A stretch of DNA of 64,000 nt from Candidatus Bathyarchaeota archaeon (GCA_963832745.1 CAWHVC010000003.1:1-64000), one strand, 5' to 3'; positions 1-64,000 are shown, counted from the first letter of the stretch. A program made the numbers and translations. Notes: a model not told the origin generated them from the sequence alone.

Positions 1-63
1 TGGAACATCCTGTTCCTTGAATAGAACTAAAAGCGGCCAGCCTTTTAAAATCAAGAGATAAAG

Positions 64-726
64 ATGCAAAACAAGATTAACGTAGCCTTATGGCTGGTTG
101 TTTTTGGGCTTCTAATGCTGTCTTTAAGCTTTTTTCAGCCTGCTGCTCAAGCGCAATATACTGCTGACGATCAAGCCTTTATTCTTATTTCGCCAATTTC
201 TATAGATTCACCCGTGAACACGACTTACACAACAAACCAAGTGTGTCTAAACGTTACTGTCAAATCTCTTGTTAAAAACGATGCTGACACTACAATGATG
301 TATAGTATTGACGCCAATGATAATGTTACAATACCCACTTCTAACACTCTTGTTCCAGTATGGGCGGATGTAACTTACGCTAACGGAACTAAGACAACAA
401 AAATATCATCCACTCTCTCATACTACTTAATTTCAGGTACAGTTAAACTTGAAAATTTGCCGCAGGGTCAACATAGCTTAACTGTTCTTGCCCAATACAA
501 CGTGCCCATTATGCAAAAGATTGCCTTCGACAACAAGACTGTACATTTTACTATAGATGATGGAAACTCACCAGTTGCTTCTAACGTTGACGTTAATGAT
601 AGTACATCTAAGCCTGAACCGTCGAATAGCATTATTTATGCCCCTTTAGGCGTTTTTTCACTTATAGCTATTGTAGCCTTTGCTTTGTTTGCAAAGCGTA
701 GACAAAAAGAAAGGCCCATGCTATGA
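64..726 (+). CDS. Secreted/surface protein with C-terminal membrane anchor
   Basis: N-terminal hydrophobic signal ending AQA, beta-rich Ig-like body (SPVNTTY...GQHSLTV), C-terminal TM followed by KRRQK. Confidence 0.75.
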   Translation: MQNKINVALWLVVFGLLMLSLSFFQPAAQAQYTADDQAFILISPISIDSPVNTTYTTNQVCLNVTVKSLVKNDADTTMMYSIDANDNVTIPTSNTLVPVWADVTYANGTKTTKISSTLSYYLISGTVKLENLPQGQHSLTVLAQYNVPIMQKIAFDNKTVHFTIDDGNSPVASNVDVNDSTSKPEPSNSIIYAPLGVFSLIAIVAFALFAKRRQKERPML

Positions 727-821
727 GTGTTAGCTTACAGTTTTCTGCTCAGTTTCAACAAATTCCTGAAAGGCCTGCCATTTTACAATATTTAAAAGTA
801 AATAGCTGTTAGTTATCACCT

Positions 822-1772
822 ATGAAGAAGACGGTGTTTCTTGCCTTTCTCGTTTTAGGGCTTTTAACTTCTTCCTCAATATTGGGCTTAGTTAGTGTGG
901 GTCAAGCAAATCCTGGTCCAGCCACGCAGATTCCCCCTGTCGTTGACGTGCCAGATGTGCAAATTAAGGCTCAAATTTTAAGAACAGGAAATGAAGCACT
1001 GGCGATAGTCGATGTAACTTACACGATGAAAACATGTTACGGCTATGGGGACAGCTTTCTATCTGAAAACTGGGGAATGAATATGATGGTTAACCCTTCC
1101 CGATACGTCGAAGTTACAGTGGTATATGATAAACTAGACGCTTACTACCCAATTCCCCCTAACGCCACAAATGTATCCTTCAAAATTAACAATGATAACC
1201 TTAACTGGACCCAAAACCGCATACACAACTACCACCTTTTTGACACTTATTTAACCGAAGTAACATGGAGAATAAACCAGGTTCCAGACAGTTTCCAGAT
1301 AACAGCCCACTATGAGGTTCCATTAGAGAAAACGCCAGAAATCTACAGTTATCTAGGAGAGTATGCTTTGATAATTCCGCTTGGCGCACAATTTGGACTT
1401 AAAGAAGCAGCCTCAAACTTTAATTCTTACCTCTGGTTCGATAATTCCTCGGCAGATTTTTCTATCCAAACTGACGAAAGCTTTGGAGACATAGTCGCCT
1501 ACTCAATAAATGGCTTAGGCACATTAGAACAGCTTGACTCTACCCTTACAAGGCAAGACAAAACATCCCAGACTGACTTTACAGTATCAGTGGCTGACCT
1601 TTCAAACTCAACAACAAAGTCTATACATGGAGCAGTCATAATACTGAATAATCAACAACAAGACATAACTGAGCAAAACACACAAACAGTCCCCCTCATA
1701 GCAGCGGCAACAATAGCGCTCATTTTAGTAGTCATCACCGTGCTAATTTACCTAAAGAAGCGACGACCATAA
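822..1772 (+). CDS. Secreted/surface protein with C-terminal membrane anchor
   Basis: MKK + hydrophobic signal, ANP cleavage-like site, C-terminal TM + KKRR. Confidence 0.75.
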   Translation: MKKTVFLAFLVLGLLTSSSILGLVSVGQANPGPATQIPPVVDVPDVQIKAQILRTGNEALAIVDVTYTMKTCYGYGDSFLSENWGMNMMVNPSRYVEVTVVYDKLDAYYPIPPNATNVSFKINNDNLNWTQNRIHNYHLFDTYLTEVTWRINQVPDSFQITAHYEVPLEKTPEIYSYLGEYALIIPLGAQFGLKEAASNFNSYLWFDNSSADFSIQTDESFGDIVAYSINGLGTLEQLDSTLTRQDKTSQTDFTVSVADLSNSTTKSIHGAVIILNNQQQDITEQNTQTVPLIAAATIALILVVITVLIYLKKRRP

Positions 1773-1856
1773 AAAACAAGTCTTTGAGAATTGAGGGAAA
1801 ACGTGTATTTGATAACAGCAAATTAACAATTGTAAACAAAAGAAAAAGTGGCTTCT

Positions 1857-3050
1857 TTAGTAGAAGCTTTGGATAGGTGACTCGTCATTACCTGCTTTGG
1901 CTTTTACTGAGACAATCTCTTCAATCTTAGTCTTTGTTAAGGCTTTGATGTTGTGGAAGTTGCTCATTTCGCCGTAGCTGACAAGAGTAATTGCGGTTCC
2001 TTCTGTGCCTTTACGGGCTGTTCTTCCGATGCGGTGGAAGTACACTGGAGGATCGTTTGGTACGTCGTAGTTGATGATGTGTGTGATGCCTTCAATGTCT
2101 AAGCCTCTTGCCGCAACATCAGTTGCAACTAGTAAACATAGTCTGCCGCTTCTGAAGTCGTTGATTGCGCGGTCTCTTTGTGCCTGTGTATAGCCAGCAT
2201 GCAGTGCCTGTACTCGGAAGCCTTTGCGGTCCATTTGCTCAGATACGCGGGTGGTGTCTCGGCGTGTTCGACAGAAAATGATTGCTTTCTCCACGTCTTT
2301 TCCGTGTAGAATAGTGCATAGTGCGTCGAATTTGCCGCCTTGGTTAACTACAGTGTAAAATTGCCTCATTTGAGTGACTGCGATTTCATCTTTGCTTACC
2401 AAGATTTTTTCTGGGTTTTTCATGTACTTGTTGCAGACACGCATAACAGAGGAATCAATGGTTGCGCTGAAAAGGCTTGTTTGTCTATCTTTGGGGGTTC
2501 TTGAAAGTATGTATTCAACGTCTTCTGTAAAGCCCATGTCAAGCATGCGGTCGGCTTCGTCAAGAACAACAACCTTAACTGAAGACAGGTTTAAAACGCG
2601 TCTTTCCATAAGGTCAATTAATCGTCCTGGTGTACCAACAACAATTTGTATGTTACCGCTTAAAGCGTGGATTTGTTTGTTAATGGATTCTCCACCGTAA
2701 ACAGCTAAAACACGAACTCGGGAATATTTACCGAATTTTGCCAAGTTTTCTGCAACTTGAACGGCTAACTCGCGTGTAGGCACTAAAACTAGGCCTTGAA
2801 CACCTTTAACTTGTGGATTTAACCGTTGAACCATTGGAACGCCGAAAGCGGCGGTTTTACCTGTTCCTGTTTGTGCTTGCCCAATGACGTCTTTACCGTC
2901 GAGCAAAGGAATTATTGCTTGAGCTTGAATTGGAAAAAGAGCGTCAAACCCTAATTCACCTATACTTCTTAAGACTTCCTTAGTTAAGGGTAAGTCTTTA
3001 AATGATTGCATTTGCAAATCTATTTTTTCTCCTGCCACAGAATCATTCAT
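1857..3050 (-). CDS. DEAD-box RNA helicase
   Basis: Q motif (FPIQAQAI), AQTGTGKT, PTRELA, DEAD, SAT, ARGLD, HRIGRTAR. Confidence 0.97.
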   Translation of the reverse strand: MNDSVAGEKIDLQMQSFKDLPLTKEVLRSIGELGFDALFPIQAQAIIPLLDGKDVIGQAQTGTGKTAAFGVPMVQRLNPQVKGVQGLVLVPTRELAVQVAENLAKFGKYSRVRVLAVYGGESINKQIHALSGNIQIVVGTPGRLIDLMERRVLNLSSVKVVVLDEADRMLDMGFTEDVEYILSRTPKDRQTSLFSATIDSSVMRVCNKYMKNPEKILVSKDEIAVTQMRQFYTVVNQGGKFDALCTILHGKDVEKAIIFCRTRRDTTRVSEQMDRKGFRVQALHAGYTQAQRDRAINDFRSGRLCLLVATDVAARGLDIEGITHIINYDVPNDPPVYFHRIGRTARKGTEGTAITLVSYGEMSNFHNIKALTKTKIEEIVSVKAKAGNDESPIQSFY

Positions 3051-3340
3051 GCGATTATTTTTCGAAAGCTCAGGAGCTTAGGTTATACATGAGTTAATGT
3101 GACACGTCCATCATTCAGTGGCGCGAATATAAAAAGATTTGTAAGTCCAAAACAGGAACAGAACGTGAAAAAGCCATATTTCAGGTTTAATTGCCCAATA
3201 AAACCGCTAAACTGCCCATTACCCAAACGATACCTAAAAAATTGTGATTGTACTCTTACAATCACAAACCTAAATTTAGGGTGGCTTCTCAAAAATAAGC
3301 AATCAGTTGGTTCCACAAAAAATTATTGAAGGAAACAAAA

Positions 3341-3610
3341 ATGGGGAAAATAAAACGAAAAGTGCCGCCACCATACTTTTACAGTGGCGAACATGAAGCT
3401 AAAAGCGAAAATGAAGAGGAAACTTCAGATGCTTACGATAACGAGCAAAGAGAGCAAATGCTTGAAGATGACGAAATGACCGCTGCGGAAGCGGGCTTTA
3501 TGCGTGGCAGAAACCAAGAACCAAGCAAGAAAGCAAACCAACGCAATGCCGTAAGCCATAATGATTCAACATCAGTGGAGCTTGCTAAAGAAGACAGCGA
3601 AGACGACTAA
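3341..3610 (+). CDS. Small acidic hypothetical protein
   Basis: ATG at 3341; acidic core DAYDNEQREQMLEDDEMTAAEAGFMRG. Confidence 0.65.
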   Translation: MGKIKRKVPPPYFYSGEHEAKSENEEETSDAYDNEQREQMLEDDEMTAAEAGFMRGRNQEPSKKANQRNAVSHNDSTSVELAKEDSEDD

Positions 3611-3701
3611 CAACTCAATTAAAGTTGAATCTGCGTTTAACATTTTTCTTAGCGGATAGCTTGAAAATTAGAAATCCATAAAAACACACTAAACTACTGT
3701 T

Positions 3702-4652
3702 GTGTTCATGCTTGAGGTCAAAGGAAACATAGGCAACGTATTGCACCGTATAATCAGGTTTGCCAGCAAAAGCACAATAAAAAACTTGATAATCATAACC
3801 TTATGCATTGTAATGTTTTTTGTACAAATTTTCTTTCCTTACAACTATTATGCTTCAGCGGACAGAAGCGGAAATACGTCTTTTCAGGTGGGCGTTCACT
3901 ACGTTTATGAGCAAGACCGGTTAGACCAAATTGCAGGGCAAATCGCAAGAATAAAAAACCTTGGCATCAGCGTTATCCGCATAACACTGGAATGCAACCC
4001 CAACGAGCAGTATGGCAATGATTTAACAAACCAGAAAAACGATGCCCTGTTTGCGGCAACTGACCAGTTGGATTTAGATGTGGCACTTGTTATTCCTAAT
4101 CATGAAGACTTGCAAAACGTAAACTATTACCTTAACCGTTGGGGCAGCCACTTGGAATATATTCAAGTGCTTAACGAACCCGAATTATCCGCATCTTGGG
4201 ATGCAGGAGCCCTGTTTACTGACGACGAAATCGTAAGCAACTTTGAAAGAGTTTACCAAGTTGTTGAATCCTACCATTTGCAGGCGAAACTGTACACAAA
4301 CTTCGGCGCAGGCTACGTACTTAGAAGCAATGTACCAATGGAGTTAAGTAAGCATCTGGATTTTGTTGGCTTGGATGTTTATATGAACGCGTTTCTTGTA
4401 TTGGCACCGCATTTCGTTGGAAGCCTGCATAGTATGACTAACAAGGACGTAGTAATCACGGAGTTTGGCATGTCTACAAGCAATAGTCTTGCTCAAAGCG
4501 ACTTTATAATTCATGGACTTAACCTGTTTAAAAGCATGGGGCTGAAAGGTTGCTGGATAGCTTACTGGAACAGTGCCGAAGATTATTACGGCATTCGTGA
4601 CAGGCCAGCAGAAAAAGCAGTAGGTGAATGGATTGCAGAAAATGCTAACTAA
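3702..4652 (+). CDS. Membrane-anchored clan GH-A-like glycoside hydrolase (TIM barrel)
   Basis: N-terminal TM; VLNEP (acid/base) and VITEFG (nucleophile) motifs; start uncertain. Confidence 0.7.
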   Translation: MFMLEVKGNIGNVLHRIIRFASKSTIKNLIIITLCIVMFFVQIFFPYNYYASADRSGNTSFQVGVHYVYEQDRLDQIAGQIARIKNLGISVIRITLECNPNEQYGNDLTNQKNDALFAATDQLDLDVALVIPNHEDLQNVNYYLNRWGSHLEYIQVLNEPELSASWDAGALFTDDEIVSNFERVYQVVESYHLQAKLYTNFGAGYVLRSNVPMELSKHLDFVGLDVYMNAFLVLAPHFVGSLHSMTNKDVVITEFGMSTSNSLAQSDFIIHGLNLFKSMGLKGCWIAYWNSAEDYYGIRDRPAEKAVGEWIAENAN

Positions 4653-5079
4653 CATAACAAAAACTGAACAATTCAACAGGCTCATGAGGCTGCTAATTCA
4701 TGGTCTCTTGATTGTGTGCAGCTTAATAATACTACAAACAGTGCTGGACAGCGCCAAAGACGGCTTTATGATGTTTCTGCCGCCATTAGGGTTTGTGTTC
4801 TTCTACATTGCCACCTACATTGTAGGACCATTAGCAATTGGCGCCGTAAACATAATAATAATTCATCGTCTAAACAAGTTGAAGGGTTGGCAGGTAGGAT
4901 TCTGGCTAAACGGGCTCTTTCTGATGTTATTGTTCTCTACAACAAACTTGGTTCTGCAGACCATGCTTAATTTGCCGTTTGCACCATACGTTGCGTTGAT
5001 TGATTTGTTCCTGCTTTCGTTGCCGTTTGGAATCATTGCAAGATACAGCAATGGTGGATGGAAAAAGCCAATCGACTAA
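4624..5079 (+). CDS. Four-TM membrane protein
   Basis: Hydrophobic segments; overlaps upstream gene end (real start may be ATG 4642). Confidence 0.7.
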   Translation: MNGLQKMLTNITKTEQFNRLMRLLIHGLLIVCSLIILQTVLDSAKDGFMMFLPPLGFVFFYIATYIVGPLAIGAVNIIIIHRLNKLKGWQVGFWLNGLFLMLLFSTTNLVLQTMLNLPFAPYVALIDLFLLSLPFGIIARYSNGGWKKPID

Positions 5080-5164
5080 ATTCAATGCAAGTAGAAGGCT
5101 TCAATAAACATTTTTTACCTTAAAATTATTTATACGTTTAGAAATAAACTGTTGGTGTCAACTG

Positions 5165-6376
5165 CTGAAGAAAAATTTTGTCGTTGTATTATCGGTGGTT
5201 TTAATTGTAATTATATTGGTGGCAGCTGGAGTTTACTTTCTTAACCCCTTAAACACGTCAGTTAAGGGAGAACGCGATTTTTATCTTGGAGTTTCTTTCA
5301 ATGGCAACACCACCGTTCAAGCTAAACTATTAATTGACAAGGTAAAGCCTTACACTAACCTGTTTGTAGTCCAATCCGGACCCGTAAGCACAAACGAGAC
5401 AGCCATGAACGAAATCGTAGACTACGCAGTAACCTCAGGTTTGGATGTAATCGTATATTTCGGTTTTTTCAACCCCAACTATCCATGGCAGCTACCATGG
5501 CTTGACTATGCGAAACAGCAGTGGGGCAACCATTTCTTAGGAGTCTACTTAAATGATGAACCCGGCGGATACATTGTTGACCTTAACTGGACAGGCTACT
5601 TTACCCAGCTAAGAATCCGAAACTCAACGGACTATAATCTTCATTCTCCAGCGATTGAACTTGCACTCAACGGTACCCTGCCAAGAGAATATACACAATC
5701 AGCTGACCATTTTAAAAATGAAGTATGGTACAATCTTGGCGTAAATGAATTAAGTAACCGTTCAATCACTGCTTTTACTTCTGATTACGCGCTCTATTGG
5801 TGGGATTACCTAGGCGGCTACGATGTAGTGTTTACAGAGTTTGGGTCAAACAGTAGCCTCACACAAAACGTGGCTTTAGACCGTGGAGCAGCCCGCATGC
5901 AAAACAAAACGTGGGGTGCAATCATAACTTGGACGTATGACCATCCCCCGTATCTTGCCAACGCCAGCGCTGTCTACGAGCAAATGCTTGATGCTTACTT
6001 GGCAGGCGCTAAATACATCCTAATTTTTGATTTCCCGTACCTTCCTGGAAACCCATATGGCGTCTTGACAGAAGAACACTTTGAGTCATTACACCAGCTT
6101 TGGATGGATACAAAAACGGTTAAACCTGATGACAACCAGCGTGATGACGCCGTGCTAATTCTTCCTCAAGATTATGGGTGGGGCTTACGGCGTGAGGACG
6201 ACCGTATCTGGGGCGTTTGGGGTCCAGACGAGAAATCACCCGAAATATGGAACATCAGCCGAGAACTACTAACAAAATACGATTTCAGGCTGGACATGAT
6301 TTTTGAGGATCCACATTTTCCGGTTGATGACCTGTATTGGAAGATATATTATTGGAACCAAACAAGCGTGGGCTAA
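5165..6376 (+). CDS. Membrane-anchored GH-like hypothetical protein
   Basis: LNDEPGG and FTEFG motifs; frame extends to CTG-AAG-AAA (MKKNFVVVL) at 5165 after GGTG. Confidence 0.7.
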   Translation: MKKNFVVVLSVVLIVIILVAAGVYFLNPLNTSVKGERDFYLGVSFNGNTTVQAKLLIDKVKPYTNLFVVQSGPVSTNETAMNEIVDYAVTSGLDVIVYFGFFNPNYPWQLPWLDYAKQQWGNHFLGVYLNDEPGGYIVDLNWTGYFTQLRIRNSTDYNLHSPAIELALNGTLPREYTQSADHFKNEVWYNLGVNELSNRSITAFTSDYALYWWDYLGGYDVVFTEFGSNSSLTQNVALDRGAARMQNKTWGAIITWTYDHPPYLANASAVYEQMLDAYLAGAKYILIFDFPYLPGNPYGVLTEEHFESLHQLWMDTKTVKPDDNQRDDAVLILPQDYGWGLRREDDRIWGVWGPDEKSPEIWNISRELLTKYDFRLDMIFEDPHFPVDDLYWKIYYWNQTSVG

Positions 6377-6390
6377 ATTTTGCGGTTTGT

Positions 6391-6490
6391 AAAAGAGTTG
6401 GTGAGTCTGTTCCTACTCAACAGCTAAAAAGGCACCCTCTTTTGAAGGGAGAGGGTAAATTAGCTGCTTCACAGGCTCTCCTCACCAATC
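6391..6490 (-). ncRNA. Candidate structured small RNA
   Basis: Nested stems TTGGTGAG/CTCACCAA, CAGCTAA/TTAGCTG, ACCCTCT/AGAGGGT; GAAAG-TTTAAA promoter about 25 nt upstream on minus strand; ends in a T run. Confidence 0.5.
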
Positions 6491-6567
6491 AAGTTAGCAT
6501 TTGATTGATTAATTTAAACTTTCAAGAAAAACCAGTAAAACAGAAAACAAAAAAAAGAAAAAGGAGG

Positions 6568-7425
6568 TTATGGGACTTCTTTCTGCATTCTTTTGGCTAA
6601 CCCGTAAACAATCGGTATCAAAATGATTGCAAGTGCTATAGCAAACGCCCAAGCGATTGTCGCTATGATTCCTGTTACGCCCGAAAATGTTGAAAAGATT
6701 GCTCCAGTTCCTATCAGCAAGAATATGCTGTAAAGGATGAATTTAGCGTATCCTGCGATTGAAGTGAATTCTGTGTGTTCTTCTGTGATGGATTTTATTA
6801 AGCCGTCGGTTAAAATTATGCCAACACCGATTATGACAAAACCGATAATCAAAGAGTAGACTAATCCGCCTGCACTAAACAGCAGCAAATCAAAAGCAAT
6901 GTTAAGTATTACAGCGACTAAACCGATAAAGAGCAGATTCTTTAGCATATCAGCGATTTCAACTTTAGTTTTAAACATGGGTCTAATGACATTGCCAACC
7001 AGCATCGCCAAGTAATCTACAAACACTATACCTAAAACTATGACAAGTATGCCGCCTAAAAGCCTAGGCAAATACGCAGCTATCTGAACAATTAAAGCGC
7101 CAGCTTCTCCAGGAATGTTAAGCATTGCAACGGCTACTGCGATTGAAACAATTATTATGAATGCATAGATGATTCCGCCTACAAAGTTGGATAGGTCAAA
7201 TCCGCTGTTACGGAAGATTTTGCCGATTTCGCTTTTGTCAAAATTTTTCTCTACTGTTGAGTTGATTACTCTGTTAACGATTTTTCCAACAAACCAGCCT
7301 ACGACTACGCCGATGATTATTACGATTATGGCACCGATTATTCCAGGCAGGGCTAATGCAACCGCATTGGCAAAATTGTTAAAGGCTTCTTCCAAAGTTA
7401 GCAGTGCTACTAATAAAAAAAGCAT
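6568..7425 (-). CDS. TM-helix repeat membrane protein (CmpX/MscS N-terminal-like)
   Basis: Repeated LPxIIGAIIVIIIG / YLPRLLGGILVIVLG units; about 8 TM segments. Confidence 0.7.
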   Translation of the reverse strand: MLFLLVALLTLEEAFNNFANAVALALPGIIGAIIVIIIGVVVGWFVGKIVNRVINSTVEKNFDKSEIGKIFRNSGFDLSNFVGGIIYAFIIIVSIAVAVAMLNIPGEAGALIVQIAAYLPRLLGGILVIVLGIVFVDYLAMLVGNVIRPMFKTKVEIADMLKNLLFIGLVAVILNIAFDLLLFSAGGLVYSLIIGFVIIGVGIILTDGLIKSITEEHTEFTSIAGYAKFILYSIFLLIGTGAIFSTFSGVTGIIATIAWAFAIALAIILIPIVYGLAKRMQKEVP

Positions 7426-7618
7426 GAAAAAGCACCAAACGTTTTATGGTCTAACCTGCTTTAAAACGTTTTTATTAAGCCCTTTTAATTAAACAGGTAA
7501 GAACAACCATTAGATTGAATAGAGAAGGCTAAATTGACTACCTTATTCACAGGCGCTTCTTATGGCAATAGGCTTTTGATGGTTTTGGCAATAGTTAATT
7601 TAATTAAAAAATAAAAAA

Positions 7619-7969
7619 TTATTGAGTTCCAGATTCACTCGAAGAGACTTCTTTTGTTTCTTCTGACTTCTTGTTTAAGCGGATCGAGAGCTGATGGTTT
7701 TTCCTGCTAAGAACAATATTTTCTTCTCCAATGCCTGCTGCAGTAACTTCTCCGTTATATTCCATGCGACTACTGTAGCCCAATTCTTTTAGTTCTTGCA
7801 TAAGTTTTTCCCGCAACTTTCTTAGTTGTTCGCTGGATGTATCTGGACCTCTTTTAAATGCGAAAGTAAGGGTCTTTTTTTCTGAATCATAGTTTGCTCT
7901 AGCACCTTTACCAATTTTTTCTACCTGACCCCATAACACTTTATCAGTGGATTCACGCATGTTTTTCAC
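7619..7969 (-). CDS. Hypothetical protein downstream of aIF-2alpha
   Basis: Starts 9 nt after the aIF-2alpha stop on the same strand; soluble composition. Confidence 0.6.
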   Translation of the reverse strand: MKNMRESTDKVLWGQVEKIGKGARANYDSEKKTLTFAFKRGPDTSSEQLRKLREKLMQELKELGYSSRMEYNGEVTAAGIGEENIVLSRKNHQLSIRLNKKSEETKEVSSSESGTQ

Positions 7970-7977
7970 ACTTTTTG

Positions 7978-8778
7978 CTACTTTTCTCTTTTAAAGGAGC
8001 CTTCTCCGCCAGCCTCAGTCACTTTTGAAACAACAGTATTACTTACCTTTTCTATAAGCTCTTCAGCCCGTTTCCAGTTATCAGCTGAAACCTCTAGACT
8101 ATATCGTGGAGCTGCAATTACGCTAAATTCAACTTTCGCGTCTTTAGCTTTTTGTGCTTTCTTAGTTTCCATAAATGCGTCTTTTATGATTTTTACGCCG
8201 TTAGGTTTCATGCAACGAATTTCAAGAACCCCTCGAACCTTTACCAGTTTAATATGAATGCGTTCTTCTGCAACTTGAGCAAAAACTTTAGCCATATCTT
8301 CAGGTATGCCAAGTTTAGTTAGAGAGTCAACACCATCTTTGAGTACTTTTTCAAAGCCTTCATACAAACCGTATTTTTCTTCAAGTACTGTGCCAGCTTT
8401 TTGGTAAACCTCCGGCAGAGGTAAACCTAACCGTTCAGCTACAGCTGCTAGAAGCACGTCGCCTTTACGGTCCTTTTTCCAAGCTTTTATCTTTTCGATT
8501 CGTTCACGTTTTGTGACACGCCTTAGAGATAAATCAACATGACCTTTTTCAGGGGTAACTCGAAGAACCTTAAGAACCATTTTTTGTTTTTCACGAACGA
8601 AGTCACGAATGTTCCTTATGCGGGCACTCGAGATTTCGGAGATATGAAGAAAACCTCGTTTACCATACTCATCAAGGTTAGCGTAGGCTCCGTAATCCAT
8701 CACGCTTTCTATTGTAGCGATTATAAGATCGCCAGATTCAGGCCACTCAGGTTTATGTTCCGACATTTGATACGCCAT
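7978..8778 (-). CDS. eif2a: Translation initiation factor aIF-2 subunit alpha
   Basis: S1 domain (YGAYANLDEY, GFLHISEIS, GHVDLSLRRV) and C-terminal AAPRY domain. Confidence 0.96.
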   Translation of the reverse strand: MAYQMSEHKPEWPESGDLIIATIESVMDYGAYANLDEYGKRGFLHISEISSARIRNIRDFVREKQKMVLKVLRVTPEKGHVDLSLRRVTKRERIEKIKAWKKDRKGDVLLAAVAERLGLPLPEVYQKAGTVLEEKYGLYEGFEKVLKDGVDSLTKLGIPEDMAKVFAQVAEERIHIKLVKVRGVLEIRCMKPNGVKIIKDAFMETKKAQKAKDAKVEFSVIAAPRYSLEVSADNWKRAEELIEKVSNTVVSKVTEAGGEGSFKREK

Positions 8779-8940
8779 TTTAGTTTTACTTGCCTATTTT
8801 TTCCGATAAAACTTACATTGCCAAAGAGCAACAAATCGGCATTTACAATAATTCAGTTCAATAGAATAAGTCTATCTACGTGTAAAGATACTTTTTTCCT
8901 AAATTTAACTGGTTTCCTCATTTTTGAGAGAAAAAGAAAG

Positions 8941-9099
8941 TTATTCGCCTCGAGTGTCGTTTCGATTACACTCAGCTTTTGGACGATACTCCACTTTCTT
9001 AGTTCTTTGCTTATGATGCATTTCACATTCTTTAATTCTAACAAGCATCCACTCGTTTTCTTCATAAACACATCCGCAAAGCAAAGTCTTAGTTGTCAA
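8941..9099 (-). CDS. 52-aa putative Zn-binding microprotein (not in ORF track)
   Basis: TTG start 6 nt after GGTGA; MTTKTLLCGCVYEENEWMLVRIKECEMHH... with a CGC-x14-CxxH motif. Confidence 0.6.
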   Translation of the reverse strand: MTTKTLLCGCVYEENEWMLVRIKECEMHHKQRTKKVEYRPKAECNRNDTRGE

Positions 9100-9280
9100 A
9101 ATCTATCACCCATCGAATCAAACACGAATAAGTACATATTACTAAGCAACCCAAGTTTCATAAGCATTTAGTTCTTAGCTAAAAACGAAAAAGGAAAACA
9201 GATTTGTTGATTTTGAGGCTTAAAAAGGGGAACATTTTAGAATGCGCAAACCCTCTTGTTTGTTACCTAAGGTGGCTATA

Positions 9281-9406
9281 TTGCCCAGCACAATGAAAAG
9301 AAAAAACATAAACACACAAAAAGAACAGAAAAAGAAAGCAGAACGTGAAAAAGAAGCAAAAAAGAAACAGATGAAGGAGCAGCTTCCCGCCAAAGGCAAA
9401 AAATAA
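9281..9406 (+). CDS. 41-aa Lys/Glu-rich basic microprotein (not in ORF track)
   Basis: AGGTGG then TTG; MPSTMKRKNINTQKEQKKKAEREKEAKKKQMKEQLPAKGKK. Confidence 0.55.
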   Translation: MPSTMKRKNINTQKEQKKKAEREKEAKKKQMKEQLPAKGKK

Positions 9407-9539
9407 CAATATATCCATAACGAGTTGAAAAACTCAAAACTATTCTTCTTTTAAAAAATACAGGATAAAAAAGGGTTAGCAAAAGTTATTGCTAATTTAA
9501 ATCTTAATTCAACCATGCACCATATTGAAAAATGAAAGA

Positions 9540-12500
9540 TTAAGAAGATGGCTCTTTGTTTCTTTCACGTTTTCTTAGAGCAAACACGGCAACTAAAACA
9601 ACAAGAAAAGCAATTATCAATGCAGCCACAAATGTCCACTGCGAAAAGTCACCGCTGGTTGCGTTTGTATTGAACTCAATGGACAATGTATGCGAGCTAA
9701 AGTGCGTCGTGTAGTAAACATAGTAGTTGTTTGCGTCTTCAGTGTAGCCTTGATTTTCGCATAATTGATTGTCAACATAAACTTGTGGCGTTGCCCCGTT
9801 TGGAACTGAAGTTTTTGGGATGGTAACGTTAGCAAAACCTGTTGTTCCGTTTGGCCCTGTTAGATTGAAGGAAATAGTTACTGCACCAGTTGACTGGTTA
9901 ACTGTTAGGGTTGCATTTGTAATTTGGCTGCTGCTTATGTTGCCGCTTATGGCAAGGTTGATTATGACACCGTTTTCCTGAGTCGCTGGTATGGTTGCAG
10001 GGGTCTGGCTTGTTGAAGGGCCAGTTGTCGGGGTTACTGTCGGCAGGGGTGTTGGAGTCAAGGTAGGGGTTGGTTCTGGGGTGGATGTTGGAGGCGGCGG
10101 GGGTGTTTTTACTGTAACGATAATGGTTGTTGTAGCGTTGTTTCCGGCTGCGTCTTGAATAGTTAATGTTGCGGTGTAAACTCCTGTTGACACATAAGTG
10201 TGTGTTACTGTTTTGCCTAAGTCAGATGCTCCATCTCCGAAGACCCAGAAGTAACGTACAATTTCAGTTGCGTCTAAACTTAAACTTGCATCGAAACTAA
10301 CGGTTTCGCCCTCATTTACAGTTTGGTTTTGACCAGCGTTGGCGGTTGGGGCGATGCTGTCAAGAGTAATCTGGGCATGGCAAACTGAAGTTAAACCTGA
10401 AGCATCCATGTACTGGACATAAACAGATTTTGAACCATCACTACCCTCAAGCGTCCAAACTTTTGATGCCGCATAATTTTCCCAAGCAGTCCATGAAACG
10501 TTATCATTGGAAAACCGCATCTGAACCACGTCTGAAATTGCGTCAGTTGCTGACAGCGTCAGATTCACAGTCGCCTGACTTGTATATGCTGACCCATTGT
10601 TTATACTGATTGAACCAACTGGAGGCGCAGTATCCAAAATGATAGAAGCGTAATAGACATGCACTCTTCCAACGTTATCTTGGATTAGATAACAAACAGT
10701 TTTTGTGCCGTCGCCATCGGTTAGATTCCATGCTTTAGTGCTTGCCATTAGCATCCAATTTGCTGCATCCAAGTTGCCTTCATTGCTCAATCGAATTTGG
10801 CTTACACCTGAACCGGTGTCTGTTGCAGTCAACGTAAGGGTTACTTGGGTTGTATTGGTGTATTCTGCACCGTTGTTTATCTGGATTGAACCTGATGGCC
10901 CAATGAGGTCAAGTTTAATGCCGGTTATAAAGTGATGAGTTTCCATGTTGTCTGCGATGTCAACGCTCCAGTATTCCAGCATGTTTTCAGAACCCTCTGT
11001 TGTAATTACTGGTTGACCGTTTGCAGCCACACTTTTGATGCTGCCACCGTTTACTCGGTAATAAATTTCGTTAACGCCAAAGTAGTCAGTAGCCGATAAC
11101 GGGATTGTAAAAACAGCAGTATGCCAACCGCTATAATAATCAGCACTTGTTTCTGGCGCTGTTGTATCAACAAACCACAACAACAAGTTTTCCAGCATAC
11201 ACTTGCAGTCTTGATTTATCGCCCAATCCTCTGCACCTTGACCACTCCAGTAAACCACTTTACCTGGAAGATTCTCAGTGGCAATAATTTTTGCGTACCC
11301 ATTACCTACTGTTGCAATGGTGGATGCGCCGCGGGCGGTATCAGCGGTGACGTTGTCATTGTCGCTGAATAAACCCGAAATGTGGTATCCTTCTGGATAA
11401 ACCCCAAAGGGTCCTTTCATTATGGGGTGGCTAGAGTTGGTAACGTATAAGTCAGGTTGCCCGGTGTTATCGCCTGTTGTACTTGAACGAACCACGTTGG
11501 CAAGCAAATCGTCAGCGAAATATAGGGAGTCATGTCCAGTGACTAAGAGGTTGCCGCCTGAATCAAGGTAATTGTTTAATGCTGTTTCTTCTACGGTTGC
11601 AAGTGACCTCGCGTACTTGTAAAAGATTACTGTCGGATAGGCTTCCAGCAAGTTAGAGTTTGCAGTGTACAAGTTGGTTATGCTTTGGTAAGCGTTGAGG
11701 TTGTTGTTATAAATGTCATAGTTAATCATCATTGAATCTAAAATGTAAACGATTTGTTCAAGCTGATTAACATCCGAAATTAAAGCGATTTTGTCGCTGA
11801 CTGAAACTATATTGACGTGTTGATTATCAATAATGTATGATTCGTTGGCTGAGGGGTTTACTGAGGCCCTTATTGTATAGATGGCATCTTTTGTTGGTGT
11901 CCAACTGTAGCTTGCATTGAAAACTGTTCCCGTTGCTAATTCAGGTATAGTTGCTGTTAACACGGATTCTTCATCAATTTGCAATTCGTAAGTTACGTTT
12001 GTTTCATTGTTTGACCCAAAGTTGCAGATTGTAAAGTTCAGCAGTGCAGTTTCACCTGCTTCCAACCCTTTAGGCGCCTGCAAAGTAACAGCTAACTCAT
12101 GTGAACTCTTGTTTAGAATAAACGGCAGGTAACCTGTGTTAGGCAACCAATCCCAATTTGAAAAGCTATCTAAAACTGAAAAGTCAAATGCTCCAGATGA
12201 CTGGATAGTTGTTGCATTAATTGCCACAACAAACGTGTCCGAATAGTTAGGCGCGTCAAGATAAACTATTGAATTCTCAGCCTCAAAAGCACAGATTGTT
12301 TCGTTCCACTTCCAAAAAGTACAGCCTTGATAACCCACAATAACCATGTAGTCTACACCAAGGTTATCCTGTTGCATTGGATAGAACTGGTCACGAAGTC
12401 CTGTTCGAGGGTTTCTGTCAACATCAATCATTAATGCAGTGTTTATGTCGCTTGAGCAGTAATTCCATGTCCGGTAGAAGTCTACTTTGAAGAAAAGTAA

Positions 12501-14252
12501 ACCAGTTTGGGATTGGGTTGATACTGTTTTAAGGTTGCATCCGTCGCCTTCGTCGGGGTCAGTGGCAAGCAGAGTCCAAGAATCCACGGGCTGAAGAGGA
12601 GTGAATTCTTTAGATATTGCGTTGTTTCCCGTTATGGTTTCCTCTGGCATGGGCAACACGACAGCCGTTACATTATACTTGCCGTCGCTTGTAGGTGTCC
12701 AAGATAAACCAGGATAAGCATAAGCACCTATCGCAATAGAATCAATGTTAACAGTATCTACTACTTGATTATTCACTAGCAACTGTACAGCCACGTCACT
12801 TTCAATACTGTAGCCACGATTAAGGATTGAAACGTTAAAGTTTGCAGGAACACCGGTTCTTACGTATTCAAAAGGCGTCTGCCAATCCTCAATAACAAGG
12901 TCATGAGCAGGCAAAGCTTCCTCGACAGCTCTTTTGGCATTTATTCTACCGTTACCGTACCAAACATCAAAACCTGGCTCACCCAAGTCATCACTGGTTC
13001 TTTCAAGTTGATATCTAACCAACTTTGCAGTCATTTCCGGATATTGACTCCAAATAAGTGCAGCAACACCTGCCGCATGCGGGCAAGCCATTGATGTACC
13101 GTTCATGTAGGAATAATTCATTGTGTAATTGTAGACGGTATTCATTGTTACCTGATATGTTGGCATGGTTGAGTAGATACGCCAGCCGGGAGCGGCAACG
13201 TCAACCCAACTACCATAATTAGTAAACCATGTAGGCTGGTCAGTATTGTCAGTTGCAGTTACAGCAATTATGTCTTCATAAGAAGCAGGATAAGTTAACG
13301 CGTCACTGGCATCGTTCCCAGCCGCTACCAAAACCAGCACATCATGCGCAACAGCATAAGCAATTGCGTCACGAAGAACACCCTCATCATTTGAGCCACC
13401 CCAGCTATTGCTTAAAATGTCTGCACCTGCATTTACAGCGTGAACGATACATTTTGCCAAGTCAGAGGTCGGTCCGTATCCCTCGGCGCCAAGGCCTTTT
13501 TCTGCCATAATTTTTACCTGCGCTAAACCTGCTATGCCTACGGAATTGTTTATTGTAGCAGCGATTATTCCTGCGCAGTGAGTGCCGTGGCCAAAGTCAT
13601 CCAAGGGGTCGTTATCGTTGTTGATGAAGTCATAACCTAATGGGACATAATGTGATGCTAAGTCGGGATGGGTATAGTCTATTCCTGTGTCGATTACGGC
13701 TACCAGTAAATCGTCATCGCCAACTGTTGTGTTCCAAGCAAAATCAGCTTGGATTGCTTTAGGTCCCCATTGAATGTCCCAATAGGGGTCGTCAGGTATA
13801 GAATCGACATGGCTAACCCCGTCTAATTCAACATAACGTACGAGTCCTAAATTCGTTATTTGCTCAGCCATACCCAGAGCGGTTGTTGCCGGCATGTTAA
13901 CGACGATGGCTTGGGTTGAATCCATAGAAAGTGTGTCGGTTATTGTGCCGCCGTTTTGGCTTACAATTTCTGTTAAGTTAGAATAACTTGTTGATTGGTT
14001 GCCTACGCCGATTACGATGTCGACGGAACCGTCACTTTTTATGTGGCTGTCGATATCCTGTAGCGTGATTACTTTTTGTTGAATTAGCCGTGAATCGGTT
14101 GATGAATCAGCAGCAGAATAACTGCTGACAGGTGGAATATTGTTGTTTTGAGTTACTTGTGCGGATGAATGGACAACGGCAAAGTTGCCTGTTAAGATTA
14201 ATGTGAAAATTAATAGTAAAACGAGTGATTTAGCTAATGTTTGCTGCTTGAT
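9540..14252 (-). CDS. Cell-surface S8 (subtilisin-like) serine protease with CARDB/Ig/PKD domains, Pro/Thr linker and C-terminal TM
   Basis: Catalytic VIDTG, HGTHCAG, GTSMACPH; frame stays open upstream of 13925 through a propeptide and signal peptide to ATC at 14252, with an in-frame TGA 9 nt before. Confidence 0.92.
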   Translation of the reverse strand: MKQQTLAKSLVLLLIFTLILTGNFAVVHSSAQVTQNNNIPPVSSYSAADSSTDSRLIQQKVITLQDIDSHIKSDGSVDIVIGVGNQSTSYSNLTEIVSQNGGTITDTLSMDSTQAIVVNMPATTALGMAEQITNLGLVRYVELDGVSHVDSIPDDPYWDIQWGPKAIQADFAWNTTVGDDDLLVAVIDTGIDYTHPDLASHYVPLGYDFINNDNDPLDDFGHGTHCAGIIAATINNSVGIAGLAQVKIMAEKGLGAEGYGPTSDLAKCIVHAVNAGADILSNSWGGSNDEGVLRDAIAYAVAHDVLVLVAAGNDASDALTYPASYEDIIAVTATDNTDQPTWFTNYGSWVDVAAPGWRIYSTMPTYQVTMNTVYNYTMNYSYMNGTSMACPHAAGVAALIWSQYPEMTAKLVRYQLERTSDDLGEPGFDVWYGNGRINAKRAVEEALPAHDLVIEDWQTPFEYVRTGVPANFNVSILNRGYSIESDVAVQLLVNNQVVDTVNIDSIAIGAYAYPGLSWTPTSDGKYNVTAVVLPMPEETITGNNAISKEFTPLQPVDSWTLLATDPDEGDGCNLKTVSTQSQTGLLFFKVDFYRTWNYCSSDINTALMIDVDRNPRTGLRDQFYPMQQDNLGVDYMVIVGYQGCTFWKWNETICAFEAENSIVYLDAPNYSDTFVVAINATTIQSSGAFDFSVLDSFSNWDWLPNTGYLPFILNKSSHELAVTLQAPKGLEAGETALLNFTICNFGSNNETNVTYELQIDEESVLTATIPELATGTVFNASYSWTPTKDAIYTIRASVNPSANESYIIDNQHVNIVSVSDKIALISDVNQLEQIVYILDSMMINYDIYNNNLNAYQSITNLYTANSNLLEAYPTVIFYKYARSLATVEETALNNYLDSGGNLLVTGHDSLYFADDLLANVVRSSTTGDNTGQPDLYVTNSSHPIMKGPFGVYPEGYHISGLFSDNDNVTADTARGASTIATVGNGYAKIIATENLPGKVVYWSGQGAEDWAINQDCKCMLENLLLWFVDTTAPETSADYYSGWHTAVFTIPLSATDYFGVNEIYYRVNGGSIKSVAANGQPVITTEGSENMLEYWSVDIADNMETHHFITGIKLDLIGPSGSIQINNGAEYTNTTQVTLTLTATDTGSGVSQIRLSNEGNLDAANWMLMASTKAWNLTDGDGTKTVCYLIQDNVGRVHVYYASIILDTAPPVGSISINNGSAYTSQATVNLTLSATDAISDVVQMRFSNDNVSWTAWENYAASKVWTLEGSDGSKSVYVQYMDASGLTSVCHAQITLDSIAPTANAGQNQTVNEGETVSFDASLSLDATEIVRYFWVFGDGASDLGKTVTHTYVSTGVYTATLTIQDAAGNNATTTIIVTVKTPPPPPTSTPEPTPTLTPTPLPTVTPTTGPSTSQTPATIPATQENGVIINLAISGNISSSQITNATLTVNQSTGAVTISFNLTGPNGTTGFANVTIPKTSVPNGATPQVYVDNQLCENQGYTEDANNYYVYYTTHFSSHTLSIEFNTNATSGDFSQWTFVAALIIAFLVVLVAVFALRKRERNKEPSS

Positions 14253-14338
14253 TGCTGGTCAACCCCTTGCGGAGTAATGGGCGAGAAAATAATTATTAAG
14301 TGTTATGAATTATGATACAATATTGTAAATTGGAAAAA

Positions 14339-15493
14339 TCATTCTGTTACCGAATGGTACCAACTGATAATATATTCAGGCAAGTTTAAACCTCTATCCG
14401 CAAGCCTCTCCGCCAATTTAACTGGCAACGGACTAAGAACATACGCGGCTCTAGTGTAGAAACGCCGAGGCACACCTACCCTTTGCTCTTCAGGGATAAC
14501 AATTTGCAAATCAGACTTACGGGCTAAAGTTGAATCCTTGCAGCCTGTAATTGCAAGCACGGAACCATTGTATTTTTTGAGGGCATCGCACCATAACAGG
14601 ACAGGTTTTGATTCGCCAGTATAGGAAATTAGGATTTCTACATCACCAGCTCTGGGTCTTGGAGTGTTTACGCCTCGTGCCATGAACACGTTATCGCCTA
14701 GAAAACTTTTGATATGAAAAAGGCGTATGCCAGTCATTTTAGCAATTTCTTTAGCTGTTCCTTTTCCGCCCAGAAAAACGTTTGTACCTTTCTCAAGCAT
14801 ATCTATCAATTGAATATAGGTTTCTGAAGCCACGTTGGCATCAATCAGGTTGCCGATGATTTCAAATTCTTCTTCGCAAAGTGTGAAAACATCCTCAACG
14901 CTTCCGCCTTTGGAGATACCTTCAATCATCATGTTAAGAAGTTCAAGGGTGCCTAACTCGAAAATGTCGCCCATCATGCCAGTATCACTGTAAACGCTTG
15001 CAGGCGTAGCTTGTCCCCGACCTTCAATCTGAACAGCGCTACCATATTTGCCGGCTATTTCTGCTAAAGGAGACTTCAAATTAGACGTCAACAAACCCAT
15101 GCTGAAACGGTCAGACTTTTTCTCGTCAATGTACCGTGCCAAATCTTGTGCCATAAGCAGTGGATCGTTGGATTGCCCGCTACCTGAGTTCATAAGCAAA
15201 AGCGTTTTCTTGTAGCGTTTCTCAAAAAATGGCGCTGCATAATGCATGCTTCTACCGGGAAAACCGGGGTCATCAGGGGTGTAAACTGCTTTGTTGCCCC
15301 ATTCAGCTTCGTTTAGAGCCATTAAACTCATTGCGGCATTAAGGGAGTACAGGGAACGACCGGACCCGCTGCAGATTATGCAGTCAGCCGTTTTCAGGTC
15401 CTCATACAACGGACCAAGACTGTTTTTACTTATAGCGAGAATGTTGTCACGAATTTTGTTTGCAAATCCTACGTTGCAAATTTTGCTTTTCAC
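14339..15493 (-). CDS. Tandem SIS-domain sugar-phosphate isomerase (6-phospho-3-hexuloisomerase-like)
   Basis: Two SIS halves: SGSGRS...NSGSG and GKGTA...ISYTGES...AIT; start uncertain. Confidence 0.75.
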   Translation of the reverse strand: MKSKICNVGFANKIRDNILAISKNSLGPLYEDLKTADCIICSGSGRSLYSLNAAMSLMALNEAEWGNKAVYTPDDPGFPGRSMHYAAPFFEKRYKKTLLLMNSGSGQSNDPLLMAQDLARYIDEKKSDRFSMGLLTSNLKSPLAEIAGKYGSAVQIEGRGQATPASVYSDTGMMGDIFELGTLELLNMMIEGISKGGSVEDVFTLCEEEFEIIGNLIDANVASETYIQLIDMLEKGTNVFLGGKGTAKEIAKMTGIRLFHIKSFLGDNVFMARGVNTPRPRAGDVEILISYTGESKPVLLWCDALKKYNGSVLAITGCKDSTLARKSDLQIVIPEEQRVGVPRRFYTRAAYVLSPLPVKLAERLADRGLNLPEYIISWYHSVTE

Positions 15494-15653
15494 AGCCACC
15501 AATGCACCCTTGAATGCGTAGATATTTCTGTCAAGCAACAGAGCGTAAAAGGGATATAAGGATTTGTAAAACGTCTATCCGGAAGTTAAACTGGAAAGAT
15601 AAAATTCCGAGTGCAAAAAAGAATAAAAAAAGAAAACGAGGAATTGCGTGTTG

Positions 15654-17936
15654 CTATTTGCGTTGCAGTTTTATGGCTAAGAAAGCAGCAATTAAGGCAG
15701 ATATCAAAGCGATTAATGCAAGTCCGATAGATGCTATTGGAAGCATTGATTCACCATAAACTTCGGTTGCGGGTGAACCTTGGGGTCCTGTGTCGCCTGT
15801 TTCGCCTTTAATACCTTGGGGTCCAGTTTGGCCGGTTTGACCTGCCTCGCCTTGGACGCCGGGGCTTCCATTAGTACCTTGAGCACCTGTTTGTCCAGTT
15901 GACCCAGTCATGTCTGGCACTGTGAATATAGCTGATGCTGCATTGTCTTGTTTGTCAGTCGCAGTTATGTTATAGGTTGCTGCTGAACTGCTTGGCAGAG
16001 TGATTATGGCGGTAAAGTTGCCGTCAGCATCTGTTTTTATGACTGATGGAACCGTTGGTATAACAGTTTCATTGCATGTTAAAGTAATGTCCATGTTTGC
16101 GGTAAAACCTGTGCCTTGAATTGTTGTTACAAAGCCGCTGTCAGGCGTCAAGGTTATTTGTGGCGTAACAGTGAAAATTAAGTAGTTATAGCTCTCGAAG
16201 TCCGCTCCGTCGTAGCTTAAATCTAAAAAGTAAGAGTCTGCATTAATTTTTGGAACTGTAAAGTTTACACTGAAACTACCTTTTTCGTCTGTTGCTGATT
16301 GAGTCACTTTAACTCCTAACATGTCGGGGCTAAGATGCAACGAAAAAGCAGTTGAACTTGCCCAGCCTGTACCGTTTGCATAGACCAAGGTGCCTACTGG
16401 ACCTTCAGTAACGTTTGTAATTATGGTAGGTTCAACATAAAAAGTGCAATTGCTTATTTGGTTTATTTCGTCAGTTGCTGCAATCAAATGGTAGCCGGTG
16501 CACGCGTTTGGTATATGGATTGTTGTGTTAAATTTTCCAGTTGTATCGGCGTTGGCTGTTGCGATTTGTGTTCCATTCCAAGTTAGGCTAATCTGGCTTA
16601 AAGCTTTGAAGCCTTCACCATTAACAGTAACCTTTGAACCAACAATGCCTCTTGTCTGGTTTAATCTTATCATTGAATCAGTTACTTCATACTCAGTTTG
16701 TGCCACTGTGTGTCCGTTAATAACTGCCGAAATATTGTATACTCGAGAAGCAACCTCAGGTATCGTAAAGTTTGCCACGAAACGCCCGCTATTACCTACA
16801 GTCACAGTGTTTAATTCAACTTCCACTGATCCGCCAACTTTCCAAACAAGAGTAACGTTACTAAACGCGGTGAATCCAATACCACGAATCGACTCAATTG
16901 AACCCCACACACCTGTCGGGTTTTGCGTTTCTATTGTTGGCTCTATGACTTCAAAAGTTTCGTAAGCAGAGTTTCCATTTTCGTCGGTTGCTGTTATTTT
17001 ATACATACCAAGAGCTGCATCAGGAATTGTTATGTTTCCTTCAAAATATCCAGTTTCGTCAACTGTTAGGGTTTTTAGAAATGATTCTGCGGAACCACCT
17101 AATTCCCAAACTATGTCGACAGTACTGTTATATGAAAAGCCATAACCTTCAACGCCTAACACGTTGCCAGCTGCGCCTTGGTTTGCGTAAAGGTAAAATT
17201 CGGGTGAGTACACCCAAAATTCTGCGGCTGCAGTGCATTCGTTAGTTGTTGCATTAAAGTAGTAGGGACCGTCCAGTGGAGTTTCTATCGAGTATGTTGT
17301 AGTGAAGTCGCCTGAAGTGTTTGTTGTAATGGTGCCGATTATTTGGTTGTTGAAAGTTAAAGTGACTAGTTTGTTTGCTCCGAAATATTTGCCTGACAAG
17401 TCTACCTCGGTACCAATGGGGCCATCCTTGGGATTTACTGTAAATGAAGGGTTTATAGTGAAAGAGGCTGAATCTACTGGCCCGTCGATGATGTCTTCGT
17501 AGGTTCTGGTTGTTACAGTTATAACGTAGTCGCCTGCCACATTAGTGTTCACTATACCGGATAATTGAATTGCAATTATTCTTCCTGCTGGAATAACAAC
17601 TGCGTCATCCACCAAGTAACGAATCGTTTGACCGTCGCCAGGATTTGACAACTGTCCAGATCCCAAGTTTATCACTGAAACTTTTTCAGCCGATGATACG
17701 TCAAAACCGTCAGGGAATATGAATTCAATAGCTTCAACTATTCCGCTGGTGGCGGTTGTAAAGGTAATGGAGTAGTCAGTTGTGTTTGCGGCGTTTTGAT
17801 TGTCAACTGTTACAGTCACCGTTGACAAAGCAGTTGCGCTCGTCAGTGGTACTGTTAAGAACAGTGAAACAAAAAGCAGCATTAAAGTTGATGCAGCAAA
17901 TATTTTTTTACCATTTTTACTGGTTAAGGTTTGCAT
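15654..17936 (-). CDS. Surface protein with tandem Ig-like repeats, collagen-like stalk and C-terminal TM
   Basis: Repeated GxVGSxVTVxGxGF units; 15 Gly-X-Y triplets; TM + KLQRK; ATG at 17936. Confidence 0.85.
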   Translation of the reverse strand: MQTLTSKNGKKIFAASTLMLLFVSLFLTVPLTSATALSTVTVTVDNQNAANTTDYSITFTTATSGIVEAIEFIFPDGFDVSSAEKVSVINLGSGQLSNPGDGQTIRYLVDDAVVIPAGRIIAIQLSGIVNTNVAGDYVITVTTRTYEDIIDGPVDSASFTINPSFTVNPKDGPIGTEVDLSGKYFGANKLVTLTFNNQIIGTITTNTSGDFTTTYSIETPLDGPYYFNATTNECTAAAEFWVYSPEFYLYANQGAAGNVLGVEGYGFSYNSTVDIVWELGGSAESFLKTLTVDETGYFEGNITIPDAALGMYKITATDENGNSAYETFEVIEPTIETQNPTGVWGSIESIRGIGFTAFSNVTLVWKVGGSVEVELNTVTVGNSGRFVANFTIPEVASRVYNISAVINGHTVAQTEYEVTDSMIRLNQTRGIVGSKVTVNGEGFKALSQISLTWNGTQIATANADTTGKFNTTIHIPNACTGYHLIAATDEINQISNCTFYVEPTIITNVTEGPVGTLVYANGTGWASSTAFSLHLSPDMLGVKVTQSATDEKGSFSVNFTVPKINADSYFLDLSYDGADFESYNYLIFTVTPQITLTPDSGFVTTIQGTGFTANMDITLTCNETVIPTVPSVIKTDADGNFTAIITLPSSSAATYNITATDKQDNAASAIFTVPDMTGSTGQTGAQGTNGSPGVQGEAGQTGQTGPQGIKGETGDTGPQGSPATEVYGESMLPIASIGLALIALISALIAAFLAIKLQRK
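15771..15905 (-). repeat. Collagen-like (Gly-X-Y)15 coding repeat
   Basis: GSTGQTGAQGTNGSPGVQGEAGQTGQTGPQGIKGETGDTGPQGSP. Confidence 0.9.
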
Positions 17937-18074
17937 ACTTTTTCGCTCTCTAAATTGTGTTTGATTGTTTGGCTGTATAGCTACAAAAATATCATTTATA
18001 AAGACTCGTATATTACGAAACAATATTTCAAAAACAATTACAAGCCCGACAAACACACAACAAAAAAAGAAAAA

Positions 18075-19442
18075 TTAGTTAGCAGAGTATTTACGTAGCT
18101 CCTCAATTTTGTGAATTTCAATCGAATTGCTTGCATGCCGCATCACCGTTCGTTCACCCGCTGTAAACAAGGCAGTCTCCTTATCCGCCAACAAACGCAT
18201 AGAATACAGTTTGTTTGTAACAGCCGATATGCGGTCTTTTTCATCAAGATAGTCTATTAACACCGGTTGAACACCGAAAGTCAGTTCCAACTGTTTTTTA
18301 ACTTTAAGATCCGGCGTAACAGCAATAATTGGCTGTGCAATTTTGAAACGTGCAATCATTCTTGCGGTATAACCTGTTTTTGTTAAAGTTATGACTTTAT
18401 CAAGCGGCATAGTTTGGCATATCCGATAAATCGCTCGGCTAACTGTGTCAGAAATGTTCACAAACACGGTATCTTCAACCTTGCTTTTCACGGCAGTCTC
18501 AGCTTCATGAGCGATACGACTCATCATTTCCACAGCTTCCACAGGGTACTGGCCAATAGCAGTTTCACCCGAAAGCATAATTGTGTCTGAACCGTCCAAT
18601 ATCGCGTTTGCCACATCGCTTACTTCAGCTCGTGTAGGTTGAGGCTGATGAACCATGGATTCCAACATTTCCGTAGCCGTTACCACTAGTTTGCCCCGTT
18701 GATTGCAGCGCTTAATTATTGATTTTTGAACAAGTGGAACCTTTTCCGGTTCAATCTCAACGCCTAAATCGCCTCTTGCAACCATTATACCGTTGGTTAC
18801 CTCAAGAATCGAATCAACATTCTGGACTCCTTCAAAGTTTTCGATTTTTGCAATTATGCCACCTTTGTAAATTTTGGCCAAGTCCTCTACGTCACACGCG
18901 TTTCGGGTGAAAGAGAGAGCAATATACTCAACGTCAAATTTTTTGGCAAAATTTACAATTTCTAAATCGTAATCAGTAAGCGTGGAAACTGTTAGACGCT
19001 TATTCGGCAGGTTAACGCCTTTGCCATCCTCAATTGTGCCACCAACTATGACAAGTAAGTGCAGTTTTTCGTCGGATTTTTCGGCAATTATAGTCCTCAT
19101 TTTTCCGTTATCAATAAGGATGATGTCGCCTACAGCTACGTTGTCATAAAAGTTGTGGTTGAAACTTACTTCTTCCCCGTTGAAGCCAACTTCTAATATT
19201 TCGCCTTTGGTTAGAACCCTTTTTTGTGCAGCTTTAAGCCTAACTTCTGGACCTTTAAGGTCAATAATTATTGGAATATCAGCTATTTTTCGAACGGTTT
19301 CAATAACAGATTGGTACTGAGCAGTGTTTCCGTAAGCAGTATTAATTCTTGCACCATTCATCCCTGCATGAACCATTCGCTTGATTATTTCCTTTGTACT
19401 ACTTGCTGGACCGATTGTGGCAATGATTTTCGTCTTCTTCAT
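18075..19442 (-). CDS. pyk: Pyruvate kinase
   Basis: KTKIIATIGPAS, DLKGPEVR, IIAKIE, GIMVARGDLGVE, ATEMLESM, MLSGETA. Confidence 0.97.
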   Translation of the reverse strand: MKKTKIIATIGPASSTKEIIKRMVHAGMNGARINTAYGNTAQYQSVIETVRKIADIPIIIDLKGPEVRLKAAQKRVLTKGEILEVGFNGEEVSFNHNFYDNVAVGDIILIDNGKMRTIIAEKSDEKLHLLVIVGGTIEDGKGVNLPNKRLTVSTLTDYDLEIVNFAKKFDVEYIALSFTRNACDVEDLAKIYKGGIIAKIENFEGVQNVDSILEVTNGIMVARGDLGVEIEPEKVPLVQKSIIKRCNQRGKLVVTATEMLESMVHQPQPTRAEVSDVANAILDGSDTIMLSGETAIGQYPVEAVEMMSRIAHEAETAVKSKVEDTVFVNISDTVSRAIYRICQTMPLDKVITLTKTGYTARMIARFKIAQPIIAVTPDLKVKKQLELTFGVQPVLIDYLDEKDRISAVTNKLYSMRLLADKETALFTAGERTVMRHASNSIEIHKIEELRKYSAN

Positions 19443-19584
19443 AAGCATCAGCATTAGTGAGACGTAAATCAAAATTAAAGCATGACGGTGCAAGTATCCA
19501 TATTACTAAAGCACCTAAATAGAAAAACCAAGACCAACAACGAATGTACATTGCAAAAAGTAAGATTTTTGTTAACCCATTTTT

Positions 19585-19965
19585 TTAAGGTTCAAGATGT
19601 CGTTTTAGGCTGGTTTCGAAGTTGTCAATTAGGCTGTTTAGGCTGGCTGTGATTTCTTTTACTCGGGCTTTTGCGTGTTCTTTGATTAGGTCGGGTTCAA
19701 CCATGGTGTATGCGTGGTAGTAGCCGCCGCCTTTGAGGGTTTTTGATTGTTTAACAACTAGGTTTGCGGTTACGAGTTTTGCGAGGCATCGGTGTACGGA
19801 ACTGCGGTCGCGTTGTACGGTTGTGGCGATTTGGTCTAGTGTAGCTTGGGGGTTTTTTGCGACGGCTAGGAGGATTTCGAGGTCTATGGGTTTTAGGTTG
19901 TAGAGGCAGATTAGGAGGTCTTGGCATGTTGCGCCTTTTGTTGAGAGTTGTTGTAGGCTGTCCAT
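19585..19965 (-). CDS. Winged-HTH transcriptional regulator (TrmB-like, COG3355-type)
   Basis: CQDLLICLYNL, TLDQIA...RDRSSVHRCLAKL, GGGYYHAY wing. Confidence 0.85.
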   Translation of the reverse strand: MDSLQQLSTKGATCQDLLICLYNLKPIDLEILLAVAKNPQATLDQIATTVQRDRSSVHRCLAKLVTANLVVKQSKTLKGGGYYHAYTMVEPDLIKEHAKARVKEITASLNSLIDNFETSLKRHLEP

Positions 19966-20076
19966 GTATTGTATTGTGTTGGTTCAAATATTTAAGTTTT
20001 GCACGGTTTTGGCAATACCGTAAAATATATACCTGACAGACACCATTACATAAGTATAAAGGAAGTGCAAACAAAC

Positions 20077-20181
20077 ATGCAAAACCTTGAATGCCCATAC
20101 GGCATACCAGACGACCAATGTTGCCAACGAGACACCTGTAAAACATATGTAGCAAGAAAAAAAGCCCAAAAACAAGCATAA
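20077..20181 (+). CDS. 34-aa Cys-rich microprotein
   Basis: ATG after AGGAAG; MQNLECPYGIPDDQCCQRDTCKTYVARKKAQKQA; next gene starts 14 nt later. Confidence 0.55.
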   Translation: MQNLECPYGIPDDQCCQRDTCKTYVARKKAQKQA

Positions 20182-20194
20182 ACAGGGACCAGCG

Positions 20195-20665
20195 TTGACA
20201 ACACAATACGAAAAAGTCCAAGCAACCAAACCCCAACTATTAAGCGGAAACCTCTTCGCTTTAACATGGATTTTACTGGGAACACTTGGCTGCTGGCTAA
20301 TTAACCCCCTTTACGGATGGCTATTTTTAGGATTTTCAGCATTTGTCACTTACGGCATCCTACGCAGAATGACCTGCACCTCATGCTACTATTGCAAATC
20401 ATGCACAAAAGGAATGGCCAAACTATCCCTGCTGTTCCTTGGCGCAAACCACATTCCGGGAATAGGCAAAGGCACCATCATAGCAATGGACACAACAATG
20501 TATGCAGTATTAACTTTGATACCAGGTTGGCTACTTGCTTCCTCGTTACTTGCAGAATACGACCTACTAAAACTGCTGGCACTCGGCGGCTTAATCGGAA
20601 TTTCCATAATCAGCGCCGTAAGTTTACTATACCATCTCGCCGTAAAACCCAAGACTAAAGCGTGA
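20195..20665 (+). CDS. Four-TM membrane protein with Cys cluster
   Basis: TM pairs flank CTSCYYCKSC (CxxCxxCxxC). Confidence 0.8.
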   Translation: MTTQYEKVQATKPQLLSGNLFALTWILLGTLGCWLINPLYGWLFLGFSAFVTYGILRRMTCTSCYYCKSCTKGMAKLSLLFLGANHIPGIGKGTIIAMDTTMYAVLTLIPGWLLASSLLAEYDLLKLLALGGLIGISIISAVSLLYHLAVKPKTKA

Positions 20666-20670
20666 ACTAG

Positions 20671-20868
20671 ATGCATAAGGCCTACATTGACCCAGAGAAA
20701 TGCTTACGTTGCCCAACTTGTGGAGCGGCAAAAGTCTGCCCTCCTAAAGCTATTTTTCGCATCGACCAAGATGACCCAAACATTGTAGAGCCAGATCTGT
20801 GCCATGGATGCGGTGACTGCATGTCAAAATGTTCGGGCAATGCAATAGAATTGAAAAAAACGACTTAA
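20671..20868 (+). CDS. 2x[4Fe-4S] ferredoxin
   Basis: CLRCPTC...VCP and CHGCGDCMSKC motifs. Confidence 0.9.
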   Translation: MHKAYIDPEKCLRCPTCGAAKVCPPKAIFRIDQDDPNIVEPDLCHGCGDCMSKCSGNAIELKKTT

Positions 20869-20921
20869 ACTGAAAAGTGAGTCAGCTGATTGAAAAAGTG
20901 TTCAATCGAATAAGTAAAGGG

Positions 20922-22754
20922 TTATTTTTTTGTTGTAAGTTTTTGTAGGCTCCATGCTAGAGCATCTGTTCCGACCGCAGTGAAAAGCTTAAGCGTGTTC
21001 CATAGTTTTTTGGCAGTCAAATCCTGCGAGAAAGCAAGGGCAAACCTTTTAAGAATATGTGAATTGGCTGGTTCACTTAACCATTTCAGGTCAACATCAA
21101 GAGTAATAGTTGAATCTGTTTGTCTTCCTTTTATGACACGTATGTATTCAACACTTGTTTTACTTGTTTTGAATATGAAACTGGCAGTTAAATCATCCAT
21201 CCTTAAAGTGCATTGGATTGTTTGTGGGCCCAATAATCGGAGAAATCGCTTCATTTCTAAAACGTTATGCACACCAACCTGTCGGGTGTACGCTTCAACC
21301 CGCGGGTCAATGTATGCTTCAAGAAACGTGGCTATATGTTTTTCAAAATTATCCTTTTGTAAGGTAGTACCATTATTTGCCATAAAACCAAGATTTATAA
21401 TTCTTTCTTGAGCGAAATCTATCAGGGTCTTCTTTTGTTTTGTTCTTGATTGAACAACTTGTTCATGATCAAAAAACGTGTCAATATTCCAAAATCTCGC
21501 CATACAATACGTAGCCATTTCTTCAATTTTCTCTTTTGAGAGATGCTTAGTTGTATATACAGAATGCATTTCATCAAAATTGTCCCAGTTAGTTTCAAAA
21601 ATTAGTCCTTGCTCATCTAACTCTTTATAGAAGTCTGTGCTGGGGAAAGGCGTTGCGATTCCAAAAGCGGCTCCTGTTAGACCAATCTCTTTCGCGTATG
21701 CAGGGAACATTCGGATTTCTTCTTCCGTTTGGTCAGGCAAACCAATAACAAATGTTCCGCCTGCTCTGCCACCGTTTTCACGTATATTCTTAACGGCTTG
21801 ACCGTGAACCTTGCTGGTTATGCCTTTTTTGGTTGACTTTAAATCTTTGGCATTTGGGCTTTCTATACCCATTTCAAATCGGCGGATGCCAACTTGACAC
21901 ATTTTCTTTACGATTTCTGGGTGCGCTGCCATGGCGTCTGCCCTAACTAGGGCGCAAAACTCCATGTTTAAATCATGTTCCATCATTAAATCGCATAGTC
22001 GGTCAACTTGTTTGGGGTTACCCATAAAGTGTGGGTCAGCAAACATGACATTTACGGGCTTTCTTTTGTGGTATTCTGACATTTCCAAGAGTTCTTGCAT
22101 AACGTTCTCGGGTGAACGGGTTCTTAGGCAACCTTGACTCATGCTTGGTTCGCAACAGAAACTGCATAGGCCATTGCAGCCTCTATACATTGTTAAAACA
22201 TCACAGTCTGTTACTCGATCTTGGCTTTTGTAAGGATACTGTCTCAAATGTCGAGCGGGAAAGGGAAGGTCATCCAAGTTTTCAAGCGGTTTTCTGTCTT
22301 GATTGCGAACTATTTGTCCATTCTTACGGTATGAAAGCCCTAAAATGTTCTCGAAAGTGCCCGTTTCCACAATCTCTTTCATTGTAGCCTCGCCTTCCCC
22401 GCGGACAACCGCGTCGATTTGTGGGTGGGCAAGCATCATGTCAGGGACAGCGGTTGGGTGATATCCACCGACTACAGTGGGTAAATTGTTTTGTTTAGCA
22501 ATTTTGGCCAAACGCAGACCTTGGTTGTGTTCAGTGGCGGATAATGTGATGCCGACTAGGTCGGGGTTGTAAACGTTTATGATTTCTTGAAATTTCCTGT
22601 TGTCAAGTTCAAGGTCAACAATATTGACTTGGTCAACTGTGTCTTTGAGGTAGGCGGCTATGTATTCTAAACCGATAGGTATCAAATCGAAAGAAAAACT
22701 CAAGCCTTTCCTTCCAGCAGGTTTAACCAGCAAGATTCTCTTGAACGCCAACAT
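20922..22754 (-). CDS. B12-binding (class B) radical SAM protein with C-terminal extension
   Basis: PIGLEYIAA / GGYHPT / VRGEGE cobalamin domain; RGCNGLCSFC (CxxxCxxC); GIES; about 170-aa C-terminal extension. Confidence 0.9.
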   Translation of the reverse strand: MLAFKRILLVKPAGRKGLSFSFDLIPIGLEYIAAYLKDTVDQVNIVDLELDNRKFQEIINVYNPDLVGITLSATEHNQGLRLAKIAKQNNLPTVVGGYHPTAVPDMMLAHPQIDAVVRGEGEATMKEIVETGTFENILGLSYRKNGQIVRNQDRKPLENLDDLPFPARHLRQYPYKSQDRVTDCDVLTMYRGCNGLCSFCCEPSMSQGCLRTRSPENVMQELLEMSEYHKRKPVNVMFADPHFMGNPKQVDRLCDLMMEHDLNMEFCALVRADAMAAHPEIVKKMCQVGIRRFEMGIESPNAKDLKSTKKGITSKVHGQAVKNIRENGGRAGGTFVIGLPDQTEEEIRMFPAYAKEIGLTGAAFGIATPFPSTDFYKELDEQGLIFETNWDNFDEMHSVYTTKHLSKEKIEEMATYCMARFWNIDTFFDHEQVVQSRTKQKKTLIDFAQERIINLGFMANNGTTLQKDNFEKHIATFLEAYIDPRVEAYTRQVGVHNVLEMKRFLRLLGPQTIQCTLRMDDLTASFIFKTSKTSVEYIRVIKGRQTDSTITLDVDLKWLSEPANSHILKRFALAFSQDLTAKKLWNTLKLFTAVGTDALAWSLQKLTTKK

Positions 22755-22892
22755 GAAACACCAAAGATAACTTCCCGACAACCACAACTATACTTAAAAA
22801 TCAATCGTGAGCTTGAGCCTTTTAACGATGGAAAATCAAAAGAAGAGCACAAGAATTATAATAGTTTTAAAAGTACTCTTAGTAAGAAAATA

Positions 22893-23798
22893 ATGCAGAC
22901 GTGTAAAGGAACAATTGCCATCATAATCCTTGGGATAGCCATAACCGTATTTGTTATGGGCAACGTTGCAGTTGCTGGAGATAGCCTTCAAGTGGATTCT
23001 ACAAGTTTACACGTTTACAGAGATGGTTTAACACATGTTAGTCAATCAATAAGTGTTGACCAAATAGCTTCTACAGTGAATGTAGAGCTTTTGTCGGATG
23101 ATGTTGAAAACGTTTTGATTCTTGACGAAAACCAGATGGTTGTTGATTTCACAATAGATGGTTCAAACTTAACAATAATTTCTCTGGGGGAGAAACAAGT
23201 CAACCTTGAATATGACACAGTGGCGCTGACAAAAAAAGAAGCTGAAACATGGACCATAGTTACCGGCAGCCCCTATGAGCTAACTGTTTCTTTGCCGACA
23301 AATGCAACACTTTTTTATTTGAATGAAATGCCTTCAGCGATAAACACGGTTGACTCTGAAATCAGGTTAACTCTTACACCAGGAAATTGGGAAATAAGCT
23401 ACACTCTGCCATTAGTCTCACAGGAAACAAATGAAAATAACCAAGACACCAGCGGAGCAACAGACACAACAGCACCTTTTAACCCACTCATAATTTTCTC
23501 AATCATAGCCATTGCAGCAATAAGCACATCAACATTCATGATTATTAAGCGCAAGCACAACAAAAAACCAAACATGAAAAAAGTTCTCAAGAGCAACCCG
23601 CAACTGCAACCAGACGACCAAAAAATCATACAGTTTTTAATTGAAAAAGGTGGAACAGCGTTTGAAGCAGAAATTCGTGAAAGATTCCCAGACATGCCAA
23701 GAACCAGCCTGTGGCGGCTTGTAAGGAGACTTGAAAGATTAGACATTGTTGAAATAAACAAGATTGGATTAGAAAATCAAGTTAAACTTAAAAAATAA
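22893..23798 (+). CDS. Membrane-anchored winged-HTH transcriptional regulator (COG2512-like)
   Basis: Signal peptide, extracellular beta domain, single TM, cytoplasmic wHTH (IIQFLIEKGG...EAEIRERF..MPRTSLWRLVRRLERLDIVEI). Confidence 0.85.
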   Translation: MQTCKGTIAIIILGIAITVFVMGNVAVAGDSLQVDSTSLHVYRDGLTHVSQSISVDQIASTVNVELLSDDVENVLILDENQMVVDFTIDGSNLTIISLGEKQVNLEYDTVALTKKEAETWTIVTGSPYELTVSLPTNATLFYLNEMPSAINTVDSEIRLTLTPGNWEISYTLPLVSQETNENNQDTSGATDTTAPFNPLIIFSIIAIAAISTSTFMIIKRKHNKKPNMKKVLKSNPQLQPDDQKIIQFLIEKGGTAFEAEIRERFPDMPRTSLWRLVRRLERLDIVEINKIGLENQVKLKK

Positions 23799-23804
23799 AA
23801 TAAG

Positions 23805-24884
23805 TTATTTACCGCTTTTTGTGCTGTTACCGTTAAGCTGGCCTGCCCCTGAATTGGGACCCCCGTTGCTGTTCGTGCCACCGGTTGGTGAAGGTGAAGT
23901 CGGATTTGGATTATTTGAATTGCCACTGGTTCCATTCGTGCTGTTATTTGGTGTTCCTCCTCGATGAACTATTTCTTGATTTAAAGATTGGTCTGTATTT
24001 TGTATTAAACTACTTAGTGTGTTTAGGCTGGCAAGCTTGTTTCCGATGTCTCCTGGCTGATTGGTGATTTCTTGGATTCTTTGTTGCAGGTTTGCGATGT
24101 AGGCTGATTCATTTTTGAAGCCCATGGACTGCAAGAAGCTATTAATATCTACTCCTTGAGTACGTCCATATTGGAATCTTTCTTGAACCGTTGCAATCAG
24201 GTTGTTGCAGTAATTGTTAAGTCTCCAAGAATCTGACGCTTCACCTTGCGTTTTCAGGTACTGGTAAACTTGAGAAAGTAAAGCGTTACCCTGCTCCATA
24301 TTGGCAACTGTTTGCGTGATTTCTTCGCGGGTAGTCAACTGACTTAACGAGTTAACGTTAAAACAATTTGCTGCCTGATCAAGCAGACTAAGAGCGCCGG
24401 TCGCGTTTTCTTGAACAACCGAGCGAAGTAAGTTTATTCTTTCTCGTGCACGGATATTTGCTTCCAATAACCCTTGAGCATCAACTTGGTCACTTGGTTG
24501 AGGGTAACAAATGCTCAAAATATGATTTACTGATTTGTTAACAGTTTTAAAGGTGTTTAATGCTTGAATCAAACTTACTTGTGCACCGTTATAATTTCCA
24601 GCTGCAAATTGAGATTCTGCAAAAGTTAAATTTTCAACTCCCTGCACATACAAAGAGACATTGCCTTCCAGAGAGTTAAGTAAACCATAGTTTTCTGCCT
24701 TTTGAAGAGTTGTTTCGTTTGAGTAAATTTGGTTGATAAGGTCGTCAAGTTGGTTTTTTGTTTGTTGGGTTAGTGAAAGCAGGTTTTGGGTGGAATTTTG
24801 GTTTTGCGCTTGGGCAAAAAAGCTTGCACTAACCGTTACGATCATGATAGTTATTAGGGCAAGTGCAAGCAGTTTGCTTCTCAT
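23805..24884 (-). CDS. Secreted alpha-helical protein with Asn/Gly/Ser-rich tail
   Basis: Signal peptide, amphipathic helical body, low-complexity C-terminus. Confidence 0.8.
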   Translation of the reverse strand: MRSKLLALALITIMIVTVSASFFAQAQNQNSTQNLLSLTQQTKNQLDDLINQIYSNETTLQKAENYGLLNSLEGNVSLYVQGVENLTFAESQFAAGNYNGAQVSLIQALNTFKTVNKSVNHILSICYPQPSDQVDAQGLLEANIRARERINLLRSVVQENATGALSLLDQAANCFNVNSLSQLTTREEITQTVANMEQGNALLSQVYQYLKTQGEASDSWRLNNYCNNLIATVQERFQYGRTQGVDINSFLQSMGFKNESAYIANLQQRIQEITNQPGDIGNKLASLNTLSSLIQNTDQSLNQEIVHRGGTPNNSTNGTSGNSNNPNPTSPSPTGGTNSNGGPNSGAGQLNGNSTKSGK

Positions 24885-24917
24885 AGCAGGAACCTAACGT
24901 AGTATAGCCGCGCTTAC

Positions 24918-24949
24918 AGTTAAGGAACACTGGTGAAACGAGCGTTTCA
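24918..24949 (-). promoter_or_regulatory. Palindromic operator plus CCTTAACT core promoter (copy 1)
   Basis: Perfect IR TGAAACG-AG-CGTTTCA at 24934-24949; CCTTAACT on minus strand at 24925-24918. Confidence 0.7.
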
Positions 24950-24993
24950 ACGCGAAAAAACCGGTCAAATCAACCTTAGCGTTAAAAAACCTG

Positions 24994-25045
24994 TGAAAAA
25001 AGCGTTCCTAAAAATGAAACGGTTTTCGCAAAGTGTCCCTTAACT
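24994..25045 (+). promoter_or_regulatory. Tandem operator boxes plus CCTTAACT core promoter (copy 2)
   Basis: TGAAAAAAGCGTTCCT (24994), TGAAACGGTTTTCGCA (25015), TGTCCCTTAACT ending 25045. Confidence 0.7.
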
Positions 25046-25080
25046 CACATGGTAGCTTATGTCTTTTTGAGGTAAAATAA

Positions 25081-25296
25081 ATGAACCAAAAAATAAAAGG
25101 CATCATATTGCTAAGTGTAGTCTTAGTTGCTTCATGTGCAATGATTTTTACAGCATCAGTTTCAGCAGCAGACTGTGATAGAGACCAAGTTAAAGATCAA
25201 ACAAAAGATCAGCTTAAAGACCAAACCTGCACGCCCGACTGCATTCAAGACCAAACCCAACTGCAAACAAAACTTCAACTCAAGGATTGCCTTTAA
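25081..25296 (+). CDS. Secreted microprotein with DQxK repeats
   Basis: GAGGT SD; signal peptide; DRDQVKDQTKDQLKDQTC...QTQLQTKLQLKDC. Confidence 0.75.
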   Translation: MNQKIKGIILLSVVLVASCAMIFTASVSAADCDRDQVKDQTKDQLKDQTCTPDCIQDQTQLQTKLQLKDCL

Positions 25297-25336
25297 CGGA
25301 AACTTAGCTAATCCCCTTTTTTCCTTCTTTTCCTTT

Positions 25337-25388
25337 TGAAACAAGCGTTTCAGTGTTTGAACTGGTTTTCTCATAATGTCCCTTAACT
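25337..25388 (+). promoter_or_regulatory. Tandem operator boxes plus CCTTAACT core promoter (copy 3)
   Basis: TGAAACAAGCGTTTCA (25337), TGAACTGGTTTTCTCA (25358), TGTCCCTTAACT ending 25388; same spacing as copy 2. Confidence 0.75.
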
Positions 25389-25423
25389 TGGGCTTAGCAT
25401 GTATTACGAGTAGTGACTTGAAA

Positions 25424-26353
25424 ATGTTAAACCAAAAAAATTGGAAAAAAATTACAGCCATACTTGTAACAGCTTTGTTCTTGGCATCTTTAACAGCATT
25501 AGCCAATGCCGCTAATGAAACCAGCTCCAAATCTTCAGGCAACGGGTCGCCTGAACCATCACAAGCACAGACCAGCAACGGCCAAGAAAATACAACGCCA
25601 ACTGCTAACCCAGACAACTTGACTTCAAACAATCCAAACAGCAAGCCGACGGACGATTGTAATGGTACATCAAATGCTTATGGTCAAGGCAATTCTGAAC
25701 TTATGATTCCGGGAGGGGTAACAGCAAACACGACTTATTGCAACCGAACAGACGTAACACCCAAAGCAGAAATGGAACAGGTACGAGCAGGCGAACCGAT
25801 GCTGTTCCGTTATAGAAACATGACAATGCTGATGAACTGCACAAACAACTGCAGCGTCGTAGTTACTGCGGATGAAACAGTTACTCCAAAGATTCTGGGG
25901 CTTTCAATAGATAGTCAGGAAAACCTTACGGTTGCAATGAACATGTATGGGTCGCCGCTTCAGGGCGAAATGGTTACGGAAAGAACCTTGAACTTCTACG
26001 TAGGCATTGAACCAAACAACCAAGAGCAAATAAGAGGCCAAATTCGACTGTACATTAACCAAACAGAACTTCAACAGGAGCTCAACAGAGAAGTTAACGC
26101 TTCACAATTAACCTGGATGTTCTGGAACATAACTTCAGCACAATGGCAAGCAGTTCCAAGCTTTATCGATGATAGCGGATACTTAGTATGCAACACGAAC
26201 CACTTTTCCACTTGGACAGTAGCAGAAATCGAACAGGCAACCCAGCCAATTGAAAACTTGGACACTGCAAACATGACATACATCATTGTCGGAGTAGTTG
26301 TTGCAGTCATAGCACTTGTAGCAACAGTAACAATTCTAAAAAAGAAAAAATAA
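25424..26353 (+). CDS. Surface protein with C-terminal TM anchor
   Basis: Signal peptide from ATG 25424, S/T/N/P-rich linker, CNTNHFSTW motif, TM + KKKK. Confidence 0.8.
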   Translation: MLNQKNWKKITAILVTALFLASLTALANAANETSSKSSGNGSPEPSQAQTSNGQENTTPTANPDNLTSNNPNSKPTDDCNGTSNAYGQGNSELMIPGGVTANTTYCNRTDVTPKAEMEQVRAGEPMLFRYRNMTMLMNCTNNCSVVVTADETVTPKILGLSIDSQENLTVAMNMYGSPLQGEMVTERTLNFYVGIEPNNQEQIRGQIRLYINQTELQQELNREVNASQLTWMFWNITSAQWQAVPSFIDDSGYLVCNTNHFSTWTVAEIEQATQPIENLDTANMTYIIVGVVVAVIALVATVTILKKKK

Positions 26354-26471
26354 TCGAGCCTTTTTCTTTTTTTAAAAAAGGCAATTCTACATTTTTCCCT
26401 TGGCTTCAAACTTTGGCTTGACGGGCATTTGGGCACAAATTAAATACCACAAGCAACATTACATTTTGGTT

Positions 26472-27323
26472 ATGGGGTACCAACCTCGAAGAACGCCCAA
26501 AAGGGCAATTCACGAATACAGAAAAGCATTTCGTGAAAAAAGCAAATCAGCCAAACATCAAAATAGACGTGCCGCCGAACAAGCTTTGGAAGAAAAAACT
26601 GCGCCAACTGAACAGCAGGTTTTTGAATTAACACTTAAACGTCTGCACACGTTAGGTAGCCAAAAGTTTGGTTCTTACCCGTTTAGCGAGTATTTTGACC
26701 GCTGGCTACTAAACGTTGAGTCTACACTGGACGAGTTTGAAGCTTACTCAGGCATGAATGTTGATGAGCAGTTTGTCAAAGAACGCAGTCAAGCACTTGC
26801 AGCTGTTAAACTGCAACTTGAAAACCGTCATTGTAGAGAAACCCGACTTGAACAGCAAATAAACAGTCTTTCTGGCGCTAAAAACCATCTCCAACAATTA
26901 AACAGTGAATACCTAACCAAGGCAACTGCGCTTAAAGGTCAAAAAAACGCTGCAATCAAACGTTTAAACAATGAAATAGCTTCCCTGAAAAAGGAACAGG
27001 ACCGCATAATCCAGTTGAAAACAGGTTTCTTTAGAGGCGTTTCCAGAAAGGCGCGGGAACAGAAAGAAATTGAGGCTGTGCAACGGTTAAGTGATAAGCA
27101 GCAGGAACTTGAAGTAACGGTTTTAAATTTTCGTGAACAACAGAAGCTGCTTCGGGAAGAGTTTGACCGTAAGCGTGAACCTGTATTGGATGATGTTAAA
27201 GCTTTTCAGAAACGCGTCAAAGATATGGATGAGGATGGCTCGTTGGAGGAGCGTTGGTTTGCCTGTGAAGCTCTAATTGATGTTGTTAACAATTTTTTCC
27301 AACGAAAAATGAGTAAAGCCTGA
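26472..27323 (+). CDS. Coiled-coil hypothetical protein
   Basis: ATG 26472 (MGYQPRRTPK); long E/K/Q-rich heptad pattern. Confidence 0.75.
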   Translation: MGYQPRRTPKRAIHEYRKAFREKSKSAKHQNRRAAEQALEEKTAPTEQQVFELTLKRLHTLGSQKFGSYPFSEYFDRWLLNVESTLDEFEAYSGMNVDEQFVKERSQALAAVKLQLENRHCRETRLEQQINSLSGAKNHLQQLNSEYLTKATALKGQKNAAIKRLNNEIASLKKEQDRIIQLKTGFFRGVSRKAREQKEIEAVQRLSDKQQELEVTVLNFREQQKLLREEFDRKREPVLDDVKAFQKRVKDMDEDGSLEERWFACEALIDVVNNFFQRKMSKA

Positions 27324-27571
27324 AAATGACTTTTTCTATATTTTTTGTAGATTTGAGATAATGAATCCTGTAAAATCTATTTAATCTATATAAAACACGT
27401 TTTCCTGCTTGGGTAATGGTTATGGGAGAGTTTTCTTTGATCATGTAAAGTATTGTTTATTTGAAGGATAAAAAATGTTTTTAATGCTTATGGAACACCC
27501 GTGAATTAGCTAAGCCTTATAAGGTTCATTTGTTAAAGACAATTTCAATTATTTAGACGGATGATCAAAAA

Positions 27572-28381
27572 TTGCAAATAGCTTTAAAGAAGGAAATGGA
27601 AACCCTCCTCATCCCGCTGTATGGCAGGGCAATGATGAGCGAAAAAGGCCTCTTCAAAGACCCAGACGCCGAAGTTGCAATAAGCCAAATAGATTACGAC
27701 TTTTCAAAACTGCAAATCAAAGAAAAAACGCAAATAATGCTTTCAATCCGCGGTGCACTCATAGATGACTACACAAAACAGTACCTTGCAGATCACCCGG
27801 ACAGCACCGTAATCTATCTTGGATGCGGGCTTGATTCAAGGGCAAAACGGCTTGGTTATCCATCAAAGCTGTGGTATGATATTGATTTTCCAGAAGTCAT
27901 AGACATAAAGAAGCAACTCTATCCGCAAACAGAACATTACAAGTATGTGTCTTCCTCTGTGACTGATTGGGCATGGCTGGACAACATCGAAACAAGCAAC
28001 CAACCCGTACTGGCAATTGCGGAAGGCCTACTAATGTACCTAAACGAGCAAGACATCAAAACGCTTTTTCTGAAAATGCGCGACCAATTCAAAGATGTAA
28101 CCTTTGTTTTTGATGCTTATTCTGAAGTTACAGCTGAACATGCAAAGAATCATCCTTCCCTTAAAAAGACCGGCGCAAATGTTCAATGGGGAATCGATTC
28201 ACCCCAAACTTTAGAAACCTACGGAGAAGGCATCACCTATGTCAAAACAGTTTACTTTACTGATGATGCTGCAACCAAAAATTTGCCAACACGTTACCGC
28301 ATGATGTTTCAGTTGGCAGGCAAATTTAAAACTGCAAAAGAAGCACACAGAATATTCGTAATAAAACTTCAAAGACAGTGA
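27572..28381 (+). CDS. Class I SAM-dependent O-methyltransferase (LCM/TcmP-like)
   Basis: ETLLIPLYGRA, YLGCGLDSR, WYDIDFPEVI, IAEGLLMYL. Confidence 0.92.
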   Translation: MQIALKKEMETLLIPLYGRAMMSEKGLFKDPDAEVAISQIDYDFSKLQIKEKTQIMLSIRGALIDDYTKQYLADHPDSTVIYLGCGLDSRAKRLGYPSKLWYDIDFPEVIDIKKQLYPQTEHYKYVSSSVTDWAWLDNIETSNQPVLAIAEGLLMYLNEQDIKTLFLKMRDQFKDVTFVFDAYSEVTAEHAKNHPSLKKTGANVQWGIDSPQTLETYGEGITYVKTVYFTDDAATKNLPTRYRMMFQLAGKFKTAKEAHRIFVIKLQRQ

Positions 28382-28409
28382 TACCAAAGAAAATATTGGA
28401 AACTAACTC

Positions 28410-28985
28410 TTATGGATTAGTTAATGGGTAAACGTTTTGTGAAAAGCTTGCTGTAAGCGCATCCATGTCGGAAACGCCAAGTATCACGTATTCGCCATTG
28501 GTTAATTCAATCACAAGGCTGGTGTTGTTGTTAGTTAGTACGTGGGCTGTGTGTCCGTTTCCAAGTGTGAAGAGGCCTATGCAGACATCGCCTGAGGCTG
28601 TGCCAAACGTTCTTGACATTGTCAGGTTACCTTGACCCAATTGGCTGACGTACGCATTGGCTATTTGGTCTGAAGGGATAGTCATGCTGCCTGCACCCAG
28701 AAAACTTGACTCGTAGCTTACATATTGATTGCCTACGGTGATTGTTGATGGCAGGGCGTTGCCCATAAGAATTACTGCGCCAATGCCGATTATTATTACG
28801 CCTGTAATCAGGTAGACATACCTGTTTTCTGTTGGTCTTGCTTTAAGTGAGTAAGTAGCAAGGAGGTGTGCCAGTTTTTTTGAGAACCCTGCTGAGAGGA
28901 GAACAGCGCCTAAAACAATTAGGACTATGGGTATGATTGTTAGTATAATTGATGTTTGTTGTACCACGAATTGTTCAGCTGACAC
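28410..28985 (-). CDS. Membrane protein with bacterial PH-like domain
   Basis: Two TM helices, then RTFGT...IGLFTLGNG...LVIELTNGEYVILG. Confidence 0.65.
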   Translation of the reverse strand: MSAEQFVVQQTSIILTIIPIVLIVLGAVLLSAGFSKKLAHLLATYSLKARPTENRYVYLITGVIIIGIGAVILMGNALPSTITVGNQYVSYESSFLGAGSMTIPSDQIANAYVSQLGQGNLTMSRTFGTASGDVCIGLFTLGNGHTAHVLTNNNTSLVIELTNGEYVILGVSDMDALTASFSQNVYPLTNP

Positions 28986-29496
28986 TTAATCATGCCTCTA
29001 AATTAAGCACAAAGAATTGTGTTGGATGAAATTAAATCTAACGATATAAAATTGTCAAATAAAATGATAGCGGGGTTTGTGTTTTTTGTTTTGCTTGTAG
29101 CAAATGTTGGAAATAGGGGCAGGAGGCAAAAACAGAAAAGTAAAACCCGGCAAGCGCTTGTCAGCCTTTAGAGACTTAAGTCATGAAGAGAAGCACAAAA
29201 GCAATTTCCAAGCAAATACACCAAAATGGCAGAACCGACATGAACTTCAAGTACAAGGAGGATATTCAAACCCTTATTGTCCGTAAGAAACACGTATTTT
29301 TTTGCTTGTGTTTATAAGCGCGGGTCGTCCTTGTGTGCTTGAGTTGAAGCGTTTAGTAAAATCCTTGGGCTAACCTGTAAGACCTGACTCTTTTCAATAC
29401 AACTTTGATAAAAATAAAACTCGCAACAAAATTGGCGCCTCACTCAAAGAAAATGCGATAAACGTCTCGCAGATAAAAAGATAGGAGTCCAAAAAA

Positions 29497-30453
29497 GTGA
29501 GTGCAATCCAAGTTTCTAAACCTAATAAACGCTTAATCGATACATGCCCAGAATGTAAAAGTAATAATCTAGTTCACGATCACGACACAGGAGAAACCAT
29601 CTGCGGGGACTGCGGTCTTGTTTTATATGACCAAATGTTAGATAAGGGTCCAGAATGGCGCGCGTTTACGCCACAAGAAAAAACATCAAGAAGCCGAGTT
29701 GGCGCCCCAGCAACGTACGCTATTCATGATAAAGGCTTATCCACAACAATTAGTCAAATCGACAGAGATGCTTTTGGAAGAAAATTGTCTATCACAACTA
29801 GACTGCAAATGTGGCGGCTTAGGAAATGGCAAATACGCAGTCGAGTGCACTCGTCCAGCGACCGCAACCTTTCTCAAGCTATGAGTGAACTTGACCGTTT
29901 AGCAGGTACATTGTTTATCACGGCTCAAATTAAAGAAAAGGCTGCTGTTATTTACCGTAAAGCATTAGACAAAGGATTAGTCCGAGGTAGGTCAATCAAC
30001 GCTATCGCCGCTGCGGCTCTTTACATTGCTTGCCGCACAAGTTCAACCTCACGCACTTTAAATGAAATTGCTGAGGCAAGTCTTGTTGATAAGAAAGATG
30101 TTGCACGATGCTACCGGCGGATGTTGCAAGACCTTGAAGTTAAAATGCCTATTGCTGACCCGTTAACGTATATTTCAAAAATTGCTGAAAAAAACAAGAT
30201 ATCAGGCAAAACACAGGGTGAAGCCATAGCAATACTTAGAGAGGCTAGACAGAAACGTGTTGTTGCGGGGAAAGACCCGATGGGTTTAGCTGCAGCTGCA
30301 CTTTACATAGCTTGTTTGCAGAATAACGAAAGGGTAACTCAAAAAGACATTGCTGAAGCGGCGGGAGTCACCGAAGTTACAGTTAGAAACAGGTATAAGG
30401 CGTTAAAAGAGGAACTGAAAATTTTAGTGCCGGAACGAGTTTGCTGGCCTTAA
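29497..30453 (+). CDS. tfb: Transcription initiation factor IIB
   Basis: Zn ribbon CPEC...CGDCG, GPEWRAF, two cyclin repeats, GVTEVTVRNRYK. Confidence 0.97.
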   Translation: MSAIQVSKPNKRLIDTCPECKSNNLVHDHDTGETICGDCGLVLYDQMLDKGPEWRAFTPQEKTSRSRVGAPATYAIHDKGLSTTISQIDRDAFGRKLSITTRLQMWRLRKWQIRSRVHSSSDRNLSQAMSELDRLAGTLFITAQIKEKAAVIYRKALDKGLVRGRSINAIAAAALYIACRTSSTSRTLNEIAEASLVDKKDVARCYRRMLQDLEVKMPIADPLTYISKIAEKNKISGKTQGEAIAILREARQKRVVAGKDPMGLAAAALYIACLQNNERVTQKDIAEAAGVTEVTVRNRYKALKEELKILVPERVCWP

Positions 30454-30607
30454 CCACTTGGCCTACAACCATCTCCCTGTAAATCCTTAAAAATTAACAG
30501 GTTGACACAAAGGGGAAAATTAAATATCTTATCTATTGTTTTTTCATCTTTTTTAAAATCAGCAGGACTTTCTTCTTACCTATAACCGCAAAACCGTGAA
30601 TTTTCAC

Positions 30608-30645
30608 AAAAATACTGAAAGGGCTCGCCAGGGATGAGCTCCAGT
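30608..30645 (+). repeat. 38-bp hairpin-forming direct repeat, copy 1
   Basis: AAAAATACTGAAAGGGCTCGCCAGGGATGAGCTCCAGT; two mismatches to 33183-33220. Confidence 0.85.
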
Positions 30646-30840
30646 GATGATTGCTTATCACAAAAATAACTTCTGAGTTAGCCAATGCAAATATCCTACA
30701 AGCTGTTACCGCAGAAAAGCGATGTTCCAGCTAAAACAGAAACTGCTGTCTCGACAAATTCCGCCTTGATCCATTGTTTAGCCTTGTCTTTATTAATTAA
30801 GAAGTGGCAGTCTACAGAGAAAATTGAGCTCCAGTCAAGG

Positions 30841-33146
30841 GTGGGTAGCATCGTCGCTTTGATATGTAGAAATCAAGCAGATAAAATAGAATTAGTATTC
30901 ATAACCGTTTTCTCAGTGCTCATCCTCATCATGTTCAGCTCACTTATCTCCATGAACGGCGTACTACTTGGAAATGACCCGGCAGTGCATTTGGAGAAAG
31001 CGAAGATTTTCCTCAACACCGGCGAAATCTCCATAGCGAATTTGAGCTGGACACCTCCGCTATTCCAGATTATTCTTGCGGTGATTATTTCAATTAGCGG
31101 CGCCACAGACATCTCCCAGTACATCCTGCTTCTTCGGGTGTTTACTACTGTGCTTGATTGGCTGCTATTCATGTCAGTGTATCTTTTGGCTCGAAAGTTT
31201 TTCAACCGAAAAGTCGCCATGACCGCGCTTGTTCTGCTTTTAATGTGTTTTCCGATTTATGAGGCTAACCTGTTCGGCGGCTATACAACTGTCCTCGCCT
31301 TAGCTTTTATGGTGTTGGTGCTGCTCTACACGCCGCTCTCGGTGGAGCATAACGGCTACCTTGTGGTCGCGTTCTTCGCTGCCTTCTCACTCGTGCTAGG
31401 TCACCAGGTGGGAACGTTTTTGGCTGCGTTCATTTTTCCGCCGATTTTGCTCTATATGCTTATAAAATCTAGGGGTAAAAACCTCAAAATTGTTTTAGCA
31501 CTTGGCCTTGGGGGTGGGATAGCGTTTTTCCTCTACTACTTCCAAGCCATGTACGCTTACCTCGGCGATGTCATCAAGTACGTGTTCTTCGAAATCAAAA
31601 GCTATGTGTACCAGATTCCAGTAGTCAGCTTCAGCGGCTTAATGACGAATTATGGGTTCATACTTTTTGTGGGCTTAGCCGGGGTTGGGGTGTCTTTTTA
31701 TGTGCTTAGGAAGCAACATAAACCGCTCTACTGGCTCATACTGGTTCTGGCGCTGTTTGTGCCGTTCTTCTTCGCCGAATCCTACCTTGTCGGCTTCTAC
31801 ATGTCGTTTGCATGGTTCATCTACTACGTTACGATGCCACTTGCCATTCTTGCCGCCGTAACCGTGGTGTTTGCCGCTGACAAATCCTATGCTTACTATC
31901 TGCATCATAGGAGAGTATTCAAAAAACTCTGGGTGAAAACCGTCGCAGTAGTTTTGATTGTGGCGGTGGGTGCGGTGGTTGTTTACCGTTCCGATGTAGT
32001 ATACGGTAAAATCATGGAGGCAGGCACCTATTATTCCACGACCGACCTTAAAGCCATGGACGCCGGCTTGTGGCTAAAAGAAAACTACCCAGACAACACA
32101 TCCGTCGTCGTCACGAAGGTTCCGGGCTTCTGGTTCCAAGAGTTCTCCGGCAAAAACGTCACCGCCCAAACTGAGGAAACAGTGCAGTACATGGACGTTG
32201 CGGAAGCAGTCTTGAACTTGGCATATGAGCTTGAGCATCCTCAGACGATGCTAAAGGCTTACCAAGCTAAAGGAGACACACTTGACGAATACTATGTCAC
32301 CATTCACAAAATCTGGATGCGCGCAGCACTCAGTTCATCAAGCGGTGACACCTTCTCCTATACTCTAAACGGCGTCTACCAAGAAGTAGGAATTGACCAG
32401 TTTAACAAAGAAATCGTTTTCCAAAACCAGGCAGACCCAAAAAGCATCACCTTTGTCTTCTCAAACGACGACATAGTCCTCACCAAAACCATCAGTGTCC
32501 AAAACAGCAGTTACCCATTCGACGTATCATGGACAGTTACACCGCTTAGGGGCCAAATAACCAACGCCAGCCTTTACTTGACCACCCATTTTGACTTGCA
32601 ATACACGTTCGACGTTGCAGACATTCCGGGACTTATGAACTGGATCAACCCCTATGATGCACCCGAACACATCAAAACCACAAATCCAAATTGGGCTGCA
32701 GCTTCCTTCAAGGCGCCAATCTCAAAGACAACTACATCGGTCTCTATGACGACACAAACAACGTCGGTTATGCCATGCACTTCAACGATTTGCCCACATG
32801 GGGAAACATCGGTTCACTGCCCAACCGCCAGATCGATGCGGTGCGCTTCGTCTACAACTTTGATAACATCCAAGAGGGCCAAACTGTTGAGCGCTCCTAC
32901 CAGACAGTGACGCTTTCACAGACCAGCTACCCAGCGCTCACGCGGGAGTCGCTACAGGGCTTATTTAGCCAAACCGTGGAGCCATTCAATGTTATACCCA
33001 GAGACTTCCGCAGCTACATAGAACAAGAAAACATCGGCTTCATAGTTTACGACCGAAACGAACTCGACACACAAATAATCAAGAGCAAAATACTACAACT
33101 CATCTACTCAAACGACAGATACGTAATCTTCAAAATAACAAAATAA
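30841..33146 (+). pseudogene. GT-C-type polytopic glycosyltransferase-like membrane protein, frameshifted near 32710
   Basis: GNDPAVH loop after TM1, about 13 TMs and a large extracellular domain; protein-like text switches from ORF 30685-32910 to ORF 32691-33146 at ...WAAASF/QGANLKDNY; start uncertain. Confidence 0.7.
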
Positions 33147-33182
33147 CAGTTTTTTAGTTAATTTAATGAATAGATTTTTTTT

Positions 33183-33220
33183 AAAAATACTGTAAGGGCT
33201 CGCCAGGGATGAGCCCCAGT
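33183..33220 (+). repeat. 38-bp hairpin-forming direct repeat, copy 2 (tRNA-Leu 3' trailer)
   Basis: AAAAATACTGTAAGGGCTCGCCAGGGATGAGCCCCAGT; 11 nt beyond the tRNA CCA. Confidence 0.85.
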
Positions 33221-33231
33221 ATTTTAAGCAG

Positions 33232-33350
33232 TGGTGGCGGGGGTGGGACTTGAACCCACGAAGGCCTGCGCCAGAGGATCTTAAGTCCTCCTCCATATCT
33301 TAGGTGCAATTATCTGGCCACCTATTTAGACCTGGCTCGGATACCCCGCC
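33232..33350 (-). tRNA. tRNA-Leu(TAA) with 31-nt D-arm intron (33295-33325), encoded CCA
   Basis: Acceptor GGCGGGG/CCCCGCC, anticodon arm GAGGA-CTTAAGA-TCCTC, T arm GTGGG-TTCAAGT-CCCAC, long variable arm, BHB-type intron boundaries. Confidence 0.95.
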
Positions 33351-33456
33351 ACCAGCACCCCAATAGTCAACATGGTACACTTTAAGTTTTTTGGGTGCGC
33401 AAGAGAAAAAAGGTGTATTAAAAAACAAAAGGCATTTAATGGCTTAAGAATAGGCT

Positions 33457-33732
33457 TTATTGCGGATTTGTTTTTAGTTTTTCGATTTCCATGTTTAGGT
33501 GGTCAATTACTGCCTGTAGCCTCTTCTTTTTGCGCTCTAAAATTTCAATCATTTCGTCCTTAGTTGGTTTAAACAATGGTTCACCGCAAACAGGGCAACG
33601 CATACCAGACATCATGGCCATTTTCAAGCCCATTCCACCCATCGGACCCATTCCCATGCCCATTCCTGGCATGTGACTATGCATCATACCGTATCCGCCC
33701 CAGCCTGGACCCCACATGTTGTTTTCATGCAA
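33457..33732 (-). CDS. Small Met/Gly/His-rich protein with CPxCG knuckle and C-terminal coiled coil
   Basis: GGAGGTGA SD; GMGMGMGPMGGMG; RCPVCGEP; LERKKKRLQAVIDHLNMEIEKL. Confidence 0.75.
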   Translation of the reverse strand: MHENNMWGPGWGGYGMMHSHMPGMGMGMGPMGGMGLKMAMMSGMRCPVCGEPLFKPTKDEMIEILERKKKRLQAVIDHLNMEIEKLKTNPQ

Positions 33733-34003
33733 AAAAAATTCACCTCCATTTCAGCACAGAGATAAGAAACATCAAAAAATGAGTGACGCGGTCACTTATT
33801 GTTATGTGGCTACTTCTTTGAAGCCACTTTTTTGGTGTTTTTAAGGGCGGATAAAATTTGCTTAGGAGGTAGGTGCTAATGACGGAAAAACATTTCATTA
33901 GTATGTTGAATTTAAAGTGGAGCCTTTGTTGTTTAAGCGGGTGTGCTGAGAATGTTTTTTTATTAGGTTGGACGAATATAGGTTCCATTAGGTGAAACTT
34001 GCA

Positions 34004-34945
34004 ATGGGTAAAGGTTCAGGTTACGGTAAAGTAATCCTATTCGGCGAACACTTCGTAGTTCACGGAGTGCCCGGAATAGTTTCAGCAATAGACTCATCCA
34101 CAGACGCCACAGTAACAAAAGCCAAAAGTGGTCTTAACGTTAGGGATGAACGTAAAACCGCAAAAGGCTACAGCGAAGAAAAGCGGCTCCAGCAACTCGA
34201 ATCTATCGAACGCATGCTAAAAGCCATGGGCTTAGACCCAAAAACGCCACTTGACATCTGGATAGGCGGAAGCCTTCCCGGCTTCAGCGGCTTAGGCGCG
34301 TCGGCAGCAAGCAGTGTAGCAATCGCAAGAGCAATCTCTGAGGAACTCAACCTCAACTTATCAAACGAAAAAATTAACCAAATCGCCTACGAAGCAGAAA
34401 TTGCTTATGCAGGCAACCCCAGCGGCATCGACAACACCGCCGCAACCTACGGTGGCTTAATGTGGTTTAAGAAAAACCCAGCGGGCGGACAAGACTACGT
34501 TGAAAAAATTCATATCCGCAAGCCAGTTGAAATCGTGATTGGCAGCACAGGCAAAGTCGCCAACACCAAAGCTATGGTTGAAGGCGTAGCAGAACGCAAA
34601 AAGAGAGACCCCGCCAAATATGACCCGCTCTTCAAGCAAGCGGAAAACCTTGCAGTTGTCGGACGCAAAGCCTTGGAAGCAGGAGACCTTAAAAAAGTCG
34701 GTGACCTCATGAACGAAAATCACCGTATCTTGCAAGAAATCGGCGTATCCAGCAAAGAACTCGACCAACTTGTTGACATAGCACGCAAACAGGGCGCGTT
34801 TGGCGCAAAATTGACAGGCGGCGGTGGTGGAGGATGCATGGTTGCATTGACGCCGGGCAAAGAAGTTCAAGGCAAAGTGGTTGGCGCCTTTAAGGGTGCT
34901 GGTTTTGAATATTTGATGACCAGAATAGGCGTCGTAACATACTAA
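34004..34945 (+). CDS. mvk: Mevalonate kinase
   Basis: GKVILFGEHFVVHG, GLGASAA, GNPSGIDN, GAKLTGGGGGG. Confidence 0.95.
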   Translation: MGKGSGYGKVILFGEHFVVHGVPGIVSAIDSSTDATVTKAKSGLNVRDERKTAKGYSEEKRLQQLESIERMLKAMGLDPKTPLDIWIGGSLPGFSGLGASAASSVAIARAISEELNLNLSNEKINQIAYEAEIAYAGNPSGIDNTAATYGGLMWFKKNPAGGQDYVEKIHIRKPVEIVIGSTGKVANTKAMVEGVAERKKRDPAKYDPLFKQAENLAVVGRKALEAGDLKKVGDLMNENHRILQEIGVSSKELDQLVDIARKQGAFGAKLTGGGGGGCMVALTPGKEVQGKVVGAFKGAGFEYLMTRIGVVTY

Positions 34946-35103
34946 ACAATGTATACTGGGCTTTTTAGCCCGTATTTGATTTTTTCGTACTTTGATTTCA
35001 ATGCAATCGGTAACTGGTGAACATCAGGGAAAAGTTTGAAAGTGATGATCTAAGGCTCAACGTATAGCATGAATTATGATTCATATCTATGATTACGATT
35101 CAC

Positions 35104-35127
35104 GGGTTCGAATCCCAGCGGTCCCAC
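35104..35127 (+). repeat. tRNA 3'-end fragment (att-like) copy 1
   Basis: GGGTTCGAATCCCAGCGGTCCCAC: T arm plus acceptor 3' strand, no 5' half upstream. Confidence 0.75.
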
Positions 35128-35257
35128 AATCCCTGACTCGAAAAGGGTACTGAATTTTTCTCTTTTTCACCTATACTTTTTTGGGTTAAGTGCCATCAGG
35201 TGTTTATTGCAATTATTTGAGATTAAGAGCCTTTAAAGTGTAAAACGTGTTTGTGGC

Positions 35258-36112
35258 TCATGGTTTTGTATGTTGGTTGAGTGTCATGTCCATACTTAGG
35301 TTCATCGTATAGTTTAGCGCTTGGTAAGTTGATGATTGATAACTTACTGTTTCCTGCATTGTTGATTTAATTTGCCGCATTGTTCCATACTCAATGAAAA
35401 CTGTATAGTTCATCTCTGTGCTTCCAGACATGTTAACGCTGGGAACCTCCAGGTGCATGTTGCCAGTAGTGATGCTTACCTTGACTACTTTGTATGTGCC
35501 GGCAGGCACCGTTAGTTCTTCAATACCTTCAAAAGTAATCGTTAAGTTGTCTTTTATGCCTATACTAGAAAGCGCGCTTGGATAGGGTACGGTAATGGAA
35601 TCGCCAACTTTAACTTCGGACTTATTCAATAATTGAGTAAGGTAAGAATCTCCGGAAATGCCTGTGCTAGTAAAGGATGCCTGCGATGAGTCTCCAAGGT
35701 TTAGCATAAAGGTTGAGTAACCAGTTTTATTCATTGTTTCAAGCACTGAAAAGTTAAGTGGCTTCCCCAAAATATCCATTGTAGTAGTATGATTCAATGT
35801 ATAGAACGCGCCATCAAAATCAACAACTTCAACAGTCTGTGTTGAATCCATTGTCATATTGCTAATTGCACCCAGACCAGTGCCAGTTATTACTGTGTTA
35901 TACACCATTCTTTCGCCAACTTGAAAGTCTGCGGTGAGCGGTATTGCCGCTGCACCTTGAGGAAACAAAAGGGCCACAGCAACTATCACAACAACTATTA
36001 CAGCAAGTAAAGCGTAAAGCTTCTTGCCAAACCATTTAAAACCTGCAGAATTTGGCGCTTAATTATCTGTTGAAGGATTCCCTGAAGAAGTAGTGTAGAT
36101 TCTGTTTAGCAT
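35258..36112 (-). pseudogene. Membrane-anchored exported beta protein with premature TAA at codon 18
   Basis: ATG 36112, in-frame TAA 36061-36059, then KKLYALLAVIVVV TM; EELTVPAGTY motif; may instead start downstream of the stop. Confidence 0.6.
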
Positions 36113-36208
36113 GCTTGTTTCGCCAACCTACAGCTTATGCAAGCAGTATTAATTTCTACACTTTAGGACATCCAATCTTAAGGAAAGAGCCATGAGCTTC
36201 CAATAACA

Positions 36209-37399
36209 TTACAGCGAAATTGCCTTTTTCTTTCTTAAGTAAACCAAAGCCAGAAATATCATCACTACCACGATTGCAGCTAAACTGCCCACAATGATTC
36301 CATCGAAAACGATCGAGTCACTGCCTGCATCATCAATGTTATTAGATTTGTCAGTAGTATCTATGTCAAAATCATTGCTGACTATAAAAATGTCGTCATT
36401 AGATTCAAAGATAATTTTGTTCCCGCTGTTACTGATAGATGGATATTGGTCTTTCACAGTATTACTTGTTAACTGTGTTAATCCTGTTCCGTCTGAATTG
36501 ACAACGAAAATTTCTGTGAAACTATCAAAGCCTTGTTGAAAAACTACTTTTGTGCCGTCACCGCTGATACGGGAATATGAGTCGCCTAGGTCGTTATTTG
36601 TCAGCTGGATTAATCCGGAACCATCACTGTTTACGATGAATATTTCAGTAGCGTTTTCATCAAGCATTGTTGAGCTTTGTGTAAATGCCACTTTGCCACC
36701 ATCTCCACTGATTGATGGCCAACTGCTTTTGCTGTTATCAGCATTATATGTTAACTGTGTTAACCCTGAACCGTCAGAGTTAACAACAGAAATGTTAGCC
36801 ATTCTGCTGATTCCATCCGGAAACGCAATTTTGCTTCCAGCATAATCTATAGTGGGATTAGTTACAAAAGGAACGTAATCTCCTTTGTTGGCAGTTAGTT
36901 GCTTTAATCCGGACCCATCAGAATTTACCACATAAAGCAATACGTTATTACCCGTTTTGCGAGTGAATGCAATTTTGTTTCCATCCCCACTAATGGCTAA
37001 CTGTGCATCATCGTAGGAACCATCGGTTAACTCCCTGAAACCGGACCCATCAGCGTTAATAATGCATATTTGACGTTGACCAAAAATCCCATGTCTAAAC
37101 GCAACTCTGCTACCATCACTACTAAGAAAGGGTGCTCTGTCATCAACAGAGTTATCTGTTAACTGCGTTAATCCCGTGCCATCAGAGTTAATAACAAAAA
37201 TTTCCCAATCATCACCGTCATTACGGGCGAATGCTACTTTGCTACCATCACCACTAATGGTAGAATCTGCTTCTTTGTCAGGGCTTTGAGTCAAATTCAT
37301 AGGCATTTCCCAAGAAATACCGTTGACATTGAGTACAAAAGAAAAATGAACGCTTAGAAATAATACAAGCACGACAACAAAAATTGTCTTTCTTTTCAT
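36209..37399 (-). CDS. TolB-like beta-propeller surface protein
   Basis: Repeats SISGDGxKVAF...EIFVVNSDGSGLTQLT; signal peptide; C-terminal TM + RKKK. Confidence 0.9.
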   Translation of the reverse strand: MKRKTIFVVVLVLFLSVHFSFVLNVNGISWEMPMNLTQSPDKEADSTISGDGSKVAFARNDGDDWEIFVINSDGTGLTQLTDNSVDDRAPFLSSDGSRVAFRHGIFGQRQICIINADGSGFRELTDGSYDDAQLAISGDGNKIAFTRKTGNNVLLYVVNSDGSGLKQLTANKGDYVPFVTNPTIDYAGSKIAFPDGISRMANISVVNSDGSGLTQLTYNADNSKSSWPSISGDGGKVAFTQSSTMLDENATEIFIVNSDGSGLIQLTNNDLGDSYSRISGDGTKVVFQQGFDSFTEIFVVNSDGTGLTQLTSNTVKDQYPSISNSGNKIIFESNDDIFIVSNDFDIDTTDKSNNIDDAGSDSIVFDGIIVGSLAAIVVVMIFLALVYLRKKKAISL

Positions 37400-37710
37400 A
37401 AAAATACGCCTCTTACAGTTTCTTCAAAAAATTGAGTTAAGGCAATCAAAAAAGACTTGGATAAACTGCTTAGACATGCAGTATCTAAAACTGGTTCAGC
37501 TATTAGGTCATCGCTGCCAAAGTACTCTCGGATTTTACTCCGCGAAACACAGCCATACATAAGCATATTCCCTCGATTGCCACTATTAACTATTGAAAAA
37601 ATATTTATTTCTATACAATAGTACACATGTTTTATTGTTTAAACTAAGTAAAAAAAGACCACAAACTATAACTCAATAAACATAAAAACAAAAACTTTTT
37701 ACGGCTTTAT

Positions 37711-38616
37711 ATGAATAAGCTTTGTGGTCGTTTATTTGCAATCTCTTCAGTATTTCGGCGTATACCTTATCCAGTAGGAAGACTACGGATTTTTAGCGCG
37801 ATATTTTTAGCGATTTTTTCAGGAATTGCACTTTTTTTAGGTTCCACAAATCTTGAATGGTTCACTCCAATGCGTTTAACATATCTTTTTTACGGAATTA
37901 TTATAGGTATTTTTTTAGGCTTATTCGAAACTAAACTGGTACTGTCTAAGTTATCAAAAAATAGTGAAACCCTAATTTGGCAAGTTTGGATAGCCAATAT
38001 TGTTTTGTTTGGACTACTCTTGATAGTGTTAATACAGATCTTTGGAAATTCAGAGTTTTGGCCATTCATCACCTACGTTTTTCCACTTATTCCAGCTTTC
38101 CTTGCCGTAAGTGGCTGGTATTTCAGCAAGTTTGAGACCATAAACAAAGTAAACGTCTTTGTGTTTTATTTTGGTTTTAAATATTGGAAATTTCCAAGTC
38201 CTGATATTGATGAACGATTTCAGCGCTTTTTGGAAGATGTTGCTTCAAAGGACATTACGCAATTCTGGGGACAAATAGGTTCATCTTTGGGCTATGTCGG
38301 ATACACAAAAATATTTGAAAAAATACTGATGGAAAAGAAAGACATGGATAATGCAAAAAAAATAAAGCTAAATAGAATCATAAAGGCGATGAATACTTTT
38401 AGAATAGCAGCAATAGTTTGTCTTTTGATAATGCTTATTTCTGCTTTTACCATAATTATACTGCTTTTGGGAGTGTCCTCAGGTTATTTCCAATTTAAAT
38501 TTAATATAGTGCAATTTATAGGTCCCGCTTCAGGAGTAATATTGTTCGGATTTTTTACCAGTTACTTTATTCTTATGTATACCTTTCAGAGAAAAATGTC
38601 TAAATTGTTCCAATAA
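37711..38616 (+). CDS. AT-rich polytopic membrane protein
   Basis: About 6 TM segments; no recognisable motif. Confidence 0.65.
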   Translation: MNKLCGRLFAISSVFRRIPYPVGRLRIFSAIFLAIFSGIALFLGSTNLEWFTPMRLTYLFYGIIIGIFLGLFETKLVLSKLSKNSETLIWQVWIANIVLFGLLLIVLIQIFGNSEFWPFITYVFPLIPAFLAVSGWYFSKFETINKVNVFVFYFGFKYWKFPSPDIDERFQRFLEDVASKDITQFWGQIGSSLGYVGYTKIFEKILMEKKDMDNAKKIKLNRIIKAMNTFRIAAIVCLLIMLISAFTIIILLLGVSSGYFQFKFNIVQFIGPASGVILFGFFTSYFILMYTFQRKMSKLFQ

Positions 38617-38677
38617 TAAAAAAATAAGTGCATAATTTAAAATAAAAAAAAGGTTGATTGTTTTTTGCTTTTACTGC

Positions 38678-41158
38678 TTATTTCTTGCGAAGTACTATCA
38701 GGCCGACGATTGCTACTGCAATGATGATTGCAATAACGCCGAGAATGATGGTTGTTGATACGTTGCTGGTGATTGAGTCAAAGTTGACTGGTGTTGCTGT
38801 TGCGGTGGTTGCGGCTGGTATTACTGTCAGTTTCGTTACTGAGCTAGATGGCCAGTATGAATTGGTTCCTGCAAAGGTAGCTTTGATTGTATACACACCG
38901 GTAGTTTCTGGAACAAAGCTAAAGCCGTATGTGCCTGATGAATCTGTTGTGGTTGTGCCAATATTGACTGTATTGCCGTTAGGGTCAACCGCTGTCAAGG
39001 TCACTGTAACACCTTCAGGTTGTGGCGGGTTGTTTAGCAGTGTTGAGTTTTGCATATGTTTATAGTCCATCCATTCGCTCATTGAGGAATCAGAAACTGC
39101 TGAAACACCTGGTTTCGCTGGAGATTGATCCAATACATTGCCTTTTATGAGAACTGTTGCATGATTGGCTACGACATCATTTTGTATGGTTACTGAAGTT
39201 GAAGTCTCGCCCTTGCCTATGCAGTAGAGTTTTCCGTCGTACGCGCTTAAGCCTATGATGTAACCGTTTGCTGCAGCCCATGGAACAACTCCACCATTTA
39301 AAGTCTAAGTAGTATCTCCTGTAGTAGCATTTGTGCATACTAGCATTCCTTGTCTAGGAATAGGGTTGATTTGATATGCAACAGAGTAGCCCCCGTAGGT
39401 ATAGATATTGCCGCCTTCCATGACCATGCCAATCCAGTAGGGCACTACATTATTGGTATATTCAGTAGAAGCAAAAGCTGTGCTTTCCCAAACTAAGTCG
39501 CCTGTCTGCAAACTCAAAGCGCGAATTGAGCCATCAGGGAACATAAGATATAAGTTGTTTTCGTCATTTGTCCAAGAGTTATAAACTGTGTATTGTGAAG
39601 TCCATGGAGAATCTGCAAAACTTTCACTTGTCCATAATTCAGCGCCAGTAAGCATTGAATAGCAATGGAATGTTGCATCAACAGGATTAAAGGTGACAAA
39701 GCCGTTTATGTTTGAGCGATATAAAGCAAATGCCTCGCCGACTGAATAGGGTATGGTAAGGTTCCATAGCGATGTGCCATCTTTTGCGCTGAAGCCCCAG
39801 TATTGATTGGCGGCGTCATCTTTATTGGCTAACACTATTGTAGATAGATCTGCTGATATTCCAAGAAGAGATGCTGAAGGCTCAAAGAGTGGGCTTGTCC
39901 ATGTAATTCCTGTAGGCCAATTTTCGTCGACTACTTGCGACATGTCCCAAGCAAACAAGTTGTCACCTTCTATTCCATATGCAAAATTGGTGCCATCAAC
40001 TAGTCTATAGATAGATGCAGAGGCATTATCGATGGAGCGCATTAGTGTTCCAGTCAAGGGGTCATAGAAGTTCCATGTAGGGCCAGAAAAGAACCACCAT
40101 ACAGGGCTAGAGGTTCCAAACAGGTAAGGTGTTGAATAGGCTCCATAAGAATTGGCGAGAACTACGGAAGGATCAAGAAAGCTAAGGGCATATGCGTCTC
40201 CAGGTAAGCGTAGGCCAGCTTGGATCGAGCCATCGGCTGTATACAATACTTGTCCTGTTGTTAAATCGATGCATTCAAACTTGCCAGCATTGGGTATATT
40301 TACGAATACTTTGCCATCCATAACTACAGCGCCTTGACCAGCATAATTAGGAGATCCATAACTTCTGCTGCCATAATCTCCGCCAACTATGCCGCCTGTG
40401 TTAAGCGGTTGGCTCCAGACTACATGCCCAGTGTTGGGTCCTGAACCATATGGCTGCCACAAATTACAACCAACACCACTAATAACAGTAGATTTAACTA
40501 AACCATATTGCAGCCAGTCGCCTGAGATTTGGCTCCATTCTCTGTTGTTACTGTTTATGGGGTAGCTCCAGTAAGTATTATCGTTTGGTAGTTGTGCCCA
40601 TGGATAACCGTTGAGAAGACCTGCGTTTACTGGGTCAGTCTGTACTGTAAAAGAGGCTGTATTACTAGTGCACGCGGTATATTGTATAGTTCCAGTGTCG
40701 TCAGTTATGTTCTGTGCAGGCATTGTGAAGGATACGCTCCAGTTACCCGCCATATCAGGCTTATAAAAGAAGAAAATGCTGCCAATTGACTCTGTTTGTC
40801 CAGGTGCAAGTGTGCCTGTCCCATCTACGGGCATAAAGGTATCCTTAGATCCATCAGGTTTTACGAAGGTTACAGTGACTCCATTATAGCCTTGGTAATA
40901 TGTGTCTTGAGCATAGTTTTTAGGTCCCGGAAAAACCCAAAGATTCACTGTCGCTTGCTGACCAACCCCAATAAGTGTTGGTGCAATACTGGCAAAACCT
41001 GCAGTTTTAACCGGCTGAGGAATAACTTCTTGAGCCGAACTTGGTTGAGCAAAAGTCATCATCATTGTCATAGCTAACATCAGAATCAACGAAACCGAGA
41101 AGACTGCCTTTGTATTTCCACTTAATTTATCGCTTAAAATTCTTAAATTTCTAGTCAT
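38678..41158 (-). pseudogene. PQQ-like beta-propeller surface protein interrupted by one in-frame TAG (39307-39305)
   Basis: ORFs 39305-41176 and 38678-39133 share a frame; the gap reads TTGDTT*TLNGG...YDGKLYCIGKG; the stop sits where other blades have Trp. Confidence 0.85.
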
Positions 41159-41219
41159 TTTTGTTTTCCTTTTCAAATTTTATGTCGTTACCTGTATGGC
41201 TAAAATGATAAAATCATAA

Positions 41220-41284
41220 GCGAGTGGGGCTACCACTAGCAAAAAAATTATGGGTGCGAGTGGGACCTTCACCAGCAAAATTAT
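41220..41284. promoter_or_regulatory. Tandem operator-like repeats in divergent promoter
   Basis: GCGAGTGGGGCTACCACTAGCAAAA and GCGAGTGGGACCTTCACCAGCAAAA 36 nt apart; first contains AGTGG-N5-CCACT palindrome. Confidence 0.6.
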
Positions 41285-41321
41285 AAATGTCTACTCGCCT
41301 GAAAATTATAAACGAGTTAAC

Positions 41322-42137
41322 GTGTCGGATAATAATGATGAGCTAAAAACTCTCTGTGACTTGGGGCTAACGCTCCAACAAGCAAGGGTATATTTGGCTT
41401 TTGTTAGAATTGGGATAGCATCTGTCCAGGAGGCATCAGCGGTTGCAAACATAGATAGAAGTGAATGCTACCGCGTTAGCTGTCAACTCATAGAAAAGGG
41501 GCTTATAACCAAAGTTCTCACTTCACCCATAAAATATGAAGCTATTATGTTTGATGCGGTAATAAGGAACTTACTTTTAAAAAGGAAAAATGAAGTATCA
41601 TTGCTCGAAAAGAAAACAGAAAATATGCTTAAAAAAATGAAAACGAAGGATAAACCAGTAATTATCAATGAAGCCAATAATGGCATATACGTTGTCCAGA
41701 TGAGTCCTGCTGCAGTGGAACAGGTAAATCACTATTTAGCAAGTGTTGTAGAAAGCTTTGATGCAGTTATGGATGTACAATGGTTTGAATCGAATCAAAA
41801 TGTTACTTACGAGGGGGACATAAGGGCGCTGCAAAGGGGGGTAAAATATCGAATGTTAATATCAGATGCAAACGGCACCTTTGACATTAAAAGATTCCCA
41901 AAATATCTGGAAGAAATAGGTTTTGATCTTAGATTAACAACTGAGTCTATTGCCACACCTTTGAGTGTTTTAGATAAAAAAGCCGCTTGTATATTTATTT
42001 CAGGAGAGAATGTTTTAAAGGCATCTTGTCTCTTCACCAAAAATGAGCGCATGATAAAGATAGTTCAGCACTATTTTGATACTTTATGGATAAATTCAAT
42101 AAAGGTAGAAATGGAAAGAAGCGCAGACCCCCAATAG
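41322..42137 (+). CDS. TrmB-family transcriptional regulator
   Basis: LGLTLQQARVYLA...IDRSECYRV..QLIEKGLI..SPIKYEA; C-terminal effector domain ending YFDTLW. Confidence 0.9.
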   Translation: MSDNNDELKTLCDLGLTLQQARVYLAFVRIGIASVQEASAVANIDRSECYRVSCQLIEKGLITKVLTSPIKYEAIMFDAVIRNLLLKRKNEVSLLEKKTENMLKKMKTKDKPVIINEANNGIYVVQMSPAAVEQVNHYLASVVESFDAVMDVQWFESNQNVTYEGDIRALQRGVKYRMLISDANGTFDIKRFPKYLEEIGFDLRLTTESIATPLSVLDKKAACIFISGENVLKASCLFTKNERMIKIVQHYFDTLWINSIKVEMERSADPQ

Positions 42138-42619
42138 TCCCGTTTGGATAAAACGGCACCTTGAATGCATCACATAGTGTTTATTGATAAATTGCTGCGA
42201 ACAAATTATCTTAAAAAAGTGAAAAAATGGAAAATGAAGCTAACGTAACAAAAATTGTATTTGATACTTTTTGCTTTATAGATAAGTTCCAAAAATGCAA
42301 GAATAACAGAAAACATTATAAAATACCTGTATCTTTGTTGAACTTTTTTATTCGTCAGGGCTTTTTCCAATAATCTTTTATGGGTCCGTTACTTGCTGAA
42401 ATTTTATGCGAAAATGGGTGATAATTGTCATAGCGGTAGCTATGTTTCTCGCATGCTTAATACTCCACCTTTATTCAGCGATTTCCTAGAATGCTTTGCA
42501 AATGACAAAATTACATTCATACACACTACTGATGAAACCCCGTTTTGTTATCTTCCACATTTGTTTATAGTCGTAGCCAAAACAAACATTCACAATCATC
42601 CCAATCAAGATACTTCTCG

Positions 42620-43020
42620 CAAACAAATACGAGAAAGCCATAATTTGTCAGTTTTCAAAGGAAGAGAAGCAAAACTAAATCGAGTTATACTATTAATTCT
42701 CTTTCAACCAGCCCCTTGATTATTTATGATATCACTAAAGAAATCAAAAACAGAAGGGTTTTAAGTATACAAAATACACTAATGTTAACCGTAGAGTGAA
42801 AGCACTTCTAAAACAAGATTTTGTGGAAGCTGTCGGCAGCAGAGAAACCCAATCAGGGTTCAAAGGCACGCTGTATCAACCTACAATCAGAGCAAAAGTC
42901 GCCTTTTATTTAGATGAAATAAGCCCAGACCAGTTTATCAAAAAAACAAGTAAGGGTACATTAGCCACAGGATTAGCTACAATAGCGCTTTTCCTAGAAG
43001 ACATATGTGTACAAAAATAA
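42620..43020 (+). pseudogene. Winged-helix DNA-binding protein with two frameshifts
   Basis: LSVFKGREAKLNRVILLIL / LIIYDITKEIK / KQKGFKYTKYTNVNRRVKALLKQDFVE...GTLYQPT lie in three successive frames. Confidence 0.55.
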
Positions 43021-43156
43021 TTTATTTGATATGTCTTTTTAAGATAGATGACTTTACAGCCACTAACAAAGTCTCTACACTTGTGAAAGTCACTGTGCGT
43101 ATAGTATATCATGAGCCCAAAATTTTCTTAGCCTTAGCTTCGCAAGTAGCTTTAAG

Positions 43157-43528
43157 GTGAAACGGTTGAAAACCAAAAAAGTAACAGTCCAAGAAATCAT
43201 CGCTGACATCGGAGCCATCCTAAACAAAATCAACCTTGTACTAAACGATCAAGAGCTAAGACTACAACTAATTGAAGAGATGGACCTAAAAATCGAACTT
43301 GAATTACTAAAATCCAGAATTCTAGCCATATCTGACCTAAAAAAGCAGGCATCAGCTTTGCAGGCACTCAAAAACCTCTGCAGCATTCTTGCAATTTCTG
43401 ATGTAGAACCCATAAACCATAGTTATCTGCTGGGTGGAAGGGAATGGCCGAAATCACAGCAAAAACAACACAAAACCCAAACTGCGAAAAAACAAAAGCC
43501 AGAGGCGCCACCCCTAAAGCATCCCTAG
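43157..43528 (+). CDS. Hypothetical element-associated helical protein
   Basis: Open frame, Leu-rich helical N-terminal part. Confidence 0.45.
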   Translation: MKRLKTKKVTVQEIIADIGAILNKINLVLNDQELRLQLIEEMDLKIELELLKSRILAISDLKKQASALQALKNLCSILAISDVEPINHSYLLGGREWPKSQQKQHKTQTAKKQKPEAPPLKHP

Positions 43529-43866
43529 AAAGAGACGCTGGCATTAATCCCCTAAATTCATCCCAGCAATTAATTGTTGTTCGCTATTTAGACCATGTTT
43601 TATACAATCGCACGTCTGCAGCAGCAATGAAGCCTCAGGCAAGAGAAGCCATCGACTGGCTATTGTACGATTGCGAACTATACATTATTTTAACTTGGGA
43701 TCGGGACACTGAACCACCCTCTCTTCATGGCGGCGACTTAAAAGCTTCGGGTTTAGTGCTTCTAAAAAGCGATATTTTAGACCTACAATTGCTAAAAGCC
43801 AGTGCGCAGCCTCTACCAAAAATACTTGTTGAATTTAAAAAGCAAACAAGCCATACAAGGAGCTGA
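43444..43866 (+). CDS. Hypothetical element-associated protein
   Basis: GGTGG SD; globular core LIVVRYLDHVLY...YIILTWDRD...ASGLVLLKSDIL. Confidence 0.6.
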   Translation: MAEITAKTTQNPNCEKTKARGATPKASLERDAGINPLNSSQQLIVVRYLDHVLYNRTSAAAMKPQAREAIDWLLYDCELYIILTWDRDTEPPSLHGGDLKASGLVLLKSDILDLQLLKASAQPLPKILVEFKKQTSHTRS

Positions 43867-44039
43867 GTATGCGTTCCGACTATCGGAGCGAAAAACTCAC
43901 TCCCAAAAGTCTAAAGGGGATAAGCAGCCATGATTCAACGAACCGCAACCTTAGCCCCCGCTATACCCCGAACCCGCAAACTATCCGTAGAACAACTACA
44001 AAGCCTCAAGCTACCACTGATATTCCAGGCGACGTCATC

Positions 44040-44377
44040 ATCATCGAAAGAAGCCTAAACGATTTCAAGCTAAGAACGCCAATAAGCATCAAACTCGAAA
44101 ACGTATTAAAAGCTCAAGAAATCGGCTTAGTCGAATACATCATAAAATCCTACCTCAGCTACCAACCAGGCATTATCCCATACATCTTTGAAAACAAAAG
44201 CCTAGTAAAAGTAGCACCTATGAGGACGTTCAGAGTTTAGGGGTAGAGACACTAAGAAACATGTATTCATCAACCGGATTAGCAATTAGACCAAAGACAC
44301 AAGTGAACAGAATCGATCAGCTATCTATCTTAGCCGAGCAGCTAAAAGAGCTCATAAAGAAGGATGTCTCAACATAA
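44040..44377 (+). pseudogene. Probable internally deleted tyrosine-integrase remnant
   Basis: 44213-44377 reads STYEDVQSLGVETLRNMYSSTGLAIRPKTQVNRIDQLSILAEQLKELIKKDVST*, resembling from recall the catalytic-Tyr and tail region of archaeal integrases; att-like fragment 45 nt downstream. Confidence 0.5.
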
Positions 44378-44422
44378 AAACAACCGTAAAACAGTACTTT
44401 TTAGCGTTCGCACCAGAAGAAA

Positions 44423-44437
44423 CCAGCGGCCTCACCA
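44423..44437 (+). repeat. tRNA 3'-end fragment (att-like) copy 2, degenerate
   Basis: CCAGCGGCCTCACCA, one mismatch to the last 15 nt of copy 3. Confidence 0.6.
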
Positions 44438-44457
44438 TCTACATTCTTTGGGATTCA

Positions 44458-44736
44458 CTATTTTTTGTCTTTCCAATTCCACCACTTAAGTTTTTCAGGG
44501 TCAGGGTTTTTGTTTTCAGCAAAATAAATTGATGATCTGCAAACATACAAAACACAGTGATCTACTAGTTTTCCCTGTGTGAAACATATTTGTGAATATA
44601 GTTCCTCTGGATTTTTGCCCTTTAAATCTGCAATCTTTGTGATGCCGATTCTTTTGAAGTCTTCCGTTATAGAGTCTCCAACGTAAGGTATTTGGGTTAA
44701 TTCATTGATGATTTTGTGCTTCCTCAAAACAATCAC
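44458..44736 (-). CDS. Helix-hairpin-helix protein (Cdd1/mitomycin-resistance-like)
   Basis: LTQIPYVG...DLKGKNPEELY...DHCVLYVCR...LKWWNWKD. Confidence 0.85.
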   Translation of the reverse strand: MIVLRKHKIINELTQIPYVGDSITEDFKRIGITKIADLKGKNPEELYSQICFTQGKLVDHCVLYVCRSSIYFAENKNPDPEKLKWWNWKDKK

Positions 44737-44767
44737 AAATTCTTTTCAGGTTTAATTGATTAATGAT

Positions 44768-45196
44768 TTAGAGTGGAATCTTTAGGTTTCCTTTTTCATC
44801 TAATTCCCAAAATGGGTTGTAAGCTACCTCGATTAAGTGTCCATCTGGATCTTTGAAGTAACCGCTATATCCACCCCAGAAAACCTTCTGCGCAGGCTTA
44901 ACGATAGTTCCACCCAACTTAGCCACTTCCGCCAGTACAACGTCAACTTCAGTCTCGTTTTTCGCGTTATACGCGAGGGTTATGCCTGGAAAGCCGTTGC
45001 CGCCCTCAGGTACATTTGCATCTTCCGCAAGCAATTTCCGTGAATACAAAGCTAAACCGATACCGCCTAAATCAAATAAAACCAAGTTATCGGTGCTTCC
45101 TGAGGACCTTTTCCACCCAACTCCATTTTCATAAAAGTTGACTGCTTTCTCTAAATCTGTCACGCCTAACGTAATTAGCGTAATTTTCTGTCGCAT
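44768..45196 (-). CDS. VOC/glyoxalase family protein
   Basis: ITLITLGVTDL, KVFWGGYSGYFKDPDGHLIEVAYNP. Confidence 0.93.
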   Translation of the reverse strand: MRQKITLITLGVTDLEKAVNFYENGVGWKRSSGSTDNLVLFDLGGIGLALYSRKLLAEDANVPEGGNGFPGITLAYNAKNETEVDVVLAEVAKLGGTIVKPAQKVFWGGYSGYFKDPDGHLIEVAYNPFWELDEKGNLKIPL

Positions 45197-45381
45197 TGTT
45201 CTTCCTCAAGTGAATGAAAGTAAGACTTAGCTTAAGAGAATTATTAACAGTTTAATATCAAAAGAAAAATGTTAGGTGTCCTCTCTATTAACATTGTGAT
45301 TCCAGAGGTCCACTATGATAATCCAATTCCATGTTATATTGGGGTTGTTTGCGTTTATGCCTTAGGTAGCTAATTTCTTGT

Positions 45382-47586
<2,205 letters not shown>

Positions 47587-47651
47587 TTACATTCATTCAA
47601 AAAATCTCCTTTTCGCTATATAGGACTGCACAAACGGTTCATTTAAGAATT

Positions 47652-47667
47652 ATTATTATCTAATAAT
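47652..47667. promoter_or_regulatory. AT-rich palindrome beside katG TATA box
   Basis: ATTATTA-TC-TAATAAT directly upstream of minus-strand CTTAAAT (47647-47641). Confidence 0.4.
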
Positions 47668-47812
47668 CTGTGCGCTACCTTGTTTTGACCCTCAGCAATT
47701 AAGCTCTATGAAGTAAAAGCTGCACGGTAACACTGTAGAGAACAACTTTCTGCCAAAAACCCGTTGCTTTAGCCGAGCGTGCGTAAACTTTGTAACTAAG
47801 TTACCCTACAGC

Positions 47813-48199
47813 GTGAAGAAGGATGAGTCATCTTCACAGTTTATTGACGTGAGAATCAAGGAGCTGGGCGATTGGCGTGGAGAAACATTAGCCAACGTTC
47901 GGCGGCTTATCAAGGAGGCAGATCCGGATGTAGTTGAAGAACGGAAGTGGGTGAAGCCTGCATTCCTGGAACCCCAGTCTGGTCGCACAACGGGGGCATC
48001 TGCACAGGTGAGACCTACAAGAGTGTGGTCAAACTCACATTCTTCAAGGGTGCTTCGCTGGATGATCCATCTCACTTGTTCAACCAGCTTGGGACTGTTA
48101 GGCGCGCCATCAATATACATGAAGGCGACAAAATTGATGGAGGAAGCTTTCAAGATCCTTATTCGTGCCGCTGTGAAACTGAACACGTCCAAGTCCTGA
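47813..48199 (+). pseudogene. DUF1801/YdhG-like protein with two compensating frameshifts
   Basis: IKELGDWRGETL..VRRLIKEADPDVVEE.KW in frame A; GTPVWSHNGGICTGETYKSVVKLTFFKGASL in frame B; EAFKILIRAAV back in frame A. Confidence 0.8.
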
Positions 48200-48346
48200 T
48201 AATGCTAAATGTTTGAATGTTTTGGCGGACGCGCGCTTTCCAGAGGGGTGTATCCCCTCGGACCCGAACCTGTAACTTTTATAAAGGGAAATAGTTGCGT
48301 AGTAATCTGAGTGACTACGATTCGCTAGTATCGCTACAACGTCTAA

Positions 48347-48370
48347 GTTCAAATCCCAGCGGCCCCACCA
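48347..48370 (+). repeat. tRNA-Pro-like 3'-end fragment (att-like) copy 3
   Basis: GTTCAAATCCCAGCGGCCCCACCA; flanks also resemble copy 1. Confidence 0.8.
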
Positions 48371-48528
48371 ATCCTAACTTAAAAGGTATTGTCTTTTTCT
48401 TTTAGCTTGTTTTCTTACCCATTTTTTATATTTTTTCCAGCAGAAGCTTCACTAAAGATTTATAACAGAATTTTTTTGAAGAGATACTATCGCGGAATGA
48501 TAAGCCCAATATACTGGTGGTATAAACA

Positions 48529-49068
48529 ATACAAATTATTACTAACCGATTAGAACTAAGAAATTTCACAGCAACTGATGCTCAAGGCTTATTAGAGTTA
48601 TTATCAACTCCCCGAGTCAATTGTTTTCTTAGTGACAAGATTACGACACAACAGGAGGCTTTATCGGAAGTTGAAAAGAAAAGCAAAGATGATGCACATA
48701 TCGCTGTTTCTTTGAAAGAAGAAAAGTTTCTAATTGGCGAGCTATTTTATTTATTTGAAGCCCCAGATACTTATTCTATAGGATGGAACTTTAATGCACA
48801 ATATGAAGGAAAGGGGTATGCAAGTGAAAGTACAAAGGCATTTATACAATATCTTTTCATAGAAAAAAAGGCTAGACGATTATACGCCTATGTTGAGGAA
48901 AATAACTCTCGCTCTCAAAATCTGTGTGAAAAACTGGGTATGCGTAAAGAGGGTTGTTTTTTAGAATTCATTTCATTTACCACTTATAATAATGGGATTC
49001 CTAAATACGAAAATACATTTCAATATGCATTACTAAAAAAAGAATGGGAAGCGCAGCAAAAAGCTTAA
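48529..49068 (+). CDS. RimJ/RimL-type GNAT acetyltransferase
   Basis: Frame extends to ATA 48529 (xQIITNRLELRNFT) after GGTGG; YEGKGYASE, NSRSQNLCEKLGMRKEG. Confidence 0.88.
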   Translation: MQIITNRLELRNFTATDAQGLLELLSTPRVNCFLSDKITTQQEALSEVEKKSKDDAHIAVSLKEEKFLIGELFYLFEAPDTYSIGWNFNAQYEGKGYASESTKAFIQYLFIEKKARRLYAYVEENNSRSQNLCEKLGMRKEGCFLEFISFTTYNNGIPKYENTFQYALLKKEWEAQQKA

Positions 49069-49346
49069 TCGTCAAGCAATCGTAAAGTTTGCATTATGCC
49101 GTGTGGCGGCCTGCCGGTCGACCTCTTCAGAAACGATTTCCCTCGATCCAGACTGCTTTTGGAAGGGGCAGTTTGCCAGATCCCCCAACCGTTCCCCGAT
49201 TGCGTATTCAGTGCATCGAAGCTAAAAAAAAAGTGCCTTTTACGTCCAAATCAGAAAAATCGAGCGATCCTACCACTCGTTTAGGCTGTAAGATTGGAAT
49301 GTTGGGAATCACTTCGAAAATCTTTCTATAACTTATTTTTATCTAA

Positions 49347-50816
49347 TTACCTTGACACAACTGCCAAGAATGGTTCAGGTCCCATATCGGTTGTCGCATA
49401 TACAGCCAATGCTATACTCCAAAAGACGTCATCGTGTGTTCCCTGCGGATGGGAGAAACCAATGTTTCCGTCTCTTCGCAGGTCATATCGTTCCACATTA
49501 AGCTCAGTGCATATGTCGCCATGGTAGGGGTGTTCCCAATTAAGTAAGGGATAGAAGAATTGTTTGTTTAGCAGTCTCTGTTTTAACAGACTTGCCATTT
49601 CACTTTTTCTAGGCACACTAAAGGTGACGCCCTCAGCGTTATCAACTCCTGCTGCTTCCATGTCAGCAATAAAGCTTGGACCTTCACGGGTAAAATCTAC
49701 TCTAATGCGTTCAAAACCTCCCCAGCGATCCTGCAAAGCTTTAATGTAAGCTATAACAGGCGCATATACGGTTGGCTGCTTGAAGATTTTTAGGTGACGC
49801 AAATAGAGCAAGTCGTTTTGACGCTCTAAAACTGAGAAAACCGTGTAATCTTTGGTTTGAGCCAAATCTAAGCCAGCAAAAAAGTCTCCTTCCCTTGAAC
49901 TTTGGGGATCAAAAGCATAAAGTTCCTTTTTGCAGTTCTTTACAGTGCCAATGCAAGATGCAATTAAGCTCTGATTTAGCCAGACGTTGTCATCTTCTAC
50001 CCATTCAGCTTGCATTTCTCTTTGCCAACGTGAAGGGTCATCACCCATCTGAGTCTTTATCTGCGCAATAATGTTGGGCTTTAAGGGGCCTTTTGGGCTT
50101 AATGCTTGTTCATATGTGACATGCGAGGTTTTAAAATTGTTAAATTTCTGGTGAGTAAAGATCTTGTAGAAGACGCTGTCGGTATGCCAAGGAGTGCTGC
50201 TACAAACGAATTTACCATCAGTAGTACCCAGCGTGTAAAGGATTGCATCATATAGGTCTTGATCGTTAGCCACGAAATTGAACTCATCCGCATAGACCAC
50301 ATCTAGCGTTGGACCTCTGATGGTTTCAGGGTTGTTGGGAAAAGCCTCAATGCTGCTCCCATTGACAAAGTGGATCTGCGTTTTTTGCGGCTTAAAAACG
50401 ATGCTTCGCGGTAGTTTATGAGCAAAAGCTGCTATACGTGCTATGATTCGTTTGGTTTGACGCCAAGATGGCCCCACTATGCCGATTGCAACATTTGGGT
50501 GGGTAACTGCGTACTTTAGCAGTAGCGCAGATATGGTTTGGCTTTTGCCGCTTTGTCTACACCATCTGGCAGCGGTGAACTGGTTATTTTCAAAGAGCTC
50601 AACAAACTCTTTTTGATAATCATAGAGTCTAAAACCCAATATACATTCAAAAAAGTCGACAGTGTTAACGCTTAATTGTTCCATCTGTCTAGTAACTGTT
50701 TGCTTAACTTCATCATGGTCCCGATCAATCTCACGAAATTTAGCTAAGAACCGGTTGGGTTGAAAAGTTCTAGCTTCTTTCTTGGATTTCTTTGAGCATC
50801 TGTCGTAATTGCGCAT
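49347..50816 (-). CDS. Terminase large subunit
   Basis: LYDYQ adenine motif, WCRQSGKS Walker A, VYADEF Walker B, SSTP coupling motif, RNase H-like GLDLA and HDDVFWSIALA. Confidence 0.9.
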   Translation of the reverse strand: MRNYDRCSKKSKKEARTFQPNRFLAKFREIDRDHDEVKQTVTRQMEQLSVNTVDFFECILGFRLYDYQKEFVELFENNQFTAARWCRQSGKSQTISALLLKYAVTHPNVAIGIVGPSWRQTKRIIARIAAFAHKLPRSIVFKPQKTQIHFVNGSSIEAFPNNPETIRGPTLDVVYADEFNFVANDQDLYDAILYTLGTTDGKFVCSSTPWHTDSVFYKIFTHQKFNNFKTSHVTYEQALSPKGPLKPNIIAQIKTQMGDDPSRWQREMQAEWVEDDNVWLNQSLIASCIGTVKNCKKELYAFDPQSSREGDFFAGLDLAQTKDYTVFSVLERQNDLLYLRHLKIFKQPTVYAPVIAYIKALQDRWGGFERIRVDFTREGPSFIADMEAAGVDNAEGVTFSVPRKSEMASLLKQRLLNKQFFYPLLNWEHPYHGDICTELNVERYDLRRDGNIGFSHPQGTHDDVFWSIALAVYATTDMGPEPFLAVVSR

Positions 50817-51204
50817 TTTCTTCTTCCATTTTCTTTAACTTGATCTCTATTTCTCGATAATGGGCAAAATCCGCAGCAAGTTCTTTGTACTTTTCACAAA
50901 TATTGGCCACCAACTGTAAACGCTGTACCTCAAGCTTTGTTAGCCCAGGTTTAACAGAAGCCCGCATGGCACCCGCCATTATTTTAGTGGCCTCTTCAAT
51001 ACTGGGTAACTCTTTAGGCAAAACTATTGAGTTATCTACATAACGTTTAACATGCAAATCCAAATTCAAGCGTTGGGCTTTAACAATCACAGCTTTGGGC
51101 GTCTTGTTTAGTATAGCAGCAATCTCTTCAACTTTTACGTTATTCTCAATTAGGGTTTTGAGCTGTGACTCTTCTTGAGATGTCCATTTTCTGCGTTGAA
51201 CCAT
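50770..51204 (-). CDS. HTH + helical protein overlapping TerL (terminase small subunit candidate)
   Basis: WTSQEESQLK...VEEIAAILNKTPKAVIVKAQRL Myb/HTH-like N-terminus; coiled-coil C-terminus. Confidence 0.7.
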   Translation of the reverse strand: MVQRRKWTSQEESQLKTLIENNVKVEEIAAILNKTPKAVIVKAQRLNLDLHVKRYVDNSIVLPKELPSIEEATKIMAGAMRASVKPGLTKLEVQRLQLVANICEKYKELAADFAHYREIEIKLKKMEEENAQLRQMLKEIQERS

Positions 51205-51544
51205 AACATATTAAATAAAATATTTACCGATAAATAAGCTAGTAAGGACTAATTTTAGACCATAAAAACTCAGAGCATACAACTTATATCAACAGCCACA
51301 CTATACATGCCCCAAACCCACAACCCCACACTGCACCATGAATCTCACGTACCAATGAGGCAAAACTTTTCCCCCAAACACACAACACAACCAAAAAAAC
51401 AGCCCAAACCAAAAAAAAGACTTAAAAAAAAGCCCCAAGTGAGTGGGAAATTCCAAACCCCCCACACCACACACAAATAAACAAAACTATGTTTGCGATT
51501 GTTTTTTAAGAAGCAACAAGTAAATTGACTAAAGGCGAACCAAA

Positions 51545-52861
51545 GTGGGCTTAAGAAACTTTATTGAAGAACTCCAAACTAAAGGCGAATTAACTAAAAT
51601 CACAAAGCCCGTCTCAACCGAATATGAGATGGCAGGCATCATCGCAGCTTTAAGCGAAAAACCGGTAATATTTGAGAACATTAAAGAATCTGCTATACCG
51701 GTGGTTGCGGGTTTGGTTTCTTCTAAAGAACTGATTTGCCGTTCACTTGGCATAACAAAAGAGCAGCTTTTGCCGAAGTTATCCTCAGCCATCGAGCAGC
51801 CCAAGACGCCAACAATCGTGCAAAATGCTCCATGCCAAGAAGTAATCCACACAGACGCAGACGTGGACTTAACCAAACTACCAATCATGCACTACACCGA
51901 CAAAGACGGCGGAAAATACATCGCCTCAGCAGTCTCCATCATAAAAGACCCACAAACAGGCCACCGCAACATGTGCTTCCACCGCCTCATGCTCAAAGAC
52001 AAAAACCATTTCATCGCCCGCATTGTGGAAAACCGTGGAACCGACAGTGCCCTCAAAAAAGCAGGCGGAGAACTCGACATAGCCATCTGCGTGGGCAACT
52101 CAACAGCGGTACTTCTTGCCGCTGCCACCTCACTTCCAACAGGAGTAGACGAACTTGGCATGGCAAACGCGCTGGAAAAAATGGAAACCGTAAAATGCAA
52201 AACCGTCGATTTGGAGGTTCCAGCGGAAACAGAATTTGTATTTGAAGGCAGAATAACCAGCAAGAAAGCAACGGAAGGCCCATTTCTTGACTTAACAGGC
52301 GTTGTTGACCGCGTCCGCCAACAACCCGTAATCGAAATCAAATGCATAACCCACCGCAAAAACCCGATTTACCAAACAATTTTGGCCGGCAAAAACGAAC
52401 ACAAATTCTTAATGGGCATGCCTAAAGAACCCACCATCTACAATGAAGTTAACAAAGTCTGCCAATGCAAAGACGTCTACATCACCCCCGGCGGATGCAG
52501 CTGGCTTCACGCAGTTGTGCAAATCCACAAAACCGACCCAAACGACGGCAGAAAAGCAATCCTCGCCGCCTTTGAAGGCCACAAATCACTAAAACACGTT
52601 GTTGTAGTGGATGAGGACATTAACATTTATGACCCAAACGATGTTGAATGGGCAATCGCGACCCGGTTCCAAGCCGACAAAAACTTAATCGTCTGCTCAA
52701 ACCAGCCGGGTTCAAGCCTTGACCCCTCCGGCGATTTAAGCGAAGGCAAAAAAGCCACAACCGCCAAAGCCGGCGTTGACGCTACAACCCCAATCGTCAC
52801 GACAGGCAAAGGCTTCAAAAAAGAGGATTACATAAAAGTCGACTTAAACAAATACATGTGA
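51545..52861 (+). CDS. UbiD-family decarboxylase, probable anhydromevalonate phosphate decarboxylase
   Basis: HRLM, EGPF, VVVVDEDI, VEWAIATRFQ, GSSLDPS; operon with AcnX subunits. Confidence 0.9.
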   Translation: MGLRNFIEELQTKGELTKITKPVSTEYEMAGIIAALSEKPVIFENIKESAIPVVAGLVSSKELICRSLGITKEQLLPKLSSAIEQPKTPTIVQNAPCQEVIHTDADVDLTKLPIMHYTDKDGGKYIASAVSIIKDPQTGHRNMCFHRLMLKDKNHFIARIVENRGTDSALKKAGGELDIAICVGNSTAVLLAAATSLPTGVDELGMANALEKMETVKCKTVDLEVPAETEFVFEGRITSKKATEGPFLDLTGVVDRVRQQPVIEIKCITHRKNPIYQTILAGKNEHKFLMGMPKEPTIYNEVNKVCQCKDVYITPGGCSWLHAVVQIHKTDPNDGRKAILAAFEGHKSLKHVVVVDEDINIYDPNDVEWAIATRFQADKNLIVCSNQPGSSLDPSGDLSEGKKATTAKAGVDATTPIVTTGKGFKKEDYIKVDLNKYM

Positions 52862-52867
52862 CCATCT

Positions 52868-54067
52868 ATGGAGTTAACTAAGCAAGAACAATCAATGCTA
52901 GACGGCAAGGAAGGCTATGCTGTACGTAAAAGCATGGAAATCCTTGTGGCTCTGGGCGAAATTTTCGGTGCAAAAAGCCTAATTGACGTTAGCAGCGTCC
53001 AAGTCGCAGGCGTCTCTTATCACAACCTTGGCGACGCAGGCCTTGAATTCCTCGACTCACTCGCCAAAGATGGCAGAGTCAAAGTATTAACCACCCTTAA
53101 CCCTGCAGGCATGGACCTAGAAAACTGGCAGCAACTTGGCATCAGCCCTGAATTTGCAGAAAAACAAAACCTCGTAATCGACGCCTTCAAACGCATGGGC
53201 ATCCTAATCAGTTGCACCTGCACACCCTACTTGATTGGCAATTTGCCGCTTTACGGCGAACACATTGCATGGTCAGAAAGCAGTGCAGTAACTTTTGCCA
53301 ACTCAGTTTTGGGCGCAAGAACTAACCGTGAAGGTGGACCATCAGCTTTGGCAGCCGCTTTCGTTGGCAAAACACCTAATTACGGATTGCACCTTGACGA
53401 AAACCGCGTCCCAGACGTCCATGTTCAAGTTAACGCAGAACTCTCCAAACTTTCCGACTGGGGCGCATTGGGCTACACTATTGGCAAGAAGGCAGAAAAC
53501 AAAATCCCATACATCACAGGAATAAAAACTGCGGACCTTGACACACTCAAATCCTTCTGCGCGTCCGTGGTAACTTATGGCGCAAAACCGCTTTTCTACA
53601 TGAAAGGCGTAACTCCAGGCGCTGAAGCACAAAAGCAGCCCAAGGAAAAAATAACAATCGAGCAAGCTGACATCAAAAACGCTTACGACAACATCAACGA
53701 TGCCGTTGACGAAATCGATTTTGTCTGTGTCGGCTGCCCCCACTGCTCAATCAAGGAAATCCAAGAAATCGCCGATCTAATCACGGGCAAGAAAGTCAAA
53801 GAAGGCACTGAATTGTGGGTTGCAACGTCACGAACAGCAAAGCAGCTTTCAGATAAACGTGGCTACACCGAGACGATTGAAGCGGCTGGCGGCAAATTCG
53901 CATGCGACACCTGCATGGCAGTCGCGCCGTTGAAGGGCAGATTCAAAGCGCTCGCAACAACGTCAGCAAAAGGTTGCTTCTATAGCAGACATAATCTTAT
54001 GAAAACTAAGATGGGCAGCATGAAAGATTGTATTGAAGCAGCGGTGAGTGGAAAATGGAACAATTAA
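52868..54067 (+). CDS. Aconitase X large subunit, probable phosphomevalonate dehydratase
   Basis: TTLNPAG, CTCTPY, WSESSA, GARTNREGG, GCPH, DTCM. Confidence 0.92.
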   Translation: MELTKQEQSMLDGKEGYAVRKSMEILVALGEIFGAKSLIDVSSVQVAGVSYHNLGDAGLEFLDSLAKDGRVKVLTTLNPAGMDLENWQQLGISPEFAEKQNLVIDAFKRMGILISCTCTPYLIGNLPLYGEHIAWSESSAVTFANSVLGARTNREGGPSALAAAFVGKTPNYGLHLDENRVPDVHVQVNAELSKLSDWGALGYTIGKKAENKIPYITGIKTADLDTLKSFCASVVTYGAKPLFYMKGVTPGAEAQKQPKEKITIEQADIKNAYDNINDAVDEIDFVCVGCPHCSIKEIQEIADLITGKKVKEGTELWVATSRTAKQLSDKRGYTETIEAAGGKFACDTCMAVAPLKGRFKALATTSAKGCFYSRHNLMKTKMGSMKDCIEAAVSGKWNN

Positions 54068-54441
54068 AAGGAAGAATAATTTACAAAGGAAAAGCCGAAG
54101 GAGACGCACTCGTCACCTCGATGCCGATTAGTTTCTATGGCGGCGTTGAACCAAGCACAGGCGTTATACTTGAGAAAGGGCATGAACTTGAAGGGCAAAG
54201 CGTCAAAGGCAAGATTTTGGTGTTTCCGCAGGGCAAAGGCAGCACAGTTGGCAGCTACACGCTTTACCGCATGAAGAAGAACGGCACAGCACCAGCAGGC
54301 ATGATAAACAAAGAAACTGAAACCATCGTTGCAGTCGGCGCCATCATCAGCGAAATCCCATTCGTAGACAAAGTTGACGTTAGCAAGATTAAGACTGGCA
54401 GCAAAGTTAGCATCGAAAACGATACGGTAAAAATCGCTTAA
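54055..54441 (+). CDS. Aconitase X small (swiveling, DUF126) subunit
   Basis: ISFYGGV, GKILVFPQGKGSTVGS. Confidence 0.92.
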   Translation: MEQLKGRIIYKGKAEGDALVTSMPISFYGGVEPSTGVILEKGHELEGQSVKGKILVFPQGKGSTVGSYTLYRMKKNGTAPAGMINKETETIVAVGAIISEIPFVDKVDVSKIKTGSKVSIENDTVKIA

Positions 54442-54537
54442 CGTGGAGCAAATGCTCCTTTTTTGTTTTTATTCAAAAAACCAGAATTTTTTTAAAAAAA
54501 TTTTCAAAAACATTCTAAAAATTTATTAAAAGTTAAA

Positions 54538-54665
54538 GTAGGTAGCCAGCTTTCCCAATTTCACGCGGCCGAAGACCGCACTACAGTTGGAAACGGAACA
54601 CGGTTTAACTTCTGAGTTCGGAATGGGATCAGGTGGAACCCGAGTCCTCTGGCCGGCAAACCTAC
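54538..54665 (-). rRNA. rrf: 5S rRNA (stand-alone)
   Basis: Minus strand CACCTGATCCCATTCCGAACTCAGAAGTTAA; terminal helix GTAGGT/ACCTAC. Confidence 0.95.
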
Positions 54666-54915
54666 CACAACGTAACGCCTTTGCCTTATAAACCTTCTTT
54701 TCGAATTATGCGGTAATGCCTTGAAATGCAAGCTTTTTTTAATTGTGCCTTATTGCTTGGTTACGAAAATTGTTTCTTTTTATTTTTTTACTTCAACATT
54801 TTGCATTAAAATTTGAATTATTTGTGTGAATTCAGGCTTCATGAGCCTTATATTGAAAAATGTTGACCTGTACAGTACCGAACGTATACGTGAATTTACA
54901 TATACGGGGATTAAC

Positions 54916-55222
54916 GTGCAAAAAAAACTCGCGTCAATATTCATCTTAAGTTTATTATTAATTAGCGTTTTTTCACCATTTTATACTAATCTGGTAAACG
55001 CCTATACGACAACATACACCTTAACGATTAAGACAGTTGGTCAAGGTAACGTTTCATCGGGCAACCAAACCAGAAACACTTAACCAATCAGGAACACCCA
55101 CAACAATAGCAGTTGCAATAGCTTTCATTGCCTTAGTCTTTGTAATGACAGCGGTAGTCTATCGCCGAAAAAAAGTGACCAAACAGCCTAACCGTTCCTT
55201 TCTTTTCTTTTTCAATAAATAG
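54916..55222 (+). pseudogene. Remnant of a surface protein: signal peptide joined out of frame to its anchor
   Basis: Signal + YTLTIKTVGQGNV start, then in another frame TM + RRKK; body missing. Confidence 0.5.
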
Positions 55223-55283
55223 GTAGGCTCATATTGGCTTGAAAATAGTTCCATACAAAATTTTTTAGTTAAAAAGCAGCAGA

Positions 55284-56135
55284 TTATTTCTTGAAAAGCA
55301 CAGAAGCATACCCAACAACGCTGGAATAATCCCCTGAAGTGTCGCCGCTGTTATGATAACTAAGCAACTCTGCCTTGGCATTTACACTCTGAGCATATGT
55401 AACCAAAGCAGTTATCGGAGCATAACCACAAGCAGTAATATTTTGGCTTTCAACAGTTTCATAAAATCGACGGGCAGCCAAAGCAGTCACCGCATCCAAA
55501 GCCAAATGGTCCTTCTTTTCCGCCTGTTTTGCAGATTCATAATGCGTCATGTCAGAAGAAGCAATAACCACAGCGTTGTGAGCATCCAACACTTCAGCTA
55601 ACGCTCTGCCAACCTCTACCGCTGAATCGTAATCTTGCATTAAAAAGCAGAGGGGAACAAGCTTGAATTTGTCACCATAAAGGTATTGAAGAAAAGGCAA
55701 CTGCACCTCAATTGAATGTTCAAATCGGTGAGCGGTTTCGTCGACGTCTACTATGCTTGTTTCAGATAGAATTGCATCAGCTATTTCCGTGTCGATTTGA
55801 ACGTTACCAAGTGGAGTTTGCCAGACGCCTTCACGCATTAACGACAAACCGCTTCCATACCCAGTATGGTTAGGACCTAAAACAACTACGGTTTCAGGTA
55901 AACCGTCCTGTGCAAGTTCAAAATAGCCTGAAGAAGCAACAGCGCCTGAGTAAACATAGCCTGCGTGTGGACAAATAAGCCCAACAACATTTCGGGGATG
56001 AAAATGAAAATTAACTTCAGGAAGCTTCCCGGGACCAAGATTACTTAAAAAACAAGATTTAATTTGAAGCCTAAGCGCTTCGGCGTCGCCTTCATAAAAC
56101 TGGCCTGCGACTATTGGACGCCGAAACGGAGGCAA
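55284..56135 (-). CDS. MEMO1-family protein (AmmeMemoRadiSam B)
   Basis: RRPIVAGQFY, PHAGYVYSG, GPNHTG, EHSIEVQLPFLQ, SSDMTHY, VVGYAS; TTG just after rpsB stop. Confidence 0.93.
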   Translation of the reverse strand: MPPFRRPIVAGQFYEGDAEALRLQIKSCFLSNLGPGKLPEVNFHFHPRNVVGLICPHAGYVYSGAVASSGYFELAQDGLPETVVVLGPNHTGYGSGLSLMREGVWQTPLGNVQIDTEIADAILSETSIVDVDETAHRFEHSIEVQLPFLQYLYGDKFKLVPLCFLMQDYDSAVEVGRALAEVLDAHNAVVIASSDMTHYESAKQAEKKDHLALDAVTALAARRFYETVESQNITACGYAPITALVTYAQSVNAKAELLSYHNSGDTSGDYSSVVGYASVLFKK

Positions 56136-56139
56136 ACTT

Positions 56140-56940
56140 TTAGGAGTCCTCCTCCTCGTCTCGGGTGACTTTGGCTTCAAAATCTTCAATTGTAGCTTGT
56201 GGGTCTTTGTCTGGACCGATTTCTCCGCGTTCCCGCAGAATTTGTCTTGCAAGCAACCAGAAGATTACGGCAAGTGCACGTCTACCTTTGTTGTTTGTTG
56301 GAATAACTAAGTCGACGCCTGCGAATTCGTTATCAGTGCTGCATAAAGCAACTATGGGTATACCTGTTCTACTGGCTTCTTTGACTGCTTGTGCGTCTGC
56401 ACGTGGGTCTGAAACTACGATGATTTCGGGGTCAACTCGCCTTGAGTATTGTGGGTTTGATAGTTGACCTGGGATGAATCTGCCAATGATTGGGGTTGAA
56501 CCTGTAACTTCACAGAATTTTTTAACTGGTTCATGCGCATACAGTCTTGTTGCTGCAACTGCAACCTTGGATTTTTCATATCTTGCAAGGAATTTAGCTG
56601 CAATTCTAATTCTGTCGTCAGTCTTTTTAACGTCTAAAACGAATAAGCCGTCAGGGCGTACACGGTAAATGAATGGCTCCATATCCAGAGTTTTCATCCT
56701 AGTGCCAATGTGGATGCCTGCTGAAAGCAGTGTGTCTCTTGGAAGCAGTAACTCTTCTACTGGCGGGGCTTCTTGTTTCTCCGCTTCTTCAACTGGTTCT
56801 TCTACTTCAGCTTCCACAGTTACTTCTGCTTCGGGTTCTTCTGTGCTGGTTTCTTCCACGTTACTCTCAGCTAAAGTTTCCTCTTCATCCTCTGGTTGAT
56901 TTTCAACTGGTTGATTTTCTTTAACTTGGTCTTCTGCCAA
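56140..56940 (-). CDS. rps2: 30S ribosomal protein uS2 with acidic N-terminal extension
   Basis: LSAGIHIGT, YRVRPDGL, GRFIPG, IPTNNKGRRALA. Confidence 0.97.
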   Translation of the reverse strand: MAEDQVKENQPVENQPEDEEETLAESNVEETSTEEPEAEVTVEAEVEEPVEEAEKQEAPPVEELLLPRDTLLSAGIHIGTRMKTLDMEPFIYRVRPDGLFVLDVKKTDDRIRIAAKFLARYEKSKVAVAATRLYAHEPVKKFCEVTGSTPIIGRFIPGQLSNPQYSRRVDPEIIVVSDPRADAQAVKEASRTGIPIVALCSTDNEFAGVDLVIPTNNKGRRALAVIFWLLARQILRERGEIGPDKDPQATIEDFEAKVTRDEEEDS

Positions 56941-56955
56941 TTTTTATTCCTCAAT

Positions 56956-58209
56956 TTATCGTATTTTTAGGTCTGCCATTTTAGCCCTGTTTCCAAGGAA
57001 ATGCTCAATTCTTATGAGTTCATTAAGCTTTGCGATTCTTGCACCCTCAACCACGCCTGTCTTGATGATTGGGCACTTGTAAGCAACAGCCAAATGGGCT
57101 ATATGCCAATCGCAGGTATCTCCAGATCGGTGGGACACGACAGGGTCATAACCGTGTCTCTGAGCCGTCTCGATTGTTTCAACTGCGTCGCTCAGTGTTC
57201 CTATCTGGTTAACTTTAATGATGATTGCGTTTCCAGCGTTAATCTTTATTCCATTATTTAACCTTTCAGTATTAGTTGTGAACAAATCGTCTCCGCAAAT
57301 CAAGCAATTTTTAGTTTTGCGGGTTAACTCGGCAAAGCTTTGGAAGTCCTCCTCATGGAACGGGTCTTCCACATAAGCCAGATGATACTTTTCGATTAAA
57401 TCAATCATGAACTCAATTTGCTCGCCAGTATCACGTTTAATGCCTTCATTTGTGTAAACATATTTGCCTTCTTTTTCATTCCAGAAAGAAGAAGCAGCAA
57501 CATCAACACCAAAGCCGCATTCAAAATCAAGCTCATTACCAACCTCTTCACAGGCTTTAGCTATAACCTCAAACGCATCAACGGTATCAATGTTAGCAAT
57601 CCATGCGCCCTCGTCACTTTTTCCGCCGTTAAAAGAACTGCTTTTCTTTTTCAGGGAATCACCGATTCTTTTGTGAATCTGTGCATTAGCGGTTACTGCC
57701 TCAAGAAATGTTTCAGCGCCATGAGGCAACGCTAAGTATTCTTGTATGTCAGGGGATTTCCCGCGTGCATGTTGACCGCCGCTTATACAGTTTCCAAGCG
57801 GGTAAGGCATGCTTGTTGCTGCGTTTCCTCCAAGAAACTGGAACAGAAGCAAGCCGTGAGAGTTTGCTGCTGCTTCAGCATTAGCAAGAGAGATAGCAAA
57901 CGCGGTGTTTCCGCCGATGTTTTTGAAGTTAGAACTGCCATCAATCTCGTGAAGCGTTTCGTCTATTTCTTCTTGGAAATCAGCGTTTAATCCTGCAAGT
58001 TCAGGAGCGATAAGTTCATCGACTCTTTTTACTGCTGCATCAACGCCGCCTTGTGGATAATATTGTACTTCAGCTTTTCCGCGGCTTTTTCCAGCAGGAG
58101 CAGAAGCTCTTCCAAAACCAGAGGTGGTTATTACGTCAACTTCAATGGTTTCTTCTCCGCGGTTATTGAAAACTTTGCGAGCAATTAAATCTTCGATGAT
58201 AGATGACAC
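56956..58209 (-). CDS. eno: Enolase
   Basis: RGEETIEVD, IQEY, DEG, VEDPF, GDDLF, KVNQIG, VSHRSG. Confidence 0.95.
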   Translation of the reverse strand: MSSIIEDLIARKVFNNRGEETIEVDVITTSGFGRASAPAGKSRGKAEVQYYPQGGVDAAVKRVDELIAPELAGLNADFQEEIDETLHEIDGSSNFKNIGGNTAFAISLANAEAAANSHGLLLFQFLGGNAATSMPYPLGNCISGGQHARGKSPDIQEYLALPHGAETFLEAVTANAQIHKRIGDSLKKKSSSFNGGKSDEGAWIANIDTVDAFEVIAKACEEVGNELDFECGFGVDVAASSFWNEKEGKYVYTNEGIKRDTGEQIEFMIDLIEKYHLAYVEDPFHEEDFQSFAELTRKTKNCLICGDDLFTTNTERLNNGIKINAGNAIIIKVNQIGTLSDAVETIETAQRHGYDPVVSHRSGDTCDWHIAHLAVAYKCPIIKTGVVEGARIAKLNELIRIEHFLGNRAKMADLKIR

Positions 58210-58409
58210 AACTGGTATCCTCAAGTCGCTATAATTCTTGTTATCCGCTTATTTTAGGTTTCGGAACAAGCAAACATGCCGTTGCTTAAAAAACCGTATC
58301 CGCGAATAACAATTAAAACTAGTGCATGCTGGAAATTAAAAACATATCTCAAAATAGACGTAAAGTAAGCAATTCTTATGTAACATAAAATGTTGGAAAT
58401 ATAGGGAGT

Positions 58410-60239
58410 TTATTTTGCTTTTTTCTTGCCTGAAGCGTCCTTTTTGTCCTCATCGGTCTTTACGATTTTAGTATAATAATATTCACCGATGCCTTTTTGG
58501 AACTCATCCATCTGCGAACTCTCCTTGTTAACGCGTGGACGCAAAGTAGTCGGGTCACGACGGAAAGTAATGTTCATTTCTTTAAGGAAAGTATTCATCC
58601 CTTGACGAAGTGACATAGGCGTGTTTGCATTGCCAGATACTCCTGGTTCACCGTTGAAAACCATCAGACGGTCAGCAATGAAGTCTTGAGTTACAACATC
58701 ATGTTCAACCACAAAAGCCGGTATGCCGTGAGCTTCAACCACGCGCCTTAAGGTTTTTGCTACGTTTAAGCGTTCTTCAACATCCAAATACGCGCTGGGT
58801 TCGTCAAGCAGGAACAGGTCAGTTTTGCGGCTAAGACAAGCTGCGATAGCAACTTTTTGAAGTTCGCCACCACTAAGTTCCATAACGTTTCGGTCCATGA
58901 GCACTTGGAGACGCAGTGGCTGTGCAATTTCGGTTTTGTACCAACTTGAAGTAAAGTTGTCTTTAGCTACACTCATCAGCAGTTCCTGTACTGTGCCAGA
59001 GTAGTCAGGGGCTATGTACTGCGGTTTATAGCTGACTGTTAACTCGCCAAACTTTCGTTTATCATCAGTCTGTTCGAGACCTGCAAGAATCTTTACAAAA
59101 GTTGTTTTGCCAATACCGTTTGGACCCAAAATGCCAACTATTTCACCGCTTCGAATTTCGCCGGGTTCGGCTTTCAGTTTGAAACCTTGGAAGGATTTCT
59201 CGAACGTGTCCCACTTAAGCAAGGGCGCATTGATGTTCATGCCTGCTGTGGGCGGTCTTTCTTGGAAGACGATGGATTCTTTGCGGAACCTAATGTTTTC
59301 GTCTGGAATGTAACCTTCCAGATAAATGTTGATACCTGTTCTTACTCCATGAACATGAGATACAACACCGTAAACGCCTGGTTCACCGTAAAAGACACAG
59401 ATTTGGTCTGAAAGATAATCGATAATAGCCAAGTCATGTTCAGCGACGATTATGGTTTTTTGCTGCTCCTTTAAACTACGTATAGCACGGGCAACGGTAA
59501 GCCGCTGTTTAACATCAAGATAGCTTGAGGGTTCATCAAAAAGGTAAACATCCGCATCACGACTTAAAGCTGCCGCAACCGCGACTCGCTGAAGCTCACC
59601 ACCGCTCAAAACATCAAGCGGCCTATCCCAGATTTTACGCAATTCCAACTCATCTGCGAGTTGATCAAGAATTTTACGTTCATCAACTTTTTCAAGCAAG
59701 TCACCAGCTTTACCTGTAACTGCTTTTGGAATCTTATCAACATACTGGGGTTTGCTACTGACTTTAATTTTTTTCTCGCTCATTTTTTGGAAATAATCTT
59801 GAAGGCTTGAACCGCGATAGTACTGAATGATTTCGGTCCATTCAGGCGGATTATTAAATCGACCAAGGTTAGGTTTTATTTCGCCTGAAAACACTTTCAG
59901 CGTTGTGCTTTTTCCTATACCGTTCTGTCCTAACAAGCCAAGAACTGTACCGGGCGAGGGAGTCGGCAACCTGAAAAGTTTGAAGCTGTTTTCGCTGAAA
60001 CGATGGCTGCAATCGTTTTCTAACTCGTCAGGCAGGTTAACAATGTTAATTGCTTTAAACGGACATTTTTTGACGCAGATTCCGCATCCGCTACATAGTG
60101 CTTCTGAGATTACTGCTTTAGTACCTTCTACCCGGATAGCTTCTACTCTGCTTCTTACCATTGGGCAGAAGCTTACGCATAGATGGTTGCATTTTTTGAC
60201 TTTGCATCGATCTTGGTCTAGAACGGCTATTCTTGTCAT
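58410..60239 (-). CDS. Ribosome recycling ATPase ABCE1/Rli1
   Basis: N-terminal Fe-S domain (CSGCGICVKKCP); two NBDs (GQNGIGKST, GPNGIGKTT, LSGGELQ twice). Confidence 0.97.
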   Translation of the reverse strand: MTRIAVLDQDRCKVKKCNHLCVSFCPMVRSRVEAIRVEGTKAVISEALCSGCGICVKKCPFKAINIVNLPDELENDCSHRFSENSFKLFRLPTPSPGTVLGLLGQNGIGKSTTLKVFSGEIKPNLGRFNNPPEWTEIIQYYRGSSLQDYFQKMSEKKIKVSSKPQYVDKIPKAVTGKAGDLLEKVDERKILDQLADELELRKIWDRPLDVLSGGELQRVAVAAALSRDADVYLFDEPSSYLDVKQRLTVARAIRSLKEQQKTIIVAEHDLAIIDYLSDQICVFYGEPGVYGVVSHVHGVRTGINIYLEGYIPDENIRFRKESIVFQERPPTAGMNINAPLLKWDTFEKSFQGFKLKAEPGEIRSGEIVGILGPNGIGKTTFVKILAGLEQTDDKRKFGELTVSYKPQYIAPDYSGTVQELLMSVAKDNFTSSWYKTEIAQPLRLQVLMDRNVMELSGGELQKVAIAACLSRKTDLFLLDEPSAYLDVEERLNVAKTLRRVVEAHGIPAFVVEHDVVTQDFIADRLMVFNGEPGVSGNANTPMSLRQGMNTFLKEMNITFRRDPTTLRPRVNKESSQMDEFQKGIGEYYYTKIVKTDEDKKDASGKKKAK

Positions 60240-60398
60240 TTCAAAAAATAAAAGGTCAGAAGGATAGTTATAAACTTAAACCTCGGCAGATAGCGTAAGT
60301 TACTTGGGTTTTTCTGTTTTGCAAAAAATTTTAAGTCTAACTATCAGAAAAGCTTTTTTAAAAGAAAAGAATTTCAAATTTTGGGGTTAACAGATTGC

Positions 60399-60482
60399 TT
60401 ACCATTCTTCTTCTTCCCATTCTTCATCTTCGCCTTCTTCCCACTCTTCGTCCTCTTCAATTCTGTACATCAACATTCTCAT
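60399..60482 (-). CDS. 27-aa hyper-acidic Trp-containing microprotein (not in ORF track)
   Basis: GGAGGTGA SD; MRMLMYRIEEDEEWEEGEDEEWEEEEW. Confidence 0.6.
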   Translation of the reverse strand: MRMLMYRIEEDEEWEEGEDEEWEEEEW

Positions 60483-60674
60483 TTTCACCTCCACCATAAA
60501 CGCAGTTAATTATTCACTGCATGTAGGCAATTTTAAAGATTTAGATACGTCAAGTGTCGTTGCATTTCGCCAAGCCCCACGGAGCAGCAGGGTATTTCTG
60601 CATAATTTTTTCTCTGTTACAAACCGAACAAAACCTGCAAAACTATTAAATTCACCATAAACTCATCAGTATTG

Positions 60675-60742
60675 TGGGATGATGTGAGGCGACGGCTTCG
60701 AGCCTTGTAAGCTGTGAGAAATCGTCAATATTCGCTGACCCA
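60675..60742 (+). ncRNA. Box C/D guide sRNA candidate
   Basis: TGGG/CCCA terminal stem, box C ATGATG (60679), D' TCGA, C' GTGAGA, box D CTGA (60735), two 13-15 nt guides. Confidence 0.7.
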
Positions 60743-60777
60743 ACGACAAATTAACGGTTTTTTTATCAATAACGGGT

Positions 60778-61917
60778 TTATTCTTGGCTTTCGAGCGCTT
60801 TGTTAAAATCTTTAAGCTTGCCTTTAAGCAATGTCAAAATAAACGCAAGGCTTCCAAAAATAGCAAAAGATATTCCAGCCATCATTGCGACATAGTTGTT
60901 GTATGTCCAGTGATAAGTGATGTCGTAGGTCACGTTTTTACTGTAAGCGTCAGTGTTTGAAAGAAGATAGTAGGTGGTGTAAGAGTTGCCACATGTGAAC
61001 ACGGAGCTTCCAATCGAACCAGATGAACCATTGTACACAGGTGGATTATGTGTGCGAACGTCAAATTCTGTGCCGTTACTCCACCGATCAATTGGGGAAT
61101 CACCGCTACTGTGGTATATTTGAACGACGCCTTTGTCTACATCAAATTGGAAAAGGTAATCGCCATCATTATTCACAAAATAAGGCAGAGGATAGTAATC
61201 ATTTGCAGGAACAGTTACGGTTCCTTGACTGACGATTCTTTGGGCTTCAACGGGACATGAATAAGTTACAGCCAAAAAGCCACCTAACACAATCATTAAC
61301 AGCAAACCGACTAACACAAGCACCTGTCTACGTGTAACTTTAATTTTATCGCGGTTTTTAAATGCAAAAAACAAGCCAGCCCCGCCCAGCCCAGTTGCAC
61401 CCAATGCAGTAAACAAAGCGCCAATCATCAAATTAGCCGTATTATAGACTGCTTCTTTATGTTCAATGTAGGCTGTTATTGTTACTTGCTTGCTGCTTGG
61501 CGAGTCAGGGTTCCAGAAGATGTAGTGAATTGATGAGGGAAAACCAGAACCCACTATGTATGACTCTTCATAATCGTTAGAGTTATGCTGTTGAGCTGGA
61601 TTGGGCATTTCATACCAGTTTAAGCTATATGAACCGTTAAGCCAAGCCTGATAAAGTTCATCATTGACACTTACTTCCCTTATGGTTCCATTAGTTATTC
61701 TCATCGAGAGCCCCAAGTTAGCGTCTGACTTGTCTAGTTGAAGATGTATCTGGCCATACTCATTGGGAGGTACAACAACCGATTGATTCGTTAATGTCTC
61801 GCGTCTGGTTTCTTGTCCAGTATAATTCTGGACATAAAAGATTCCTGTACAGGTTGAGGCTAACGCTGCAAACACGACTATGGCGACTAGAACTTTTTTA
61901 GCGTACACATGAGGCAT
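60778..61917 (-). CDS. Membrane protein with two extracellular beta-sandwich domains
   Basis: Duplicated TM-(VVVPPNEY / VTVPANDY...YYLLSN)-TM unit. Confidence 0.75.
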   Translation of the reverse strand: MPHVYAKKVLVAIVVFAALASTCTGIFYVQNYTGQETRRETLTNQSVVVPPNEYGQIHLQLDKSDANLGLSMRITNGTIREVSVNDELYQAWLNGSYSLNWYEMPNPAQQHNSNDYEESYIVGSGFPSSIHYIFWNPDSPSSKQVTITAYIEHKEAVYNTANLMIGALFTALGATGLGGAGLFFAFKNRDKIKVTRRQVLVLVGLLLMIVLGGFLAVTYSCPVEAQRIVSQGTVTVPANDYYPLPYFVNNDGDYLFQFDVDKGVVQIYHSSGDSPIDRWSNGTEFDVRTHNPPVYNGSSGSIGSSVFTCGNSYTTYYLLSNTDAYSKNVTYDITYHWTYNNYVAMMAGISFAIFGSLAFILTLLKGKLKDFNKALESQE

Positions 61918-62033
61918 TAACAATCCCCATAAAGATTGAAGCGTGAAGGTAAAACGGTTTGTATGTAGCAAATTGACAAGTCAATATTTTAAAATCAAAT
62001 AGCATCCTAATTACTAAAAAAAGGCTCAACTTT

Positions 62034-62666
62034 ATGGTTCAAGCGAAAAATGTTGCACAAGGATTCATTGCCACGGCAAGCGCAATCTGCATTTTTGAAA
62101 CCATAGTTGCAAATTTTTTGCCTAACCTGTGGCTTGTGTTGCTGCTTTTCCTTGTTTTAGCCGTGCCCTTAACGGTAAACCTTCTAATGGCCTTAAGGAG
62201 CTTTAAGGCAAAAAAACCCGTGCAAGAAAAAGTTAAACAGACAAAAAATGTCCTGATGGCGCTACAAGGGTTCGGTTTGGCCTGCTGGTTTTTTGATGTT
62301 CTCTCAACAATTCTTGTTATCGATGTTAAGCATACAAGTTCAGAGCTAAATCCTTTAGGTTGGCCTTTAGGGGCTTTTGGCGCTTTAGTCTATTTTTTGC
62401 CAATCACGTTCATATCATATTTTTTGCTGTTTAAACTAAAAAGCAAAGAATCCTTCTATGGTGTGCTTCTAATCACCGGTGTCTCCGTTTTTATGGGGCT
62501 ACGTAACCTCGGCGCAAGTTTTTACAATTTGCCAGCGATCGGCGGTTTTGCAGGTTACTGGGATGATTGGGCTGTTTTAGGCATCTGGGTTGCTGTGGTG
62601 GCTGTTTTGGCGGCGGTTAATGTTTTGGTTGTAGTAAAAAACAGAAAGGTGGCGGTTGGAGCTTAA
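62034..62666 (+). CDS. Polytopic membrane protein (DUF5658-like)
   Basis: FFDVLST...SELNPL motif; about 6 TM. Confidence 0.65.
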   Translation: MVQAKNVAQGFIATASAICIFETIVANFLPNLWLVLLLFLVLAVPLTVNLLMALRSFKAKKPVQEKVKQTKNVLMALQGFGLACWFFDVLSTILVIDVKHTSSELNPLGWPLGAFGALVYFLPITFISYFLLFKLKSKESFYGVLLITGVSVFMGLRNLGASFYNLPAIGGFAGYWDDWAVLGIWVAVVAVLAAVNVLVVVKNRKVAVGA

Positions 62667-62899
62667 ACTGCGTCTAGCACGATGGATGTTTCTGTCCGCG
62701 TTACTGTTGGGTCTTGTTCGATTATGTGGTAGACTATTTCGTTTATTTGTTTGAGTGTTGGTGCTTCTATGACTACTACGGCGTCGTATCTGCCTAGTAT
62801 GGCGTGTGCTGCGATTGCTTCTTTTGTTTTTACTTTTATGCGGTCTATTACTTGTAGGGATGTTCCGGGTTTGGTGTTTAAGAGGATATAGGCCATCAT
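62663..62899 (-). CDS. Stand-alone Lrp/AsnC ligand-binding (RAM) domain protein
   Basis: AYILLNTKPG...GRYDAVVVIEA...VTRTETSIV. Confidence 0.9.
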   Translation of the reverse strand: MMAYILLNTKPGTSLQVIDRIKVKTKEAIAAHAILGRYDAVVVIEAPTLKQINEIVYHIIEQDPTVTRTETSIVLDAV

Positions 62900-63151
62900 G
62901 CCAATGTATTCTCCGTTTGTTTGGTGTAACAAGTTAAGGCTTGATTTTTGGATATAAATTTTGCTGTTAACTGTAAATATTTCGAGCTTTCAAATATACG
63001 AGTAAACTATTGTTCAAATAAGCCTTAATTGTTGTAGCCTAAAAAGATTCATTTTCACTTTAACTCACCCCTCACCAGCACCTAAACGTAGTTTCAATGA
63101 TACCTTAAATAGTCAAAAAAACGAAAAGCCATCAAGAAAAGGTACACGAAA

Positions 63152-63895
63152 ATGATGACTCAAAACCTCCTCATAAAACCAACAATAACAACAACACAAC
63201 AACGCCCAGCAACACGCTTAACGCTAAACATGCCAGACGTCGACCAGTTGTTCCCAGGATTCAAACCAGGAGACTTCGCAGTCCTCTACGGTTCACCGTC
63301 CCTAATCTCACTCGCTGCGAGAATATGTGTCCGAGCACAAATACCCACACAACTCGGTGGCTTAGCAAGCAACGTAGTTTTCATTGACGGCGGAAACACC
63401 TTTAGACTTTACAAAACAGCCCGCATAGCGCAACTACACGGAATAGACTCACACAAGGTACTTGAGCGCATTTTCATTTCACGAGCCTTTACCGCTTACC
63501 AATTAACCTCACTTATAATGGAAAAATTAGAAGACACCGTGAAAAAATACAACACTAAAATCGTAGTCATCTCAGACATCGCCGGTTTTTTCCTTGATGA
63601 GGATATTCCAGAGGAAGAAGCACAAAAAGTCTACAGCCAAATCCTCAACTACTTAGCAAGTTTTGCAAAAAAACACCAAATAATCCTAATTGCCACTTAC
63701 CTGCCACATAATAACACAAAAAGAAACACGGCACTCAAAGAAACAACCCTTGCAAAAGCCAACATTGTCCTGTCCTTTAGCAAAACACCCTACACCAGCG
63801 ACATAGAACTTGAAAAGCACCCAACCTATGTTTTAGGAGTCGCCGATTATCCAACAGAAAACATGACACTGATGGATTTCGTAGATAACCAATAA
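63152..63895 (+). CDS. RadA/Rad51-like protein with degenerate Walker A
   Basis: VVFIDGGNTF, LERIFISRAFTAYQL, VVISD; P-loop reads LYGSPSLIS (no GKT). Confidence 0.88.
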   Translation: MMTQNLLIKPTITTTQQRPATRLTLNMPDVDQLFPGFKPGDFAVLYGSPSLISLAARICVRAQIPTQLGGLASNVVFIDGGNTFRLYKTARIAQLHGIDSHKVLERIFISRAFTAYQLTSLIMEKLEDTVKKYNTKIVVISDIAGFFLDEDIPEEEAQKVYSQILNYLASFAKKHQIILIATYLPHNNTKRNTALKETTLAKANIVLSFSKTPYTSDIELEKHPTYVLGVADYPTENMTLMDFVDNQ

Positions 63896-63915
63896 AAAAG
63901 CAACAATTGCCAATG

Positions 63916-63999
63916 TTAGTTAAAGAAAAAATTGGCAGCATACCTTTCGAGCATACGCTTCTTCTTATTTACAGGTTTTTTTACTTCAGGTTCAACTTC
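63916..63999 (-). CDS. 3' end of a gene running off the window
   Basis: Open frame EVEPEVKKPVNKKKRMLERYAANFFFN*. Confidence 0.35.
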   Translation of the reverse strand, partial: EVEPEVKKPVNKKKRMLERYAANFFFN

Positions 64000-64000
64000 T

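Follow-up and report, generated by a model that had tools for sequence, protein, structure and literature searches.

The 16.6 kb of DNA between mvk and ubiD in the genome of a Bathyarchaeia archaeon (genome G000, contig C3; bases 34946-51544 of the 64,000 nucleotide stretch analysed, here called the window) is an insertion. It is very probably an additive island, in which temperate virus-type elements integrated repeatedly at a tRNA-Pro(GGG) site and most of the element genes were then deleted. mvk and ubiD are neighbouring mevalonate-pathway genes whose pairing is conserved, and in the synteny comparison the gap between them is 14 to 1540 nt, and free of tRNA, at 9 of 14 relatives' loci. The gap is 374 nt (G008) and 185 nt (G017) in the closest relatives and just 14-15 nt in G016, G003, G004 and G013. 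Relatives in which the two genes nearly adjoin are the empty sites expected for a tRNA-anchored island, and the 14 nt gap looks to be the ancestral state; none of the 14 loci has an intact tRNA gene between the two. The first-pass annotation had proposed a synteny check on this point, and the gene order from 35 to 51 kb is not a conserved core. The features of the island and its flanks are as follows.

33992-34945, + strand: mevalonate kinase (mvk), left host flank (GHMP_kinases_N/C, E 1e-16; adjoins ubiD in relatives)
35053-35129 (start approximate), + strand: copy 1, putative decayed full-length tRNA-Pro(GGG) gene, a dead attL/attB, with its 3' part at 35106-35129 (spacing and arm matches)
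35258-35989, - strand: ORF of 243 aa, weakly DUF3108-like accessory gene (Pfam E 2e-4, below cut-off)
36209-37626, - strand: PD40 (WD40-like) beta-propeller protein of 396 aa, with an upstream 76-aa ORF (PF07676 E 3e-18)
37711-38616, + strand: multi-pass membrane protein of 301 aa, without family (no Pfam or PHROG match)
38678-39133, - strand: Ig-like domain protein (Big_3_5 and others, below cut-off)
39305-41176, - strand: PQQ_2 beta-propeller surface protein (PF13360 E 3e-12)
41250-42137, + strand: TrmB-family regulator, divergently paired with the PQQ gene (PF01978 E 1e-10)
42393-43866, + strand: three small conserved element genes, at 42393-42719, 42796-43020 and 43444-43866 (tblastn)
43869-44377, + strand: tyrosine integrase pseudogene, N-terminal piece 43869-44240, C-terminal piece with the catalytic-Tyr region 44192-44377 (homology, E 1.8e-7)
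44423-44437, + strand: copy 2, attR core, last 15 nt of tRNA-Pro(GGG) (15/15 match; likeness to the attR of intact elements)
44458-44736, - strand: Cdd1-type helix-hairpin-helix (HhH) protein (PF11731 E 4e-25)
44768-45196, - strand: VOC/glyoxalase-family protein (PF00903 E 2e-14)
45382-47553, - strand: catalase-peroxidase KatG (PF00141 E 8e-72)
47813-48199, + strand: weak DUF1801-like ORF (Pfam E 5e-4, below cut-off)
48347-48370, + strand: copy 3, last 24 nt of a tRNA-Pro(GGG) allele with a CGGCCCC acceptor as in G008 (24-mer match)
48712-49331, + strand: GNAT acetyltransferase (the ORF call covers the C-terminal part only) and an 80-aa ORF, between copy 3 and the TerL stop (Acetyltransf_3)
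49347-50816, - strand: terminase large subunit (TerL), intact, 489 aa (Terminase_6N E 2e-17; phrog_2 E 1e-38, residues 36-474)
50770-51204, - strand: HTH protein of 144 aa, overlapping the TerL start, small-terminase-like partner (phrog_323 E 9e-9)
51545-52861, + strand: UbiD-family decarboxylase, the host flank on the right, with both AcnX subunits (large, then small) after it (domain search; synteny)

The units of the island are bounded by direct repeats that match part of a host tRNA gene, all three on the + strand. A 24-mer query matched 35106-35129 with three mismatches and 48347-48370 with none, both on the + strand, while the 15-mer CCAGCGGCCTCACCA matched 44423-44437 with no mismatch and 48356-48370 with one; shuffling gave 0.00 for both queries (100 shuffles for the 24-mer). 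The cognate gene, tRNA-Pro(GGG), is complete and lies on another contig (C2:466921-466999). Copy 2 agrees with its last 15 nt at 15/15 positions, copy 3 with its last 24 nt at 23/24, and the 3' part of copy 1 with it at 20/24. ARAGORN called 0 tRNA genes in the window, a whole-genome run allowing introns placed the first tRNA of C3 only at 70055, beyond the window, and Rfam, searched from 34000 to 52000 at E<=10, matched no tRNA. The sole Rfam match in the window is a 5S rRNA (54541-54660). The first-pass annotation was thus right that three co-oriented tRNA 3'-end pieces occur without an intact cognate in the window, and that the flanks of copies 1 and 3 are alike (79% identity over 38 nt); the match to a host tRNA, on which it had made its reading depend, is provided by tRNA-Pro(GGG).

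The upstream flank shared by copies 1 and 3 (TGAyTACGATTC) also derives from the tRNA, namely from its anticodon-stem/variable-loop region. All three copies had been taken for fragments, a description that no longer suits copy 1, which appears from its spacing and arm matches to be a decayed whole tRNA gene, more than a 3' fragment. It retains traces of the D-arm, anticodon stem and T-arm, and its D-arm/anticodon-stem stretch gives 18/24 matches at the correct spacing, a score reached by 0.47% of 3000 random windows; neither ARAGORN nor Rfam calls a working gene. Its orthologue in G012 is a pseudo-tRNA adjoining TerL. With a dead whole tRNA gene at the left the layout becomes the canonical one of tRNA, elements and 3' repeats, and since a functional tRNA-Pro(GGG) exists on C2 the island copy was free to decay. 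Copy 3 also has further tRNA-derived sequence upstream, broken by an insert of ~20 nt, and its T-stem is broken by two A-C mismatches.

A recombinase lies beside the att site, as a dead gene that ends 45 nt before copy 2. The window's integrase pieces map in order onto the 477-480 aa integrases of relatives, with ~870 nt and ~100 nt deleted, which bears out the integrase remnant noticed at this place in the first pass. Its family is present in 45 of 61 genus genomes. A PF00589 search of the genome gave no match inside the island even at E<=1, and only one of three intact family members tested passes the PF00589 cut-off (L051, 34 bits vs 27.1), so that calling the window gene an integrase depends on its homology to a divergent family. 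Relatives have an undivided integrase gene, whose end lies 27-50 nt short of a tRNA or att core. The stretch formed by copy 2, the spacer and the integrase 3' end is orthologous to the attR ends of intact elements in G005:C16 and G016:C5, at 81-90% identity. In L057 the three small genes precede intact integrases in unchanged order (tblastn), and partial sets were found in L045-L049, L054, L060 and L084.

Intact elements with this integrase family measure 13.3, 33.9 and 39.5 kb, each bounded by a tRNA and a 3' repeat. The 39.5 kb element carries genes for tail-tube, cement, a tape-measure-size protein and terminase, and the 33.9 kb element (G060:C9) carries the window's TerL family together with homologues of genes that were scored as tail/neck at a sister locus. 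At another integrase locus, L058, a TerL fragment lies 2.2 kb upstream of the integrase.

The window's TerL has both ATPase and nuclease parts, as expected of a provirus gene, with what we take to be Walker-type and HDD motifs. Its dN/dS against relatives is 0.05-0.11. IMG/VR contains 142 TerL relatives, on viral contigs of up to 44 kb, and in 66 of 80 viral loci the gene immediately upstream of TerL is an HTH homologue, so HTH and TerL are a virus gene pair. The pair occurs in many copies per genome, also at syntenic loci, and is under purifying selection. Capsid, portal and tail genes were not found in 34946-51544 (Pfam, PHROGs); what the window holds is the remnant of a head-tail provirus and no provirus itself. 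The integrase pseudogene lies in another unit of the array than TerL does.

Among the genes between the repeats, the first-pass cargo list was confirmed by Pfam and PHROGs for the PD40 and PQQ_2 propellers, TrmB, HhH, VOC, KatG, GNAT and TerL, the DUF1801 assignment alone being weak. The GNAT match (Acetyltransf_3, E 3e-15) covers profile positions 65-138 of 138. A VOC paralogue lies at C3:67760-68207, and a paralogue of the DUF1801-like ORF lies on C4, 400 nt past tRNA-Cys. katG is roaming cargo, found in islands at various tRNAs in relatives: its neighbours differ in all nine relatives' loci examined, an intact tRNA or tRNA 3' repeat lies within 2.2 kb in four of them, a tRNA-Pro-like piece is 4.1 kb away in a fifth, and one abuts TerL. 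In the left unit, the PD40 gene has internal repeats of 132-150 nt, the Ig-like protein is from a multi-copy family in the genome, and the TrmB and PQQ pairing is found again at C2 and C4. The propeller, Ig and TrmB families, which make up 7 kb of this unit, are widespread across these genomes, and the 7 kb could be host DNA brought by rearrangement instead of element cargo. The 301-aa membrane protein was considered as an integrase and rejected, its integrase matches being due to chance.

Read from the left, the array would begin with the dead tRNA gene copy. A 9.3 kb unit would follow, whose right end is made up of the three conserved genes, the doubly deleted integrase and the attR core, then a 3.9 kb unit closed by copy 3, to which only the HhH, VOC, katG and DUF1801-like cargo would be left, and lastly the left end of a head-tail provirus with its HTH gene and TerL reading toward copy 3. 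We infer the order of arrival, and likewise a tyrosine-recombinase crossover at the end of the tRNA, within its terminal ~16 nt or else within its 3' half; every arrival would displace the older units from the tRNA. The pseudo-tRNA directly beside TerL in G012 would be the unoccupied, one-unit state of such an array, and in both G012 and G035 a tRNA piece lies ~32 nt from the TerL stop. That integration occurred more than once is supported by TerL 3' fragments in tandem next to a full TerL in G010 and G050, and by the divergence between G010 and G035 at the ubiD locus, where TerL (dS 1.18, dN 0.127) is far more diverged than the ubiD genes (dS 0.39, dN 0.016). Serial integration and decay leaving accessory genes between repeats, as originally suggested, therefore stands on an insertion absent from relatives and on repeats that match the host tRNA. 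We count against it the missing virion genes, the PF00589 result, the lack of a fourth repeat closing the TerL unit before ubiD, and the small number of TerL loci (5 of 26) at which a tRNA or tRNA piece faces the TerL stop. Copy 3, with tRNA-derived sequence on its left, is unlike a simple junction with a 16 nt core, which makes it necessary to assume another kind of element, one whose identity block is longer.

Serial integration also leaves its own starting point to be explained, because with a gap of 14 nt that looks ancestral and an intact tRNA at 0 of 14 loci the starting attB must itself have arrived. It is possible, though we would not favour it, that the block was built at the true tRNA-Pro(GGG) locus as tRNA, provirus and cargo and was later moved between mvk and ubiD by rearrangement. 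Candidate routes are recombination by an integrase at att-like sites, of the sort put forward for Thermococcales, and an imprecise excision that took the tRNA gene along; integrase-driven inversions have been proposed in the excerpted text of PMC5495485. The ancestral mvk/ubiD junction is without a tRNA, yet copy 1 and its G012 orthologue retain tRNA 5' parts. The attP of the window integrase's element family lacks them: in L051, L084 and L085 the arm on the integrase side is not tRNA-like. The region is rearranged between lineages: Memo and enolase are found upstream of mvk in G014, G015, G016, G003, G007, G004 and G013 and downstream of AcnX in G000. There is no mvk within ~14-19 kb of ubiD or its TerL in G010 and G012, nor within ~9 kb of TerL in G035 and G050. 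The true tRNA-Pro locus of G000 is broken in the assembly, contig C1 ending in the last 23 nt of the tRNA. However, neither a second breakpoint nor a matching half-site was found, the contig ends of C2 and C3 have no common sequence, and the tRNA-Pro(GGG) flanks in G000 (C2) and G008 (C9) are unlike, so that no ancestral tRNA-Pro locus can be fixed for comparison. Relocation, moreover, covers the origin of the first unit only, and copies 2 and 3 still require later serial integration.

The first-pass annotation had instead invoked a small element of integrase, wHTH and TerL that integrated repeatedly and left cassettes behind. Taken as a satellite-like element that other viruses help to spread, it is one we now regard as improbable. 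Examination of 16 integrase loci and 26 TerL loci showed no intact compact unit of this composition, the delimited relatives measure 13.3-39.5 kb with virion genes or their homologues in two, and where one delimited element has both genes it is the 33.9 kb one with its tail-gene homologues. In the window itself two att copies separate the integrase remnant from TerL, and the viral contigs with window-type TerL reach 44 kb. Such an element would fit the common HTH-TerL pairs without recognisable virion neighbours (20 of 26 TerL loci, by clustering alone, share no clusters later scored as tail/neck in L066), the many intact copies, and the arrangement at L058; it also has a thaumarchaeal counterpart in NitKor-E1, described in the excerpt of PMC6563490 as having TerS, TerL and integrase without other virus genes. 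It is very improbable that the repeats are chance matches, or belong to a split, permuted or multi-intron tRNA gene, in an ordinary variable chromosome. Introns occur in 8 of the 47 tRNA predictions of G000, archaea of the phylum have intron-bearing tRNAs, and the ~20 nt insert in copy 3 could be read in that way. Chance is excluded by the shuffles, and a split gene is opposed by the absence of a matching 5' half and of the acceptor 5' strand, by the broken T-stem of copy 3, by the complete tRNA-Pro(GGG) elsewhere, and by the integrase 3' end beside copy 2, an arrangement identical to that of intact elements.

An island built by serial integration is of a known kind. At archaeal tRNA genes, cryptic integrated elements and proviruses with tyrosine recombinases form arrays; the term used is "gene capture", which the papers of She et al. 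reportedly describe. Like these arrays, the island has tRNA 3'-end direct repeats between units, an integrase beside att, decay and re-use of the site; unlike them, it is anchored by a dead extra tRNA copy within a conserved metabolic pair and not by a working tRNA. In SSV-type elements attP lies within the integrase gene, so that integration leaves Int(N) at one end of the element and Int(C) at the other. We rejected this self-partitioning type, as the window's pieces are adjacent and in order and the relatives' gene is whole. Re-use of one site by tyrosine-recombinase elements is described as the way arrays are built in the excerpt of PMC6563490. Of the two analogies first drawn, that to tycheposon-type island growth fits and that to phage satellites does not. 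PICI-like satellites are compact, helper-dependent elements that have an integrase and packaging-redirecting genes but no virion genes, and no compact integrase-HTH-TerL unit was found in the 16 + 26 loci. The window shares tRNA integration, partial tRNA copies between and behind elements and cargo build-up with the Prochlorococcus tycheposons, which in the excerpted account (bioRxiv 10.1101/2020.12.28.424599) have a tRNA seed and partial tRNAs between elements; tycheposons as described there carry replication modules, whereas window-type elements are archaeal, provirus-sized and have TerL and tail genes.

The intact relatives resemble Bathyarchaeia head-tail proviruses in that TerL has a small partner upstream, in their genes for tail-tube, cement and a tape-measure-size protein, and in having an integrase and a tRNA at the borders. 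Excerpts of the literature report a 46.8 kb provirus with terminase and integrase in a genomic island of a Bathy-6 genome (PMC11697101) and eight proviruses in Bathyarchaeia (PMC11705971). Unlike these published examples the window has only remnants, and the likeness is by the excerpts' description. NitKor-E1 (Ca. Nitrosopumilus koreensis), an integrated element with TerS, TerL and a tyrosine integrase, is alike, again by description, in having kept a terminase pair but no further virion genes; its authors, in the same excerpt (PMC6563490), call its role enigmatic and consider it likely a relic. By comparison with that account, the window-type HTH-TerL pair differs in being many-copy, syntenic and under purifying selection.

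A further tandem array in G000 occupies tRNA-Leu(GAG) and comprises an integrase and two 3' repeats. Growth of this kind is an ordinary route by which microbial genomes enlarge, and the island between mvk and ubiD is a clear example of it, in which useful genes, such as that for catalase, have been left behind.

Comparison with related genomes (numbered G001–G068) was made across the island at 34946–51544, whose flanking genes are as follows.

33992–34945, mvk, left flank of the island
51545–52861, ubiD, right flank of the island
52868–54441, two AcnX subunits, right flank, after ubiD

Together mvk, ubiD and the AcnX subunits encode steps of the archaeal mevalonate pathway. The ubiD gene was present in 29 of the 31 genomes searched, and upstream DNA was taken from 14 of them. 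In nine of these 14 loci mvk is separated from ubiD by between 14 and 1540 nt: the gap is 14–15 nt in G016, G003, G004 and G013, and those of G024, G017, G008, G015 and G007 measure 63, 185, 374, 831 and 1540 nt, respectively. A further genome, G014, has 4.3 kb between the two genes, the sole content of which is a terminase large subunit gene (TerL) and its HTH partner. The 13–19 kb upstream of ubiD showed no mvk in G001, G010, G012 or G005, three of which have a TerL or a TerL piece there, and none of the 14 relatives has a tRNA gene at this locus. The first-pass annotation had asked whether mvk adjoins ubiD in relatives, which it does in nine of 14 loci, so the 35–51 kb gene order is not part of the core genome. 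On this comparison the region between mvk and ubiD is an insertion, and the 14-nt gap looks ancestral. The surrounding gene order is itself variable. When window positions 33000–58300 were compared with the fetched loci L014–L016, L021–L023 and L026, genes for Memo and enolase were found upstream of mvk in seven relatives, while in this genome (G000) they lie downstream of AcnX and a 5S rRNA gene; the left flank is common to G000, G008 and G017. The differing position of Memo and enolase therefore places a rearrangement breakpoint just upstream of mvk.

The island holds three co-oriented pieces of tRNA-Pro(GGG), with 3′ parts at these positions.

35106–35129, + strand, copy 1
44423–44437, + strand, copy 2
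48347–48370, + strand, copy 3

The 24-mer noticed in the first-pass annotation is exact at copy 3 and has 3 mismatches at copy 1, with 0 matches in shuffled sequence, and the 15-mer of copy 2 is likewise above chance expectation. The genome comprises five contigs (3.02 Mb), the window being the first 64 kb of contig C3. As had been proposed, the window contains no intact cognate: no tRNA gene was called there by ARAGORN, by intron-mode aragorn on the whole genome or by Rfam. The repeats do match a host tRNA, as the cognate tRNA-Pro(GGG) lies at C2:466921-466999, where 1.7 kb remain before the contig ends. Compared with its 3′ end, copy 2 is the last 15 nt, copy 3 is one base off in 24 and copy 1 has four differences, and the last 23 nt are also present at the terminus of contig C1.

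The description of these repeats as three co-oriented 3′-end fragments holds for their orientation and has to be revised for copy 1. Upstream of its 3′ part, and correctly spaced from it, 18 of 24 nt match tRNA-Pro(GGG) over its D-arm and anticodon stem, a score reached in just 0.47% of 3000 random genome windows, and copy 1 is a dead whole tRNA, more than a 3′ fragment. The orthologous pseudo-tRNA in G012 is better kept (score 24, reached by 0 of 3000 random windows) and has its left flank in common with copy 1. It faces the orthologous TerL approximately 32 nt from the TerL stop codon, and G012 therefore represents a one-unit state of dead tRNA followed by TerL. The equivalent position in G035 holds the last 16 nt of tRNA-Pro. 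Relative to G012, the window has gained, between the dead tRNA and TerL, a 13.2-kb stretch with copy 1 at one end and copy 3 at the other.

No tRNA-like sequence was found 5′ of copies 2 and 3 apart from the pieces already listed. Copy 3 has tRNA-derived sequence on its left, with derived bases in common with copy 1, which may be the mark of another kind of element whose identity block is longer. No fourth att copy was seen in 51205–51544, from the HTH gene to ubiD; a candidate cassette-joining motif, CGCGCGC, occurs 3 times against 3.17 expected; and a repeat comparison gave no repeated junction sequence. The spacer that follows copies 1 and 3 was likened to the tRNA-to-TerL spacer of G012 and G035, and the similarity was too weak for use. 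Within the TerL–ubiD interval of G012 (L018, contig G012:C13, 15276–17774) there are two 48-nt Arg(CCU)-like tRNA 3′ copies, 88% alike and separated by 765 nt, as well as a shorter third one, and no intact tRNA was called there; this intergenic region has collected att remnants of a second tRNA type.

Searching the whole genome with PF00589 gave 12 matches, several of them beside tRNA genes and none in the island, so that the integrase remnant was detected solely through its own paralogues. The last small ORF before copy 2 (44192–44377) matches paralogous fragments on contigs C5 and C1 that hold the recombinase HxxR and catalytic-tyrosine region. With the C5 fragment as query, the family was recovered from 45 of the 61 genomes of the genus, usually as an open reading frame of about 480–500 aa, and the window piece was matched at E 1.8e-7. 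Across 16 loci the ORFs at 43869–44240 and 44192–44377 map in order to the N- and C-terminal ends of one gene, which in four intact relatives is 477–480 aa long, and those at 43444–43866, 42796–43020 and 42393–42719 map to the conserved upstream neighbours of the integrase. The integrase-like remnant suspected before copy 2 is thereby borne out. Its nearest intact relatives, G005:C16 and G016:C5, are 81–90% identical at the DNA level, and against them the window gene has losses of about 870 nt and about 100 nt. All three have nearly the same stop codon, spacer (45 nt) and core (15 nt), which makes copy 2 the attR junction of this element. Of three intact integrases tested, one passed the PF00589 cut-off (34 bits against 27.1) and two fell below it; a PDB sequence search with an intact integrase gave no match at E≤0.01. 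A possible hidden integrase at ORF 37711–38616 was discarded, as its weak tblastn matches (E 1–5) were due to chance and the ORF encodes a multi-pass membrane protein.

Two layouts are recognisable among the 16 integrase loci scored, three of which were left unclassed. The integrase reads toward an intact tRNA 27–42 nt away in five loci (Gln, Lys twice and Asn twice), and in at least eight a short co-directional tRNA 3′ piece lies past the integrase (Lys, Asn, Arg, Pro), which is the layout of the window remnant. G014 has two integrases of this second layout, each with a further copy of its tRNA-Lys core 39.5 kb upstream. One such 39.5-kb stretch contains a terminase, a cement protein, a tail-tube protein and a 984-aa gene of tape-measure size, and further holds ParA, a DNA methylase and chemotaxis/kinase cargo. 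In G060 the tRNA cores are 33.9 kb apart with a TerL of the window family inside, adjoining homologues of genes that score as tail/neck in a sister locus, and G068 has a 13.3-kb element with the same kind of bounds. The cargo of the G014 provirus that was annotated (L061/L062, G014:C1:2494500-2534400) includes two kinases, one of them a 1101-aa CheB-CheR-PAS-histidine-kinase fusion, together with a response-regulator-like gene and a C5 methylase-HhH-GPD fusion; the second 39.5-kb provirus, compared by BLAST only, is 83–92% identical to it over parts.

To the right of copy 3, TerL (49347–50816) matches Terminase_6N and phrog_2, and its start is overlapped by a gene for a 144-aa HTH protein. The TerL family occurs in 48 of 61 genus genomes, often as several intact copies; G000 has four loci, one facing an intact tRNA-Gly(TCC) at 52 nt. 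Scanning IMG/VR with the single protein gave one contig, and an alignment-based scan gave 142 relatives. An HTH homologue is directly 5′ of TerL in 66 of the 80 IMG/VR loci kept, and the contig ends within 3.5 kb past TerL in 18 of 32 viral contigs with at least 10 kb upstream, some of these being near-duplicates. These results identify the two genes as a viral packaging pair, in which the HTH protein is by position a putative small-subunit analogue. Of 26 chromosomal loci examined, five have a tRNA, or part of one, facing the TerL stop.

The TerLs at the ubiD locus are under purifying selection (dN/dS 0.05–0.11, with dS near saturation) and do not track the host: between G010 and G035, ubiD has dS 0.39 and dN 0.016, and TerL has dS 1.18 and dN 0.127. 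This discordance rejects strict vertical descent of a domesticated TerL at the ubiD locus; for the second locus, described below, such descent is not rejected. Extra TerL 3′ fragments lie in tandem in G010 and G050, and repeated arrival of related elements fits better than a single ancient domesticated gene. Outside the window, a second HTH-TerL pair (C3:444900-446400; L028 9910-11752) sits between primase/GINS and L44e-S27e-eIF2alpha genes, with an equal place in G008, G063 and G068, and its TerL has one internal stop in G000. In those three relatives the second-locus TerL has dN/dS of 0.06–0.07 and dS of 0.45–0.59, against 0.72–1.0 for two flanking host genes, and here a solo terminase pair seems to have been retained for a long time. 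Solo HTH-TerL pairs might be more than debris, with selection preserving them as a minimal hitch-hiker made of terminase alone or as a packaging module that the host retains. On either view the pair would recognise DNA beside its own att site and load the adjoining island, katG and the remainder included, into the capsids of related helper viruses, and the tRNA islands would be self-transducing. We think this improbable. It is raised because the window TerL is intact with dN/dS of 0.05–0.11, because the second-locus TerLs of three species have dN/dS of 0.06–0.07 with dS of flanking-gene order, and because in both the window and G012 the cargo lies exactly between an att copy and the TerL stop.

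Outside their core of approximately 16 nt, the attP arms of the integrase family have no tRNA likeness, and the 5′ part of copy 1 must therefore derive from a chromosome. The likeliest explanation is that the first tRNA copy was brought to mvk-ubiD by rearrangement, or by an imprecise excision that took the tRNA along. Gene order around mvk-ubiD does differ between lineages. No reciprocal junction was found by contig-end comparison or between the tRNA-Pro(GGG) flanks of G000 and G008, nor did these two genomes have conserved flanks that would fix the ancestral locus, and a look-up of public sequencing runs in which junctions might be read listed none. A join of contigs C2 and C3, which would bring the tRNA-Pro end of C2 next to the start of the window, was also considered; there is no overlap, and adjacency of the true tRNA-Pro to the window is unsupported. 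The true gene lies 1.7 kb short of its contig end (C2:466921-468683), and the terminal 23 nt at C1:783532-783554 have an inward flank resembling the C2 sequence past the true gene. It seems that an element inserted into the working tRNA-Pro is where the assembly breaks. The C3 end overlaps the C4 start by approximately 470 nt around tRNA-Arg(CCG).

The cargo between copies 2 and 3 consists of HhH, VOC, katG and DUF1801-like genes. katG is present in 11 of 18 same-genus relatives, and the window's katG neighbours were matched in none of the nine relatives' loci examined. At four of these nine an intact tRNA or tRNA 3′ repeat lies within 2.2 kb of katG.

tRNA sites beside katG in relatives
Leu-GAG, with a 3′ repeat 7.7 kb on
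Lys-UUU, at 175 nt
Arg-UCG, with two repeats
Gly-CCC, repeat

A fifth katG locus, in G008, has a tRNA-Pro-like piece 4.1 kb off, one in G012 abuts a TerL stop, and three of the nine show no tRNA or TerL association by the criterion used. Paralogues of the VOC and DUF1801-like genes occur close to tRNA sites elsewhere in G000. A TrmB regulator paired with a large PQQ_2 propeller occurs in the window (39305–42137), on C2 (L030 7226-10729), directly upstream of the working tRNA-Pro(GGG), and on C4 (L029 5731-9377), beside a broken TerL; PQQ-domain genes are described as unusually numerous in Bathy-6 genomes (PMC11697101).

Other sites in G000 have similar repeats. At C3:388584-404877 tRNA-Leu(GAG) is directly followed by a PF00589 integrase, with two further copies of its last 20 nt 11.8 kb and 16.2 kb off, which gives G000 a second tandem array. 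Extra 3′ copies exist also for tRNA-Phe, Thr(GGT), Leu(TAG) and Ala(CGC). Past the window end (C3:70055-78326, L031) ARAGORN called an intron-bearing ‘Pro(tgg)’ whose anticodon loop looks like that of Arg(CCU); a repeat of its last 20 nt lies 8.1 kb off on the same strand, and this is probably another integrated element. Of two eIF2-alpha genes, one is in the L44e-S27e-eIF2alpha row (C3:441 kb; L028 6059-6853) and the other is in the window (7978–8778), preceded by small ORFs without a Pfam match.

The island is a real, well-resolved and ordinary feature. Archaeal element arrays that re-use one tRNA site, with decayed integrases and captured genes, are established (PMC6563490), and the work on Prochlorococcus tycheposons (10.1101/2020.12.28.424599) describes incomplete tRNAs lying between elements, with integrases in fragments further inside the islands. 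For Bathyarchaeia, PMC11697101 reports genomic islands in Bathy-6 genomes, along with a 46.8-kb provirus that carries terminase and integrase genes, and PMC11705971 reports eight head-tail proviruses. Two parts, an ectopic dead tRNA inside an operon and long-lived solo terminase pairs, are worth a further look.

An attachment site can establish away from a working tRNA gene, within a conserved metabolic gene pair, and can keep attracting elements there. Borders and att cores are now given for the widespread integrase family of approximately 480 aa (45/61 genus genomes) and for the TerL/HTH pair (48/61), and could help to delimit proviruses in Bathyarchaeia. katG lies beside different tRNAs in sister species, and the islands therefore act as a shared gene-exchange system. 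The locus provides a clean, dated-by-comparison case of accessory-gene gain in the genomes of Bathyarchaeia, a group without cultured members or genetic tools, in which viruses that target tRNA ends accumulate, decay and leave behind cargo such as catalase-peroxidase.
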